This document shows positions 1-64,000 of a stretch of 64,000 bases of DNA, one piece after another. This DNA is from Amphiscolops sp. MND2022 (taxonomy: Eukaryota). The notes beneath the pieces are model-generated. The model had not been told where the DNA came from. It did no database searches and worked only from the letters and a program-made list of their open reading frames with translations. Made by a program: the position numbers and the translations under genes. Location: positions 10,728,001-10,792,000 of the forward strand of contig OZ076409.1 in the NCBI GenBank assembly GCA_964187785.1, read 5' to 3'. Position 1 is the stretch's first letter, and every line of letters begins with the position of its first letter.

Positions 1-720
1 GATCTGCAAGGATCTTTACAGATGTTCAAGGATTTTCTGTACAGATTTTTCTCGAAATTTTTTTCCGGAGATTCTGGGAAACAATATACATGTATTGCAT
101 TTTTGGGATTCTTCAACAAGTATTTTTGCAGACCAATTCTCAGTCAGTTGAAAGTCTTCATCGCCCAAAATTCTTGAGCAGGAAAGCTTGTCCCCATCAC
201 AGTAATTTTGATGTGGGGAATGTTTGGTATTGGTTTTGCACGCCAATTTATCCATTTCACTTGAACTTTCCAGAAGCGGTTGTTCAACTTTGAGAGGCCT
301 GTTTGCCATATTGACTTCGATTTGGCGGATGTAATTAGACATGTGACTACCGTCTGGGTTGATCGAGGTGTTGATAAAGTGACGTGGTTGTAATATTGCG
401 GGAACATGGTTTGCTGGAGTAGTTTTAGTAATTGCTCGACACTTGGAATACGTTATAGTAATTTATTGGTCATTTTCGTATGGTTAATTTTTGACAAATC
501 CTGGAATATCTGTCAGGATCTGAACAGATCTGTACAGATTCGCACAGAAATTTTTTTCAAAACTTCAACTAGGAGGCGTGTTTATCTTGTAGTGCACTTT
601 TCATTCAATTAGTTTCAATTTCAAAACTGTTTTTTGACTTGTTTTTTTCCGACAAATCCTGGAATATCTGTCAGGATCTATACAGATCAGTACAGATTCA
701 CAGGGAGTGCTCAACATGGG
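1..720. mobile_element. Right part of a CCC-ended non-autonomous DNA element (duplicate of 4457-5274)
   Basis: Ends in ...GCTCAACATGGG, the same terminus as the full copy at 4457-5274. Confidence 0.75.
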
Positions 721-939
721 GTTTTCAATAGATAGAAAAGACTTCAAGTCTTACAGCCAAGTCTTACAGAAAGTTCCGTGTTACAGCCATCAGTTCTGAA
801 AAGCTTCAAACTGTGGTTTCAGTTTCTCTCGAAGTTTTGAACAAGCGGCTGTTCACGTCTTAGGTTTCTGCTAACTCAACCTTCCATGATATGAGACTTG
901 ATGCTAAACTTTCCCTGTGTTGCATTCGCAATAAGATTA

Positions 940-1012
940 ACATAAAATAGCACGGTCGGTAGAGTACGGGATGCCGAAACCTAAGGTTACCGGTTCTATT
1001 TCCGGTAACAGT
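940..1012 (+). pseudogene. Degenerate tRNA-like sequence or SINE head (duplicated at about 5494-5566)
   Basis: A-box-like TAGCACGGTCGGTAGAG and B-box-like GGTTCTATTTCC at tRNA spacing; no convincing acceptor stem. Confidence 0.4.
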
Positions 1013-1083
1013 CAATATTTGTATATGGAATATTCTGTTATTTCAAATATTATGTTTTTCTAATGGACTAAAATACTTTCGAA

Positions 1084-1407
1084 GGGGGCACGACAATTCG
1101 TGCACACGGCATTTCGTACACACGAAATCTCGTACAAAAACCAAAACCAGACATTTCGTACAAAAGCGAAACCAGACATTTCGTACAAAAACGAAACCGG
1201 ACATTTCGTACAAAAATGAAACCCGACATTTCGTGCAATTTATATTATACAACTTATTATAACGCAGTCAGCTATGTTCACATACCCTTAGTGCCCTAAA
1301 TGCAGGAGCGAAGCGAAGCGGAGCGACGTGCTATACAACATATATGCTAACCTCTTTAATTGAATCAAGTTCCATACATATTGGCTGTAACAGCACTGAA
1401 AGCTAGT
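1084..1407. mobile_element. Truncated left half of a Mutator-like MITE
   Basis: Same left TIR and CATTTCGTACAAAA repeats as 5638-6103; cut at the duplication junction. Confidence 0.8.
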
Positions 1408-2084
1408 CCTAGCTTCCTAATTTTTTTTGCCACAGAAAGTCAAAAACACGAACACTTTCCGCAATCAAAGTTGGAGCAACAACTCATGTAAACTCCCCTG
1501 TCGATTGTCAACAAGTTCGTGACAGTTTGAATCTCAAGAAGTCTTTTTTGTTTCCAGCCAAGACCGAAGCAATTTTATCAAACAAAATACTTTCTCAAAA
1601 ACATATGTTTCTTTTCTATTTATCAAGATGATCTTGATTTGACAACTTGTTCGATTAGTAAGGTTGAAAGCACCTGGTTATTATAAAACAAAATACAACC
1701 CTAACTTCTTTATCACAGGTTGAACATCTTGGCCTGACAAGTCCACTCCTCAGTCGACAATGCATCGTTCGTTCAATGAAGCCCTATTTCACGCAACATG
1801 GAGCTCCGAAATATATATGTTTCAAAATGGTTAGCCTAGGCATTGATCAGCATTTTGAAATCAGGTTGCGTTTAACTGGAATAGAGCTTGAAAGTTTGAA
1901 CAGGTTGAATAGGTGAGTTAGTCTAACAAAGCCACCTAACAACATCAATGACTTTGTGACTCCATCAACTAACGCTGAACCATCAATTTAGAATGTTTGA
2001 GTTGCTCTAATTGAAGTTTTCTGTCTCAAGTTTTTTGGTCCTTGAACTTTGACTATATTGTTCATTTCTCCATACAAGGCTAAA

Positions 2085-2675
2085 CAAGCCGGAAACGTCA
2101 TAAATTGGCGGATTATCTAAAGCTCAAAAATAGCAAAAGAACTTCCGAGTGTCAAGGATTCTCTTTTGAAGTACCCGAAAAACCCAAAAGTTGGACCGAA
2201 TTGGCGCGCTAAAAGCGGGGACCCTTTGGGATTTTTCAACATCCATTCTGTTGCAAAACATCAAAAAATGATATTACATGGAGACCTGATATTACATGGG
2301 ACCTTTTGGGGACCTTAAAATTTTTTCGAAAAAAGTCTCACAATTCCGAAAAAACTGAAAGGTGACCTTTTGTGATTTTTCAAAATCCGTTCTGTCGCAA
2401 AACATCAGAAAAATTGAAGGGGGCGCTTTGGAGAAAACAAATGTCAAAAAAGTCTCAAAAGGCAAAAAAACTGAAAGGGGGATCCTTTAGTCTCTTTCGG
2501 TATGGTATGTTACGCTGAAAAAAAGGAACAACCTTTTTGGCTCAGTTCCCTAGGCCAAATGGTTCAATTTGACACTTTGAAGCTTAGTAGAACTTTGTAG
2601 AACTTTTTTGATCAGTTCGTGTGGAAAAAAAGAGTCACTAGTTCATTCGTGTTCCACTTTATGACGCGCCGACTA
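2085..2675 (-). mobile_element. DINE-1/Helentron-like non-autonomous repeat
   Basis: Shares termini (CAAGCCGG... and ...GCGCCGACTA) and internal GGGGACCCTTT repeats with the copies at 8459 and 11840. Confidence 0.6.
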
Positions 2676-3979
2676 AAAAGAGGTTTTTTGTCGAACCGAC
2701 GAACCATCAAGACGAAGCAGTCTGTTTCCAAGAATTTGTTTCATATTTTAAACCATTGCAAATGAAAGAATTGTACCCACAAGTTCCAACATTGATTGAG
2801 AACCTCAGATGATTTCATCATTTTTTAGGCAACGTTAAGTTACCAATTGGTTTACAAAGGCTGTATGCACTTCAAGTGTGAAACTGTCTATGATAGGATA
2901 ACGTTGCTCTTGTTGAGTCGCTTGAAATACCTGCAAACTTTTTATACTGGAAATTCCGAAATGTTACGCTCTTGCATGATACATTCCTCTTTGACCTTTT
3001 CATCGAACTTTTTTGTTCGGAAATAATTTCCCCTGAGTCTAGTTACTTTTGCAAGCCCAAAAATTGACACCGTGATCGTATTTTTCACATTTTCTTCAAA
3101 AGGTTTCTTTTACACTGGCTTCAACTTTTTTTCTGTGAGACCATTTGACAGGGGTTACTTTCTCATTTTCCTGATGAGCTTTAAAATTTAATTTGCATTT
3201 GAGCTCAATTTGCACACCATCGATGGCATCACAACTTTTTCCGATTGGCATCGATGGACCATCGATGGTCATCGATGGGATTTCAATTATAGCGCAACGC
3301 GTTGTGGCCCCTTGGGAGCCTTTTAAAGCGCTTTTTATCGCGCCTGAAAATCACTCATTTCGATTTTTTTGCCAAAACTGGTTCTTTTTAATTGGTTGTT
3401 GCTCAACTAGTAGCAGTGTGACGTCCGAAAAGTTTCCGCTACATAATGCAGTTTCGCCAGAAACAATTTGACAATTTTGAGATCTGTCAAATTTAGGGCG
3501 TAATTGTATCGAAAACGGAAAATCTTCAGATACAACGATGCCCGATCAGTAGATTTGAGTCTAAACGACGTGAAAAATTGCAGTTTTGGTTGAATCTATA
3601 GAATCCGCCGAAATTTTGAACATGGACGTTTCGAACGAATTTTTGTGATTAAAAAAACTCAAGTTCCATCGATGGAATCATCTTTCACAAAAACCAATGG
3701 ACTGCGATGGCCATCGATGAAATGCGATGGGATCCCAGTACGGGCAGCTTCTTGCTACTTGTCTTTTTTGTGCTCAACAGCTTCTTAACAAATCATAGCT
3801 TCACTGAATGCTTCTGGTTTCTTGGAATTTTGAGTTTTGAGACTGCAACTTTTACCAAAACACGCATGTGATTTACTGGATTTTTTTCTCGTTTCATTCT
3901 TTTTGCTTATTTTCATCTGACAAGTTTTTAGTTTCACTTCATTATTGTATCGTTAAAAGTTTGTACACACTGTTCAGTA

Positions 3980-4290
3980 GTTATAGCGACATTTGTTATC
4001 AAGCGACATTTGTTATCAAACGACATTTGTTATCATTTTTGAAAAAGCGACTTTTGTTATCTTTTTTGAAAAAGCGACTTTTGTTATCAAATCTAAAAAG
4101 GGTACATTTGTTATCAAAACATGTATAGTGTTTTATATACTCAAACATTATAACGATAATCGTTACTGATAACAAGCATAGATTTAATAACAAATGTCAC
4201 TTTTTCAATTTGATAAATGTCACTTTCCAGCAAATATTAACAAAAGTCGCTTGATAACTCTTGTCGCTTGATAACAAATGTCGCCTCACG
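3980..4290. mobile_element. Mutator-like MITE
   Basis: Inverted arrays of GCGACATTTGTTATC / GATAACAAATGTCGC; perfect 9-bp TSD TGTTCAGTA at 3971-3979 and 4291-4299. Confidence 0.8.
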
Positions 4291-4456
4291 TGTTCAGTAT
4301 ACTTGCAGTAAATATTTGTACGATAGGTACCTCATCTTACACCCCGTTCATTTTGAGAATTTGTTTGCTAGCAAAAGGGATTTGTGCGAAATAGAAAGTT
4401 TTCGTTCACTTCATCGGCTCATTTTTTTCCACATGTCGTTATAACTAGATTCTTGA

Positions 4457-5274
4457 CCCATGTTGAGCTTTCCTTGACAATCTGCACAGATCTGTGAGAC
4501 TTTTTTCCTTGAGGATCTGTAAAGATCGTGCCACTGCTACGTAAGGACAACTGCAGATCTGCAAGGATCTTTACAGATGTTCAAGGATTTTCTGTACAGA
4601 TTTTTCTCGAAATTTTTTTCCGGAGCTTCTGGGAAACAATATACATGTATTGCATTTTTGGGATTCTTCAACAAGTATTTTTGCAGACCAATTCTCAGTC
4701 AGTTGAAAGTCTCCATCGCCCAAAATTCTTGAGCAGGAAAGCTTGTCCCCATCACAGTAATTTTGATGTGGGGAATTTTTGGTATTGGTTTTGCACGCCA
4801 ATTTATCCATTTCACTTGAACTTTCCAGAAGCGGTTGTTCAACTTTGAGAGGCTCGTTTGCCATATTGACTTCGATTTGGCGGATGTAATTAGACATGTG
4901 ACTACCGTCTGGGTTGATCGAGGTGTTGATAAAGTGACGTGGTTGTAATATTGCGGGAACATGGTTTGCTGGAGTAGTTTTAGTAATTGCTCGACACTTG
5001 GAATACGTTATAGTAATTTATTGGTCATTTTCGTATGGTTAATTTTTGACAAATCCTGGAATATCTGTCAGGATCTGAACAGATCTGTACAGATTCGCGC
5101 AGAAATTTTTTTCAAAACTTCAAATAGGAGGCGTGTTTATCTTGTAGTGCACTTTTCATTCAATTAGTTTCAATTTCAAAACTGTTTTTTGACTTGTTTT
5201 TTTCGACAAATCCTGGAATATCTGTCAGGATCTATACAGATCAGTACAGATTCACAGGGAGTGCTCAACATGGG
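4457..5274. mobile_element. CCC-ended CMC/EnSpm-like non-autonomous element with internal filler
   Basis: TIR CCCATGTTGAGC...GCTCAACATGGG with subterminal CAGATCTG/AGGATCT repeats; the 2-bp flanks (GA/GT) are not a perfect TSD. Confidence 0.7.
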
Positions 5275-5936
5275 GTTTTCAATAGATAGAAAAGACTTCA
5301 GGTCTTACAGCCAAGTCTTACAGAAAGTTCCGTGTTACAGCCATCAGTTCTGAAAAGCTTCAAACTGTGGTTTCAGTTTCTCTCAAAGTTTTGAACAAGC
5401 GGCTGTTCACGTCTTAGGTTTCTGCTAACTCAACCTTCCATGATATGAGACTTGATGCTAAACTTTCCCTGTGTTGCATTCGCAATAAGATTAACATAAA
5501 ATAGCACGGTCGGTAGAGTACGGGATGCCGAAACCTAAGGTTACCGGTTCTATTCCCGGTAACAGTCAATATTTGTATATGGAATATTCTGTTATTTCAA
5601 ATATTATGTTTTTCTAATGGACTAAAATACTTTCGAAGGGGGCACGACAATTCGTGCACACGGCATTTCGTACACACGAAATCTCGTACAAAAACCAAAA
5701 CCAGACATTTCGTACAAAAGCGAAACCAGACATTTCGTACAAAAATGAAACCCGACATTTCGTGCAATTTATATTATACAACTTATTATAACGCAGTCAG
5801 CTATGTTCACATACCCTTAGTGCCCTAAATGCAGGAGCGAAGCGAAGCGGAGCGACGTGCTATACAACATATATGCTAACCTCTTTAATTGAATCAAGTT
5901 CCATACATATTGGCTGTAACAGCACTGAAAGCTAGT
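4556..5936 (+). repeat. Copy B of the local direct duplication
   Basis: Near-identical to 1-1407; the ORF track shows paired ORFs at offset 4555. Confidence 0.95.
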
Positions 5937-6103
5937 AATTCTGTTGTTTGAGACCTATTTTGCAAATCTGTTCAATTCAATTTTGTACGAAATGTCTTTT
6001 GTACGAAATATCCGGTTTCATTTTTGTACCAATTGTCCATGTACGAAATGTCGGGTTTTTGGCTATTGTACGAAATGTCGTTTGTACGAATTGTCGTGGT
6101 GCC
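5638..6103. mobile_element. Mutator-like MITE (complete)
   Basis: TIR core CACGACAATTCGT...ACGAATTGTCGTG with inverted CATTTCGTACA arrays; perfect 9-bp TSD ACTTTCGAA at 5629-5637 and 6104-6112. Confidence 0.85.
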
Positions 6104-7149
6104 ACTTTCGAAATATCTTTCCTATCTCGAATCCCGAACCTTTGTTTAATCATTTGTGAACAATTTATGTTCAATTGCCAGTTAAACAATATTGAGGCAT
6201 TGTTTTGATGCGGCATTGCTTCCGATTTGCGAAGTTGAGTGCACCGATATTATCGATAGCAAAAATTATTATTCCCAAAGAAATATGACCGATTTCTGTA
6301 CTGTTTTACTTTATTATCAGACTCGCTTGTTTTAAAACGATTTATAGTTACCCCAAAGTCTTCAATTATTTCACCGTGCTTGCCTCATCCATATATTCTG
6401 GTTTCTTCTATGACGCAATTCTCAAAAGGGACTCCAACTTCGCGATTATACCACGCATACTCATCTCCATAATACCAGTTCGGCCTGAGTTGACTTACGA
6501 TGTCACAGCAGTGAATGTCACCAGAAAATTCACGTTGAATTGACCAGATAACCTAGATTTGTGCTTTACTTTGTTTGATGACATCATCACATGAAACTAA
6601 TTCTTCGTAGTTTGTGAGCCTAGTTTGGTTCATAATTCCAAGAAGCTATCAGCTCAAGTTGAACAACAGCTCTCTAAAAGCAATGAGATTTTAGCCATTG
6701 CTGTTTTAAGTCATTGACTCTTTTCTCTTTCATAACAGGAAGTTAACTTCTATTAGAGTAGTTTTCCGCTTGAACAAAACATTGTTCACACATTTTGACT
6801 ATAATTATGTTCGTATCAAGTGTTTATTGATGACTCAAAACAGGAAGCAGTTGCTTTTTTCATCAAAAAAGCGTGACTGTATACGGAAAAAGAGTGAACA
6901 AAGTTTGTATTTGAATCCTAAACGATCACCCTGAGAATAAAGTTAAAACTGAAGCTTTCTGGTTTGTATTCAAGTCTATTTGCAACAAGATTTTCACTAA
7001 ATTCCAAAAAAATTTGGCGGTGGGGGGAAAACAGCCAAGTCATTGACTACCAATAAAATGATTGATCTCTGGCGCTGTCGAACGACACCCCCACTGTTCA
7101 AGAAGAAGACAAGAAAACAGTTAATATTCCCAATTCCGCGGGGTGGACG

Positions 7150-7489
7150 CCGAATAAGCAGTTCTGCTTTTCTATGTCGGTGCCCTTCCGAATACTATCT
7201 CCCCATAGCAAGCTATGGTACCACATTTGCAGCCAAGTGGTCAAGCAATGGTGGGCTTGAAGCTGTGGTTCAAAGTGACTTGCTCAAGGTCACAAATGTC
7301 TGACTGCTCACCGTTGCTATCTTTATCTATGCTTTTCTCTGCCAAATGCGTTATTTTTGTCACTGATTATACCACTAAGCTAGGGATGAAGGACTTGCTT
7401 AAGGTCCAACAACTGTGAGTTGAGAGAGATTCGAACCTGATACCGCCCCAGCACAGGATGAATGCTCTAACCACTACGCTATGCTCCCC
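7150..7489 (-). mobile_element. tRNA-derived SINE
   Basis: Minus-strand head GGGAGCATAGCGTAGTGGTTAGAGCA...GGTTCGAATC contains A and B boxes; second copy at 24654-24890. Confidence 0.75.
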
Positions 7490-8458
7490 TTTCAATTCGT
7501 ACTGAGAGAATTTTTACTCTATTGAAATACTTATGACGTGTCACGTTCTGATTCAGCATCAAGCGATTCTTTTGTCTCATCTCACTGACCACAGACAAAG
7601 ATTTGATGCGTCGAAATTTTTCTATGAGATGCTCTAACGGTCGATACTGACCTGTCCTACTATCTTGAGGCTTGTTTAATTGACAACGATTGCATGGCTA
7701 TCTATGTCATTAAGAGCAGCGTGTGCGTTATCAGTTGGGCCATTTCTCTCCTTTCATTCCATGATCATGGAAGAGGCATGTTGCCACGAATGGTCATACG
7801 TGATGCCATTTATTTTTGACATAGTGGTCCTCTTACAGACCTTTAAAATATAACTTTGTGAACTGAAAAGAATAGTTTTCTGCCGTCTAATAATAGGGAA
7901 GATATGTCAATACGTACTCAACTTTGTCTTATATAATTCAACGATATAAATCTGATTCAAAATTCGTTTCGAAAACTTTCTTCACAATTCTCTAGATCTT
8001 ATTGTTCGCTGTTTTCCCACATTTTCGTAGGAAACAATCTTGTGAAAAAATTTAGTTCCATTCGAATCCTCCTGATGCCTCGCTTTTGGGGAAGATAATT
8101 AGTTTTTATTGGTGACTTCTGGCCGTTTTTTCAGTCTTTTTCTACGTTTGGAGTGTTCTCTTTCTGTTTTGCTCGTGCACTGTCTTCTGAACTGATTTTG
8201 AGGTACATGCCAGGTCGGCCATGTCACAATTCAACTTTTTCGAAAACTTTTCAACAGGTGACTTGTCACAAGGCTTCTGGACGTTACAATTCTAATGGAA
8301 TGATTCTCCTGATCGTGGATGAAAAGGCGAGAACAAGGTATGATGGTCAAGGTGAGCCTTAGCAACTCCGAACGGGGACTCTCTCCGATGCAGTAGCCTT
8401 TGCCGTAGCTTTTCGAAGCAATGTTGAACATGTGCTTTTCGACGTTTGGAGGAAGGAA

Positions 8459-8969
8459 CAAGCCGGGCACTGCCCAAGTCGGCGCCAAATCTAAGGCTCA
8501 GAAATAGCAAAAGGACTTCAACATGTCAACTATTCTCTTCTACAGTACCCAAATGAGGAAAAAAATTTTGGAAATTTTTTTGGAAACTTTTTGAAGTCTC
8601 TGGTAAGTCGCATAGTGCCGAAAAATGTAAAACAGGGGGCCCTCAGAAATTTTTTGAACATCCATTCTGTGGCAAAAAATTGGAGGGGACCCTTTGGAGT
8701 CATTCAAAAAGTTTGCGAAAAAAAGTCTCACAAAGCCGAAATAACATGCACAAAAAAATTTTGGTCAAGGGCGAGACTCGAACCCACGTCCTTCTGCTTG
8801 GCAGACCTCGAAAAATCCTAACTAACCTCTATGCCAAGTGCCAGTAGAAGTAGCAGTTTAGTGTGGCAGTTAATGGAAGCCAGCTTATAAAGCTTATAAA
8901 ATCTGTCACTTTGTTGGTCCTAAAAAAAGGCAGTGCCATGGCCTGCGTTTTCTACGAAAAGCGCCGACT
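8459..8969 (-). mobile_element. DINE-1/Helentron-like repeat
   Basis: Sub-terminal inverted repeats AGTCGGCGC / GCGCCGACT and a short stem-loop near one end. Confidence 0.65.
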
Positions 8970-10124
8970 CAAAATGTTACATCTTTCAAGAACATCATAA
9001 AAGTGTTCGCTTTTGACGCAATGTTACGACTTCCCGTTGTTGTTATTTTCCACCAGGAGATAAATTTTCGATTAGGTGTCTATTGTAAGCGAATTAAAAG
9101 CGGAATTTTTCACGGTGCATAGCAGGCGTCTTGTTAGTAATTGAAACTTAAGTGAGGTGTCAATTTAAACATGCAGGTCCCATCTTGTGCTTTCTCAACT
9201 TCTAAAAATAGCTTGTGAGCTCAGAGCAATCAAAAAGCTCTTTTCACTGATGTAGTTTTTTCCCGTCCATATTTTAGATGGAAAATACTTTATCAAACGG
9301 ATTATCTTTTTCAAAAGTTCCCATGTTCCAAATTCATATCCAAATTAAAGCGTTTTACCCATGGAACTCAACTGACGTAAAATTAGTATCATGCAGTATG
9401 TTTTCGTAGAGGTTATTGGGTGACCACAAAAAAACAGAATAACTAAAAATGACAAAAACTGCAATATGTTCCAGTTTTAATCGTTTTTATGAACTTTTGT
9501 CAAATTGTCATTAAATTTCGTGACATAGAATCTTGAAAACGTTCAAAAAAGGAGAAAATGGTTGTCCAAGAGGCTTTTTCGGATAAACCGATGCAATTTT
9601 CCTGAAAAAATGCCTCAAATTCAGACCGAAATTGACAAAAATTCACATTTCAAAACTTTTTATGCGATGTTTGTCTAATTTTCAAAAACTTGGTGGCTCA
9701 GAAAATTAAAAACAGTCAACAAGGACAGAAATCATAGTCCAGGAGTCATTTGTGAAGAAAAAAGCCTTTTGTTTTAAAGAAAAAGGCTCAAATTGCGACC
9801 AAAATTGACAGAATTCCAATTTTTTTGATTTTTTCTACGTTTATATGCAACGGCTTGTCAAATGTTCGAAAAACTTCGTGAATCACAACGTTGAAAACAT
9901 TCAGCAACAATTGAACTCGTTTTCCAATAAGATTGATTGGCGAGATAAATGCAGTTTCGTAAGAAAAAATTGCTACAATGGCCCCAAAAAAGTCAAAAAG
10001 TCTCAAGTTGTTTTAAAGGTGTTTATGTACCTTTTCACGCTCTTTGAGTCCAAGTTTTGAAAATTTGTGCGATAGAAGTCTCCAAACAATCACAGGCAAA
10101 AAATGGGTACGTAGTATCCTTTTT

Positions 10125-10569
10125 AGTCGACGTTTGCGAAGAAAAACCCGACTCCTGCAGACTCTTACTTTTTTCGTCAGTTCAATGCGATTGGTTCACT
10201 TTTTGTGAATTATGCATTTTTACCATATGTACTTAGTACTTCATTTTCAACGCATCCAAAGCCTCTAACATGAGATAAAAAGCCATTCCAAAGCAGAAGG
10301 GTCCCCTTTTTTACTTTTTTCGACACTTTGAGACTTTCCCCTTTTTTCCGGCACTGTGAGAATTTTTCCGGCACTGTGGTCCCTTTTACAATTTTCGACA
10401 TTATGCGGCTCATCAGACACTTCACAAAAAGTTTGAAAAAAAAATCGGAAAAACATTTTCCTCACATTTTAGTTTTCGAGAGCTTTTCTTGTCTCCAGTT
10501 GTAGAAAAAGTGGTTTTCGAGTCATATTGAGCTTTAAATATGGCGCCGATTCGGGCCGTTTCCGGCTTG
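10125..10569 (+). mobile_element. DINE-1/Helentron-like repeat (opposite orientation)
   Basis: Begins TTTTAGTCGAC and ends GGCGCCGATTCGGGCCGTTTCCGGCTTG-TTT. Confidence 0.6.
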
Positions 10570-11839
10570 TTTGATTAGAAGTTACAATGTTTTACATCCG
10601 AATCACCTCAAAACGACATCAGTGGGTCGCAAAGAGTCACAGAATTTTTTAAAACATTTTGTGCAAAGTATGTGAAAATATTGAAAAGTTTGGAGTGTAT
10701 TATTTAAACAATGGTTAAATAACAACGATTGTAGTTCGTTTTCAGTTTGCTTTTGCTGATTTATTTGATAGAAAATGTCTCAATATTACCCAAAAAAAAC
10801 TCTAAAAGAATGAGATTTTTATATGTTTGACAATTTTGGTGATTGTAAGTGAACGTTTTTGTGAGTTACCTGGCCCAAAATTTCCGGACGACTTTAGAAC
10901 ATTGAGCACGCCTTCTGAAGGAAAATTTTGTAGAACACTTTCTCAGACAGACCCAGAGGAGTCCAAAATCGAAAACTTTTCCGGCAACGAGATTTTTGGA
11001 AACTTTGTAAAATTCGTTAGAAGAATGAAAACATTCAACAGCAACCAAACAACGCAAAAAGAGTAGTATTTTTGAAAATCTGAAGTTTTTTGTCCGAAAA
11101 AACTCCAAAAGACCCTGAAATAACCAAATAGTTCAAAGTTGTTACAGTTTTCAAGATTTTATTGCGTCATTCAAAAATTTTGAGAGATTTTGTAAATTAG
11201 AACTTAGGAACGTTTATCAACTTTCGAATATAAACTCCAATCGGCTTTTTGAGAGAGATAACTGCAAGTTATCACTAGAAATTTCGCTCAATTTCACCCT
11301 AAACCTTCGAAAATCCAAATCGTTCCAGTCTGTCGTTTTCCCAGCAATTTGTGTGAAAATTTCAGAAATGTTTCTGGTTAAAAGGTTCAAAACACTCAAA
11401 AACGAACAACAAGTTGTGCAGTTGCAGTTTGTTGCTTCATAAACACTTCCAAATCGACCCTTATGAGTCGGAAACGAAAAAATACAAATTCAAAGTTTCT
11501 TTTGCAAGCTTTCTGAATTTTTTGTTTCTATTATTGGAAGGATTAAAACGTTACGAAGCCATTACAAAGGCTCAAAAATAACAAAAGGACTTCAACGTAT
11601 CAAAGTATGGGTGAATTGGGGACCTTCTGATGAAAGATTTTTTCGGAAAAAATGTCCCAGAATGACGTAAAAAAAACGGAAAAGAGGGACCCTTTAGTCT
11701 CGCCCGGTATTGTATGTTACGTGGAAAAAATAAACATTTTGGTTCAGTTCCCTGGGCCAACAGGTACCATTTGGCGACGCCTCAAAATGTTTCAGAAGTG
11801 TTGGTAGAACTATTTGGGTCACTTCAGATGCATCGAAAA

Positions 11840-13149
11840 CAAGCCGTGACCGGCCCAAGTCGGCGCCATATCCAAGGCTCAAAAATAGTAAAAAGACTTC
11901 CAAGTGTCAAGTATTCTTTTACAGTACTCGAAAATCGAAAATTTTTCGGAATTTTTTTTGAAAAAAATACATACTAAAAAATGGACCGAGTGGCGCGCCG
12001 GGGCCAGCTAGCGCAAGCCCCTGGCGCGCTAAAGTCTCACAATGCCGAAAAACTGAAAGGGGGGACCCTTTGAGGTTTTTCAACATTCAATCTGTCGCAA
12101 AACATGAAAAAATTGAAGAAATTGTTTTTTATTTTCGGGAAAAATCTCAATGCCGAAAAAAACTGGAAGGAGGAACCCTTTGGGATTTTCCAACATCGAT
12201 TCTGTCGCAAAACATCAAAAAAATGCAGGGGGGACCCTTTGATGAGAAAAAATTCCGAAAAAAAATTCCGAATAAAAAAAATTCCGAAAAAAATGTCTCG
12301 CAGTGCCGAAACAAATTGAAAGGGGGGACTCTTTGGTCTCACCCGGAATGGTATGTCACGCGGAAAAACAGGTAAAACCGTTTTGGTCCAGTTCGCTAGG
12401 CCAAATGGTGCAATTTGACACCATAATATTTTGTAAAACTTTTAGGAACTATTTTGGTCAGTTCGTGTGGATAGAAAAACAAGACGAGAACGTCTAAAGT
12501 CGGCGCCATATCTGAGGCTCAAAAAGCGTAAAACACTTTTTTTGGAAAAAAATTGAAATTTTTGAAAAAAAAATTTTTTTCAAAAGAAGTCGCATAGTGC
12601 CGAAAAATGTAAAAGGGGGGACCCTTCTGGATTTATTAACAAACATTCCGTTGCAAAATATCAAAAAACTCAAAGGGGGGACCCTTTGGGGACATTAAAA
12701 AATTTTCGAAAAAAAGTCGCACAGTGCCGAAAAAAATCCAAAGGGGGGACCCTTGAGGCACGTCCGGTTTTGTAGGTTACGTTAAAAAAGTAAAAAATGA
12801 AAAAGGGGATCCTTTGGAGACAAAAAATTTTCGGAAAAAAGTCGCACAGTGCCGAAAAAAATCCAAAGGGGGGACCCTTTGGGCACGTCCGGTTTTGTAT
12901 GTTTCCTTGAAAAAGTAAAAAATGAAAGGGGGGACCCTTTGGAGTAAAGTTTGCCTTGGGCGGACTTGGCCTCAGGTGCTCTGCTCAGGATTGTAAAAAG
13001 TGGACCGATCAGTGTGAGGATTGTAGTCTGAAGAAAAAAAGAAAAAGAAAGGTCACTGCTATAGTCGGGCATTTTTCCTTAAAAGGAAAACGCGCCGACT
13101 AAAGAGAGTCACTATAATAGTCGCGTTTCACTTCATGAAGCGCCGACTA
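11840..13149 (-). mobile_element. DINE-1/Helentron-like repeat with a nested copy of the same family
   Basis: Outer termini CAAGCCGTGACCGGCCCAAGTCGGCGCC and TAGTCGCG...GCGCCGACTA; inner copy at 12480-13101 inserted in an A run. Confidence 0.7.
12480..13101 (-). mobile_element. Nested DINE-1/Helentron-like copy
   Basis: CAAGACGAGAACGTCTAAAGTCGGCGCC...GCGCCGACTA interrupts GGATAGAAAAA|AAGAGAGTCACTA, which is contiguous in the 2085-2675 copy. Confidence 0.7.
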
Positions 13150-14695
13150 AAAAACACTGACGGAAAGTCATGACTAGGAAAAGCGCCGACTGAAAAAATC
13201 AAGTTCTGGCAGTTGTTTGACAATTCAGTGAATTTTTAATAAAAGTTACCGAAATTTCGCAACATTCCAAAACTCTAAATTTTTTAATGAGGCATGCAGA
13301 TTGTTCTAAAAGAGAAATTTTTTAATTTCTATGTAAAATGCTTGTCAGAATGACCTAAAATAATCAAGGAATTCCAATTTGTTTTTTGAAATTTTTACAG
13401 ACTTTTTTGAAAGCCTTTCGAGCAATTTCACTTCAAGAACGACTGAAATCGATAATCAAAAGACGTTTTTGGAAGACATCTGCACTTGCTTAGAAAGGTA
13501 CCTCAATTGACCGAAAAAGTGTCAAAAAATCAAAGTTTTCCAGTTATAAAAAATTTGGTTGGTTAGGTTTTGGTATCCACACAGGCCGACAAAAAATAAA
13601 TAGGTGTTCAGTGTGTTTTCGAAATGGGACGACATTATTCAAAACAAACTTCAAACCGTTTTCATAGTGCGATGGCTACTCTTGAGCCTCAAAAATATGT
13701 CGTTGCTAAAACAGTTTGGACGGAAATTATCCTGCTGGTTTAGGGGGCGTCTTGTTTATTAATATATATAGAAACGAATTATTCCATCTCTTATGCGTTT
13801 TTTATACGGTTTTGCTTCTTACCATACATGAGCTGCCTTTGATGTTTCTCTATTTTTTTGTTATTGATATTTAATAGGTTATTTAATAGCACCTGTGACG
13901 ATTACCTGATGATTGAGGAAAACGAGAAAGACCTGTGTTCATTGATCACCTTGGGTAGGCTAAAATCCTATTTTATTCCCCCTTGAACAATAATTGCGAA
14001 TTTTGGCAACTTTCATCAGCTGAGTTTTCGTAAATCTGAAAAACCAACCGTCAAATTCAGACCCTGCCAAAATTAATTTAGCTTCTTTTCAAAGTAGGAG
14101 CGCTCCACCCTCCCATAAAGTCAAGAAAACATCTGGTTTTATCGGAATTATTCTGGAATTAAAGGCAATCTCGCCACAAATCTGTAGAAATGGGGCAGCC
14201 CTCAATTTTCACAAGATTATTTCTTTGAGAATATCACTTCCCAGTTTTATACTAGCCCTTCTAGGCACTGTAACCGTAATATTGCAACAGACATAAACAC
14301 ACCAATAGATACATACAATCCCTAAAATGGAAATCCAGTGAAGGATTTTATTAAGAAGCAATCAATGATTGAAAATTTTCAACCAATCATGAAAGAGGTA
14401 GTGTAAGTAACGGTGTTGGAACATTTGAATGGTTTTATGAATTCAGGAAACAAGCACTGTCTATTTTACTGTTCTAGAATTTGTCTTCTCACGACGCCAA
14501 ACTTGCAATTCAAAAGTTCACGTTCTTTTCATCTGAAACTTCGACACTGAAAGCATTGTTTGCTAGTGTCTCCGCCATTTCAACAACACAAGTCGCGGCT
14601 GGCTGAAAGCCGATATATTTGTCAATCAAATTTGATAGCTTACAAACTAGAATTGGTATAAACGAAAAGAGACCAGTTTTATAAGTCTCTTCTAA

Positions 14696-14893
14696 ATGGA
14701 TCCGAACAAATCGACCTCACTGTTCCAAAACGACTCTGCCGAGTTTGTCTCGGGAGATTCCAGAGTGGAAATTTCCAAGGGGTTGGAGTGGAAAATTCCA
14801 GTGGGAATAGTGCTGAGTATCATCAGTCTATGGACATCTGTGGGCAACGCTTTTGTTATTTACGCCATTCGCAAAACGAGAAGATTGAGAACA
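14696..14893 (+). CDS. First coding exon of a class A (rhodopsin-like), probably aminergic, GPCR: N-terminus, TM1, ICL1
   Basis: N-glycosylation sequons NKS and NDS; hydrophobic TM1 ending in GNAFVIYAI; ICL1 RRLRT; strong phase-0 donor GTAAGT at 14894. Confidence 0.85.
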
Positions 14894-16999
14894 GTAAGTT
14901 TAATTGGCGGCTCTTTTCTGTTTTACACCCACCGCCATTTTTTGGAAATTTTGTAAAAAAATACTATAACAAAAAGACAGAAAACTTCATTTTTAAATTT
15001 GTTTCAAAGGATGACAGTTTAGAATTGAGATACAAACTTTGTTCACGCTTTTTTTGCCATTCTGGATGAAGAAATCAACAGCTTCCCGTTTTGAGTCACA
15101 AACAACAATGAACACGAACATGGGGTGTTGTTAACAGAAAAAAGCCGAATTGGTTACTATACTATACTTGTTTATGCAGTAGGGTACCAAAAAATTAAAC
15201 ACAGTGGGTTTAATGTCAAAAATTTTTGAAAAGTAATTCTTCCTTTGATGTGCATGCGAAATGGAATTCTCGAGAGCAAAAACGTCTCAGATTTTAGGTT
15301 ATTTCCCTAGTTTTCAGAAATCCCAAACTTTGCGGAATTCAGCTAAAATTTTAAAGAAATCGCAAAATTTGCAAGTTTGTTTCAATGTCGGACTTTTCTT
15401 ACAAGATTGTGAATTGAAAAAAAATAAAGAAAATTAAATCAATTGAAATAGTATTTCAGTCAAATTGGAACTTTTTTCAAAAGGGTTGACTTCATATTTT
15501 CTATGACAATCAGTTGTTTTTGACAATTTACATTGTTTCTTTTAAGCGATACGCGGACGAAAAGCAGAAAACCACTAGTTTTGCAATTTCCTATATCCCC
15601 AAACTGAGGAGGTATATGTTATTTTCCCTCTTCATAGTTATATAAGAACATTGAGTTTGATTTCAAAAAAAAAGTTCAAAGCAGTATAATTTTTAACATG
15701 CTACTTTTTTTTCAGTTACGAGCTTCAATCTTTCTGCAAAAAAATCACCATTTCAACTTCTGTTTCAAAAACTTTTTTCGTTTGCAGTTCAGAATTTCAT
15801 TCAACTCATCTGTCGTTTCTTCCATTACCAAACATACAAGTCAGTAGGTGGTGTTTTCGAATGTTACAACCGCTCAAATTTCTCCGCTACCAAGGATTAC
15901 AGGCCGTGGCTTTCCATCCATGATTCATAGGTTCCATGATTCGTGGAAGGAAAGCCATAATGTCATGGAGAGATGATCATGGATTATAAATCATACAAAG
16001 CCCTTAACGTTGATACATTTTTAATAGAAGAGATGCTCTTAAGCAGCACTAAAACATAGAATTGGAGACCTGAAAATAGTAGCTGAAAATGAAAGGAAAT
16101 ATCAATTCTTACCAAACTTTGTTCTATGTAACCACGATGTTATGAATCCGATTCAACAAGTTGACTTGAAAAAACTTTTGGAAAGTTTCCCAGATTTTTT
16201 ATTTTGATATTATTCCATAATTTCACCAAAAATTTTCCCCGAAAAAAACTCGCTTCATTCGTACCCATTCTGATCGGAATTTGACGAAATGCATAAATTA
16301 TTACAGACTTGATTAAACCTTCCATGGATAACAAAACGAGAATGAGCCATGATAACCGGCAGGTGTTAGCACCTTAGAAGCATTATGAATGTTTCGACAC
16401 TGAAAGGTATACTAACAACAACAAGAACTCAACTATGAACATGATTGTTGTTGATTGGTGTGCATCGCCACAGGTCCATTTTTCGCCTCCATGGCGAAAT
16501 ACGTCCTATGAGGCAGTGAGGAAGGTCCCGTTTCGTCAGAATACTCATCAACATGTCCTTGTCTGCTAGTAACAACGGGTATCTTTTGGCACTCTAAAGA
16601 CCACCGTTTAATTAGCAATAAAAACATTGCCAAGAATAAAGTAAATTTCTATTTCCAACGTGACAGGAAGATAGCCTAAGATCTAAAACAGGCAAAAGAT
16701 AGCCCTCCACCTAAAAAACACAACTTCAAACAGTGGCTCAAAAATACAGCTAAAAACAGCGGAAATACATAATACAATCAAACTTTGAAACGGCAGACCC
16801 AACAGCTACAATCCATGTCTCCATGTACCAAATAAGGATTTTTAAGCGAAATGACTCACTTTTCGGTTTTTGGCTGCTTAAGCTACCTAATTAAAACCGG
16901 GTAAAAGAGTTTTTCAGAGGTTTTCTTGCAGTCTCTGTGTGCCCTCGGGCTCTCTCGATCTCTCGATTCTCGCCGTCTGCTTTCGTCCTTGTTCTGCAC

Positions 17000-18020
17000 C
17001 CCTAAGTTGCAAAAATCACAACTCTTGCAAAATTCTTACAAGAATTCTTGTAAGATCTTGTAAGAAAATGCATTTTTAGAATCTAACTCTTGCAAAAATC
17101 TAGCAAGATTTGCATTTTTCTGCTCAGAATGTTGCAAAAAATGCATAAACCCGACAATTTTTTACATTTCCTGCCTCAAAAAAATTGAACAGCTGCAAAA
17201 GAAAACTATCTGTACGCGAAAAATACACAATATCCCATATTAGAGCATCTAGATCTTATTTTATCGGAATGCCTTATTTGCATCATGAGCATTGTATGAT
17301 GGTATTGTTGTAACGCTTCGGTTTACAACATTACAGCCCTGCGAGGTGTCATTGCCTCTAAGAGAGCAATGTCCACCATTCTCAGCAGACTCCTGACTAG
17401 TTGAAATGGGCTGGGGAAGAAATGAAACCGATGGTTGAATTTGGCTGGAATTTTCAGGGTTTTTATAGTTTTGATTACGACATTGCACAGGTGGTTTTGT
17501 AGTATTTTTACTGATTTTCTCCATTACAGTAGCTGACAGCAGGTTCGGGTTAGAACCGTTAGAAAGCCCTTGAAATTTATTTTCATTTGGTACCATGTTC
17601 ATATTCCTATCATCATTAGCTGAAGAGTTCTCGGAGTTTTTGTCCGGAATTTCATAGCTGGAACACGTTATATTAATTTTTGGGGTAAAGTTGCATGTAA
17701 AGACTTCTTGCTCAATATTAACAATTTGGACTTTTTTGCTGGGATCCTGGGACAGTTTGTGCATTGTAAACGGCAACTGTGGCTGTTGTTGCTGGTAGTT
17801 TGATGATTTTTGAAATTTTGGTCGAAATAACACATTACATTTTTTGTAAGAATCTCTTACCAAAAAATGCATTTTTTGCAAAAATGTTATCAGAATCTTG
17901 TAACAAATATTCGACATTGTAACAAATTTGCAAACTTGTAGGATTCTTGTAAGAAATGCAAAGTTGACGAGAATTTCGTCGGAAGAATTTTGCAAGATTT
18001 GTGATTCTTGTAACATAGGG
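17000..18020. mobile_element. CCC-ended CMC/EnSpm-like non-autonomous element with an internal ORF
   Basis: TIR CCCTAAGTTGCAAAAATCACAA...TTGTGATTCTTGTAACATAGGG; 2-bp TSD AC; subterminal TCTTGCAA/TCTTGTAAG repeats. Confidence 0.8.
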
Positions 18021-18319
18021 ACTCAAAATGACGGAAACAGCGGAAGACCAATCACATTTGATTTAATTAAAACTGATTAACTGAATTTAATAACATACAA
18101 TATGACATACATTTGGTACATGGCAAATTTAGTGAGAAAACGCTAATAAGATACTTGGGAAAATTTTCTTTTCCAAAATAAAATAAGGGCGAAATATAAA
18201 ATTGCTTTTTTAGTTATCAGTCCTCGACGACATCAAGGTGATTCAAACTATTTATATGGTACCAAATAACAAGTTAGGAAAAAACTAATTTGCCTTTGCG
18301 AAAAATTAAAAATTTTCAT

Positions 18320-18665
18320 AAAGTATTTGGTAAAAAAAGTCGCATAATGCCGAAAAACCCAAAAAGAGGCTAATTAAACGTTTTTACAAACCGACAACTT
18401 CAAAAAAATCAATGGGGTACCCTCCGATAGAATTCAAAAATTTTCGGAAAAAAAGTCGTATAGTGCCGAAAAAACCCAAACGGGGGACATTAAAAAACTT
18501 TAGTGCGAGACTCGAACCCTACGCTCTCCTTCTGAAAGTCTGAAGCTTCTGAAAGTCTGAACAGAAAAAGTCTGAATGAACAGAAAAAGTGGACCGATCG
18601 CGTTGAACTGACGAAAAAAACTAGCCATTGTAAGAGTCGTGCATTTTCTTCGAAAACGCCGACTA
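18320..18665 (-). mobile_element. Partial DINE-1/Helentron-like repeat
   Basis: Internal AGTCGCATAATGCCGAAAAA repeats; ends in CGCCGACTA. Left boundary approximate. Confidence 0.5.
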
Positions 18666-19629
18666 AATTCAAGTAGGAGCATTGCATTTCGGTCTTTTCT
18701 ACCAGGACTGTACAAAGTTGTAAGTTACATATGGGACAATCGAAAACGAACTTTACGTATCCTAGACTATTTCATGTAAACTATTCGTTCGAACAAAATT
18801 TTTTGTTCCTCGCAGAAATGGGACAAAAATTTCATATATATATATGGCCACAAAGAAAGCAAAAACATCTATTTTACCTCATTCCTAATTTTACCAATTC
18901 GACTTTAGATAATTTAGTGGCAATTTTCGATTCTAAATAAATTCCTATTAATTTAGAACTTCTAATTAACAAAGTTCTTACATATCATGTTTGCTCGCCG
19001 AAATTAGTCAGCTTTATTCTGGTAGAGTTTAGGGGGTTACCGAATAGTTTTGTTGGTTTGCTATTATTTCAGCTTCGATTTCAATCAATGAAAAATTTAG
19101 GTAGTCGAAACTGGAGTATTCGATGCCATTTGCTAAATCAGTTCATCCGTTGTTTTGCGAACCTAATTGCGGATCCTTTTTATTTGTTCATTAGAAGAGT
19201 TTATGTACTTTTCGTTGGTATCAAAATAGAAGGCTATTGTATTTTTGTGAGATTTCAAGGGTGAAGGATGTTTCGACAACTTGAAATAGCCTCTAAGTTT
19301 GAGAAATAAAAACCAATTATTTACATATAAGTTCATGAAAAGTCTGATCTCTTGTCTTTGGTTAATTGCCCTCCGAGAGATATAATTAGGCGAAGCATTA
19401 ACTGGCTTGGTGTAAAATTGTCATCAAGTTTTTCTTTCTCGAATTTCCTTGGAAAAGGTCGTTGGATCTATGAAATTCTATGAAATATTCCAAAAAATGT
19501 ACGCTAAAAGGTAGAATCAACTGCCCAAAAACCAACCCTCGAGATCATATGTGTATTTCTAGTAACATTAATCTCGTAAAAAGTAGAACTACCCTTCGGC
19601 TTCCATGAGATTTTTCGGAAAGAAGCAAG

Positions 19630-19984
19630 TTTTCGACATTTCGGTTTTTTCGGCACTGTGCGACTTTTCTTCGAAAAATTTTCATCTGGTCAACTGATGC
19701 CCACTTCACTTTCATAAATTATTTCACCGTGAAAAAAAGAGTTTTGCGAGAGAATTTTCCGAGAAAAAATTTTTGAAATAAATTTCATTTTCGAAAAAAA
19801 AATGTTTTTTTTATGTTTTCAGTTGAGAAAAAGCGGTTTTCGAGTCATACGGATATCAACCTTCGGGTTTTTTTCCGGCACTGTAATTTTGGTAAAATTT
19901 TCACAATAGTGCCCAGTTGCATATTTAAGAAACTTGTTTTTTTGAACCTTGAGCAGGGCGCCAACTTGGACCGTTTCCGGCTTG
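19630..19984 (+). mobile_element. Partial DINE-1/Helentron-like repeat
   Basis: Ends GGCGCCAACTTGGACCGTTTCCGGCTTG-TTT. Left boundary approximate. Confidence 0.5.
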
Positions 19985-20489
19985 TTTCACTCCGTACTTT
20001 CCATATCCTGAGTTCATGCGCTTGGTGCGAGGTTTACCTGTTGACATGAAGTTTCAGTAAATAGAATTGATGATGTCGAAACTTGATCATTCAAATATTA
20101 ACATTTTTCCCACAGAAATGACAGTGCAAAGTAAGAATGGAAGATATTGATTCAATTTGACATTAAACAAACTCGATTTTTAAATAGAACCATTTTCAGT
20201 AGCTGCCTACACGTTAATGGGTACTCAAGATGAAATTGTTAGTCTGATTACATAGTTTGAACTAAAATTTCAATATAAGGGCTTCGGTTTTCAGCTTCTG
20301 CAAACTATGTTTGCAATTTGAACCGAATCCGACATTTTCGGATGTGATTTCCGTTTTTTCTTAGACCTTGTTCCAGTGGTTTTTTCGGTAATTTTAGATC
20401 GTATTCTAGAGGTTCTTCCTGTTGTTTTAGATCTTATTTTAATGTTTTCGATATTTTCAGATGTCATTACTCTGGTTTCCTTCGTTTTC

Positions 20490-20672
20490 CATATGATTCA
20501 ATCCGATTTCATGCCTACAATTATATAATTCCATACGATTCCATGCATGGAACCATATGATTCCATGCGATTCCATGCATGGAACCATATGATTCCATGC
20601 GATTCCATGAAATTATCGTACAGTAGCATATGGTTCCATGCATGGAATCGCATGGAAGACTTATGAATTTGG
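20490..20672. repeat. Short ATTCCATGC(ATGGAA) tandem and inverted repeat cluster, possible MITE remnant
   Basis: Repeated GATTCCATGC units with inverted copies; weak terminal IR. Confidence 0.4.
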
Positions 20673-23261
20673 ATCCGGGTTATGATATAACTTGAGCCGG
20701 TCGCGATAATCACTAATTGAACTGAGTCGCGATGATTGCAGCTTTCCCTTGCGGAACCTTTTCCCTATCAATTTGAAAATTTAGATTGTTTTCAAGACAA
20801 ACTTAAAGGCGCCTTGTCGGAAAGAACGTCAGTTTTATCAATTTATCAAATCCGGAAATACGTCATTCTCTCAAATTGATCACAAATCTAATAACAACTT
20901 TCCCTACATAGGAAAATTAAGTTGTTTTCGAACCATTCAGGAATGTCATATTCTCATTACAAGCAAATAGTTCCTTAGCTTTTCAAAAACGAAACTCATG
21001 TTAAATACCAATCATTTTAAGCAGTGAACATATCAATCATTTTCGTGGAAAGGTTCCAAGCTTGGATTTGCTTTGGATAAAAGAGTGTTCACTGTTTTCA
21101 CGTCAATGCTTCAGACATTTGAGCAGCAAAATTTTGAATTGATCTCTTTTGAAAGTAAACGTAGTTGTTCGTTTGGAGTTGGAACTATAAAGCTTCTGCT
21201 TTGAGTGATAGTTATTACAACGAGAAAGCTATATGTTATTGAAATTTGAGCCCAAGAATTCAATGTACCATGGGAAGAGAATCCCGCTCCATATCGAAAA
21301 GCACAAAGTTTTCGAGATATGATCTTTTTTGAGTGAAACGTCGAAAGTTGTGAGTCTTAGAATACAAAGTGACACACTGGGAACCTGATTGATTTGAATC
21401 GACTGTAAATACCAAAAAATAAGTTTCAGGGTCCTAAAACAGAGACCATCGAATAATTAAAAATCAATTTCATTTGGGAAATGGATGCGAAGACACTCCG
21501 AAAAAAACGCAATATAATCAATGACGCTACCATGAATATATATTTTTCATTACAAGTTCCGAATAAGGAATCTTTTGTCACCCTAGTCGAATCTGCCTGA
21601 CCTTTTCCATGCTATATTCATGTATCCAGACTATTTTAAAAAACATGAAAATTTCATAGACCTGCATGGAGAAAGTTTGTAAAACTTCACAAGCAGTTTC
21701 TAAAAATCTGAAAGCATATCCATGGACTTTGGAAGAACTTCCAAGCAGATTACATATTTTTTTGAGGAAGCAAGAACGCAAAACATCCAACCTCCTAAAA
21801 AACTTGGAAAATTTGTTCAAACGATTTTCTTCATTTTAGAACCCATTGTGAAAAAAATGAAAAAAAATGATTGAATCAAAACAAAAACTGACAAGTAGCA
21901 GTTCGGAATTCTCCATTTTTTAAATTATTATTTTTTAAGCTCTCAAGGTCAAAACTGCTTCCGCTAGAACTGCCGCAACGTCTGAAGCACTCTAATTTCA
22001 AGCGCACTCGTTGCGTTTTTTGCATTCTTTTCTCAAAGTCCTTGAAAACTCTGTTCACTTGAAACTATTTAACCTTTTCAAGTTGATTTTTCGGATGTTG
22101 TATATTCAGTTTTTGAAACTTTCTTGGTTTTTCAAAATTGTTCACTACGCCATGATATCACTGGAGTGTAATCCATACAAAGTAGATCTTATGTGGAAAC
22201 TCTTTTTCGGAAAAGTTGAAATACCACAGAATTCCCGACACTATTGGAAAAACTTAAGGAAACATTTCAACGATGTTTGCTAGCAGTTTCAACATTTCGA
22301 ATATAAAGTGAATTCTAAGAGCTTCTCCATTAGGACAGTGTGAAATAGCATCTATGTTGATGCTAATGAAGTTTTCTTTAATTTCCTGTGAACGGCATTT
22401 GCTGAAGTACAAAAACTTCCGCAGTACAATTGGAAAGCCATTAATCACATCCCGACTCGGCTCAATTTTCAGCTAAATTTCCAGGCCATTTTATCGATTT
22501 CCTTTCCAGCGTAACTCAATTAGAACCCTCAACAAAGCTGCTAATAAGATGGTTAAGGAAGTATAGTATAGATCTTAATGTGAAGAAAACAAGGCGTGAA
22601 AAATGTTAAATGGGCATTTATTCAAATGGAAGTAACACAATTCAAACACAAAAACTGTTAGAACGGAAATTCCTAATTGGTAAAATGTCCAAGCTGACAT
22701 TTTGTCGGAAATTCGAGTTCAGGAGCATTTTTATGGGCTTTGTTTTCCTTCGTTGCTCAGCGAATAATTTTCAGAATTTCTTCGAACTTCTTTTTGGATC
22801 AACATTAACCATAGTACCAAAAAAACTAAAGACGCTCGATTTGGCTGGCAAAAACTTCAAAATCGCAATAAATTTTCACATGATCAATTGCCACTAAAGT
22901 CCAAAAAGTAAAAAGTAACTGTTTTCTCTTTTTTTTTCAACTGATGTATAAATGTATATCCTCCTTCATTCATGGGACAAAAATTCTTAGTTCAAGATTA
23001 GAATGATTTTGAGAGACTCGCAGAACGCAGCAATGCTTTGAGACGTCTATTAGGAGTTAAAAAAGTTGAAACATCTGTGACGAAGAGAGTTTATTTCTTT
23101 AATTCTGCACCGAGGTTGGGCGACAATTCGTCCCCAGTGACAATTCGTCCCATCTGTAAAAAGCGACAATTCGTCCCATCTGTAAAAAGCGACAATTCGT
23201 CCCAAATTGTTTAATTGATCAGCTAATTACCAATTTATTGAAGACTGAAATTGAAGGATTG

Positions 23262-24326
23262 CCCGGGTTGACCCTCCATGGATTGCTTAGTAAGATCTTT
23301 ACAAGATCTTGGTAAGATATTGGAACAATCTTGGCTAAGATCTTGTCGAGAGCTTATCATGGTATTCATTTTGTCATGGTTAGATCTTATCAAGAGAGCC
23401 ATGTTCCCAAGAAAAATCTTTTGTGAAACCCTATCCGGTCAGAAAAAAATTGAAAGAAAGTCAACAAAAATCAGCATCTAAGCAAATTTACATTGTTAGA
23501 CACGACAATTTTCTGTTAGCGGGGTATAAAATTATATTGAAGTGTCCCTATGCCGTATATCTAGGGAGGCACTGATTAAATTGATTTATCAATTGCAAAA
23601 CAGTCACTGTTTTGCAATTGATAAATCAATTTAATCAGTGCCTCCCTAGATGATTCAGCTGAGGATTTTCCGACGCCGTTGTTGGCGACGGTCGCCAACA
23701 ACGGCGTCGGAAAATCCTCAGCTGAATCATTACCCAAACCGTGCCAATGACCGCCGTTACCAGCAGTAGTAGGGCTGCTGAAACAGACTCAAAAAGAGCT
23801 GGAAATATCACTACAAAAATTTCTAGAATTTAAGTGTTCCCTGTGTAACTTTCTGATAGCGGCTCTAGACAATTCAGAGCATTTTTCTCCGTCTCTGGAA
23901 TCGACATGAGTGATAAGTTACAAGTTGTCAAAACCCCTTGAAAATAGATTTCAATTAGTGAATTCGCATTTCTCAGTCTTAAACAGGTGAGTAGTTATTA
24001 GGATTCTCGTCAGAATTTCGGAAGCCAGAATACGTTATCATAATTTTTTGCACGCTTCTTTGCATGCAAATTTGTTTCAGCAAGTAGAAGCATTTTGATT
24101 ATGAAAACGAGTAGAAGTAGTCGTTATCGGGTGAAATGAGCCTTTATATTGAATCTCGGCTGCCTGTGCCGAAAGTATAGTTCTTTTTATAACTTTTGAC
24201 TTTTGTCCATCGTTGTAAGAAACGATCTTGGAATAATGTGTTATCTTTGTAAGATCTTAATAATCTAAGATGTAGTAAGAATTTGGCAAGATCTTGCCAA
24301 GATGCTAGTAAGAGGGTCAACCCTGG
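23262..24326. mobile_element. Nested CCC-ended CMC/EnSpm-like element
   Basis: TIR CCCGGGTTGACCCTC / GAGGGTCAACCCTGG; 2-bp TSD TG; subterminal AAGATCTT repeats. Confidence 0.7.
23559..23730. repeat. Two abutting perfect palindromes
   Basis: 23559-23651 (46-bp arms, centre 23605) and 23650-23730 (40-bp arms, centre 23690), each with a single central base. Confidence 0.95.
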
Positions 24327-24653
24327 TGAACAAATAGTTCTAAAAGTAGAAATTATTGAGTATTGCATTTTACGTACTCGTCTCGAAATACCAAAGAATG
24401 TGAAAGAAGAATTTCCGCTTTGCCATAATTGGTGTTAATTGTTGGTACCTGCCTCTAAACGTAATAAAATTTAAGGATTAATTAGTACAAAGGTATAAAT
24501 AGGCAATTAAAATGGAGATGATTTGTAGTTTTTAGAAATTGGGACGAAAAGTAGCCTTTTCAAAATGGGACGAATTGACGCTTGTGACGAGTTGTCGCCT
24601 TTTGGAATTTGGGACGAACCGTCGCTTGGGGCGAATTTTTGCTTTTCGCTGTA

Positions 24654-24890
24654 CCGAATAAGCAGTTCTGCTTTTTCAAGTTGGCGCTATGGTACCCTAT
24701 TTGCAGCTAAGTTGCCGAGCAATGGTGGACTTGAAGCTGCGGTTTCACAGTGAATTGCGTTATTCTTTGTCACTGACCATAACACTAAAGGTATGAAGGA
24801 GTTGCTTTAGGCGCAACAATAATGAGTCGAGAGAGATTCGAACCTGATACCGCCCCAGTACATGCTGAATGCTCTAACCACTACATCATG
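24654..24890 (-). mobile_element. tRNA-derived SINE (second copy, internally deleted)
   Basis: Colinear similarity with 7150-7489, including GAGAGATTCGAACCTGATACCGCCCCAG. Confidence 0.7.
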
Positions 24891-27616
24891 TGGAAAAGAT
24901 AGATGAATTTCGAGAAATTCATAGGGATCTTTGCATTTGCAAAAATAAGAATCAAGAAACAGTTATCATGTTTACATTGAACGTTATCGGACATGAAATT
25001 GCTATAACTTATTTAACACAACGATTCGGTCCTTTTTCAGTGTAATAACGCAGATGAGTTCGACGTAAACTGAAATGCTTCAAGCGAGTTGCAAATTTGT
25101 ATATTGTTCAGTAACAAAATGACGCCGATTGCAGTAAGATCTTAGCAACATCGTGTTAATCTTGGACCTATTACTGCGATTCGTACTGCGGACACTGATA
25201 CGAAATGCACTTCTAAGATTCCCCGTACAGCAAACAAAACAGAGTATCAATTACTTCGTTTTTATTCTAACACTCTAGGGTTTTAAAAGAAGTCACTGTT
25301 TCTAAAAACGTTCCAACCATATCATCAAAAATCAACTATATAATACTTACACAAAAATTATTTTCGTGTCACAAAAATCTCTAGAAGCTGTTCTTTGTAA
25401 AACTCAACAAACCCTAGTCCACTGCAATTCATGCGTCGTGTAACATACTGATTATCCGCAAAAATACTTTTTGGTGTCAAAATTGAAAAATTCGGTACCA
25501 AGTATTTGATCAGTGTACAATTTAACCCGATTAGTTTCGGTTCTTACTTCCCTCACGCTTCCGGCCAAATTTCCGCTCGATGCACGGCCAAGTGTTGTAG
25601 ATTATAGCCCATTGAAATTGAGCAATTGAGAGAGTATTGATTGGGGATAAGGCAAATTTTGCGATGTCTTTAATTTCATTAACGTCCATAATGCTGAATA
25701 ATCAGGAAGGATTTACAGGAAATGCAGCGAATATTGTTTGAAATCGAATTATTTCCGCTTCTTTCCTATCTTCTTGCCCCGTTTGATCCCAAGAGTCTTT
25801 AATATCTCCCGCCAAATTCGGGTTTCTTATCGAAATCTCATAGTCGCCTTAGGGTTTTGCGTTCACTACTTGTGTAACCGAGCCGAACTAAGATGGTTAC
25901 TGCATTTCACTTTTTGAGCTAGAAATGTTTTTGACAGATAAACTCACTCGAACATTTCGAATCTAACCATACAATTTTTTCTCCAAAATATTATATATTG
26001 TATTAGTATGGGCCTATTTTAAGTTGTTAAAATTCAAAAATCGTATTTTAATACATGTATTTTCGGAAAAACCTTATTTCAGACCATATTTTTTCTTAGA
26101 TTTTAGAATGATTTTTAAATCAAAACATATCAGAGGCCTCAGTAAAATCTGGAGGGGGTATCGATTGTACATAAAATTTCTCAAAAAGTTTGAGCGGATG
26201 TCGAACAAAAGTGAGAAAAACATCTTATTTCGACATAAGTTTGTGTGAAAATGGCCTTTTTCAACTTTTGCAATTTTCATCGCATAACTTTCAAACGAAC
26301 ATATTTGTAGACTAGATAAAAATCTGAGAAACATTTATTTTAACCATTTTAAAAAATCACTGCCGTTTTCGAAATATTTGATATTGAGATTGACCATATG
26401 CTGCTTTAAAAATATTACTACTGTGGAGTCACAACACAAATTGGAATCTAACAAGCGTAAAGTGTCAAATTTGAGGAGTAATGAAAATAATTTCAGGTAA
26501 GTCGACAGTTATTGGTTTGTCTCAATAGAATCTTGGTGGATTCTGAACTTGATCATTCATTCAATTTGTTCAACGCTATTGCGCAATAAAGCGGTCAATC
26601 ATAGAACTTTCGAAAGATAATAATAACGCAGCTTGTTTGACAGTTCAGCCGAAGCTTCTAAACAGAACTCAGCTGGTTGATAACCGGGGGTTCAGTATAA
26701 GGACATAGGAACAAGTAAGTCAAAACATATTTGTTTTCAAATTTTCGTACAGGTGGCTTTCTCCATGAATTTTTGAAATTATAGCAACAAAACGATAGAA
26801 TAATAAAAGTTATGTCTTTCAACATTATATTATGTCTTGAAGAATATTTCAAATTTCGATTAATTTCTCTGTAGACCCATTTAAGAATTGGATATTTAGG
26901 TTAAAAAATTGTTGGCATTTTCTTTCAGGTTTCCATTACCAATTTGATTCGAGTCTTTCAATTTTCCAGAAAAAAACACTTCAACGTTAACGTTTCAACA
27001 CAAAAGCTGAGTATGTGCGAATCAATTTTATGCAAAAACTTGACAATAGAATTAACTTTTACAACAACGAATCTCGGGAAAAAAGAGCTTCAATATATTT
27101 TTCAAAGCCATTCCGTTCGTTATTCGTGGAACGCTGTCATTTGCAAGTTATTGAATACATTAACGTAATGCAGAATAAATCAATTAGATGAACTTTTGAG
27201 AACCACTTTGGATGATTGATGTGTACTTTATCAAAAAGGTTGTTCACTTTAAAATGAAGACCTGTTATCTGTTGAAAACGAAGCGAGTTCATTATTAAAA
27301 TTAACGAATAGCTTTACTAATTCAAAACAGCCACCATCATACGATGTGCCAAATGGCACAGCTTTTCCAACTTTTCTTGTACTTGAACGAAGTCAAAAAC
27401 TTGAGGGCCTTCCTTCTTTTCGGAGGTTATTTTTTGTTGTAAAAATTTTCGTGAACTTCAAGCTATACTTTTTTGGCAAGATCTGAAGTAACGCTTGCGG
27501 CATCTAATATCAAGATCGAAAGCATTTCATCATAATCGATGACAGTTCTAGCTTTGTGCAAGCCTCGGAGATCAATTAGAAAAAATGATTAAAGAAAAAA
27601 ACCTGGAGCCTGTTTT

Positions 27617-27994
27617 TAGTCTGCGCTTTTTGACAAAAGTGCCCGACTATTACATTGGCTAGTTTTTTTTACTTTTTTGTCAAACCACAGAGTTTACCCT
27701 GTATGTACCACTTTTTGGTACAGAGGTTAATCGGTTTAGTGGAACTCAGCAGTCGCAGGTTCGAGTCCCTGATTTGACTAGAAACTTTTTCCTGCATTTG
27801 CAAAACCGAACGATACTGAAAGGAAAGTCTTTCGGTTTTGTAAGACTTTTTCACGAAAGTTTTTTAACGCCTCCAAAGCGTGCCTCCTATTTTTGAAATT
27901 TTGCAACAAACTGAACTTTCCGAAAAACTCAAAAGTACCCCTTTTACAGTTTTCGGGATTACAGCTTTAGGCTAAATTTTTCGTCTTCAAACTA
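27617..27994 (+). mobile_element. DINE-1/Helentron-like repeat interrupted by LTR element 1
   Basis: Begins TTTTTAGTCTGCGC...CCCGACTA like other copies and runs up to the TSD of element 1. Confidence 0.5.
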
Positions 27995-30233
27995 TGTCGG
28001 ACCCGGGTGTGTGGGCCGGCTTTGAAGGACCTTTCGAACTTGATGGTCGATTTTCACCGTCTGTTTTGCTTATGACTGCCATCATTAAGTCCTTCAGTTG
28101 ACTAAACTCACTTTGTAACTCGTTTATTTTCCTCTCGTAACTTTCTCTTATTTCAGACAACTGAGACGAGATATCTGAAGTTTCATTGCTATCGGAGTCA
28201 TTGGCAGATGACTGGGCCATGTCTGGGTCAGTTGGAACAGGTGTTTCTAACGAGGAACTAATAATTTTACCACTTCTGAGTTCAGTACCTTGTTCTGGGG
28301 TCATATAGACGAGTGAAAAGAGTTATGAGTGAAGGCTGAATTATTTGAGGTGTTATTGCGATGTATTTTGCTGTTTTTCTGATTTTATTATCTCTAATTC
28401 ACTAAACTTGAACAGAGATGTTTTATCGATGATTAGTACAAATAAGCAAGTCGTAAGGAAAAGTAGTAGGAAATTAACAAGGTGAATAGGAAAGTTCATC
28501 CAATGTTCATCGCAACAGTAAGTGCGTCAAAGGAATTACTCAGTTTTCAGTGTTTTAGTTTCTGAAGATGAAAATGCGATGTATTTTTCGAGTAAACTTC
28601 GACGTGAGATATCTTACTGGATGGTAGCTTGTCACAATTTCGGTCTCAGTAATCGCTAATGGAGGTCCAAATTACAGCAGTTCACGTGTCTTTTCGGTTG
28701 GTAAGACGCTAAATCTCTTACCAACCTTCTCTCATTGGCTGTTGCCAGCTGGTGTTAAAATGGTATGTCACGTGACCGGTGTTGTAAACTGCCGCAAGAT
28801 GGCTTAGCACCATGGTAAATCTACATATGCAAATGATAATTAGTCATTAGTTTACAAGATGTCGCAATTGCCTGCACATAACACAATGGTTGCCATAGCA
28901 ACGAAAATGCATCAAAAGTAATCGATATCACACTAATTTCAGGCTAGATCAAGTTACATTATATCACAGGATGGGAGAATGATGATTTTCCAATTAGAAA
29001 CAACAGTAAATCGATGCATATAAAACCAAAGGTGAATATGTGATGAATTATGACCTTATTTGTTGATTTTCAAGTCTAGTTTAGCTCTGGGATGAATGTG
29101 CGATGAAATGTAGTCTTTCTCGCTCGAAAATCAACACTTTTTAAATCAACGATGGTAAAAGGATGAACTCTCCCCGAAAATAGCTAATTCCCAGCACTAG
29201 TGAAATTGGCGATGAATTCAGGATGAATTCACTCGATAAAACAGGTGAAACAGCTAATTCTGCAGTAAAGACAATTGCACGATGAGTTTAGGATGAACTT
29301 GTCAGTTAAAACAGCAAATATCAAGGCAATACAAATTGGCGATGAGTTTAGGATGAACTCAGCCCAAAATTCAGCTAATTCTAGCACAAGTTGAACTAGC
29401 GATGAATTAGCGATGAACTTTTGCAATAAATCTGCCAAATGTAGCGCAAGCTAAATTGACGATGAACTAGTGATGAACTAGTCTAATAAAACAGATATCC
29501 AGCACTTCACTCTTTTTTAGGATGAATTAAAGATGTACTTTCTCATTTCTTACTGTTACTAGTCAGGACGATGAAATATGGATGTGTTATGCTCTTTAAG
29601 AAATGAGAAGCACATTGAAAGTTAGTAACTACAATACGGCGATGAGTATGGGATGTTTTTCATGCATTTTAAAGTCCCGTGAGATCCGCTGATGGATCAT
29701 TAAATAAAATCAAATAAATGTCCCAATTTTTGTTCAACCGCAATCTTGGCGATGTGATTGCGATGAACTTCGGCAAAATAGCACTAATTTCACTGGTACG
29801 TCAAGCTGAAAGATCACTAAGTCTGCTGATGGATTAGTGATGAATTTTTCGTGAAATTCGTCACGACTACAAGCTCTGAGGCGGGGAGCTAGTAGAAGTT
29901 ATACGTCTCATCATTTAAGCATCCTTCGGTCCAGTCTGACCGGAAAATACTTCTCTCCCTTGTCGTGACGAACCAATATTGAATAAGATAGCACATTAAA
30001 GGCCATTGGCAAGATCATTTGTGCGGACACCGGAACTAGAGCGCTCAGTATTAAATAAATATATATAGCTCAAACTCAGGGGGGGATAGGGATTAAGGTA
30101 CAAATAACGTAGGGTTGCTCACAACCATGGCTCTTATTATATGACATCATATTGCCCATATCTAAGTACATAAGACATAATATTTACATTACAGATATTT
30201 AGTAGATTATATTTCCATCATGCTGGCATGACA
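27995..30233 (-). repeat. 3' LTR of element 1
   Basis: TGTCGG...ATGACA; near-identical to 45099-47337. Confidence 0.97.
28970..29845. repeat. About 60-bp-period array of GATG-N7-GATG doublets in the LTR (also at about 46074-46949)
   Basis: Doublets start at 28970, 29091, 29151, 29211, 29281, 29341, 29401, 29461, 29521, 29570, 29641, 29751 and 29828. Confidence 0.9.
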
Positions 30234-31402
30234 CTCCCGGGGGTGGGATTTGGACTGAGAGTGCAGGGGCCAAATGTGCAGAGGATGGTTGTCTCGGCGT
30301 TGGCTTCGACTGTTTCCTTCGTTTGTTGGGGAGAAAATGCCCTTCGTTAGTTCTGAATTTGCATGTCCTTCGTTTGTTCTGTCCTGTGAGAGCTTCTCTG
30401 AGAAGAGGACCTTCGGTAATCGTCATTTCTGGCATCATCCTGGGTGATTTCGGTTAAAATGTTCGACGCGGCAACTCTAATTCTTGGCCCATCGAATGTC
30501 CGCTGATCTGCATTATATTGGTCGTCATGCTTTTGTCGGGAGCTCGGTTTGTTGATTATTTCGGTAGAAATCTCGATTTCCTGGAGAAAAGTTTTCCCCC
30601 CAGGCCGCCTACGCTGAGTAAACATTCAAGGCGTCTTCATTGACAAATTCGCAGTGAGTTGTCGCCGCTATTCGTCTAATTGCAAATTCTCGGGATGAAT
30701 GAACGATGAATTGTTTGCTCAGCGAGACATCGATGCTGGTTTAGCGGAACGGCTCGCGCCGCTGCTTTGTTTATTCGCGATGGAAAGGAGATGAATCGTC
30801 GTCATAGCCACTGTCAAAAGTTACTTCCGTTGCTCGACTTTGAGTGATGAGAAAGAGATGAATTCGTCGCCATAGCAACTGTTGCTCGATCTGATTGGCT
30901 GAGACTGGATTTATAACTGAAGGAAATTACAACCGGTTGTCAGCAGCATTCTCATCCATAAATCATCCTCCATTCAAGTCGGTTTGAAAATCGCCACGAT
31001 TTCCTTTGCGCGTTTCCGCTCAACTTCGTCGGTATTGATCTGAGACTGGCAGCTGTCAACAAATCAAATACTTGAAGTTTTTTGTCAAGTCTTAGGAGGG
31101 GACGATCCATTTTCAGAGAAAGCTTGAGCTGGCTGTACTGGGAAGAAAAGTGATGTCAGTATTTGAAATCGGAGAGTTTTTCATCGATTTTTCATCTTCT
31201 GAATTCAAGTATTTGATTAACATGGCATTCAAGCTGCGTCGCGCTCTTTGAAATCTTCTATTGAATTTGTTCTTCCGTAATCATGGTTGATCAGGCCATT
31301 TAATTACTGATCAAATTCTCTGTTCCTGAATTCTTCGATTTCTTTCCTTCTTTCACCTTCTTCCATTCTTTTCAGATTGTTTGTTTTGCAATTCAGTTCG
31401 AG

Positions 31403-34400
31403 ATGTCAGACATTCATTCAGTCTACTCCTTACCAGATACCGAGGTCACAGAAAGTAAGTGCACTAGTTTTTTCTTTTCTTCACAAACGGGTTAGGGACA
31501 ACTAGGTACTGAAAATACGTCTTGCCTTAGCTGACTCAGTCCATTCTGTTGGCATCGTATCTGAGTTGACGACGCTTCAAACTGTGCCGCCGCAAGAGAC
31601 TCCAATAGCCCAACCAGCTATCGCTGAGCCTCAGGTTGACCCTGGTAGTCAGCCTAATCAAGAGTTCAATGTCCCGTATCTTCCGCAGTGTAAGTATTAT
31701 CCTTCCGGCCTTCAGTTCAGTCTTCGAATCCCTCATATCTCATCCTTACTTCGTCCAGTAGTTGACTCCTTTCGTACGGTGTTTCAGACCACTACCCTTG
31801 GTATGCCTCTCTCGGCAGTATCACCTTCGGGTGGTATGACCGCCACATGCGGGACATGCTGCGGGACAGTATCCAGCAATTCAGTGAGTTTGTCGATTTC
31901 TCTTTCATTCTTCTAGGCGATCGTCCGAACACTCCGATGTGATTCCGATGTAAACATCTCATCTGCATGTAGTGTCCTTTGTGGTCGATTACCCATGTAA
32001 TTCATTTTCAAGATGAATTTAGGATGTGTTATGAACATTCACCGTTCTTCATGACTGGCTCGCTGTAAATCTCATTCTTTGAAGATGAGTTTTGGATGAA
32101 ATCTTCTCCAGTCTTTTTCTTCGCGCGGCGTACGCGCTCTTTCTTCTCCAATCGTCGTCGCTCAGTAACCGTTCCTTTTTCAGGCCCCACACCGATTCAC
32201 GCGCCGAGGCCTCGGCCCATCACCTATTCCATTGGAATAGGGACTAGTGATCACCAGGCTGAGAACATTGATGCTAGTACTCAGGGAGGGCCTCCTCAAC
32301 TTGACTTGTCCTCGTTCCTTCAGGACTTGTCATTCGGGAGTGTAAGTTCTCCTGTCAGGCAGGCGCCAGTGTCTGTACTGTCGCCAGTGTTGAGGGGTTC
32401 TTTCGCCGCTAGTAGTCCTCCTCCTGCTCGTATCACTCTCGACGCTGCTGTAAATGCTGTTGTCGATTGCGTGGATGCAGTCATCGATGCCGTTGTCGAT
32501 ACCTCTGATCGAGCAGTCCAGGCCGTTGTGGAAGTCAGTGAGTCCTCCACCTTCCATGATCCTCCTGTTGAGGAACCTGTCATCGTTGCCTCTTCTTCCG
32601 TTCCTGCTCTTTCAGTCAGCGGCACTGATACACTTGGTGATGCTTCCGTGAGTACTGCCGGCAGAGCTGAGACCCTACTTGAAGTCCCTGGTGACTTCTC
32701 GTTCGACAGCCTTCTGCCTGCTGAACCTGACCGAGAATCTGCTTCTCCCAGTGCTGCTCTCATGTCGACCGTGGCTTCTCCCATGGGACCCAATCTACTG
32801 GATAGTGATGACGAACCAATCGCGTCCCGTCTGCCAGGTTAACTAAACAGCTTTAAACTGGTGAAGTATCTGATCAGTAGATTTTTCATTCATTTCCTTC
32901 TTCGCTTTTGCTTTCACTAGCATTTTTCACGTTTTTCTTCTTTTCTATCCATTTTTCATCGTTCTTCTGTTTTCACTATATGGTTTTCTGCAGTTTTCCA
33001 TTTTCCATCACATTCTCATCGTCAAAAGTTGTTGAACAATAGTTTTTCGCTCTCTAGTCCTTTTTTAGAAATTTCATCTCTTTTACATCTTTAAAATTTT
33101 CTCTTTTCGGTTTTCGCTATTTTTCGGTGTTTTCTTTTCAGTTTTCATCTCTTTTTCATCGTTAAGTTGTTTTCGCTCTAAAATATCTCAATTTTTGGTT
33201 CAAAGTCGTTCTATTTATCTCTTTTCCATCGTTCAAGTTTTTCATTCTTTAAGGTTTCCATTTTTCATTCTGGTGGTGTGCAAAACACATCTCTTTTTCA
33301 TCTTTTCGTTTTTTTTTCGTTTTTCGCTTATATTTCCCGATGAAAATATTATTTTACATCATTTTTTCATCACTCCGGGTGACTTTTGGAAGTTTGCGTT
33401 GGTTTTTTCATTTTTCAGTTTTTAAAGGATTATTTTAAGATGATTTTGGAATTTCGTGGGAACGTGGTCGTTTTTAGTGGATGTGCTATGTGTTGGCATG
33501 TGATTATTTCTGTTTGTAGGGCGAAAAGTGATCAAGTCATGGTGGTTTACTCATGGATACTGTGGGCTTGCACTGGGCTATGCACGAAGTCATCAATCGC
33601 GGCTATCATTCGTTCGATGTTTACTGTGCAAGCGTGATATCAATGTTGGCAGCCGTGGTATCACTACATTCATGGAGCATTGACGTGGGCTCCGTCACCA
33701 TCGTTTGGACTGCCTGATTCGTTTGTTTCGGGATTTACCGTTGCGGCGACGCGACGGGTCATTGATGAGTAATGAAGAGAGTGTGGAGTGTAGGAGCAGC
33801 CTGGGCGGTGCAATGGTGCCGTTCATTGAGACGTGCCCCTCCTTTAGTGTACTGGAGGTGTTTGAGTTGGAAGCAGCTGGACGACCTGTGTGGGGGGACG
33901 AGGAGGAAGAGGATCTATTGTGTGAAAAGACGGTGCATCTGTTCGTGTGCCTGGTTATTGACTCAATCTATCGTGGGTGTCAGTTCGCCAGCGTAACGAG
34001 TTTGTGGGAGGTGATGGTTGCGTCAGAGCCGCAACATGCCTCTCTTTTCGGTGTTACTTGCGAAGTGAATGACGTGATGGTAATTCGTATTTCTTTTTGT
34101 TTTTTGTTTCATGAAGATTCGTGTAGATGAAAAAATACATTTGGTGGGTGGTTTTCCATAGGTAGTTTTGAAGCTTGGGTAGGGGGGATTTTCAACTATT
34201 AATTGTGTCGGGTTATTTTTAAGCGGATAGTGATTTAATGTATAGTAAAGTTGACGTTTGTTTTTAGAGTGTGGTTCTACTGTGTTTGTGGCCGTACGCG
34301 ATGAAGAGGCTAATCACTCTGTGGTCTAACTGTGGGTTCACTAGCTTTCATGTGGCTGTTGGGCAGGGGCGAGTGACTGGCACGGTCACAATGTGTTCTC

Positions 34401-36183
34401 TAGAAGGGATCAGTCAGTACTGTGTCTTCAGTTTTGGTCTGTCTCAGGATTGGGAAAAACGAGTTGTCACGTGGATGATTAACATGTGGTGTTGTTTGCT
34501 TGGAGAACCTGTTCCACTTGGACTGTGTTGCGATGCGTTGCCACAGCTGGGTGGACTGTTCCAAGCCGCCACTGGCGTTGGGTCACTGGAGTTGAAGACG
34601 CTGTCATTGTGTGAAATCAGTCGGACAATTGTGGACGTGGGAGGGCGGGCGCTCGGCGGGACTGATATTCACGTGGTGCTGAATCATCTGCAGAAAAGAC
34701 TGAAGGGATATGTCAGGGATCCTCTGTTGTTGAGCTGCCCTCATCTGTTGCAGGTCGGTGTAGTCTTCCGCTTTTATTTGAGTGTTACTATGAGTTGTGC
34801 TCTTTGTCTGTTTCTGTTGTTTGTATATTGGTAGTAGTTTGTATTGTAATATTTTGTTTTATCTATGTGGAGCTTGTTATGTTTTGTTTAGGCGATTTTA
34901 TCCGGGGAAGTCTACGTGTGGACTCTTGCTGATGTGTGCGACGAATTACGTGCCAATTGGGCAGAAGTGCTGTGTCTAGTTCGATTCGCTTCGGGAGACG
35001 GGCCAGTAGATGCGTTGGATCTTACTTTGAGGGTGGAATTTGGGATCCCAATCAGGCTTCGGGCACTTAGTATGGTCTATCGTGCTTGTTAGTATGTTGT
35101 ATACTTACCGGGTGGGAAGTTTATGTAGTTGGCCGTTTTTACGTATTCGAGTGTTTAATCAATTCGCATTTTTCGGGAAGGGAACGGGGGGGGGGGTTAT
35201 TCCGATTATTTACTGTGTATAGAATTGGTGTGTTTTTCATTTCAGTAGTGACGTCGTACGAAAAGAGTTTCGGGTCTTCATCATTGCGGAGTTGCTACTG
35301 GGCGATCGAGAGTGCATTCTTTGTGAAACGCCTGCTGACTCTACTGGTTGACGAAGAGAGCCTGCCCACTGATCTGGATATCCGTGGGTGGTTGTTTGTG
35401 GATGTAGACAGTTATGTTGTGTCAGCGACTAAGTTACAAGCCCTTATCGAGAGTTTCAGCTCGGATGAGAATTTGACGGAAGATGTGGCTGTGTATGAAG
35501 AGGATGTGTCCCGGGTGCCTAATTTCTTATTGTCTATCGTCAGGAACGTATTATTGCTACCAGGGATTCGTGACGATCTTGCTTTCGCGCGAAGTGTCTT
35601 TAGTTCACCCAGACTGGTTTGTGTGGCGGAAACTGATCTTGTGGCGAAAATTCGCAATTTTACTGGATTACTTGTGGAAATGGGGCGGATCAGTTTAGTC
35701 GAACAGGATCGAATGGAGCTCGGATTTCTGGAATTTATAAGGGCTTTTCGGTGCGAGCCTAGGCCAGCTGGGGCGACTGCCGAGTATTCAGCCGTTGATC
35801 TGTTGCGTTGCTGTTCCAGTCGCGGGTCACAGAGTCTGTTACAACTTGTCTTTTGCCTGGGAGGGGTGGTGCAGAGCACTTGCAATACCATATGCGAAGG
35901 GATCGGGCACCTGCCGAGCGATGTCATGAGCTGTGTATGTGCAGTAATCTCTGGTTATTTGTCTGCTAATCATGTGCGAAGTTACGGTAGTGTCAGTGGG
36001 CCACTGTTGGAAGAAGTGATGGAGTCGCACAGAAGGCTCGTTGATCTATCAGAGATTACAGAGGGCATGTTGTGGGACGACGTCGGTATCGTGGCTGGGG
36101 AAGATTATCGTCTCCAGTTATATGCTAGTCTTGGTTACGATGTGACCGGGGAGCGGGCTGCCAGTCCCGAGATTGGAAACTGA
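31403..36183 (+). CDS. Predicted spliced gene antisense to element 1: disordered N-terminus, zinc finger, hAT-transposase-like body lacking obvious catalytic residues (about 1028 codons, one in-frame TGA)
   Basis: Exons 31403-31454, 31531-31689, 31759-31800, 32184-32837, 33520-34079, 34268-34753, 34892-35087, 35246-36183. All introns are GT-AG and phase-compatible; total 3087 nt. C-x2-C-x16-H-x5-H finger; AATAAA at 36284. Confidence 0.75.
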
Positions 36184-36283
36184 CTTTTTAACTGTTTATG
36201 TTGTTCATTGTTTTGCTATATAATTTGTTGTATTTACATATTAGTGTAGTTATTCATATGTTGGGAGACCCATGAAAAAGGTC

Positions 36284-36289
36284 AATAAA
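36284..36289 (+). terminator. Candidate polyadenylation signal of the antisense gene
   Basis: AATAAA about 100 nt after the stop codon. Confidence 0.45.
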
Positions 36290-38820
36290 TGGAAAGCACA
36301 GTAACGACCATAGTGAGAATGATACAAATCCAGATGCTACGGCGGAAAGATCGGTAGTAGTGTATTTACAACATTAGTTATTTTGGTGCCCAATATCTGT
36401 TTTTCTATGGAGTTGTTAGTGATAGTTACAGAGGATATTAAGTACGTGTAAATCAACAATTTCGTCCAACAGTTCACTTGAGGCATTGTCTTCTGTGTTT
36501 TTGTATCATAGATCATCGGTGGCGCTTCGCTTTTTTGGTGTTCATCGTTATTACATCTCGTGGGAGTGTAGGTAATTCGTCAGCGTTTGATTTTTGATTT
36601 CTCATCTCCTTTTCATCACGTTTTCCTCGGTCGACCGAGCGACGTCGCGAAAACTGTTTTCTCATCTTTTTTACATCGTTCGTTATATGCGATTCATTGC
36701 ATGTTTGTTACATGTGATTTTTCTACATAGTTCATCGTTTTTTCATCTTGCGGTTTCATGTTATCATTTTGTCGAGTTATTTGTTGTAGTTCATCGTTTT
36801 TGCATCGCGAGTTTGACTTGCCCGTTTTTGTCCAATTTGCGGCATAGTTCATCTTCTTTTCATCGTGGTTTTGAAATGTACGAATTTTTGCGTGTTTTCG
36901 ATGTTATTTGTCTATAGCGTAAGCGGGGGTTGCATTTTTCATGTCTGAGGGAAATTTTTATTAATATTGCGGTGTTTTCGGAGTGTTTTCTTCATGTATT
37001 TTAGCGTTATACGGTGTGGATCGTTTGTCGTGTTTTTGAAATTGCATGAATTTTAGTGTACATGTGTATTAAGCATCATCATTGCGTTTTGAATTTGTCA
37101 TCTTTTGAACATCATTGCATGAGTCATTTTTCGGAGTTTTGTGACTACCGCTTGCGTGGAAGTCGAAATAGATGTTCACTCAGCAGTGGTATTGGTACCC
37201 TGTAGGCGTGCAAGGTACTTGGGGTTCCAATCCAAAGCTGTGTGAGTGGAGCTGCTGCGCTCCTTTCAGATGAACGAATTCTCTTAGTTTCACACTGTAT
37301 GTAGTCTGCATGTTATTTTTTACGATCGGTTGTTGTCTTTAAACGTCCAAATGGGTTTATCCATTTGACGGTTCATTTGCTCAATCAAGGTAATTGATAT
37401 CTACGGCTTTGCATGTTTCGAGTTTTTAATTAGGTGATATTGTGTGTTCATGTTCGCATCATTGCATAAATTATGTTTTAAATGGGTGGCCCCATTATGT
37501 GCATGTTGTGTTATTTTTCGTCGGTTGTTTCATGTATTGATAATTTTATTTTTGTTCGTGAATTGGGACAGGGCTTTGTCGTCACAAAGCCCCTACAAAA
37601 CTAAACTGAGAATCCACTGATCATCATAGGTTTCCCCATGAGTCACAGCTTCATCCGGAATGGTAGTGAGCACCCCAGATCAACCAACAAGCACTCTTTT
37701 CAGAGAATTGCCCGCCAGCACGAAGGAATGATGTCGGTATTTGGCGAGGCTATTTTAGTTATTCGAATCGGATGTTGCTAGGAGTTGCTCTTTCCATTCT
37801 CCCAATTTGTGTTATTCTCGTGATTTTCATTTGATTGCATGTGTCTTAATCGGGTGCATGTAATCTCGATCGTTCGTTTCTTTTTGGTTCGCCTAGGTTT
37901 ATGGTGATTTGGTGTGAATTGCATATGTTATCTCGTTCATTTTTGAACGGTACATGTATATTTCGTGTGTTTCTCATTTGTATTGCATGTAGTTTGGAAT
38001 TGTCAATTTGTTTTTCGTGACGTCATTGATTTGGCAGGTCTTTGAACCTTACATGTATTGCTCATTTCATTTATGCCGTGGCATAATTCTATTTGCATGA
38101 TTCGAAATAAGGTCGGCTGTTTGTTATCGTTTCGTGAAGTTACATGTTGTTTGAGAATTAGCTGTTTTATTGTGATGTTATGTTGATGGTGTTTCCCATC
38201 ACAAGGAGTTTTTGGTAAGTCATCAAATATTTTCGAATTTTCATTTAGACTAAATTCATCGTTTTGACATCCTCCAGCGAAGCTAGAGTATTGTGTCAGG
38301 CTAACGATAAATTCGGTCACGATTTGATGGTAGTTTCCATCACAAAATCATCTCGTTAATTGATTTCATATAATGTCTGAATAATTGAATCGAGTTCATC
38401 GCTATTTCATCCTCTAGCCGAGCTAGAGTATTATGATAGCATGAACTTGAGTGCGATCGTATTGTGATGGCATTTTCCATCTCAAATACATCGCTAGTAG
38501 ATATTGCATGTTGATTGGTCGAAATTTTGACTAAGTTCATCACTTTTTCATCTCTCGTGTGTCTGAGCTAAATTTTCATGTGATTTCATCCTTTTTTCAT
38601 CTCGAAAATTTCATGTTCCGTTTTTTCTGGTTTTTTGCTCGTTTTTCATCCGTTTTACATCGTGTTTTGTTTTTATGCGTTTTTCATGTGATTTTTAGTA
38701 ACTTTTCATCCATTTTACATCTTCATGTTTGTTTTAAGTTGAAATTGCATGTAATTGACTGGTTTTTGAGACCTTTTCATCCTTAACACATCGTGTGTTT
38801 GGAAATGTGGTTTTTCATGG

Positions 38821-41800
38821 CTAAATCGTTACGTTTACTTTGTTGGTCTTTCTCAGAGAGTTTCTGGCTGATGTAATCTCATGAATAAGGAAGTCAGGAT
38901 ATTTTTTCGGTGTAGGGTTTTCGCGTAACCTGTACCTACTTTGATTGTTTCTAGAAGGTCTAGAACTCATCCTTTCCTCATCTTCAGTTTGCGTGTTTGT
39001 CGGTTGTGACTGATTTTCGTGTTGTTCGTCTGTCAAAGGTACTCTTATCCTACTCTCATCGCGGGGGGGCGGTAGGATAATTTCCTCCTGCGTTCCAAAT
39101 CTAACTGTAGGTGGTCTAAAGTTGTTGTGGTCAGTTTCTACTTGATGATAATCTATTCTCGTGGTTATTTCTGGTGGAATTACTTGTGGACCGTGTTGTT
39201 CTTGTACCTGCGGAATTGTTTCTTCTGAAGGCTCTTCTTCGACTAAGTCTTGGTCTAGATTGTCATTCTCATTCTGATCTACTTCGTCGGTCGTCGGAAT
39301 ATTCGAGTCGAAAATGTCCGTGTCTTCAACCCTTTCAGTGTCTGGGTAGAGATGTTTGGACACGTTGATGTCATCAATCGGAAATTCCGGTTTGCACAAT
39401 CTCAGTCGCATGCGATGTACGCACTGAGTTTGGTGTGTGCCTACTTTGCGGATGATGTAGTTGCTATCGGATAGCACTTTAATCACCTTGTACGGTCCTT
39501 TCCAATGGAAAGTTTTAAACTCTTCTTTGCTTCTCTGAGAGTCGTACTTAGGATCTAGTAGGAACACAAATTCATTCACCTTCAGTGGCTGTGCTCGTGC
39601 TTTTCTGTCATAGTACGTTTTGTACTTATGATAGGCGGAAATGATGTTATCTAGATTGTCTCTGAAGATGAAGTTCATTTTGTCTAGAATTTCATTCACG
39701 TCCTTGCACTTTGTTTCAGCCGGTTTGTTTGCGTTTCGGAATTGCAGATCTAGTGAGTTGTATGGTGTTCTTCCGTGGAAAATTTCAGTTGGTGAACATT
39801 CAGTGAATCATGATACGTTGTGTTATGGGCCATGATTGCTATGTCGACATAGCGGTCCCATTGTGGTCTGTCTGCGTTTACACTAATTTTAAGGATCTTT
39901 TTCAGTTTCGCGTGCGTTCTCTCCACCATGCCTATTGTCTGTGCGTGCTTTATCGTGGCATGTGAGATGTGAATATCAGCCGCTTTCGCGATTTCAGACA
40001 GAAGTTCAGCCGTAAACGCCGTGCCCTTGTCCGTCAGAATGTGCTTGGGCACATACGCGTGTTTCGTGAAGATCGACAGTAATCCTCTGACTACGGAATG
40101 TGTATCAGGTCTCTTCAGCGGAACGGCGAACAGGTAGCGCGAAAAAACATCAACAGCCGTCAGAATGTGCGTAAAACCGTTCGACGCCGGGAGTGGACCA
40201 ACGATGTCTATTTCCAACAGGTCTTCTGGTCCGTCGCACGGGTCGTAGATTTTTTGTAACGGTGGACGTAGTTGCGTTTCTTTTACACTTTTAGATTTCA
40301 TGCAGTTTTCACATCCTTCAAGGACTTTTTGAACTTTACAGGCTAAGTTAGGAGAGTAATATCTTTTACGAAGTTCGTACAACATTTTCTTCAAACCGGG
40401 GTGTCCTTGCACTGGACTGTTATGCAGAGTCCTAATTATTTTCAAGATACAGTCTTCAGGAACAACTAACTGCTTGTGAGACTCCAGTCCCGTGTGATCA
40501 AAAAACTGTCTGTACAGGACACCGTTTACAACTTGTAGACGTTTTCGATTTTTGTGCAACTTTTGAAAAAACTGATCTTGCATATTAACTGGGTGTTGCA
40601 AAATTTCAGTACCTTCCAAAAATCTAATCATTTTTTGAATAACCCAGTTATTTTTCTGGACCTGAATTAGATCGATCCCCTCAGCAGGGCTAACCTGACT
40701 CATTACCGGGTGTGATAATGATACTTTACGGATGAATTGTGATAGTTGAATCGGCTCGTCCACGTCTGTGAGGCGGTACGTCAGATGGTTGTCAGTTGCG
40801 AAGTCATCTGAGGCCGCTGTTCTCTCACAGTTGGTGAACTTCATCCCTTTCCCATCGTCTTGAGCCACGTCGGTGCCAGGTGCCAAGTTCATCTCTTTGA
40901 CATCCTTCTGGCGTTTGCATCTGAGTGGTTCGCTCGTGGGAAAGTAATCAGGCTCGTCTTCCTCCTGTTTTGGTGTACGGGAGGCGATGTCGATCTCGAT
41001 TCTGTGAATTGGAATAGTATCAGTCAATTTTAAATGAACACGGTCTTCAGGTCTAATCTCAAGCCGAGATAAGTAATCCGCTGCGGGATTTTCAACTCCT
41101 GGTACATGTGCTAGTAAAAAATTGAACTGAAGGGTTTGGTCACAAAAATTCCAAAGTGAAGGCGGGATATGCTTCGCCTGAAAAAATCTAGTCAAGGCCT
41201 TATTGTCAGTCATAACAATGATGGGTTTTTTCGCACCCCACAAAATGTGGCCAAATTCATCGAAGGCAAAGTGCATAGCTAAAAACTCTTTGGCATACAT
41301 TGTTAGAGACATCTGGCCGCCCTGAAATTTCTTAGAGCCAAATGCAACAGGGGCGTATGTATGTTTGACTGACGGGTCAGCATAATCCTCGATTAACAAC
41401 ACATAGCCGGCAGCGTGTTCGCTGGCGTCACACATGATTACCAATTGTTTATCTGGTAATGGCAATTTCAGAGACACTTTTGTTGCTTTTAACAAACTTT
41501 CATTAATTTCAAAAATAGCATCTTTATGTTGCTGGTTCAGTTTGAAAGGGACGTCTTTCTTGATGAGTTCCTGTAAACAACAAGTTTTATCAGCTAGACG
41601 GGGAATATAAGACCTGTAAAAGTTTACAAAACCAAGATAACGTTGCAACGCTTTCACTGAATTGGGGGGTTTCAACTTGGTTAAATAATCTGTTACGCGT
41701 TTTTCAATGGGAGCAATACCAGTGCTAGAAATGGTTTTTCCTAGGTACTCAATTTGTTTTTGTCCAAATTCACATTTATTCATGCTAAGTTTAAGACCAG

Positions 41801-43912
41801 CTTTGTACAATTGCTGAAAAACAAGTTCAAGGTTAGTAATCAATTCTTCGGGTGAGTGTGCTGCGATTCCAATATCATCAACATATTGGGCACACCGGTC
41901 CGCTTTGACCAAGGGGTCCAAATACTCACGGATTACGCTTGTGAATGCTGACAAAGAACGATTAAGACCTTGTGCTAGACGTAAAAATGCAAAAGTTCTA
42001 GACCCAAAATTAAAAGATAACAGTTGGACAGATTGCTCATCCGCCATTGGAATACAATGGTAGGCCTGGGAACAATCAAGTTTGCAGAAGTACTTTTTCC
42101 CGGCCATGTGTTGGGCAGCGTCAGCAATTGTTGTTACGGGATGGTTGTGCTCACCGTAATCGTTTTTGATCAGGTGGTTTATTCTTCTCAAGTCAACTAA
42201 AATCCTCAATTTACCATTAGGTTTACGTTGAGCAAATATCGGGGAAGAGTATTTGCTGTGAGGTAAAGTAGTTATAATCCCGTACTCTTGCATTAGAGCT
42301 AATTCCACGAGCAAATCGTCCTTCAAATTTATCGGAGTCGGGAGACTTTGTGAATAAACCGGTTCTTCATGTTGAGGTGTTAACTTAACTTTAAAATCAG
42401 TGTTCATGCCAATATCAAAACGATGTCTAGCAAAAATGGAGTTGTACTTTACCAGCAACTCCTCTACCTGTAACCGTTGAGACGGAGTAAGAAGCGAGTC
42501 GTCCCAGTTGAAGTTCTTCAGGAAGTTCATCCGTTGTTCATCGGATTGGGACGGGTCAAGCTTCTCGAGCTCTCGCAGTGCCAGAATCTCATCATAAATT
42601 CGTCGCTCAATTGCGTTGAGTTTGTCTGGCTCACTGCACGTCTCGGGAGTTGGGTACCACTTGGTTGACTTCATTTCAGGGTTCACGAACAGTTGGTTGA
42701 TCACTGCGTCGGCCTCATCTGGGTACTTGGTGATCAAGTTCAAGTGTTCCACTGGCATGGGCGTGATGTTTGCCGCCTGGTGTGGTGTCGGGATGCGAAA
42801 GTGTGCCAGAGTGGTGTTGGCTTCAAGTGTGTACGTGTGGTTGTTTGGGTTGGTGACCTGGATTGTCGTCTTGCCCTCGTCTAGGTCAACCAAAGCTGGG
42901 GAAACAAGCAAACACGTCTTTCGCATGAATCCAGGTGAGCCCTCAACTGTACCAGTTGTAAGTGAGATGTCCGCGTCACTGTGGACCTGTATCATCACTT
43001 GGTGGAGAGGGGGATCACTGTTCTGGTACTGGAACACAAATCAATTAAACCAGTTTTGAATCTGTTATTCTTTTGCTGTCTAACTTGCATGGACATCATG
43101 TGATTAGGGAAGTGGACAAGGTGGTTTTTGATGTCTAAATTGACTGAGTACTTTTCAAAAAAGGACATTCCAATTAAAATTGTTCCCATTGTTGGAAGGA
43201 TTAGGAACGTTTCTTCAAAGACTTTTCCAGCAACGTAAAATCTAAGTAAGACTTGCTTACGCACTGGGTCTAAGTTCCCGTTTGCTATTTGAATTTTGAA
43301 ATTCGGAGGGGGGAGTTCTTGAAGGATGGCTTCTGGATGAGCCGTTGTTATTTTTCGCAATTCTGCTTCAGACATTGCGCTTTGAATGGCGCCTGTATCT
43401 AAAAGTGCGCTGTTTTCATATTTGTCAAACTGAAGAGGGACGTAAAGCATTTTATCTTTCTTGTTTAAGTGTAAAGTGGGACTGAGAATGTGAATTTCTG
43501 TTTTAGTTGCATGTTTTTTAACTTTTGAAACGTTAATACTACTCTGTTTTGCATGTTTTTTAATACTAAGCCGTTTGTCGATTGTTGAGTGTGAAGTCGA
43601 GTCGTCGTCTAGATGGTGGGTTTCCATCTCTTTGGCATCTTCCACCTGCCTCATGGTGTTTGGTTGCCAGTTCATCGTTTGTTCATCGTTGATTTCAGCG
43701 AGTGGAGAAAAGCGGCTGCCGTTGAGTTGACGTGCATTTCCCATCGCTTTTTCATCGTTGGAAAGTCTTCGCTGATAGACGTCATCAGCTTTTGGTCGTT
43801 TGTCCAGTGAAGGCTGCCATTTCTTCATTGGACGGTTGCAAGTCTGTTGTTGAGTCGTAAGTCGTTTGTCGCGCGTGTCGTTGGTAGCGGACGGAAATCG
43901 TGGCGGAATCAA
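38821..43912 (-). CDS. pol: Pol polyprotein of element 1 (PR, RT, RNase H, integrase) with two single-base frameshifts
   Basis: PR LLDTGA; RT LDCSQAY and YVDD; RNase H CDAS and TDNKAL; IN HHCC plus DIVGP, TDKG and VER. Frame breaks near 43010 and 39800. Confidence 0.95.
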
Positions 43913-45408
43913 AAACCCTGATTTATGTCTTCATCAGAGTAGCTTTCTTGGTCTTCTTCTTCGGCAACTGCTTGCATAGGATTCATCGGCTTTTGCTGTC
44001 GTTTTAAATCTTGTCGTCTAGCCTTGTTGTCGTCTTGTGAGTTCGTTGTGTATGGAATCTTTCCATATGCAGAGCTGCTTTCCTTGGGAATTCGTCGTCT
44101 GCAGTCTCTTGCAGAGTGTCCGGTGTAACCGCAAATCTGGCAGACCAACTTCGGATTGTATTTCGGTTTATCTGGGTCTGCTGCTTTCTTCATCGGGATT
44201 GCATCTTCCTTTTTGATGCCGTTTGCTTCGTCACGTTGGCGGGCGCGACATTCTGTTTTGCGGTGGCCTGTCTTTCCGCAGTAGAAACATTGTCCCTCGA
44301 ATCGTTTTCTTTCCGTGGTTTGCGTTGTCGTCGTTGTTGTGGGCTTCGTCGTTGTTGTTGGGGCTGAGGAGGTGACCGCGTTAAATGGTTGGATTGCCGC
44401 AGGTGGCGCGACGTACTGCTGGTACTGGTACTTGCGCATTAGGTAGGTTTTGATTTCCTCTGGGGAGCTCTCTTCTTTGTTTGCGATAGTGAGCTCTTGT
44501 TGAATCTCGACTGGCAGTTTTCCAAACAAGAACATTTTGATTACTCTGTCGGCCTCATTGCCGAAGGCTTGTTTGGCAGTCTTCTTGAGATTTTTGAGGA
44601 AATCTCCGAATGTTTCTGTTGTGGGATCATAACGTGCTTGGTCCCACTTGTAACGGGCCACTTCCTTGAGATCCTCTTTTGCAAATTCTTTTCTGAAGAG
44701 GTCGAGTACATCCTTTAGTGTTGTCATTGGCGTTATTTGGATGGATTGCCAGTATTCTATTGCGTCATCTCTCAAAAGGCTTTGAAAGAAGTGTAGTTTG
44801 TTCTCCTCGGTGATTTTGTTGGCAAGCGGGCTAAGGTGGTTGAGGAGAAGGTGTTCAAATTCGACGAATTTGTCTTTTTGGCCTCTGAAATTTGGCACGT
44901 GTGTCTGCAGTAGCTTCGTGTTGGTGGTGGTGCTTTTGATCCGTTGGGGGATCGTCTCGATTGCATTGAGTAGTCGTTCCTCATTGCTTCTGGGGGTTGA
45001 TTCTCCTTCTTCGTCTGAGTCGTCTTCTTGGTATCTTCTGAAGTTGGTGAAACTGGTTGTCGGGCGGGTGGAGCGGGTTTCTGTAACTCCTGTCACCATG
45101 TCGGACCCGGGTGTGTGGGCCGGCTTTGAAGGACCTTTCGAACTTGATGGTCGATTTTCACCGTCTGTTTTGCTTATGACTGCCATCATTAAGTCCTTCA
45201 GTTGACTAAACTCACTTTGTAACTCGTTTATTTTCCTCTCGTAACTTTCTCTTATTTCAGACAACTGAGACGAGATATCTGAAGTTTCATTGCTATCGGA
45301 GTCATTGGCAGATGACTGGGCCATGTCTGGGTCAGTTGGAACAGGTGTTTCTAACGAGGAACTAATAATTTTACCACTTCTGAGTTCAGTACCTAGTTCT
45401 GGGTTCAT
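43909..45408 (-). CDS. gag: Gag of element 1 (499 aa, two CCHC knuckles)
   Basis: CFYCGKTGHRKTEC and CQICGYTGHSARDC; capsid-like region (VPNFRG...LRDDAIEYW). Confidence 0.93.
   Translation of the reverse strand: MNPELGTELRSGKIISSSLETPVPTDPDMAQSSANDSDSNETSDISSQLSEIRESYERKINELQSEFSQLKDLMMAVISKTDGENRPSSSKGPSKPAHTPGSDMVTGVTETRSTRPTTSFTNFRRYQEDDSDEEGESTPRSNEERLLNAIETIPQRIKSTTTNTKLLQTHVPNFRGQKDKFVEFEHLLLNHLSPLANKITEENKLHFFQSLLRDDAIEYWQSIQITPMTTLKDVLDLFRKEFAKEDLKEVARYKWDQARYDPTTETFGDFLKNLKKTAKQAFGNEADRVIKMFLFGKLPVEIQQELTIANKEESSPEEIKTYLMRKYQYQQYVAPPAAIQPFNAVTSSAPTTTTKPTTTTTTQTTERKRFEGQCFYCGKTGHRKTECRARQRDEANGIKKEDAIPMKKAADPDKPKYNPKLVCQICGYTGHSARDCRRRIPKESSSAYGKIPYTTNSQDDNKARRQDLKRQQKPMNPMQAVAEEEDQESYSDEDINQGF
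43912..43918 (-). promoter_or_regulatory. Candidate -1 ribosomal frameshift heptamer G_GGU_UUU
   Basis: XXXYYYZ heptamer directly before the gag TGA; the -1 frame (TTG ATT CCG) is the pol frame. Confidence 0.75.
45086..45098 (-). other. Primer binding site of element 1 (tRNA-Leu-like)
   Basis: TGGTGACAGGAGT directly after the 5' LTR; resembles the complement of a tRNA-Leu 3' end (TGGTGTCAGGAGT, from memory). Confidence 0.7.
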
Positions 45409-47337
45409 ATAGACGAGTGAAAAGAGTTATGAGTGAAGGCTGAATTATTTGAGGTGTTATTGCGATGTATTTTGCTGTTTTTCTGATTTTATTATCTCTA
45501 ATTCACTAAACTTGAACAGAGATGTTTTATCGATGATTAGTACAAATAAGCAAGTCGTAAGGAAAAGTAGTAGGAAATTAACAAGGTGAATAGGAAAGTT
45601 CATCCAATGTTCATCGCAACAGTAAGTGCGTCAAAGGAATTACTCAGTTTTCAGTGTTTTAGTTTCTGAAGATGAAAATGCGATGTATTTTTCGAGTAAA
45701 CTTCGACGTGAGATATCTTACTGGATGGTAGCTTGTCACAATTTCGGTCTCAGTAATCGCTAATGGAGGTCCAAATTACAGCAGTTCACGTGTCTTTTCG
45801 GTTGGTAAGACGCTAAATCTCTTACCAACCTTCTCTCATTGGCTGTTGCCAGCTGGTGTTAAAATGGTATGTCACGTGACCGGTGTTGTGAACTGCCGCA
45901 AGATGGCTTAGCACCATGGTAAATCTACATATGCAAATGATAATTAGTCATTAGTTTACAAGATGTCGCAATTGCCTGCACATAACACAATGGTTGCCAT
46001 AGCAACGAAAATGCATCAAAAGTAATCGATATCACACTAATTTCAGGCTAGATCAAGTTACATTATATCACAGGATGGGAGAATGATGATTTTCCAAATA
46101 GAAACAACAGTAAATCGATGCATATAAAACCAAAGGTGAATATGTGATGAATTATGACCTTATTTGTTGATTTTCAAGTCTAGTTTAGCTCTGGGATGAA
46201 TGTGCGATGAAATGTAGTCTTTCTCGCTCGAAAATCAACACTTTTTAAATCAACGATGGTAAAAGGATGAACTCTCCCCGAAAATAGCTAATTCCCAGCA
46301 CTAGTGAAATTGGCGATGAATTCAGGATGAATTCACTCGATAAAACAGGTGAAACAGCTAATTCTGCAGTAAAGACAATTGCACGATGAGTTTAGGATGA
46401 ACTTGTCAGTTAAAACAGCAAATATCAAGGCAATACAAATTGGCGATGAGTTTAGGATGAACTCAGCCCAAAATTCAGCTAATTCTAGCACAAGTTGAAC
46501 TAGCGATGAATTAGCGATGAACTTTTGCAATAAATCTGCCAAATGTAGCGCAAGCTAAATTGACGATGAACTAGTGATGAACTAGTCTAATAAAACAGAT
46601 ATCCAGCACTTCACTCTTTTTTAGGATGAATTAAAGATGTACTTTCTCATTTCTTACTGTTACTAGTCAGGACGATGAAATATGGATGTGTTATGCTCTT
46701 TAAGAAATGAGAAGCACATTGAAAGTTAGTAACTACAATACGGCGATGAGTATGGGATGTTTTTCATGCATTTTAAAGTCCCGTGAGATCCGCTGATGGA
46801 ACATTAAATAAAATCAAATAAATGTCCCAATTTTTGTTCAACCGCAATCTTGGCGATGTGATTGCGATGAACTTCGGCAAAATAGCACTAATTTCACTGG
46901 TACGTCAAGCTGAAAGATCACTAAGTCTGCTGATGGATTAGTGATGAATTTTTCGTGAAATTCGTCACGACTACAAGCTCTGAGGCGGGGAGCTAGTAGA
47001 AGTTATACGTCTCATCATTTAAGCATCCTTCGGTCCAGTCTGACCGGAAAATACTTCTCTCCCTTGTCGTGACGAACCAATATTGAATAAGATAGCACAT
47101 TAAAGGCCATTGGCAAGATCATTTGTGCGGACACCGGAACTAGAGCGCTCAGTATTAAATAAATATATATAGCTCAAACTCAGGGGGGGATAGGGATTAA
47201 GGTACAAATAACGTAGGGTTGCTCACAACCATGGCTCTTATTATATGACATCATATTGCCCATATCTAAGTACATAAGACATAATATTTACATTACAGAT
47301 ATTTAGTAGATTATATTTCCATCATGCTGGCATGACA
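45099..47337 (-). repeat. 5' LTR of element 1
   Basis: 2239 bp, TG...CA, next to the PBS; I saw only about five substitutions versus the 3' LTR. Confidence 0.97.
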
Positions 47338-50300
47338 AACTAAGTTTTCTCAGCGGCCCAGCACGCTATATCCAGTTTTTGACGTTATATTTGACGCAAG
47401 TTGAGTTTCACTGAAGAGGAGGCCGAAGGCATGAATCGAGCAACGAACACTGATTTTGGAAAAGCCTGCTTGGCTGCGGACGTTAGATTTTCTGAAAAGT
47501 TTTTTTTTGTCACTCGTGCTGTCATGTTTCTGAAGAGCACAAGTAAAATGCAAATGTGATCAGGGACTGGCGAAAGACCTTGGGGGTGAGTAGGATGGGT
47601 GACATTAAGTTTGGAGTGGTTTCTTGACTTACAATTGTAGTACGATCAGAAAAAGTGTTCTTTTTCAACGATGGTAGTCACCAGTGTGCTTGTTGTTCTG
47701 CTTTGAGACGCACTGCGTCCAAAGTCTAAACCTCTAAAAGTGACTATAAACGCGCTTCAGCACCCACAATGCACGTAGGGCACTGAGCATGCGTGATTTC
47801 AATGAATAGTTTGCATTTAGGTGACTTTGATAGCGGTTGTAAGGAAAAACGCGATTTTTGTGTTTTTCACTACTACGTCTCGTAGACAGTTTTCCGGCAA
47901 ATCAAGAAATTTAAAATGGTCCAGCCACCGCACAAAGCACTTCAGCGAGCCTTATTAGGTGTGTCTAGTGTGAAAACGATGTCGTTGCTGTACTTTGTTA
48001 GTTTCAGACGGTGTCTATCGAGCAATTTTTGTGCAAATTTTGCAAGAATCAGCTAATTTTTCGTTAGAACGCACGTCTCTTGAACGTGAAAATCACTTCC
48101 AGACCTGCTAAGGACCTGAAAATTTCGCACAGTATACGACGCTGCTGAATCGGGAAAATTACCACCGATTGAGCTGAAATTGACTGTACGTGATTTGCTG
48201 GTGCTTGACAATCTTGTCAGGAAACACTACCATGTTGTAAAATTCACACAAGTTCGTCAAACTCACCTTCCAGGCGTCCTAGCTACGTGAAAGTTTGTGC
48301 GCGAGAGCAAATTATGCCCACATAATAGAAAAGCACAGCGGCGGGATGGCTGGATCAATATCTGGCGATTCGAGGTGACAAAATTATGATGTACCCGAGT
48401 TACCACTTTATCGGTTCAAAATTCACCAAAATGTCAATTTCTCAGCGTTGACTAGCAGCCGGCTGCTCAATTTGTACAAATCCGCTGGATCTGGTATCGT
48501 GTGTACGAAAAAGGAAGAATTTCAGTGCTGAGATACCTCCAAGGTATTGCACTATGATCAACTAAACTTCGATTTTTTTCGACACTTTCACACGATTTTT
48601 GAGCAAACATGCGGCCACGATTTCTCAATCACTTGTAATGCTAGCGCTACGAAAATTACAGCACTAACGTAACTTTTTGCGGTCTACACGATGGTTTCTT
48701 TTATTTGAAGCTGCTACTACTAAGAGAGATTTCGACCTGTCTCGGAACCCACTGGTTAGAATTAATTACGGTTTTCTGCGTTAGCAACGTTATACTCTAT
48801 ACTAACAGAAAATAGGCAAGCGAAACCTGGCAGGTTCTATATAAGTTCTCTCAAAAAACTTTCATATTACACTTTTACTGGTACTTTTTTCATAGTACCC
48901 TCACGGAACAATACTGAAATCACGTATTCTAACTAAGATTTTCTCCTTTCTTTGTTCTCGGACGTTCCGGTTTGTTTCAACAGTAGTGTGAAAAGGTGTT
49001 ACAGTGTTATTCAGGGGACTAGGGTTGATTCATGTATTATTTTTGATGTTATGTCTCACGTTTATGGCGTTCTTTTCCCAGGTCTATGCATATCAAAAGA
49101 AAAGCACTGATAACGTTTCAAATTATATTTGTGAAAACTAGAACAGGGGCGGGAAGCAGGAAAAACTCCAAGTATGACGCAAAAACGAAACAGTGTCCCT
49201 TGTGGTGCGCCATGAAAACTATTCTAGATGTAACGTCCAGCTAGTAGCGCACATCCTAGAAGTGGATAATGCCTAGGATGCTTGAACAGGAGACCAGTGT
49301 CTTACTACACCTAGACATTAGTTTTTAATTCCAAAATGATCGCCTAAGGGGACTTTTCATGCGTCAAAAGAGGGTCCACAGTTAGAGCTCCGAGGCGACG
49401 TGCCGGCACTCTCAAAGTCGGGACACGTCCCACAAGCCTGTAAAAACGAATCCTAAGGTTCCTAACGTTCCTGCGACTTCATACATACCTCCGAGGTCCA
49501 AAAACATGGTTTAGCTGAAATACATTTTATTTGCAGATAAAGATCTAAAAGTGTAAACATAGGGATCTAGTAGATCCACTACCATCACAAATCTGCTAAA
49601 TAACATGAATTAACATTGAAATACAGTGGTAACAACACTTTCTAATCTTTCATGAAGTTTGCAGAGTTTTCGGGGTGAACCATTGAAGGGTTTGGCTTCT
49701 TTTTCGGGTTTTCCAGGACATTTTCTGAAAAAGACGGCACACAACTGTGATTTTCTCTCTTCTCACACTTCTGGGGTCTCTGTCTGTGTCTTCTTCACAG
49801 TCGGGACGGGGGTGGAGAGGGTTTTTTGCATTTTTTCTGCGTCTTGTTCGATTTTCGGTACCTGCTAGGTCCACCATTTTGAATTGTCTTATTTGATATC
49901 GCACAATTTTTGAATTACAACGAAATTTTGTTTCGCTGGTGCCGGACGTTACAATTAGTTCTTCATGCTGACTAAAACCATTCGGTATCTCTTGCAGTTG
50001 CCAATCGAAAGATTGAACTGGTAACAATGCAGTATTCAAGTTTTTGATAACTTGAAAAACTCAGAATAACACATGTTAACTTGAAACCTGCAGTGCAGAT
50101 AAGGCAATAATTACAATCTGTTTGATTGATCATAATTTTCAATAGTTTTTCAATTGGTTAGATTACATTTCAGAACTGTGATAATCATTTTGAGGAATTG
50201 CATCATCTTTTTGATGCGTTCCATATTTTCAACATTTGTGATGCGGTTTTGCTGGCGTTCAGTAAATAGACCAGTTGTCTCCAATGATTGTTTTTCCCGT

Positions 50301-50459
50301 TGCAGATATGTGTCGCAATGAAGTCATTTTTTGTCATTGACATTTTTATAGTTGTTTGTGATCAGATCATTCATTTTAGTCGTGTTAAAAAGCTGAAAAA
50401 TAGCTTAAAAAACAATCGGTTGGCGAAACAATTTTTTTACCTTCACACATCACAAATAT

Positions 50460-51188
50460 TGTAACGATAAGCGCTGGCGCTTGAACCGCAACGTAGAGTG
50501 GAGGAACTAGAACAGCGAATATAATCTGGGACCTAGATCTCCGCGGCCCTAGCTCATTTTCCCTCCGAAGGAGCCAGTCCCAAGGTGGGGGAACCGTCTT
50601 GTAGGACGCTCTCTGGCCTGGTCCTAGTCTGTAACGGCTAAAAGTAACAGGCATCTTGCAAGACTCAAGACCACTGCTCAACTAGCCTTTAAAAATTGGG
50701 CTGAAAATCGATGAAGGTTGAACCGTAATATTGGAGAATCTGATAAAATCGCCAAATTGGATAAACAGATGTTAAACAATAGCTCTCGAGCATATTAATC
50801 TACCACATCGAAAAATACAACAAGAAATCAAGAGTTCAGAGTCATTTGATGAAAATTGACTTCAGGTTCCCAGCGCTAGCGCTAGTTGCCACACAGGATA
50901 CCGCAGGGATACTCAGGCGAACATCTGGAACACTGGTTTCCTTTACTGTAGTAATGGATATCTCCTAGAGATTGACACAATACCGTGTTCTGTATGCGTT
51001 GGGGACTTCTTTTTAGTCGTCTCCGGTGCTTGTTCGTCGCGAGCGGCGATTTCTGCTTTTTTGGGGTGCTTTTTTGGCAGGTACTTCGTCTTGAGCATGT
51101 TTGAGTGCCACGTCAAATTTGAACGAATTTTTGACAAAATTTTCTAAACATGTCGGTTGATATTGCTGTACCAGAGCTTGCCGTTACA
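50460..51188 (-). repeat. Candidate 3' LTR of element 2 (729 bp)
   Basis: Inverted termini TGTAACG...CGTTACA; purine-rich GGGGAGTGA on the minus strand directly upstream (51189-51197). The partner LTR is not in the window. Confidence 0.75.
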
Positions 51189-51943
51189 TCACTCCCCAGG
51201 CTCCTGGCTTGTCGTCCCTGGCAAGCGGCGTCTGGATCGTCTGGGAACTGCATCACAGTGACTGCTGGGAACCATCATCCACACATCGGGGAACAAGGAC
51301 GAGTCCTTGTTTTTCGGCAACAATTTTGGTCGACTTTGCGGTTTTTTACGAAAAAAAAAGAACTTACTGCCTAGCTATTCGTACAAAACATGAACGAGGT
51401 TTTAGCACCAGCTCGAGAGCTACAGTTTTCAGCCGGTTAAAATTCGTTTGGGCAGTCAACTTGTGTAAAAACCTTTTTTCGACCAAAGTCAGCTAAAATT
51501 TCTTTTCCTTACCATTTGAGACTTCTAGTCTTCAGTTCATTTCAGGCGATTAAAAACTTTTTTAGAGCTTGGGGGCTCTTACGGTGAACAACCAAATTGA
51601 TGAAGAACACTAGACTAGAAAGAAACGCAATCAAGAGGGATAAGACTTCTTTTGATTATGACAACTCAAAAACACCGCGAACGGTGCGCAACGAAAAATG
51701 ATAGTTTTTTGAACAATAGTTTTCTTTTCTTTCTGCTTGGTAACTCAAGCCACTGGGGCAGGCGTACTCTATTGGCCGTACACCCAGTGCAACACCAATG
51801 GTACACTAATTATATAACCATAACTAAGAACAAAAATTGCACTTTGTACTGTAGCAGCGTTCTGGATGAGAAGTTTTGAGGCACTGTTTGTTGGCAGTTT
51901 ATGAGGGTATAGGGAGCGCGAACGCTCCCATTAGCGGCTGGGT

Positions 51944-54900
51944 TTATTGAGCTGAACTGCGTCGGGTCCGCTCCTTAGTGGCATCATCTGAGTTCTGTTC
52001 TGGGTTATCAGTCGACACTGACGCTCGACGTCTGGGAGAAACTTCTGTGGCAACTGTTTCAGAGTCCGACGGACTTTCGGGGAGCGACAACTCGGCAATA
52101 GGCTGCACTAGTGCTGCATTGGGAGTCAATTCGGCAGTTTGCTCTCCGGACTGCTGCTGCAAGGACTGAGGGCTCGTTCGCGACGAGGACGGGCCAACTG
52201 GGTCTGGCTCCAAGTTATGGGTTGGAAGGTTAATGGTGATCGGTTGAGAGATGAGCCGATCCAAAGACATCGCCATCGTTGGTGCGAGCATGGTAGGCGC
52301 GAACGCCTGTTGTCTCGCTATCTCTGCTCTACCTTCTACCGCTAGTGCTACTCGGCGTGAGATCCATCCAGATTGGCTCCAGAGCTCGCAAGCTCTCTTC
52401 CATTTAGGGAAGCTTGCAATCTCCAACTCCAGACAGTACTCTTCCCATCTCGCTCGTTCTGTTGAGCCCAACACGGAATTTATCTCATCGTGCTGGACGA
52501 TGGACATATCTCCAGACATGGTCATCTTTCCCGTAGGTTTCCATGCCGACTTCCTGGGGAATGGGACAACGCGGGATTGGAGATTCCTCTGCCTGATCTG
52601 AGCAGCGCCTTCAATCCATCCTGGGATCTGGGCTGACTCCAAGTGTTGGATTTGGCGGTTGAACACCTCTGGGGCGCGTCCAACGATTTTCGCCCTGGGC
52701 CAACCTAACGGCTCCTTTCAATAGCGGTTTGGGAAGGCGATGCATTTGAAGCAGTATAAAGGGTCCACAGGTGGACCAGCACTAGTGCTGGCGCGAATCG
52801 CCTTCCTTATGAACTCTTGACTCCAGGGGAACCTAAAGGGGACCCCTTCCAAACTGAGAGGTGCGGAGTACCAGTTCACTGGTCCATGCTCTCGGGGCAG
52901 AGGACATGCTTTCCTGGTGCGCGCGCGCAACAAACCCATCAGGTTCTCCTCCAACTCTCTTTCGGATTTTATGGTCGTGTACCCATGCGGCACCTCGCCA
53001 CTCAGCACTGCATGTATTACCCTTGGATACGCCAGCGAGGGACGGCCCCGCAGGTAGGTACTAAAGGAGACCATGTGCACTTGGACGGCTGTTGCCAATG
53101 GTTTTGTTGGGTATCGGCACACGCCCACTGCGCCAAAGATAGGGGCCAAGACAGGAGCCATGGCTGCCACAAAATCTTCTACTTCAGCCAGGGTGAGATC
53201 TGCAATCTGCTGCGGCATGGGAAATCCTGCCGTTTCCCGTGGGATCTGCTGGTCGGAGTTATGTAGTGGTTGGGATTGGTCCACGCCCACGAATAGACCG
53301 GAGGCGAACACCAGGGTGGAGTACAGCCAGTGCTGGATTGACGCACGCATGCGCTCCAGTTGGGCGGAATAGTCTTGCTGGTCTTTGGAAGTCATCAAGT
53401 GTCCACAGCGGGTCAGGCTGCGTAGTTGTCCTTGTGCCAGGACCAAGTAGCTGTAGAACACGGTGAGGTCGCAGGCAATCACTATGTCGACTAACAAGGC
53501 CAGTGGTCCAGCTACAAACTTGGTTGGAACCATCGCTAGCGCGAGCGCTAGTATTTCTCCGACGGTTGCCTCTCCAATTGTTTCTAGCAGCTTGTCCGTT
53601 TGCGTAGAGGTCAGCGAGAACTCAGAAGTTAGTACCTCTAGGTTCCATCCCAGACCAAGACTGGTACAGAAGGCTTCCAATGGACAATTGAGCTTTCGAG
53701 CTACTTCTGCCAGAGTTCTGGTGGCAAACCTAGTCTGGTACCAATAGGCATAAGTGGTGGCTGCGGCGTCGACTTCTGCTTTCAGGTTTGTTGCTTCCAT
53801 TGCTACGATACACCGCAGCCCTACAGGCAGCTTCACGGGCTCGATTCCCGAGGCGAAGTGGATCTGAGGAATTGTTCTCTCGACGGTGCGCGCTGCAGGC
53901 CATGCACCAATTTGTTTTGTCAGGTCGGCTAATTCTGCGCGCACTGGGATTTCTTTGTCTCTTCGCACTAGCCAATTGTACCGGCGAACAGCCACTCGTT
54001 CGGTTACATTAGATTCTAGGGCAATGCGGTTGCCGTCAAGGTCGAAGGCCAATCTGCCCATCCGCATTCCATAATCATAGAGGATAGCATCGTCAATGGT
54101 TAGCTGGGCGTTTCCCGAGCGTTCTATAGCCACGAGCGCTCTAGATACGGCGGCAAAGAAGGCTGGGTACGATAAGGTATCTGGGCGCAGGTCCTCTCGG
54201 TCCACACGCAGTTTCGGTGCACAGATGGCGAATTCGACTCTGCGCGCCTTGCACACCTCCAGCAGAATGTAGACGAACTGCTGCAGACTTCGCGGCCAAT
54301 ACATGAATCCTGGTGGGGATACAAAGAGCGCGAGCGCTCCCAGACGACCCCGAAGGATCCCTGCGGCACGTTCCATTGCACCGACCACCTCATTTACAAG
54401 GGCGGCAATGTCTCCAAGTCGTCGGACATTGGACATTATGGCCTCCAGGTCGTGCAGCAACCCTTCGCAAGCCATGTGATCCAGAAGATTGGCAAAGATC
54501 ACTCGCTGTGGGGGTGGTTCCTTTTGTGATCCTCTTAAGTTTGGATCGTATATGGCTCCAACCATCTCAGCGACCTCAGCGAAGCGAGACAGGGGCATAG
54601 TTAGCACCAGCACGTCAGGCCTTAAATTGTCAATAGGAAGGTCACTTCGGCAAGTAGAATCAACTGCCATGCAGTAGCGCGCGCGCTGCGGAGCTGCTTT
54701 CAATAGGGGTTTCAAAGATCTCAGATTGCGAGCGTAGCGGGCGTTCGCTTCCCATGTCTCACCTTCTCGCAACACATACCGTGCGGGGAATTGCTCAGTG
54801 ATATTGTGTTGCAGGGGCGCCATGTAATCGTTGGTTGTCATAGGCAGCTGCTCTCGAGCACGCTGTTCCCAAGCCTGCTCCGACATGTCTGCGTCACGGG

Positions 54901-56251
54901 GGCGGAGCGAACGCGTGACTTGCGCCGGTATCGTGGTTCGGTTGATCTCCTTTTGCTCCGTTTCAGTTGGAGGGGTCCTTTTCTTGATAGCGCATTGACT
55001 GGGGTAGAGATGCTCAGCCGCCATCCAAATGCGTTTGCTATCATTGGTGACTACTGAGCCGGATACGTCGTCAGATGGAGGGAGAAAGGCTGGAGGATGG
55101 GCTTCCTCCACCGTCTCAGGTATCTCCAGGGACATATCTATTGGATTGGTGCCCGAGGGCACAGAGCTCACTTCCGAGCCTGCATCCGGATCTCCTTACT
55201 GCTCGATCGCGTCTGCTAAAGACATTTGAGGTGCGCTTCGGCATAGATGACCCACCCGGTACGGGGGCCTAGGGATGACCACACTCTTCAGCTGGGGCCG
55301 AGGTACATCAGCGCGCTTGTCGGGAGGGGGACGACTAGTTGGGCTCTCGGTTACCGAGCCAGCTGGGGTAACTGAGACAGTTTCTTCAGTTAGCCGCTTT
55401 CTCCCCGCTTCTTCTCGTGTGCCAGTGGCAGCGCTTGCGCTGTTGCTCGGTCCAGCGACAATTTCCATATCCATAGATGGCGTTTCGACTAAGGGAGCAG
55501 GGGGGTCACAGCCCGCGGGCTGAGCAGCAGCTTGCAGATACGTGGCTAGTCCAGGGATTCTCTGCTCCACGGCACGGACGAAATCGGTGGAGTTGGGATA
55601 GTTCGCCACTGCTTGCAAGGCCACAATTACGGCCTGTTCGCTGGTACTCCTTCCCGTCAGCTCTGGGTTGGGTATGGGTGGTAACTGGGACCCCGAGGGC
55701 TCCCGATCAGAGACTGGTGCATTAGTAGTGGTTTGCAGTACCATGTGTGGTGCTCGATATGAGGTTCCAAAGGCAGGCGAACCGGAATAAGTTGGCGTCA
55801 TTGGTACTGGTTTTGGTGCTGGTGGGGGCAGTGGGACCATCTGAGGAGGAGGCATTGTTGCTACGCTGGCAGGCACCATACACAGTGAGGCTTCTTGCTC
55901 GAATCTCGTGCCTTGGCTGGGCCCGAGCATTGTGGTAGAACGTTCATCCAGGAACTGGTGCGTCAGATCGTGGCCATCCCACGCATTGTTTTGGCAGGTT
56001 AGGGTGCGACGGTAACCGGCTACTTCCGTCACCAGAGACACGGGTACGCCCGGCAGCGTCTGCATTGTGTCTAGTTGGGTGAGTAGGGCGGCCACGCCCG
56101 CTACCGCTAACGGTGAGAGGCCGTTCCTCAGTCGTTCTTCTACGTATTGGACTTGATTAGTCCTCTGCGCTCGCGCAGGCAATTCTTGAGTCCTATTGGC
56201 GTGAGGTCCCGTCGTGGAAATAGGTACCGTGTTGTTGGGGTAATAAGCCAT
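51944..56251 (-). pseudogene. Extra ORF of element 2 (about 1435 codons, two in-frame stops) with an SGNH-like domain
   Basis: ORFs 55196-56251, 52718-55171 and 51944-52666 are in one frame (gaps of 24 and 51 nt), split only by one TAA and one TGA. Confidence 0.8.
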
Positions 56252-56537
56252 TATATCATAGGTCTAAAAAGGATTACCGTTAGGCTTACCAAGTGCATTG
56301 TGGGGAGAGCTTAAGGCTCATCACTCAGCTGCAATAGTACAAAGATGGTTCCATAGAGGAACCGCAACAAGTTTAAATTGTAGTTCAACTAACTAATTAG
56401 AACATAAAGATAGAAGTTATTTAACGCTACGTTACAATGTAATCATTTCATGGGATGGTTTAAGACTTCCTCCCAGGCATAACGATTATCGGGTGGGTGA
56501 ATTGAATAGGGGGGCAACAAAAAGTGTTTTGAGCGGG

Positions 56538-57770
56538 CTACTCCAGCCCTATGTTCAGAATGGACACATACACGCGGTTATGCAGCACCACGTGAATGCC
56601 AGTGCCCTCCAGCAAATTCGTTAGGGTATGGTATAAGTTTACCAATGAAAGGGCGGGTCGCTCTGGATCGAGTATATGTAGGTGGACCCTCGTGGATCCT
56701 TTCTCTATCAAACGCTGTATCGAGTGCGTCATACAACGTAGGTAGTCGTCTGTGAGCAGCGGCGCACGCTGGTTTGCTCTGATTATTAGTAAGTGAATAC
56801 TCTGATTGGGGTTTGGGTTGATATCGGGAGGAATGGTGAGAATCTCCCCCACCTTAGGACGTAAGGAGAATACATTCTCCTTGCCGCATTCTCGTAGCAC
56901 GTACCGTAGGGCGGCTGAGTTGGTCTCTAGGTCAGCGGAACACGCTAACACCATATCACCTTCTACTTGAAGAAAATCAGTTACATCATATGAGAGGTGC
57001 TCTGTTGGGGCTGGATGCAGGATTCCCGGGTAGATTATCTCTCTCCCCGGCCCATTGTCGGCAGGCAGGCATACGCGGGGCGTACGCCCCTGGATTGCAG
57101 CCAGGTCTTGCCATACCGAGCGTGGCATCGCTCGATTATCACTGCTCGCCCTAACCCATGTGTCTAGGGTACTCAAAACGGCTTTCGGAGGAAGCGGAAT
57201 CTCGAAAGTATGAGTCCACTCGTCCAGCAATCTAATGCGAGGATAATTGGGGAAACAAGTGATGATCAGCTCCAACCACCACGCGAATTTCACTTTGCCA
57301 CGATACCAGTCTATGATGTGGAAGCAAAGTATCAAGTCCGCGGTAGTGAGGGTCCTCAGACCTTCCAAACAGGACAGCAGGTGCAATGGTTCCACTATTG
57401 CCTCCACTCGTGGAGCAGTGACCAGCAACCACCAGTGCGGCGCTGGGCTGTATACTCCGCCCGGATCCACGTGAATTCCGTATTTGTCACAGAGAAGATC
57501 AGCGGTGATGCATCGGACCATTTGCACAGGCTCCCGCTCGAAGTTGAAGGGTCCAAAAGCAATATTGCTGGGTACTGGGGGCATCACCGTTGCGAGGGTG
57601 AACTCTAACCCTTTTCCGTCGCTAGTCCATTCCTTGAACCGAGGGCATGGGGCCTTCGCTACTCCAGGTAGTGATAACTTCTCCAGAATAACATCCACGG
57701 GATGGTCTCCGCGTCGTTCCAGGGAGGAATAAGTCTTTTCAGCTCTCACCGTAAGGCGATGTACTAGATT
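56538..57770 (-). CDS. In-frame extension after Pol with two degenerate TARG1/Poa1p-like macrodomains
   Basis: Same frame as the integrase C-terminal ORF after a single TAA (57771-57773). Motifs LACSADL, PKVGEI, IHLLIIR, YLRCM and MVRCITADL, WLLVT, LSCLEGL. Confidence 0.65.
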   Translation of the reverse strand, partial: NLVHRLTVRAEKTYSSLERRGDHPVDVILEKLSLPGVAKAPCPRFKEWTSDGKGLEFTLATVMPPVPSNIAFGPFNFEREPVQMVRCITADLLCDKYGIHVDPGGVYSPAPHWWLLVTAPRVEAIVEPLHLLSCLEGLRTLTTADLILCFHIIDWYRGKVKFAWWLELIITCFPNYPRIRLLDEWTHTFEIPLPPKAVLSTLDTWVRASSDNRAMPRSVWQDLAAIQGRTPRVCLPADNGPGREIIYPGILHPAPTEHLSYDVTDFLQVEGDMVLACSADLETNSAALRYVLRECGKENVFSLRPKVGEILTIPPDINPNPNQSIHLLIIRANQRAPLLTDDYLRCMTHSIQRLIEKGSTRVHLHILDPERPALSLVNLYHTLTNLLEGTGIHVVLHNRVYVSILNIGLE

Positions 57771-60700
57771 TTATCCCCGCTTCGGAGAAACTCCCCGGGC
57801 TCCAGTGGGAATCCTCCGGTTCTCATTGACGGCTAGCAAGCAAACACAGTCTCGCAGCCCACAGGTCCCACACTTGTAGCGTGGCTGCCGCCTGCTTCTC
57901 AGTTGATATCGGGGGACCTCAGAAGCCTCGGTCGGTATTGCTGTTTCCGACGGCATTGTTGTTGTAGTTTCTTTCTTCCTCGTTCTTGCCTTCGCTCTGA
58001 CCAGCCTTTTTCGCGTTTTGGGTGGTCTCCCCCTCCCCCTTTTGAAAGAAGGAGCGGTCCCCGCTCCGGGCAATGTTGTGGGAAGAGTAGGAATATTGGA
58101 CTGAGCGTTGTCATCCTCGGTGGCGGATTTCAGAGGAAGGGAAGGAGCGGCCGGCCAAATGGGATAGTTGTTGAGGAAACTCGTCAGTGATGGATTTGTC
58201 AGTAGTGGGGCCGATGTTCCCAATAATGAGGGCTGTTCTTCGGGCGAGGATATTCGTGGTGACGGAGAGCGCGCGCGCTCATGGTCGGAGAATAGTTGAG
58301 GCAGATGATGGGTAGGTGATACTGATTGGTCTGAAGGGAGTTGGGGTTCGGGCTCCCTGCGATCAGCATCAACGGGATCAAGAGGTACCGGTAACATGAT
58401 TTCGGACAACTCGTTGTCAGTGCCCGAAGTTGAGTAGTCGAATTGCTGGTAGTGCATGCGGGAACCTCCAGCACGTAACTTTGTGCGCAGACGGGTATCC
58501 ATCCAATGTTGCTTGCGCGAAGGCAAGGATACGTCAGATGCTTCTGAAAGTAGTTGTTCAGTTTTATATGAAGGCTGGGACTTATCGTCGTCAACTGCTT
58601 CAATGGAACGTTCAGGGTCAGGGTCCATGAGTACCACTATTTCGCCGCTGTCCGCTTGCGCGGTGGCGAGCTCAAGGGGCCCACTATGATGAGGTTTCAG
58701 GCGCTCAAAATGAACCTTTTGGCCTGTGTCCAATACGTAGACACGTCCTTCTTGAAAAACTTGCACTATTTTGTGCGGGCCACGCCAGGCGCGCATCAGT
58801 TTTGGAGAGCCTTTTTGCGGCACGTAGCGGCAAAAAACCCAGACAAGCTCTCCTGGCTGGTAAGCTCGTGCTCGGATAGCACGATCATATTTCAGTTTTT
58901 GGCGCAATTGGGCTTGGCGCGTATTGCGCCGGACCAAGTCGTGAATTTCTTGTTGGCGAGCCAACACATGATCCACGTATGCTTCATGCGTATCGAAGGA
59001 CTTGGCTGCAAATTCGGGGTACAAAAAGGTGAGGGGAATTGCTTTCTCAACACCCCTTGTTAACATATAGGGCGAGAAGCCTGTAGTGGCGTGCCTGGTG
59101 GAATTATAGGCACCGATTACTTCATCTAAGCACTGGTCCCAGTCGCGCATGCGACGTGAGCAAAAGACTCGCAACAAGGTTAAAAGGGTGCGGTTTTGCC
59201 GTTCCACCAAGCCTTGAGTTCATGGATGTCCGGCAGTGGAGGTCACCTTAGTGACGTGAGCTGCCTTTAGGAACTCATTAGAGACGTCGGCAGTAAGGTT
59301 GGGAGCATTGTCTGATTGCATGCGAGTGGGGGTGCCGTGGCGGGCAAACCATTTCTGCAGTAGCAATCGTGAGGTGGTCACTGCGTCATAGTCATGGTAA
59401 CTACAAGGGACTGCCTCTGCAAATTTAGAGAAATGGTCGATGATGACCAGAATGCCAGTGTTGTCGTTATCAGAGGGGCAGATTTTTAAGTGGTCATATT
59501 GGACCAACTCGTTGAAGTAGCCACTCTGAATGTTTTTCAGTTGAAATCGTACGTCACCAGGCTTGTCACGTACTTGTTGGCAGGTGAGGCATTGGCCGAC
59601 GTATCGACCGACACTGCGCCGTATGCCGGGCCAGGTGTGGCGCTCTTGAATTCGAGCTACTACCTTTGAGATACCTTGGTGTCCCATTGCGTCGTGCGCA
59701 CGGAACAGAATCTCATGCTGGTACAGCTGAGGCATTATGATCATGCACGGACGTTCGTGCAGTGGGCGTTGGGTGGGGGAGTATTGCACGCAAAGGACGT
59801 CACTCTTGTTTATGAACAAGAGGTCCTTTTTCTGGCGGAAGTAATTACGTGCGAACTCACGCACGTTCTCGGGAAACACATCATTATCTAGGGATTCACA
59901 CTGCACGAGCTTTTTCAGCGCTAGCACATGGACATCGCGGTTTTGGGCTAAAACCAAATCCTTGATCCCATGCACGGTATGAGTGTGTTCATGGAGCTCG
60001 GTGTCTATGTCCTTGAGGGCCATGATCGACTCGCGCACGCCATCAGGAGAGTTCTGTAGCATGGCGTTACTCGTTCCCGTCACAGAATAGATGGTGCGCG
60101 AGGGGACATTTACTGCATGTGTTGGCAGCAGGTAATCCTCACTCGCCTCAGTGGTGACGTCTATCCAGTCTTCAGGATAGTCTGGGTAGAAGTCTTCGTG
60201 TTTTTGCAGTACGGGTGGAGGCTGAGGCGGTAAAGGCGCGGCTAGCGCCTTCGCCTGTCGTTCTCGCTTGTTCGCTCGTTGCACACGGCGAAGCACACGG
60301 AGTGCTTGGTCAGGAGCCTTAGGCTCCAAGTTCTGCAAATGCGGTGGTAGGTCAGGATAATTTGGAATGATTCGACCTTGCAGGTCGAACCATGGGGCTA
60401 TGGGGAGGTTGTCGAATTCCTCGGCCGAGAGGAAGTTCCAACGCTCTCCAGTAGCTGGCAGCTGCGCAAGCTGCTGTTCTCGGCATCGATAATCGTTGGT
60501 TCGTTTGCTCAAGCCATCAGCATTGCGGTGTTGCGTTCGTGGTCTGTGTTCCACGCGAAAGTGATACCTGTCCAGTGTCATAATCCAACGTCCAATCAAT
60601 GCTTGGTCCGTGGAGTAGGTTTTCAACCAGGATAGGGCTTGGTTGTCGACTCTCAGGCTGAACTTTCGGGGACAAAGGTAGCTGTGGTACTTGAGGATGA

Positions 60701-63700
60701 AGTAGTAGGCAGCAAACATCTCCAGCTTGGGTGCCCCATACTTGGCTTGGGTGGTGGTCAGTTTCTTGCTGCCGTATATTATCGGTCGTAGGCGTCGCTC
60801 TCCTGGAGCTCCTTGCCACTGGTGTAGGATACCGGAAATGGCAACGGCGCTGGCATCTGTGTCCAGCACAAACTCTCCTTCGGAATCAGGCTGCGCGAGC
60901 GCAGTCGCCTCGATCAATGCTGTCTTGATTTCGTTGAAGGCTTTCTGTTGGTCAGGACCCCATGCAAACGTGGCATTCAGTCCCGTAACGGCGTGGAGGG
61001 GCGCCACCAGCTTGGCATGCCACGGGATGAATTCACGATAATAATTAGCGAATCCCAGGAAACTTTGCATTTCAGTTTTGTTGCGGGGGATGTCCCAATC
61101 GCGCAGTTTGGCAACAGCTTTCGGGTCCGGTTTGACACCTTGTGCGGAGACCACGCGTCCCAGATATTTGATTTCTGGTTTCATGAAGTCGCATTTGGCT
61201 ACGCGCATCTTGAAGCCAGCTTCGCGGAGGCATTCAAAAACCTCGCGCAAACGCGCCATGTGATCTTCCACAGTCTCAGTTGCTATAACTATGTCGTCGA
61301 TGTATGCCATGACCATGCTGCCTTTGCGATTGACTATCTTTTGCAGCGCTCGCGCTATTGCTCGCTGGAAGGTGGCTGATGCATTGCACAAGCCAAATGG
61401 CATTTTTCGCCATTCAAAGAGTCCCAACTCACAGGCAAAGGCTGTCTTGTGGCGGTCCGCCTTTCGCAAGGGAATTTGCCAGAAAGCCCAGGCAAGATCT
61501 ATGCTGGTGTAGATCTTTGCATTGCCCAGTCGCGCCAGGCTTTCATCGATACGGGGCAGGGGGTAGGCATCCTTAATGGTTACTTCATTCAGCGGTCGGA
61601 AGTCACAGCAAAAACGTAACTCCCCGCTTTTCTTTTTTACCATTACGATACCACTTGCCCATGGGGACAGTGAAGGTTGTATCATCCCTAAGGCCAATAA
61701 GCTCCGAACCTCCTGGTTGGCTCGTTCAGCCTTTTCGGGGGACATTCTGCGAGCACCTTCACGGTGCGGTACAGCCTCAGGCTCTACCTCTATGGTGTGT
61801 TTAGCAATGGTACAGCGGCCAATATCCGCCTTGCGTTTCATGAATAGGTCATCAAACTCGTTAAGAATGTTGTCCAAGGACTCGCAGGCGCTAGCGCCCC
61901 AGAGTTTTTTGACTTCTTGCAATTGAGAATCGGGCCCAGGGATCGGGGCCAATAGGTCGGGATCGGTGCGCTTGCGAATCTCGCGCTCCGAAAGCCCCGC
62001 TTCACTTGGATCCGTCGAAGACAAAAACTCAAATTCAGATGAAGAAGTTAACTCAGAAGCAGTGGATAGATTCATTTCACTGTACACTTTATAAACAAAA
62101 TTTGCTCGACTGTTGTAGGCTTCAGTTTTGTGGTCAGCATCCGCAGTAGCATCCAGCTTTTGGGGCACAGCCTGGTATACTAGAGACACAGGCACTACCG
62201 TGCCCAGGTGGGCACCACATCGTACACGCTGCTGGTTGCTGGTGAGGTTTACCAGGCTCACATACAGTGTTCCTGTTTCACTGACAGTGGCCACGCTGTC
62301 CTCTAAAAAGATGGTATTTTGCAATGAGGGATCAGACAACGAGGCGTTAAGCGCCACGGTCTGGAAGATTAATGGTTCAAGCGCGTTGGTGACAAGTTTG
62401 GCCTTTGCCACTGTACGCTCGAAAGGCTGTAGGACTAGGTCACTGTCCAGGGTAATGGGGGTAGTTAGCGAAGCGTCACCTACCTGGGTGTGTGCATGAT
62501 GGGTGCTCGCACCACTCGTTCACGGGTGCTCGCACCACTATCTTCATGGAGGTTAGATCTACCAAGACTTGGTAGGAACGGAGGAAGTTTCGACCCAACA
62601 GAAAGTCCTCCACGCCCATTGCGTCATCTACCACGACGAAATTGGTTTCGAGTTCATACCCTCCCAACTGGAAGCGTATCTGCTCAGCCAACCCGAAAGT
62701 CTTTATTGTCTTCCCATTGGCAGCGTACAAATCAATTTGATAGGGTTTCAGGACCGCACCGGTCCGTGCAGCTACCCGATTGAAGGCGGAGAAGGTTAGT
62801 ATGGATACTCCGGAACCAGTGTCCACCAGGCCTCGCAATGGGATAGGTGCCGCATGGGGCACCACAAAGGAGACAACGAGCGACGCACGCTCGTCTATTC
62901 GCGCTTCCCCGGTAGGTTCTTGGTGGTTGATATTATAGCATTTCAGCTCTTGAGGTCCCAAGCATAAGCCGGGTGGGAATACATCTACCACCACACAGGC
63001 CTCGATTTTCACGTCCACGCCGTCCATCGTTGCACAGACTGGTACTGGCGAGTATGTAGTCAGGGTCTCCGACTCTCCAGGGACGTGCCACTACTTTGGG
63101 CGGTGCAATTCCAACCGGTTATAGAGGACAGATAGTTCAACCCAAAGTTTCGCCAAGGTTAGCGTGGGTCTACGCACCTGCTCGGCTGCCAGCATAAGAT
63201 GAATCGAGATCAACGTTCTCCCTTGTGGATCGAACGTGGTAGGCTCCAAGCACGTCTGAATCTGCTTTGTCCCGCATGTAACTATCAGTGGGGGGTGAAA
63301 CGCTGGGGGCTCCGCTGGGTGTAGCATTAATACGCGATCATCTTCCAGGGGTACCGTGTGGGCGGCCAAACCAGCGGATTCCACCTCGGCCCATCGATTG
63401 TAGGCCAATTCATCATTAGGCCTCGGAGCTTGAGAATGCTCACTGCAGGAGACATCCACATGGTCATAGACTCCACAGTGCGCACACTGATGAATGCCTG
63501 GATAGTTCTCCAACACGCCATCAGTTACGTCTTCGGCAGTGACTTTCACGCCTTCTGGCTCAGGAGCTGCCACTGGTTTGCGAGCTTGATCGCGGGTGGG
63601 ACAGTCCCGGGCAAAATGCCCAGCTTGTCCGCAATTATAGCACGCGCCAACGGGCAGGCGTGCCGCAGGCTGCACTGCTGCTTGATTGGGGGGAGCATTA

Positions 63701-64000
63701 CTCGCTGGTGGGGGAGGCATTACTCCTTGTGGTAACACCAATTTGTTGGGGGGTAGTGGCGCGAAGGGATGAGGTCGAGACCTCATTGCTAGTCTGGGGT
63801 CATAGGGTTGAGGGAATTGGTTAGGTTTGGGACGGTTGAGCTGCAATTGGCGGGTGGTGAAGCGAAGGGATTCCACCGTAGGTGGCTCGGTCAGGAAGAC
63901 TTCCGAGGCATACACTATGGCCAGCTCGCGCCTCAGCGCTGGGTCTCGTACACCTTCCATGAAGCGCTGGAGGATTTCATAGCGCTTGGTGGTGATTGCC
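57771..64000 (-). pseudogene. gag-pol of element 2, disrupted
   Basis: CCHC CYNCGQAGHFARDC; PR LVDTGS; RT YIDD; RNase H DTDAS; IN HHCC and SDN/VER. In-frame TAG at 63091, frameshift near 62510, TGA at 59220 inside the HP-x-TQGLVER motif. Confidence 0.92.

Follow-up and report, generated by a model that had tools for sequence, protein, structure and literature searches.

The closest known architecture to the locus described here is that of the plant Retand lineage of Ty3/gypsy elements, in which antisense TRP28 ORFs and tandem repeats are present between pol and the 3' LTR (PMC11963269). The shared features are a long region from pol to the 3' LTR, a conserved antisense ORF and arrays of short repeats in that region, together with an antisense ORF that is predicted to be DNA-binding and for which a regulatory role is proposed (PMC11963269). 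However, the plant ORFs contain Transposase_28, whereas no Pfam family was found above threshold here, and Transposase_28 (PF04195) gave no Pfam match in the window exons or the last-exon relatives. Retand repeats are family-specific in the available text of PMC11963269, whereas one invariant motif was found here; the word 'intron' is absent from that available text, whereas six conserved introns, two of them with motif arrays, were found here. The arrays of the present element fill the LTRs too.

In Arabidopsis, VANDAL transposons combine an element-encoded protein, VANC, with dense short motifs in their own non-coding DNA, and the VANC motifs of VANDAL21 are also present in upstream regions and introns (PMC5735166); both features were found here. 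VANC proteins consist of a conserved part and highly variable parts (PMC5735166, PMC10398659), which is a further likeness. The differences are that VANDALs are Mutator-like DNA transposons, whereas the present element is an LTR retrotransposon; that VANC is not known to be a zinc-finger protein of the family of the antisense protein; that each VANDAL family has its own VANC motif, evolving in step with its protein, whereas the motif is constant here; and that binding and demethylation have been shown for VANC, whereas binding is a prediction from sequence here (PMC5735166, PMC10398659). No Pfam family that could indicate homology to VANC was found in the antisense protein (window exons and last-exon relatives).

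In Drosophila, the Su(Hw) sites of gypsy form a phased short-motif array in a non-coding part of a Ty3/gypsy element, but this array is bound by a host protein, is confined to the 5' leader and is not known to have a partner encoded by the element. hAT transposases are associated with subterminal repeats, and the protein described here has, like BED-finger/hAT proteins, one Cx2Cx(n)Hx(3-5)H finger with aromatic residues ahead of it; however, its zf-BED match is sub-threshold, hAT domains were not detected by Pfam in the exons or the last-exon relatives, and the gene lies inside an LTR retrotransposon. HTLV-1 HBZ, a protein of regulatory type, is likewise encoded antisense to gag-pol, with expression starting at the 3' end of the provirus; HBZ, however, is a small bZIP protein, whereas the present gene has seven exons and encodes about 1,014 residues with a zinc finger. 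To our knowledge, HBZ has no cognate doublet arrays. Such antisense regulatory genes of complex retroviruses, HBZ included, are mentioned in PMC11963269. BED proteins read short clustered motifs, apparently CGATA in the case of BEAF-32 (PMC5021357); at about half of the first half-sites here a preceding C gives CGATG.

In the window, that is, the whole 64-kb stretch of DNA analysed, positions 27995–47337 are one Ty3/gypsy-type LTR retrotransposon of about 19.3 kb on the minus strand. Self-BLAST revealed direct repeats at 27991–30233 and 45095–47337 (2243 nt, 99.73% identical), and direct reading of the sequence placed the LTRs at 27995–30233 and 45099–47337 (2,239 bp each, TG...CA ends, pair identity 99.73%). 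As the LTRs so read are flanked by an AACTA duplication, the extent given in the original prediction, 27995–47337, was exact. Minus-strand Pfam matches occurred in the order zf-CCHC, gag-asp_proteas, RVT_1, RT_RNaseH, Integrase_H2C2, rve and Integrase_p58_C, giving the Ty3/gypsy arrangement of Gag, protease, RT, RNase H and integrase between LTRs with TG...CA ends and a 5-bp duplication. The element is a young, recent insertion and a member of a large superfamily in the same genome. Its features were as follows.

27990..27994, no strand: target-site duplication copy 1, AACTA (direct reading; identical five bases at the other end)
27995..30233, minus: 3' LTR, TG...CA, 2,239 bp (self-BLAST and direct reading)
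38821..43040, minus: pol with RT, RNase H and integrase (overlapping open frames 39750–43040 and 38821–39807; Pfam)
42995..43930, minus: aspartic protease frame (Pfam)
43909..45408, minus: gag with two CCHC knuckles, first ATG (45408–45406) within the 5' LTR (Pfam)
45087..45098, minus: primer-binding-site-like TGGTGACAGGAG, abutting the 5' LTR within the gag frame (direct reading)
45099..47337, minus: 5' LTR, with a doublet array at 46074–46946, the same as in the 3' LTR (self-BLAST and reading)
47338..47342, no strand: target-site duplication copy 2, AACTA (direct reading)

The region that separates pol from the 3' LTR holds, antisense to gag-pol, a plus-strand gene of seven exons, six introns and 1,014 codons.

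30892..30916, plus: putative antisense promoter with CCAAT-type box TGATTGGCTG and TATA-like TTATAA at 30911–30916 (direct reading)
31403..31454, plus: exon 1, ATG (ATG and GT donor in all seven elements)
31531..31689, plus: exon 2 (element alignment)
32184..32837, plus: exon 3, low-complexity N-terminal region rich in Ser/Pro/Val/Ala/Asp (element alignment)
33520..34079, plus: exon 4, BED-like Cx2Cx16Hx5H finger at its 5' end, TGA at 33681–33683 (alignment and Pfam)
34268..34753, plus: exon 5 (element alignment)
34892..35087, plus: exon 6 (element alignment)
35246..36183, plus: exon 7, stop at 36181–36183, predicted all-helical region (alignment and model; AATAAA at 36284–36289 downstream)

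Across seven diverged elements, GT/AG was present at 83 of 84 boundary dinucleotides, and the spliced frame was fully open in two relatives (e58, 1,030 codons; e44, 1,023 codons), while the window copy carried a single in-frame TGA at 33681–33683, inside the finger. These sequence comparisons establish the antisense gene as real and predict its transcription and splicing. An open frame at 31506–31916 was considered as one coding block and rejected, since the alignment revealed that only 31531–31689 is exon and the remainder conserved intron. Since the genomic RNA carries these introns in antisense orientation, they would survive retrotransposition. The CCAAT-type box was kept in five of the seven elements (GGTTGGTTG in e62, GATTGGCCG in e83) and adjoins TTATAA, which was kept in three of the seven and lies 50–220 bp downstream of three doublets; this internal CCAAT/TATA pair may serve as the promoter of the antisense gene.

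The last exon of the window was matched by at least 140 copies in the genome, and 119 and 132 places were found with two relatives (P0033 and P0044, respectively) as query; these two lists overlap and include members from clade B and further lineages. All such lists of gene copies give minimum numbers, and any cross-match of array and gene positions would be confounded by solo LTRs. A profile search with the last exon revealed 76 clusters down to about 20% identity. Among young copies, the last exon was free of stops in 30 of 30, with a pooled pN/pS of 0.36; sequence comparison thus indicates that the antisense gene is under selection. In all nine copies the gene was built into the LTR element and conserved there. 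Clade B was only 44.6% identical in the finger exon and 24.8% in the last exon. Pol was 97–98% identical between elements whose antisense proteins were only 44–62% identical, which indicates that the variable part of the protein has been exchanged or is evolving independently of the arrays.

The motif GATG-N7-GATG occurred 76 times in the window compared to a mean of 2.05 expected (100 shuffles, none with more than 6); all but three of these 76 doublets, 73 in number, fell within the element. Between 27995 and 45098, GATG was the top tetramer at 7-nt spacing; the spacer of 7 gave 56 matches and each other spacer from 0 to 12 gave at most one. One helical turn separates the half-sites of a doublet, and doublets recur about every 60 bp, the spacing between consecutive doublets being mostly 58–61, 49 or 69–71 bp. 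The arrays were not called by Tandem Repeats Finder, indicating that the sequence between doublets has diverged. More than 50 GATG-N7-GATG(AA) doublets were distributed over the non-coding parts of the element, namely the LTRs, the region upstream of the antisense promoter, two introns and the region downstream of the antisense gene, and about eight lay inside the gag-pol coding sequence. The entire 3' LTR held 15 doublets on the plus strand and two on the minus strand. Orientation was plus at 28417–32098, to the left of the gene and in its 5' part, and minus at 33006–38982, to the right.

28970..29842, plus: main LTR array, 13 doublets, mostly 60 bp apart (motif scan)
30694..30860, plus: three doublets near the promoter, upstream of exon 1 of the antisense gene (motif scan; cross-element conservation)
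31936..32098, plus: three doublets within intron 2 (31690–32183; core 0.92 vs rest 0.73)
33006..33371, minus: five inverted-orientation doublets within intron 3 (32838–33519; core 0.93 vs rest 0.63)
36543..37113, minus: downstream array 1, seven inverted-orientation doublets (motif scan; cross-element conservation)
38257..38982, minus: downstream array 2, ten doublets, the last in the integrase C-terminal coding region (core 0.93 vs rest 0.72)

Several elements of the original prediction could be confirmed at this point: phased GATG doublets (here with only spacer 7 enriched), TTATAA at 30911, an antisense zinc-finger gene (here with seven exons and splice sites conserved across elements), and arrays at the LTRs and the start of that gene, which were found conserved in LTRs, at the promoter and in introns. 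The predicted association of gene and arrays across relatives was also borne out, as both were present together in all nine elements examined; an unrelated gypsy-like neighbour without the gene had no doublets inside.

The doublet consensus GATGaaaaa..GATGAA.t was common to seven elements, and an identical top spaced tetramer was found in two further lineages. In all six arrays tested (seven elements), the GATG cores were conserved above spacers and surroundings, with the LTR array, for example, conserved at 0.88 in the cores compared to 0.61–0.67 in the surroundings (six other elements). The alignments thus indicate that the GATG cores are under constraint. Neutral leftovers of tandem duplication, devoid of sequence-specific function, might be suspected from plant Retand elements, where tandem repeats are frequent between pol and the 3' LTR (PMC11963269), but this reading is very improbable given the core conservation, the enrichment of a single spacer, and the retention of arrays at the same places both in a second clade and in lineages whose LTRs are only 72–83% identical. 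Inverted quadruplets of doublets were frequent in clade B, with the two orientations alternating 24 nt apart. This alternation also bears on a reading of the motifs as RNA signals (GAUG...GAUGAA) for export, packaging or translation of the genomic RNA or the antisense mRNA. GATG does read on the sense (minus) strand in gag-pol and downstream of pol, and, within the 5' part of the antisense gene, on that gene's own sense strand; the doublets of the LTR and intron 3, however, are antisense to the overlapping transcript, and spacing by one turn with 60-bp phasing is typical of DNA-binding arrays, which together with the clade B arrangement makes an action in RNA improbable.

The predicted protein of about 1,014 residues consists of a low-complexity Ser/Pro/acidic N-terminus, one BED-like CCHH finger and a largely helical (predicted) remainder of about 650 residues to which no Pfam family could be assigned. 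The finger pattern C-x2-C-x16-H-x5-H with W-F upstream was present in all copies read (one clade B copy has x3 between the cysteines) and conforms to the zf-BED (PF02892) pattern Cx2Cx(n)Hx(3-5)[H/C] with upstream aromatics. No other part of the protein is as well conserved as the finger segment, with identities of 78/75/69% compared to 64/67/52% overall. However, four of the seven finger exons scored 19.3, 15.6, 12.7 and 12.4 bits (E 0.001–0.17), the finger thus remaining below the zf-BED gathering cut-off of 20.6 bits in every copy, and the other three had no zf-BED match at E<=1.

The description of the protein as hAT-like holds only in part: a BED-like, sub-threshold finger is present, but Pfam revealed neither the catalytic nor the dimerisation domain of hAT transposases, and fold searches with the last exon gave only generic helical matches. 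The hAT dimerisation domain (PF05699) gave no match at E<=1, and the hAT catalytic domain no Pfam match, in the window exons and 33 last-exon relatives; no RNase H-like DDE domain was matched by Pfam in exons 4–6, and structure modelling covered exon 7. AlphaFold modelling of the last exon gave a pLDDT of 41.7 with 14 sequences and 68.4 with 33 sequences, the latter all-helical. Foldseek against PDB revealed no match to this model at E<=0.001, and the best VIA-align result (Z 5.3) was to generic helical bundles, with nothing hAT-like. For the last exon and the finger exon, a PDB sequence profile search gave nothing below E 0.07, language-model look-alikes nothing usable, and a search for longer annotated proteins containing either exon found none, which is weak evidence. 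A C-terminal 'GERAAS' resembled the hAT 'SERxFS' block, and an 'H..LN.L' stretch in exon 5 another hAT motif, but neither resemblance was supported; the former was dropped as there was no Pfam match in 33 members, and the latter as it was not conserved in clade B.

DNA transposons carry inverted subterminal repeats, and the switch of doublets from the plus strand (28417–32098) to the minus strand (33006–38982) resembles such repeats. Together with the sub-threshold BED-like finger, this could suggest that the gene and flanking arrays are the remnant of a captured hAT-like DNA transposon, in which case the doublets would once have been subterminal repeats bound by the transposase, and the protein would be that transposase, whether degenerate or still active. 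This origin is nevertheless very improbable: besides the missing Pfam matches and, for the last exon, fold matches, canonical hAT C-terminal domains are plentiful in the genome and none of the 150 scored PF05699 matches was at a locus of the antisense gene, the arrays also occur in introns and LTRs, and the clade B orientations are interleaved.

Binding of the GATG doublets by the antisense protein is plausible on the sequence evidence, though we hold it tentatively. In support, doublets are present upstream of the antisense promoter, in introns and in LTRs, as are the VANC motifs in VANDAL21, and the inverted quadruplets of clade B fit the recognition of double-stranded DNA by a symmetric oligomer. 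Against it stand the weak zf-BED scores (below threshold in every copy, no match in three of seven), the doublets within gag-pol, which a promoter-centred model does not explain, the near-identity of pol between elements with diverged antisense proteins, and a motif that does not co-vary with the protein. The original prediction, whose interpretation is supported in part, had proposed a family-specific factor and, as a check, a comparison of finger and motif across related families. The motif consensus was unchanged in all nine elements while the last exon diverged from 98% to 25% identity, which contradicts family-specific recognition.

This invariance could be explained equally well by a conserved host factor, which is the main rival to binding by the antisense protein. 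The doublets would then be enhancer- or insulator-type arrays for a conserved host DNA-binding protein, and the antisense protein would have another role, such as opposing a host defence, anchoring the pre-integration complex or bringing it into the nucleus, or a chromatin function that involves no recognition of GATG. A constant motif alongside a protein that diverges to 25–45% identity and a cassette swapped between backbones is what a slowly evolving reader would produce; moreover, the LTR is the usual place of host-factor enhancers, and the Su(Hw) array of gypsy provides a precedent. However, a host factor does not account readily for the strict co-occurrence of gene and arrays in all nine elements, for the finger being the most conserved part of the protein, or for arrays at the antisense gene's own promoter and introns, and this explanation is possible but doubtful.

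A self-encoded transactivator or anti-silencer acting through the doublets is, as a whole, the best explanation, although one we would put forward with caution and short of calling it probable. We infer the binding, the oligomerisation, and the direction and kind of regulation as follows. The antisense protein would be made from the internal CCAAT/TATA promoter, enter the nucleus and bind the doublets through its finger as a dimer or higher oligomer. Such binding would mark copies of its own superfamily, and the bound protein would raise or protect transcription from the LTR and its own promoter, which would create a positive feedback loop. Contacts with host factors would fall to the variable rest of the protein, acting as the effector. 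A more specific proposal, that the superfamily encodes its own sequence-specific DNA-binding regulator, with a conserved BED-like finger reading the more than 50 doublets and the rest an effector cassette that recombines and diverges fast under an arms race against silencing by the host, is a rather unlikely one. It would amount to self-recognition of the VANC or retroviral-transactivator type, with the antisense placement allowing introns to survive reverse transcription.

Accessory genes for self-control and escape from silencing are well documented in plants (VANC) and complex retroviruses, but are hardly described for animal LTR retrotransposons, and our literature search found no animal element in which motif arrays that look cognate accompany an antisense zinc-finger gene with introns. 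The family provides a clean test case, with a short, invariant and countable motif, a single conserved finger and hundreds of young copies, as well as natural "swap experiments", the antisense cassettes being only 44–62% identical on backbones whose gag-pol is nearly the same. If the protein binds the doublets, self-encoded sequence-specific regulation would have arisen independently in animal retroelements, and the system would help to explain how elements of this kind remain active in a genome of 1 Gb.

When the window was compared with itself, a single long direct repeat emerged, with its two copies at 27991-30233 and 45095-47337 (2243 nt, 99.73% identical). Base-level reading placed the LTRs at 27995-30233 and 45099-47337, starting with TG, ending with CA and bordered by a five-base duplication, AACTA (at 27990-27994 and 47338-47342), so that the element limits of the original prediction, 27995-47337, were exact. 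The element is a young Ty3/gypsy-type LTR retrotransposon of 19.3 kb with the following open frames.

43909-45426, minus strand: gag with CCHC knuckles
42995-43930, minus strand: protease
39750-43040, minus strand: 1,096-residue frame with reverse transcriptase, RNase H and integrase domains
38821-39807, minus strand: integrase C-terminal frame

The first ATG of gag was located at 45408-45406, within the 5' LTR, and the frame (45087-45408, minus strand; mirrored at 27987-28322) crosses the LTR end and a TGG-initiated primer-binding-like sequence, which it contains. As a result, the 3' LTR holds a second copy of approximately the first 100 gag codons. A comparable gag start within the LTR is known from yeast Ty1.

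The plus-strand open frames of 31506-36183 gave no Pfam match; they were conserved, with relatives of exon 7 at 57-98% identity. Exon 7 matched at least 140 places in the species' own 1.07-Gb genome, mostly without stop codons, and these matches grouped at about 97-100, 81-83, 56-64 and 44% identity. Six diverged elements were arranged alike: their LTRs measured 2.0-2.3 kb, gag-pol occupied one strand and the opposite strand carried the five conserved blocks. One of the six was truncated and lacked gag, most of pol and the second LTR. Multiple alignment of these six with the window copy placed the start ATG at 31403 and gave the following gene model.

31403-31454, plus strand: exon 1
31531-31689, plus strand: exon 2
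32184-32837, plus strand: exon 3
33520-34079, plus strand: exon 4
34268-34753, plus strand: exon 5
34892-35087, plus strand: exon 6
35246-36180, plus strand: exon 7, followed by TGA

The GT/AG dinucleotides of the six introns were retained at 83 of 84 positions across the seven elements. The coding sequence comprises 1,014 codons and, in the window copy, is interrupted once, by an in-frame TGA at codon 343 (33681-33683); under the same exon model, the spliced frame was fully open in two relatives (1,030 and 1,023 codons), interrupted by one stop at codon 563 in a further relative, and frame-broken in three. Exon 7 was free of stops in all 30 young copies examined, and the pooled pairwise pN/pS was 0.36. 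The kept splice sites, the open frames and this ratio indicate that the antisense gene is real and was under purifying selection while the family spread. Given the mechanism of retrotransposition, introns could persist here because the gene lies antisense to the reverse-transcribed RNA.

Exons 1-3 encode 288 residues rich in Ser, Pro, Val, Ala and Asp. Exon 3 (32440-32560, plus strand) includes an Asp/Ala/Val-rich run of short repeats in this N-terminal region (DAAVNAVVDCVDAVIDAVVDTSDRAVQAVVEV), which might resemble an acidic-hydrophobic activation region. Exon 4 begins with the pattern W-F...C-x2-C-x16-H-x5-H, in agreement with the antisense zinc-finger protein of the original prediction. With its stop read as X, the window copy scored 19.3 bits (E 0.0011) against the Pfam zf-BED model, and three relatives scored 15.6, 12.7 and 12.4 bits, while three other relatives gave no zf-BED match; since every score was below the 20.6-bit cut-off, the finger is BED-like by pattern and not a certified member of the zf-BED family. 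The finger segment was the best-conserved part of the protein, with 78, 75 and 69% identity compared to 64, 67 and 52% overall.

The remaining approximately 650 residues gave no Pfam match in the window exons or in 33 relatives of exon 7, and searches with exon 7 and the finger exon returned no PDB sequence match and no language-model look-alike. An AlphaFold model of exon 7 from a deeper alignment was all-helical (pLDDT 68), and its best structural matches were generic helical bundles (Z ≤5.3). The exon 7 profile recovered 76 clusters among 1.84 billion representatives, down to about 20% identity, all of them single-exon calls of at most 367 residues. The protein had been described as hAT-like; this description was not borne out, as no hAT catalytic or dimerisation domain was detected by Pfam in the window exons or the 33 exon 7 relatives, and none of 150 scored matches to the hAT C-terminal domain, which is abundant in canonical form in this genome, lay at a locus of the antisense gene. 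Capture of a hAT-like transposon is a less likely explanation than binding of the doublets by the element's own protein or by a host factor.

Counted on both strands, the window holds 76 copies of the doublet GATG-N7-GATG, whereas 100 dinucleotide-preserving shuffles averaged 2.05 and never exceeded 6; 73 of the 76 lay within the element. Over 27995-45098, with one LTR counted, spacer 7 gave 56 matches and every other spacer from 0 to 12 at most one. GATG was by a wide margin the top tetramer at spacer 7, followed by A/T runs (26) and the overlapping ATGA and TGAA. The usual distance from one doublet to the next was 58-61 bp; distances of 49 or 69-71 bp also occurred. The phasing that had been proposed was upheld, and doublets lie both in the LTRs and just upstream of the putative antisense promoter.

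Each LTR, plus strand: 15 doublets, 13 of them forming the main array (28970-29842)
30694, 30779 and 30846, plus strand: doublets directly upstream of the putative antisense promoter
31936, 32012 and 32084, plus strand: doublets in intron 2
33006-33371, minus strand: doublets in intron 3
36543-37113 and 38257-38982, minus strand: two arrays in the stretch separating the antisense gene from pol
40842, 40890, 42528, 43625, 43673, 43742 and 44191, minus strand, and 43325, plus strand: gag-pol coding doublets

The gag-pol coding sequence holds about eight doublets, where chance predicts about two for the entire window, and seven of the eight share the orientation of the downstream arrays.

Tandem Repeats Finder did not call the arrays in the window, so the sequence between doublets has diverged while the doublets were retained. 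In each of the six arrays tested, the cores (the GATG half-sites) were more conserved than the sequence around them. Within the LTR array, cores scored 0.88, the 7-nt spacer 0.61 and the stretches between doublets 0.67; in the other five, core against rest, the values were 0.82/0.69, 0.92/0.73, 0.93/0.63, 0.65/0.46 and 0.93/0.72. Neutral repeats or RNA-level signals are each a less likely account of the arrays than a DNA-binding protein of the element or of the host.

All seven elements carried doublets at corresponding places, at 44-76 per 25 kb and with an identical consensus, GATGaaaaa..GATGAA.t. In a copy from a distant clade of the gene family (locus L049), whose identity to the window copy was 24.8% in exon 7 and 44.6% in the finger exon, the top spaced tetramer was again CATC/GATG at spacer 7 (31 in 10 kb). 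There (reverse strand, about 1350-1800 and 7400-8350), doublets often formed inverted quadruplets, GATG-N7-GATG, 9 nt, CATC-N7-CATC, with the minus doublet 24 nt after the plus doublet. A second further lineage with another cassette type (exon 7 41.9% identical) held 44 doublets in 10 kb. The proposed association of gene and arrays was seen in 9 of 9 elements examined. Co-variation of motif and protein, and with it family-specific recognition, was not found, the motif being invariant while exon 7 falls to 24.8% identity; on these comparisons, it is finger and motif that are jointly conserved.

A second, unrelated gypsy-like element (51947-64000, minus strand) lacks both the gene and internal doublets; this distantly related element serves as a weak negative control.

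63094-63999, minus strand: gag with CCHC, running off the window
62479-63090, minus strand: protease
59223-62519, minus strand: reverse transcriptase, RNase H and integrase; pol 26% identical to the studied element
57774-59219, 56541-57770, 55199-56263, 52721-55195 and 51947-52717, minus strand: five long open frames after pol

These five same-strand frames (about 2,300 residues) gave no Pfam match. A 1.4-kb direct repeat at 1-1407 and 4556-5936 (97.4% identical) may represent the two LTRs of a further element that the start of the window truncates.

Comparison of window 32177-36180 with loci L031-L048 revealed two relatives whose pol was 97-98% identical to the window copy, while antisense exons 4-7 reached at most 70% DNA and 44-62% protein identity. 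Conversely, a relative with only 90% identity in pol and 74% in the LTR was about 90% identical in exons 4-7. These discordant identities imply different histories for the antisense cassette and the gag-pol backbone, which may reflect recombination between lineages, accelerated cassette evolution, or both. The occurrence of near-identical backbones with divergent cassettes, and the converse, points to lineage recombination.

The half-sites one helical turn apart, the approximately 60-bp repeat, the constraint, the use of both orientations and, in one clade, the inverted quadruplets are consistent with a DNA-binding protein that acts as a dimer or oligomer. The finger protein encoded by the element itself is the obvious candidate, as it always accompanies the arrays, its finger is the most conserved part, and the arrays lie at the promoter, introns and LTRs; it would bind the GATG doublets as a dimer or oligomer, a plausible if tentative assignment. 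A conserved host factor that reads the arrays would explain the unvarying motif no less well; it is the main rival and somewhat less probable.

The placement of arrays at promoter, introns and LTRs resembles that of VANC motifs in VANDAL21 (PMC5735166). The closest described architecture is that of the plant Retand lineage (PMC11963269), in which the stretch from pol to the 3' LTR holds tandem repeats and a TRP28 ORF that runs antisense and is putatively DNA-binding. In the main texts of the openly available literature, no animal counterpart or account of this protein family was found. On sequence evidence, the original observation is confirmed and extended, and the proposed regulatory mechanism is plausible. 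The element would fall among the known LTR retroelements that carry antisense accessory genes and internal repeat arrays; its pairing of protein and motif is unusually clean and testable.

Follow-up and report, generated by a model that had tools for sequence, protein, structure and literature searches.

A probable multi-exon antisense accessory gene in a Ty3/Gypsy retrotransposon of an animal genome

Introduction

Deltaretroviruses carry antisense genes. In the case of HBZ of HTLV-1, a spliced antisense transcript that begins in the 3' LTR and has a single intron encodes a small bZIP protein, a nuclear regulator.

Antisense accessory genes are documented also in the LTR retrotransposons of plants and fungi, where their function is still unknown. 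In plants, the aORF-3R genes of Retand (TRP28 domain) and Grande (gene 23) have products that are predicted or shown to be nuclear and to bind DNA, and the available text of the same papers mentions antisense accessory ORFs of retroviruses (PMC11963269, PMC7264820). In Botrytis, Boty-like Gypsy elements have an antisense extra gene called brtn (Zhao et al. 2011, as cited in PMC8365987). The mussel Steamer-like element MchSLE-1, 4.76 kb in length, is transcribed antisense and has an ORF of 67 codons, AS-SLE-1 (PMC10974842). A search of the literature (listings and main texts) found no multi-exon antisense gene reported in an animal LTR retrotransposon, and in a paper on metazoan Gypsy elements that carry env, the word "antisense" has zero occurrences (PMC13524379). 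The layout, then, is known from plants and fungi, and I have found no report of a multi-exon example in animals.

The gene described here is an animal case; the genome gives 75 matches to rhodopsin-type GPCRs at E<=1e-10, which mark the host as an animal. I propose that it is an accessory gene encoded by a Ty3/Gypsy clade, antisense to and tail to tail with pol, and I consider this probable.

The element and its antisense gene

The window, a 64,000-nt stretch of DNA from Amphiscolops sp. MND2022, contains a complete Ty3/Gypsy element of 19.3 kb on the minus strand (27995-47337), with LTRs, a 5-bp duplication and gag-PR-RT-RNH-IN (Table 1). It has the marks of Ty3/Gypsy elements (Metaviridae): LTRs with TG...CA ends and a short duplication, a gag with a CCHC knuckle, and Pfam families on the minus strand in the order gag, protease, RT, RNase H, integrase. 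Blastn gives the LTR pair as a 2243-bp direct repeat of 99.73% identity. Trimmed by inspection to 2239 bp, the two differ by 5 mismatches (99.8% identical), and by that measure the element is recently active. The window copy itself is broken: the antisense gene contains one nonsense codon, and pol changes frame twice when it is compared with P0143, an uninterrupted relative of 1518 aa.

Table 1. Features of the element and of its antisense gene, in window coordinates
Feature	Position	Strand	Remarks
Target-site duplication AACTA, left copy	27990-27994	.	same five bases at 47338-47342, flush outside LTR ends
3' LTR	27995-30233	-	2239 bp, TG...CA ends
3' LTR-to-ATG region	30234-31402	+	presumed antisense promoter and 5' UTR; opposite strand is the polypurine-tract side
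Exon 1	31403-31454	+	ATG at 31403; ATG and GTAAGT donor kept in copy E
Exon 2	31531-31689	+	open frame; splice sites conserved in copy E
Exon 3	31759-31800	+	tandem CAG/TAG acceptor; copy E retains second AG only, 3 nt downstream
Exon 4	32184-32837	+	Pro/Ser/Ala/Val/Asp-rich; open in window and copy E; no Pfam family
Exon 5	33520-34079	+	BED-like zinc finger (Cys/His ligands within 33618-33701), then 132-residue conserved stretch
In-frame TGA	33681-33683	+	private to window copy; truncates protein inside finger
Exon 6	34268-34753	+	162 aa; predicted helix, three strands, helix, further helices
Exon 7	34892-35087	+	65 codons + 1 nt
Exon 8	35246-36183	+	311-aa all-helical C-terminal domain ending ...SPEIGN; stop 36181-36183
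AATAAA polyadenylation signal	36284-36289	+	101 nt past stop; identical in 29/29 siblings
pol: protease, reverse transcriptase, RNase H, integrase	38821-43930	-	Pfam RVT_1, RT_RNaseH, rve, Integrase_H2C2, Integrase_p58_C, gag-asp_proteas
gag with CCHC zinc knuckles	43909-45426	-	Pfam zf-CCHC; stop-to-stop frame begins within 5' LTR
5' LTR	45099-47337	-	
Target-site duplication AACTA, right copy	47338-47342	.	

Between pol (end 38821) and the 3' LTR, on the plus strand at 31403-36183, lie the eight exons of the antisense gene, 3087 nt in all. They are separated by seven GT-AG introns that are consistent in phase, with donors at 31455, 31690, 31801, 32838, 34080, 34754 and 35088 and with acceptors behind good pyrimidine tracts. 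The original prediction had drawn this much of the gene correctly: every donor and the AATAAA were located, the P/S/acidic N-terminus is present in exon 4, and the peptide strings that it quoted are found in the translation. It erred in supposing a single joined open frame in the window copy, since a TGA interrupts exon 5. The finger that it read as CLLC-x16-H-x5-H does have that pattern, but in the window copy the TGA falls within the x5. At that position 29 of 29 sibling copies have a sense codon. The product of intact copies has about 1028 residues: some 300 disordered Pro/Ser/acidic residues (disorder being probable for the product of exon 4), a BED-type finger, and about 670 conserved residues.

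Copy E, a divergent relative, provides a comparison for the first exons. Exon 2 is 77% identical to its counterpart there in protein (dN/dS 0.25) and exon 4 is 58-60% identical (dN/dS 0.24). That exons 1-4 are joined to exons 5-8 is suggested by the splice sites and open frames that the window family and copy E, two lineages in all, have kept. Homologs of exon 6 are 28-75% identical to it, and exon 7 is collinear with the N-terminus of P0059, an uninterrupted foreign ORF (E 0.002). To judge from these comparisons and from those that follow, the gene model is real.

The region between the 3' LTR and the ATG (30234-31402) is 97% identical to that of copy E, against 72-88% for the LTR and 64-85% for the exons of that copy. 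The plus strand of the antisense-gene region has a strong G+T skew. A TTCATC-type motif is abundant in 30234-38820.

Copies of the gene across the genome

Candidate loci for the antisense gene number more than 1000 in the 1.07-Gb genome, and they belong to several lineages, with protein identity down to 24%. They share one order of exons, with introns at the same positions and in the same phases. DNA matches number 196 candidates; the 40 that were scored are all 97-100% identical, and in 40 of 40 the gene stands at the same place. At the protein level, two diverged queries give 1153 and 926 candidate loci. Exon 8 is open over about 310 codons in 108 of the 127 loci scored, at 50-100% identity.

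The splice sites are conserved over the same range. In 29 siblings (97.9-99.6% identity), donors 4, 5 and 7, acceptors 5, 6 and 7, the stop and the AATAAA are kept without exception, and donor 6 is GT in 28, the remaining copy having a deletion there. Chance would not account for the pattern in 25 divergent loci, of 24-50% protein identity, in which GT and AG were sought at exactly homologous exon ends. GT is found at donor 5 in 23/25, at donor 6 in 23/24 and at donor 7 in 14/14, and AG at acceptor 5 in 22/22, at acceptor 6 in 13/13 and at acceptor 7 in 25/25. The exon order 5b-6-8 is kept in 24/24 divergent loci, with exon 7 detected in 13 of the 24, and protein similarity ends exactly at the GT/AG sites. 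The conservation of splice sites that the original prediction called for thus holds in siblings and in divergent loci alike. None of the 54 further loci examined has lost its introns, which is what replication of the element via RNA of the opposite strand would lead one to expect.

The full architecture was checked in two further lineages. Beyond exon 8, pol is found on the opposite strand in copy E, where it is 96-99% identical, and in L049 (with 2.5 kb of further flank), where it is 69% identical. The same arrangement is found in 3 of 12 group B loci, which have the most diverged gene, within flanks of 1.5 kb. It is scarcely credible, then, that a mobile element or host gene was inserted into this copy only. 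Such an insertion would not place the gene at the same site in 40 scored matches, in copy E, in 24 divergent loci and in L049, and neither terminal inverted repeats (TIRs) nor a separate duplication was found. The gene recurs in every copy and lineage examined, and the claim that it is cargo of the retrotransposon is upheld. Antisense additional ORFs of the aORF-3R type stand between pol and the 3' LTR, run against gag-pol, are conserved among copies and lineages and are transcribed from the antisense strand; the present gene has the first three of these traits, and its transcription is presumed.

Among 1.8 billion representatives, exon 8 has 67 relatives; none is named and none has a gene model of more than one exon. 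A scan of JGI metagenomes for distant relatives produced 88 pattern matches, of which 0 were confirmed.

Selection on the gene and its exchange between elements

The pattern of substitution shows purifying selection on the plus-strand frame of the antisense gene and on no other, with dN/dS about 0.2. In exon 8, plus frame 0 gives dN/dS of 0.18-0.20 with 0 stops, against 0.25-2.7 and 10-24 stop codons in the remaining five. The values are 0.13 for exon 5b, 0.12-0.16 for exon 6 and 0.35 for exon 7. That the element had kept the gene was part of the original prediction, and the frame 0 values bear it out.

One might still ask whether base composition, or some constraint on the RNA of the sense strand, has produced the open frames as a by-product. 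The G+T skew of the plus strand and the unusual conservation of the introns could be read in this way. But low dN/dS together with zero stops is found in exon 8 only in plus-strand frame 0, protein similarity stops at GT/AG, and exon 8 is open in 108 of 127 loci, which makes such a by-product very improbable.

Among siblings, variants found in at least two copies are 23 synonymous to 16 non-synonymous, and private variants are 36 to 71. Since the shared variants are biased towards synonymous change and the private ones are not, the copies that replicate are those with intact protein. Shared variants per site come to 0.009-0.031 in exons and 0.029-0.080 in introns. A host gene transduced once and copied along without serving the element could be the source of a gene family that has no named relatives, and transduction by LTR elements is documented (PMC11963269). 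Such a passenger, however, would hardly have its introns still in place across lineages with only 69% identity in pol and 24-40% in the gene, nor would the bias towards synonymous change be confined to its shared variants. I regard this reading as quite unlikely.

The gene and the rest of the element have different histories. Measured against copy E, dS is 0.19 in pol and 0.77 in exon 2, 1.35 in exon 4 and saturated in exons 5-8. In 20 of the 29 siblings the gene is 98-99.3% identical, and the next 1.4 kb only 84-87%. By these divergences the gene behaves as a module, one that recombination reassorts against gag-pol. Between lineages, exons 1-4 differ at 30.8% of sites and introns 1-4 at 12.7%, and two loci with an exon dS of 0.13-0.19 have an intron 5 that matches at 100% of sites. 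Simple purifying selection does not explain exons that diverge more than introns.

It is possible, if rather doubtful, that the antisense gene serves a retrovirus-like element of invertebrates as a specificity module, one that diversifies fast and reassorts freely. Its product would be a DNA-binding factor, encoded by the element itself, in co-evolution with a silencing factor of the host or with the cis sites of its own lineage, be they the LTR or the TTTTCATC clusters. If so, near-identical gag-pol backbones would be carrying versions of the gene that are 40-50% identical, much as retroviruses swap env, and the excess of exon over intron divergence would be the trace of an arms race.

Descent of the protein

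BED-type fingers in animals mostly derive from hAT transposases, and the original prediction took the gene for a dead hAT transposase captured by the Gypsy element. The product would then be composed of a BED finger, an RNase H-like core, an insertion domain and a C-terminal dimerisation domain. There is something to be said for this. A BED-type finger is detected, the 670 or so residues that follow it are similar in size to a hAT transposase, and the genome is rich in hAT elements (2215 candidates for PF05699). The model of exon 6, albeit of low confidence (pLDDT 45), runs strand-strand-strand-helix, the order that begins an RNase H-like fold, and the helices that make up the whole of exon 8 would suit a hAT insertion domain.

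The finger is a borderline case of the BED type. The window fragment 33504-33680 matches zf-BED (PF02892) with E 2.8e-4 and 21.3 bits, against a cut-off of 20.6, and intact exons fall below that Pfam cut-off (18.8 bits in an intact sibling, 13.7 bits in copy E). Pfam searches of seven exon pieces gave zf-BED and otherwise chance-level rows, and those of 17 exon-8 and 21 exon-6 relatives gave single chance-level rows only.

The hAT families PF05699, PF27039, PF27041, PF04937 and PF10683 are unmatched at E<=1 in any exon and in the 17 + 21 family members, whereas true hAT proteins from the same searches do carry hAT families. Comparison of profiles with hAT transposase alignments by hhalign, a check of the kind proposed with the original prediction, gave probabilities of 0.07% for the RNase H-like core and of 0.16% and 0.14% for the dimerisation domain PF05699. 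Among PDB sequence profiles the best E is 0.4 for exon 6 and 0.74 for intact exon 5, and exon 8 has no match. Foldseek against PDB, a further check proposed, listed no hAT structure and nothing at E<=0.001, either for the AlphaFold model of exon 8 (pLDDT 69, all-helical; best E 0.86) or for that of exon 6, with its low confidence (best E 0.086). The best scores in the ESM Atlas, 0.83 and 0.85, are under lead level. In the Pfam, PDB-profile, hAT-profile and AlphaFold/fold searches, the residues after the finger, two thirds of the protein, match no recognisable family or fold.

Nor do individual residues speak for hAT descent. The invariants TRW and W...P..S...ER.FS, taken from a hAT alignment made here, are matched by none of the family's own invariant columns, and LGLCCD, offered as the hAT motif with the second catalytic Asp, has E, T or G in place of the D in relatives. 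No TIRs bracket the gene; six inverted pairs lie in 30234-38820, and the one that does bracket it (19 nt, 89% complementary) is the abundant TTCATC-type motif. With the borderline finger as the sole link, descent from a hAT transposase is unlikely. A C-terminal "...W-x25-GERAAS..." was considered separately as the hAT "W...SERxFS" and rejected: relatives have Q, D or A in place of its Glu, and hhalign leaves it unaligned.

A proposed role, and comparison with known systems

An accessory gene of the element, the reading I prefer, would be expressed as follows. Transcription would run along the opposite strand, its probable start an internal promoter within the conserved 1.2 kb beside the 3' LTR, and the transcript would be spliced at seven introns and polyadenylated at the AATAAA. 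The RNA that is reverse transcribed would be of the other strand, in which the splice signals read CT...AC, so every new copy would inherit the introns. The gene would in this respect be a natural demonstration of how introns that face backwards ride through reverse transcription.

By analogy with the antisense proteins of Grande and Retand and with HBZ, the likeliest role of the product would be to bind DNA in the nucleus on behalf of the element. It might regulate transcription or the chromatin state, or guide integration. A zinc finger joined to orphan domains makes a tractable protein with which to ask what such genes do for a retroelement, and the reassortment of an accessory gene against a near-constant gag-pol has a bearing on gene acquisition and gene exchange in retrovirus-like elements. 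There is a warning here for annotation as well, that a whole protein family can be hidden by repeat masking.

What is unusual about the gene is its size (eight exons, about 1028 codons), its abundance (more than 1000 candidate loci), its recent activity and the clear selection on it. Retand and Grande share several features with it: there too a gene conserved within the lineage lies on the opposite strand in a long region from pol to the 3' LTR, and the region has short repeated motifs (PMC11963269, PMC7264820). The present gene differs in its animal host, its eight exons of about 1028 codons, its BED-like finger and its want of Transposase_28 (PF04195, no match in any exon at E<=1). It has seven introns; the word "intron" is absent from the text of the two plant papers (PMC11963269, PMC7264820). 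Like brtn, it is an antisense extra gene within a Ty3/Gypsy element, in an animal rather than a fungus (PMC8365987). AS-SLE-1 is likewise an antisense ORF in an animal LTR retrotransposon, and the available text reports for it no intron, conservation or domain (PMC10974842).

With hAT transposases and ZBED proteins the gene shares an N-terminal BED-type C2H2 finger on a large protein, and it differs from them in having no hAT dimerisation domain, no detectable signature of an RNase H-like or insertion domain, and no TIRs. Set beside HBZ, with its single intron and small bZIP protein, it has seven introns and encodes a BED-like finger in a protein of about five times the size.

An antisense gene under selection

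The eight-exon gene that lies antisense within the window's Ty3/Gypsy element is real: it is an accessory gene of a Gypsy clade in an animal, it contains introns and it is under selection. That the host is an animal follows from the many rhodopsin-type GPCRs in its genome (75 matches at E<=1e-10). All seven splice donors named in the original prediction are found where it placed them, and the 3087-nt joined frame is phase-consistent over eight exons, with acceptors behind pyrimidine tracts. The exon model was right, but the frame is not open: exon 5 has an in-frame TGA, overlooked until now, within the very zinc finger that had been described. The same codon encodes an amino acid in 29 of 29 siblings (near-identical copies of the gene). 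The stop makes the window's copy a pseudogene. The acceptor of intron 2 is a tandem CAG/TAG, of which copy E, a divergent element copy of the same genome, retains just the downstream AG; judged by that acceptor, exon 3 may begin 3 nt further downstream.

The siblings retain splice sites, stop codon and poly(A) signal. Variants common to at least two of the 29 are 23 synonymous and 16 non-synonymous, whereas private variants are 36 synonymous and 71 non-synonymous, the pattern that would be expected if new copies arise only from copies encoding a working protein. Between sub-lineages at dS 0.10-0.26, dN/dS is 0.18-0.26 for exon 8, and in a six-frame control of that exon a low ratio (0.18-0.20) together with zero stops occurs solely in plus frame 0. 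The ratio is 0.13 for exon 5b (the conserved stretch of exon 5 after the zinc finger), 0.12-0.16 for exon 6 and 0.35 for exon 7.

The host element

The element in the window is complete and runs on the minus strand. Its direct repeats of 2243 bp (99.73% identity) trim to LTRs with five differences between them, and the 5-bp target duplication AACTA stands on either side. Between the LTRs Pfam finds, in minus-strand order, gag with CCHC knuckles, protease, RT, RNase H and integrase. Compared with P0143, an uninterrupted 1518-aa database relative that is 99% identical over the RT-integrase region, pol has two frame changes, at about 43010 and 39801. It is 99% identical to P0143 except in the integrase C-terminus, where identity is just 93%. 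The 8.6 kb from integrase to the 3' LTR hold no long sense-strand frame; it is there that the antisense gene sits.

Several other properties of the window may be recorded. The gag frame starts about 310 nt within the LTR and runs across the primer-binding site; its start is accordingly duplicated in the 3' LTR. Plus-strand GC skew reaches +0.30 and AT skew -0.32, which makes the element's sense strand A-rich and G-poor. The window contains 28 occurrences of the 8-mer TTTTCATC against 6.9 expected, a count reached in 0 of 100 shuffles; its copies may be cis sites. A second Gypsy-type pol is embedded in DNA of raised GC content (52-56%, compared with about 37% elsewhere). Behind its integrase and in the same frame come abutting stop-to-stop frames of 482, 410, 355, 825 and 257 codons, about 7 kb of additional sense-strand coding potential, with no Pfam match in any of the five.

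Features of the window, in window coordinates
Feature	Position	Strand	Remark
Tandem acceptor, intron 2	31757-31761	plus	CAG/TAG
In-frame TGA, exon 5	33681-33683	plus	
Stop TGA	36181-36183	plus	end of exon 8
AATAAA	starts 36284	plus	3' of stop codon
Direct repeats	27991-30233, 45095-47337		2243 bp
LTRs	27995-30233, 45099-47337	minus	2239 bp after trimming, TG...CA ends
pol	38821-43375	minus	two frame changes
gag start within LTR	45099-45426	minus	
Duplicate of gag start	27995-28322	minus	in 3' LTR
Skewed region	32000-46000		
TTTTCATC clusters	31178-38781	plus	8-mer
Second Gypsy-type pol with the frames behind it	51944-63090	minus	RT, RNase H, integrase within 59220-62519

Cargo, not a nested insertion

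If the gene had merely inserted into this one element, its association with pol should not recur. A DNA search of the genome (query 34268-36183; 1.07 Gb) gave 196 candidates, of which 40 were scored, each of them 97-100% identical. The 311-aa exon 8 has 67 relatives in a set of 1.8 billion representative proteins, every one a single-exon ORF call of at most 367 aa; the ten clusters looked up are all unnamed. The database relative P0005, 100% identical to one locus of the Amphiscolops genome, finds 1153 candidates there; 108 of the 127 scored lack an internal stop, and they fall into identity classes of about 100, 90, 82, 72 and 50%. The foreign relative P0026 finds 926, at no more than 32% identity, so the family reaches beyond the Amphiscolops species.

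Exons 5b, 6 and 8 keep their order, separated by gaps, in 24 of 24 divergent loci, and exon 7 is detected in 13 of these. GT/AG stands at the exact homologous exon ends in 23/25, 22/22, 23/24, 13/13, 14/14 and 25/25 cases, with phases unchanged. The exon 7/8 junction is supported because in P0059, a foreign ORF, exon-7-like sequence continues unbroken into an exon-8-like part (E 0.002). P0029 likewise joins both parts in one ORF; intron 7 seems to be missing from the P0029/P0059 lineage.

The tail-to-tail arrangement of gene and pol is found in copy E (pol 96-99% identical to the window's) and, inside 1.5-kb flanks, in 3 of 12 loci of group B, where the gene is most diverged. With 2.5 kb of extra flank it appears at L049, another strongly diverged locus, where pol is 69% and exon 8 24% identical. 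The gene is cargo, as had been proposed, and its recurrence beside pol across copies and lineages refutes a nested insertion.

Gene and backbone have separate histories

Copy E matches the window's gag-pol at about 96% DNA identity (dS 0.19), yet dS is 0.77 in exon 2 and 1.35 in exon 4, and identity over exons 5-8 is just 49-61% in DNA, introns included, and 41-66% in protein. Conversely, 20 of 29 siblings share 98-99.3% identity with the window in the gene and just 84-87% in the next 1.4 kb. Such discordance means separate histories: the element family is a recombining swarm.

Comparison of two lineages (window 30234-36690 against G000:C2:70004300-70022746) shows differences at 30.8% of sites in exons 1-4, 12.7% in introns 1-4 and 3.4% in the 5' flank; conservation over the 1.2 kb ahead of the ATG is 97%. 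Loci with dS 0.13-0.19 in their exons have an intron 5 that is 100% identical. Simple purifying selection does not account for the excess of exon over intron divergence or for the identity of intron 5. On the plus strand, C/T differences outnumber A/G in the gene (90 vs 52, exons of the two lineages) and show no excess in gag-pol (63 vs 92).

A hAT transposase?

The original prediction derived the protein from a dead hAT transposase. A BED-type finger is the sole recognised domain, at threshold (21.3, 18.8 and 13.7 bits; cut-off 20.6); Pfam searches of the exons and of 17 and 21 relatives gave no other family, and PDB sequence profiles and the ESM Atlas gave no match. AlphaFold with the family alignment folds exon 8 as all-helical (pLDDT 69; residues 1-200 mostly >80) and exon 6, with low confidence (pLDDT 45), as a helix, three strands and a helix. 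Foldseek and VIA-align found no significant match to these models, that of exon 6 being low-confidence, and listed no hAT structure.

For comparison, true hAT transposases were collected, whose database relatives carry PF05699, PF27039 and PF27041; the hAT dimerisation domain has 2215 candidates in this genome. Profile-profile comparison of hAT profiles with the antisense-gene family gave probabilities of 0.07%, 0.16% and 0.14%. Relatives have E, T or G in place of the Asp of LGLCCD, read earlier as a hAT motif, and the hAT invariants TRW and SER.FS have no counterpart in the family's invariant columns. No TIRs bracketing the gene were found. Profiles, motifs, fold searches and TIRs thus leave the hAT derivation unsupported; a very old capture is still conceivable.

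A known layout in a new setting

Accounts of the plant elements Retand and Grande describe genes in antisense orientation in the interval from pol to the 3' LTR (PMC11963269, PMC7264820), and Botrytis Boty elements are cited as having one there, brtn (as cited in PMC8365987). For a mussel element, a 67-codon antisense ORF is described (PMC10974842). Our literature search found no animal element with an antisense gene of several exons. What the gene does can be suggested by analogy alone. Its layout is a known one, and the animal Gypsy clade has a new variant of it.
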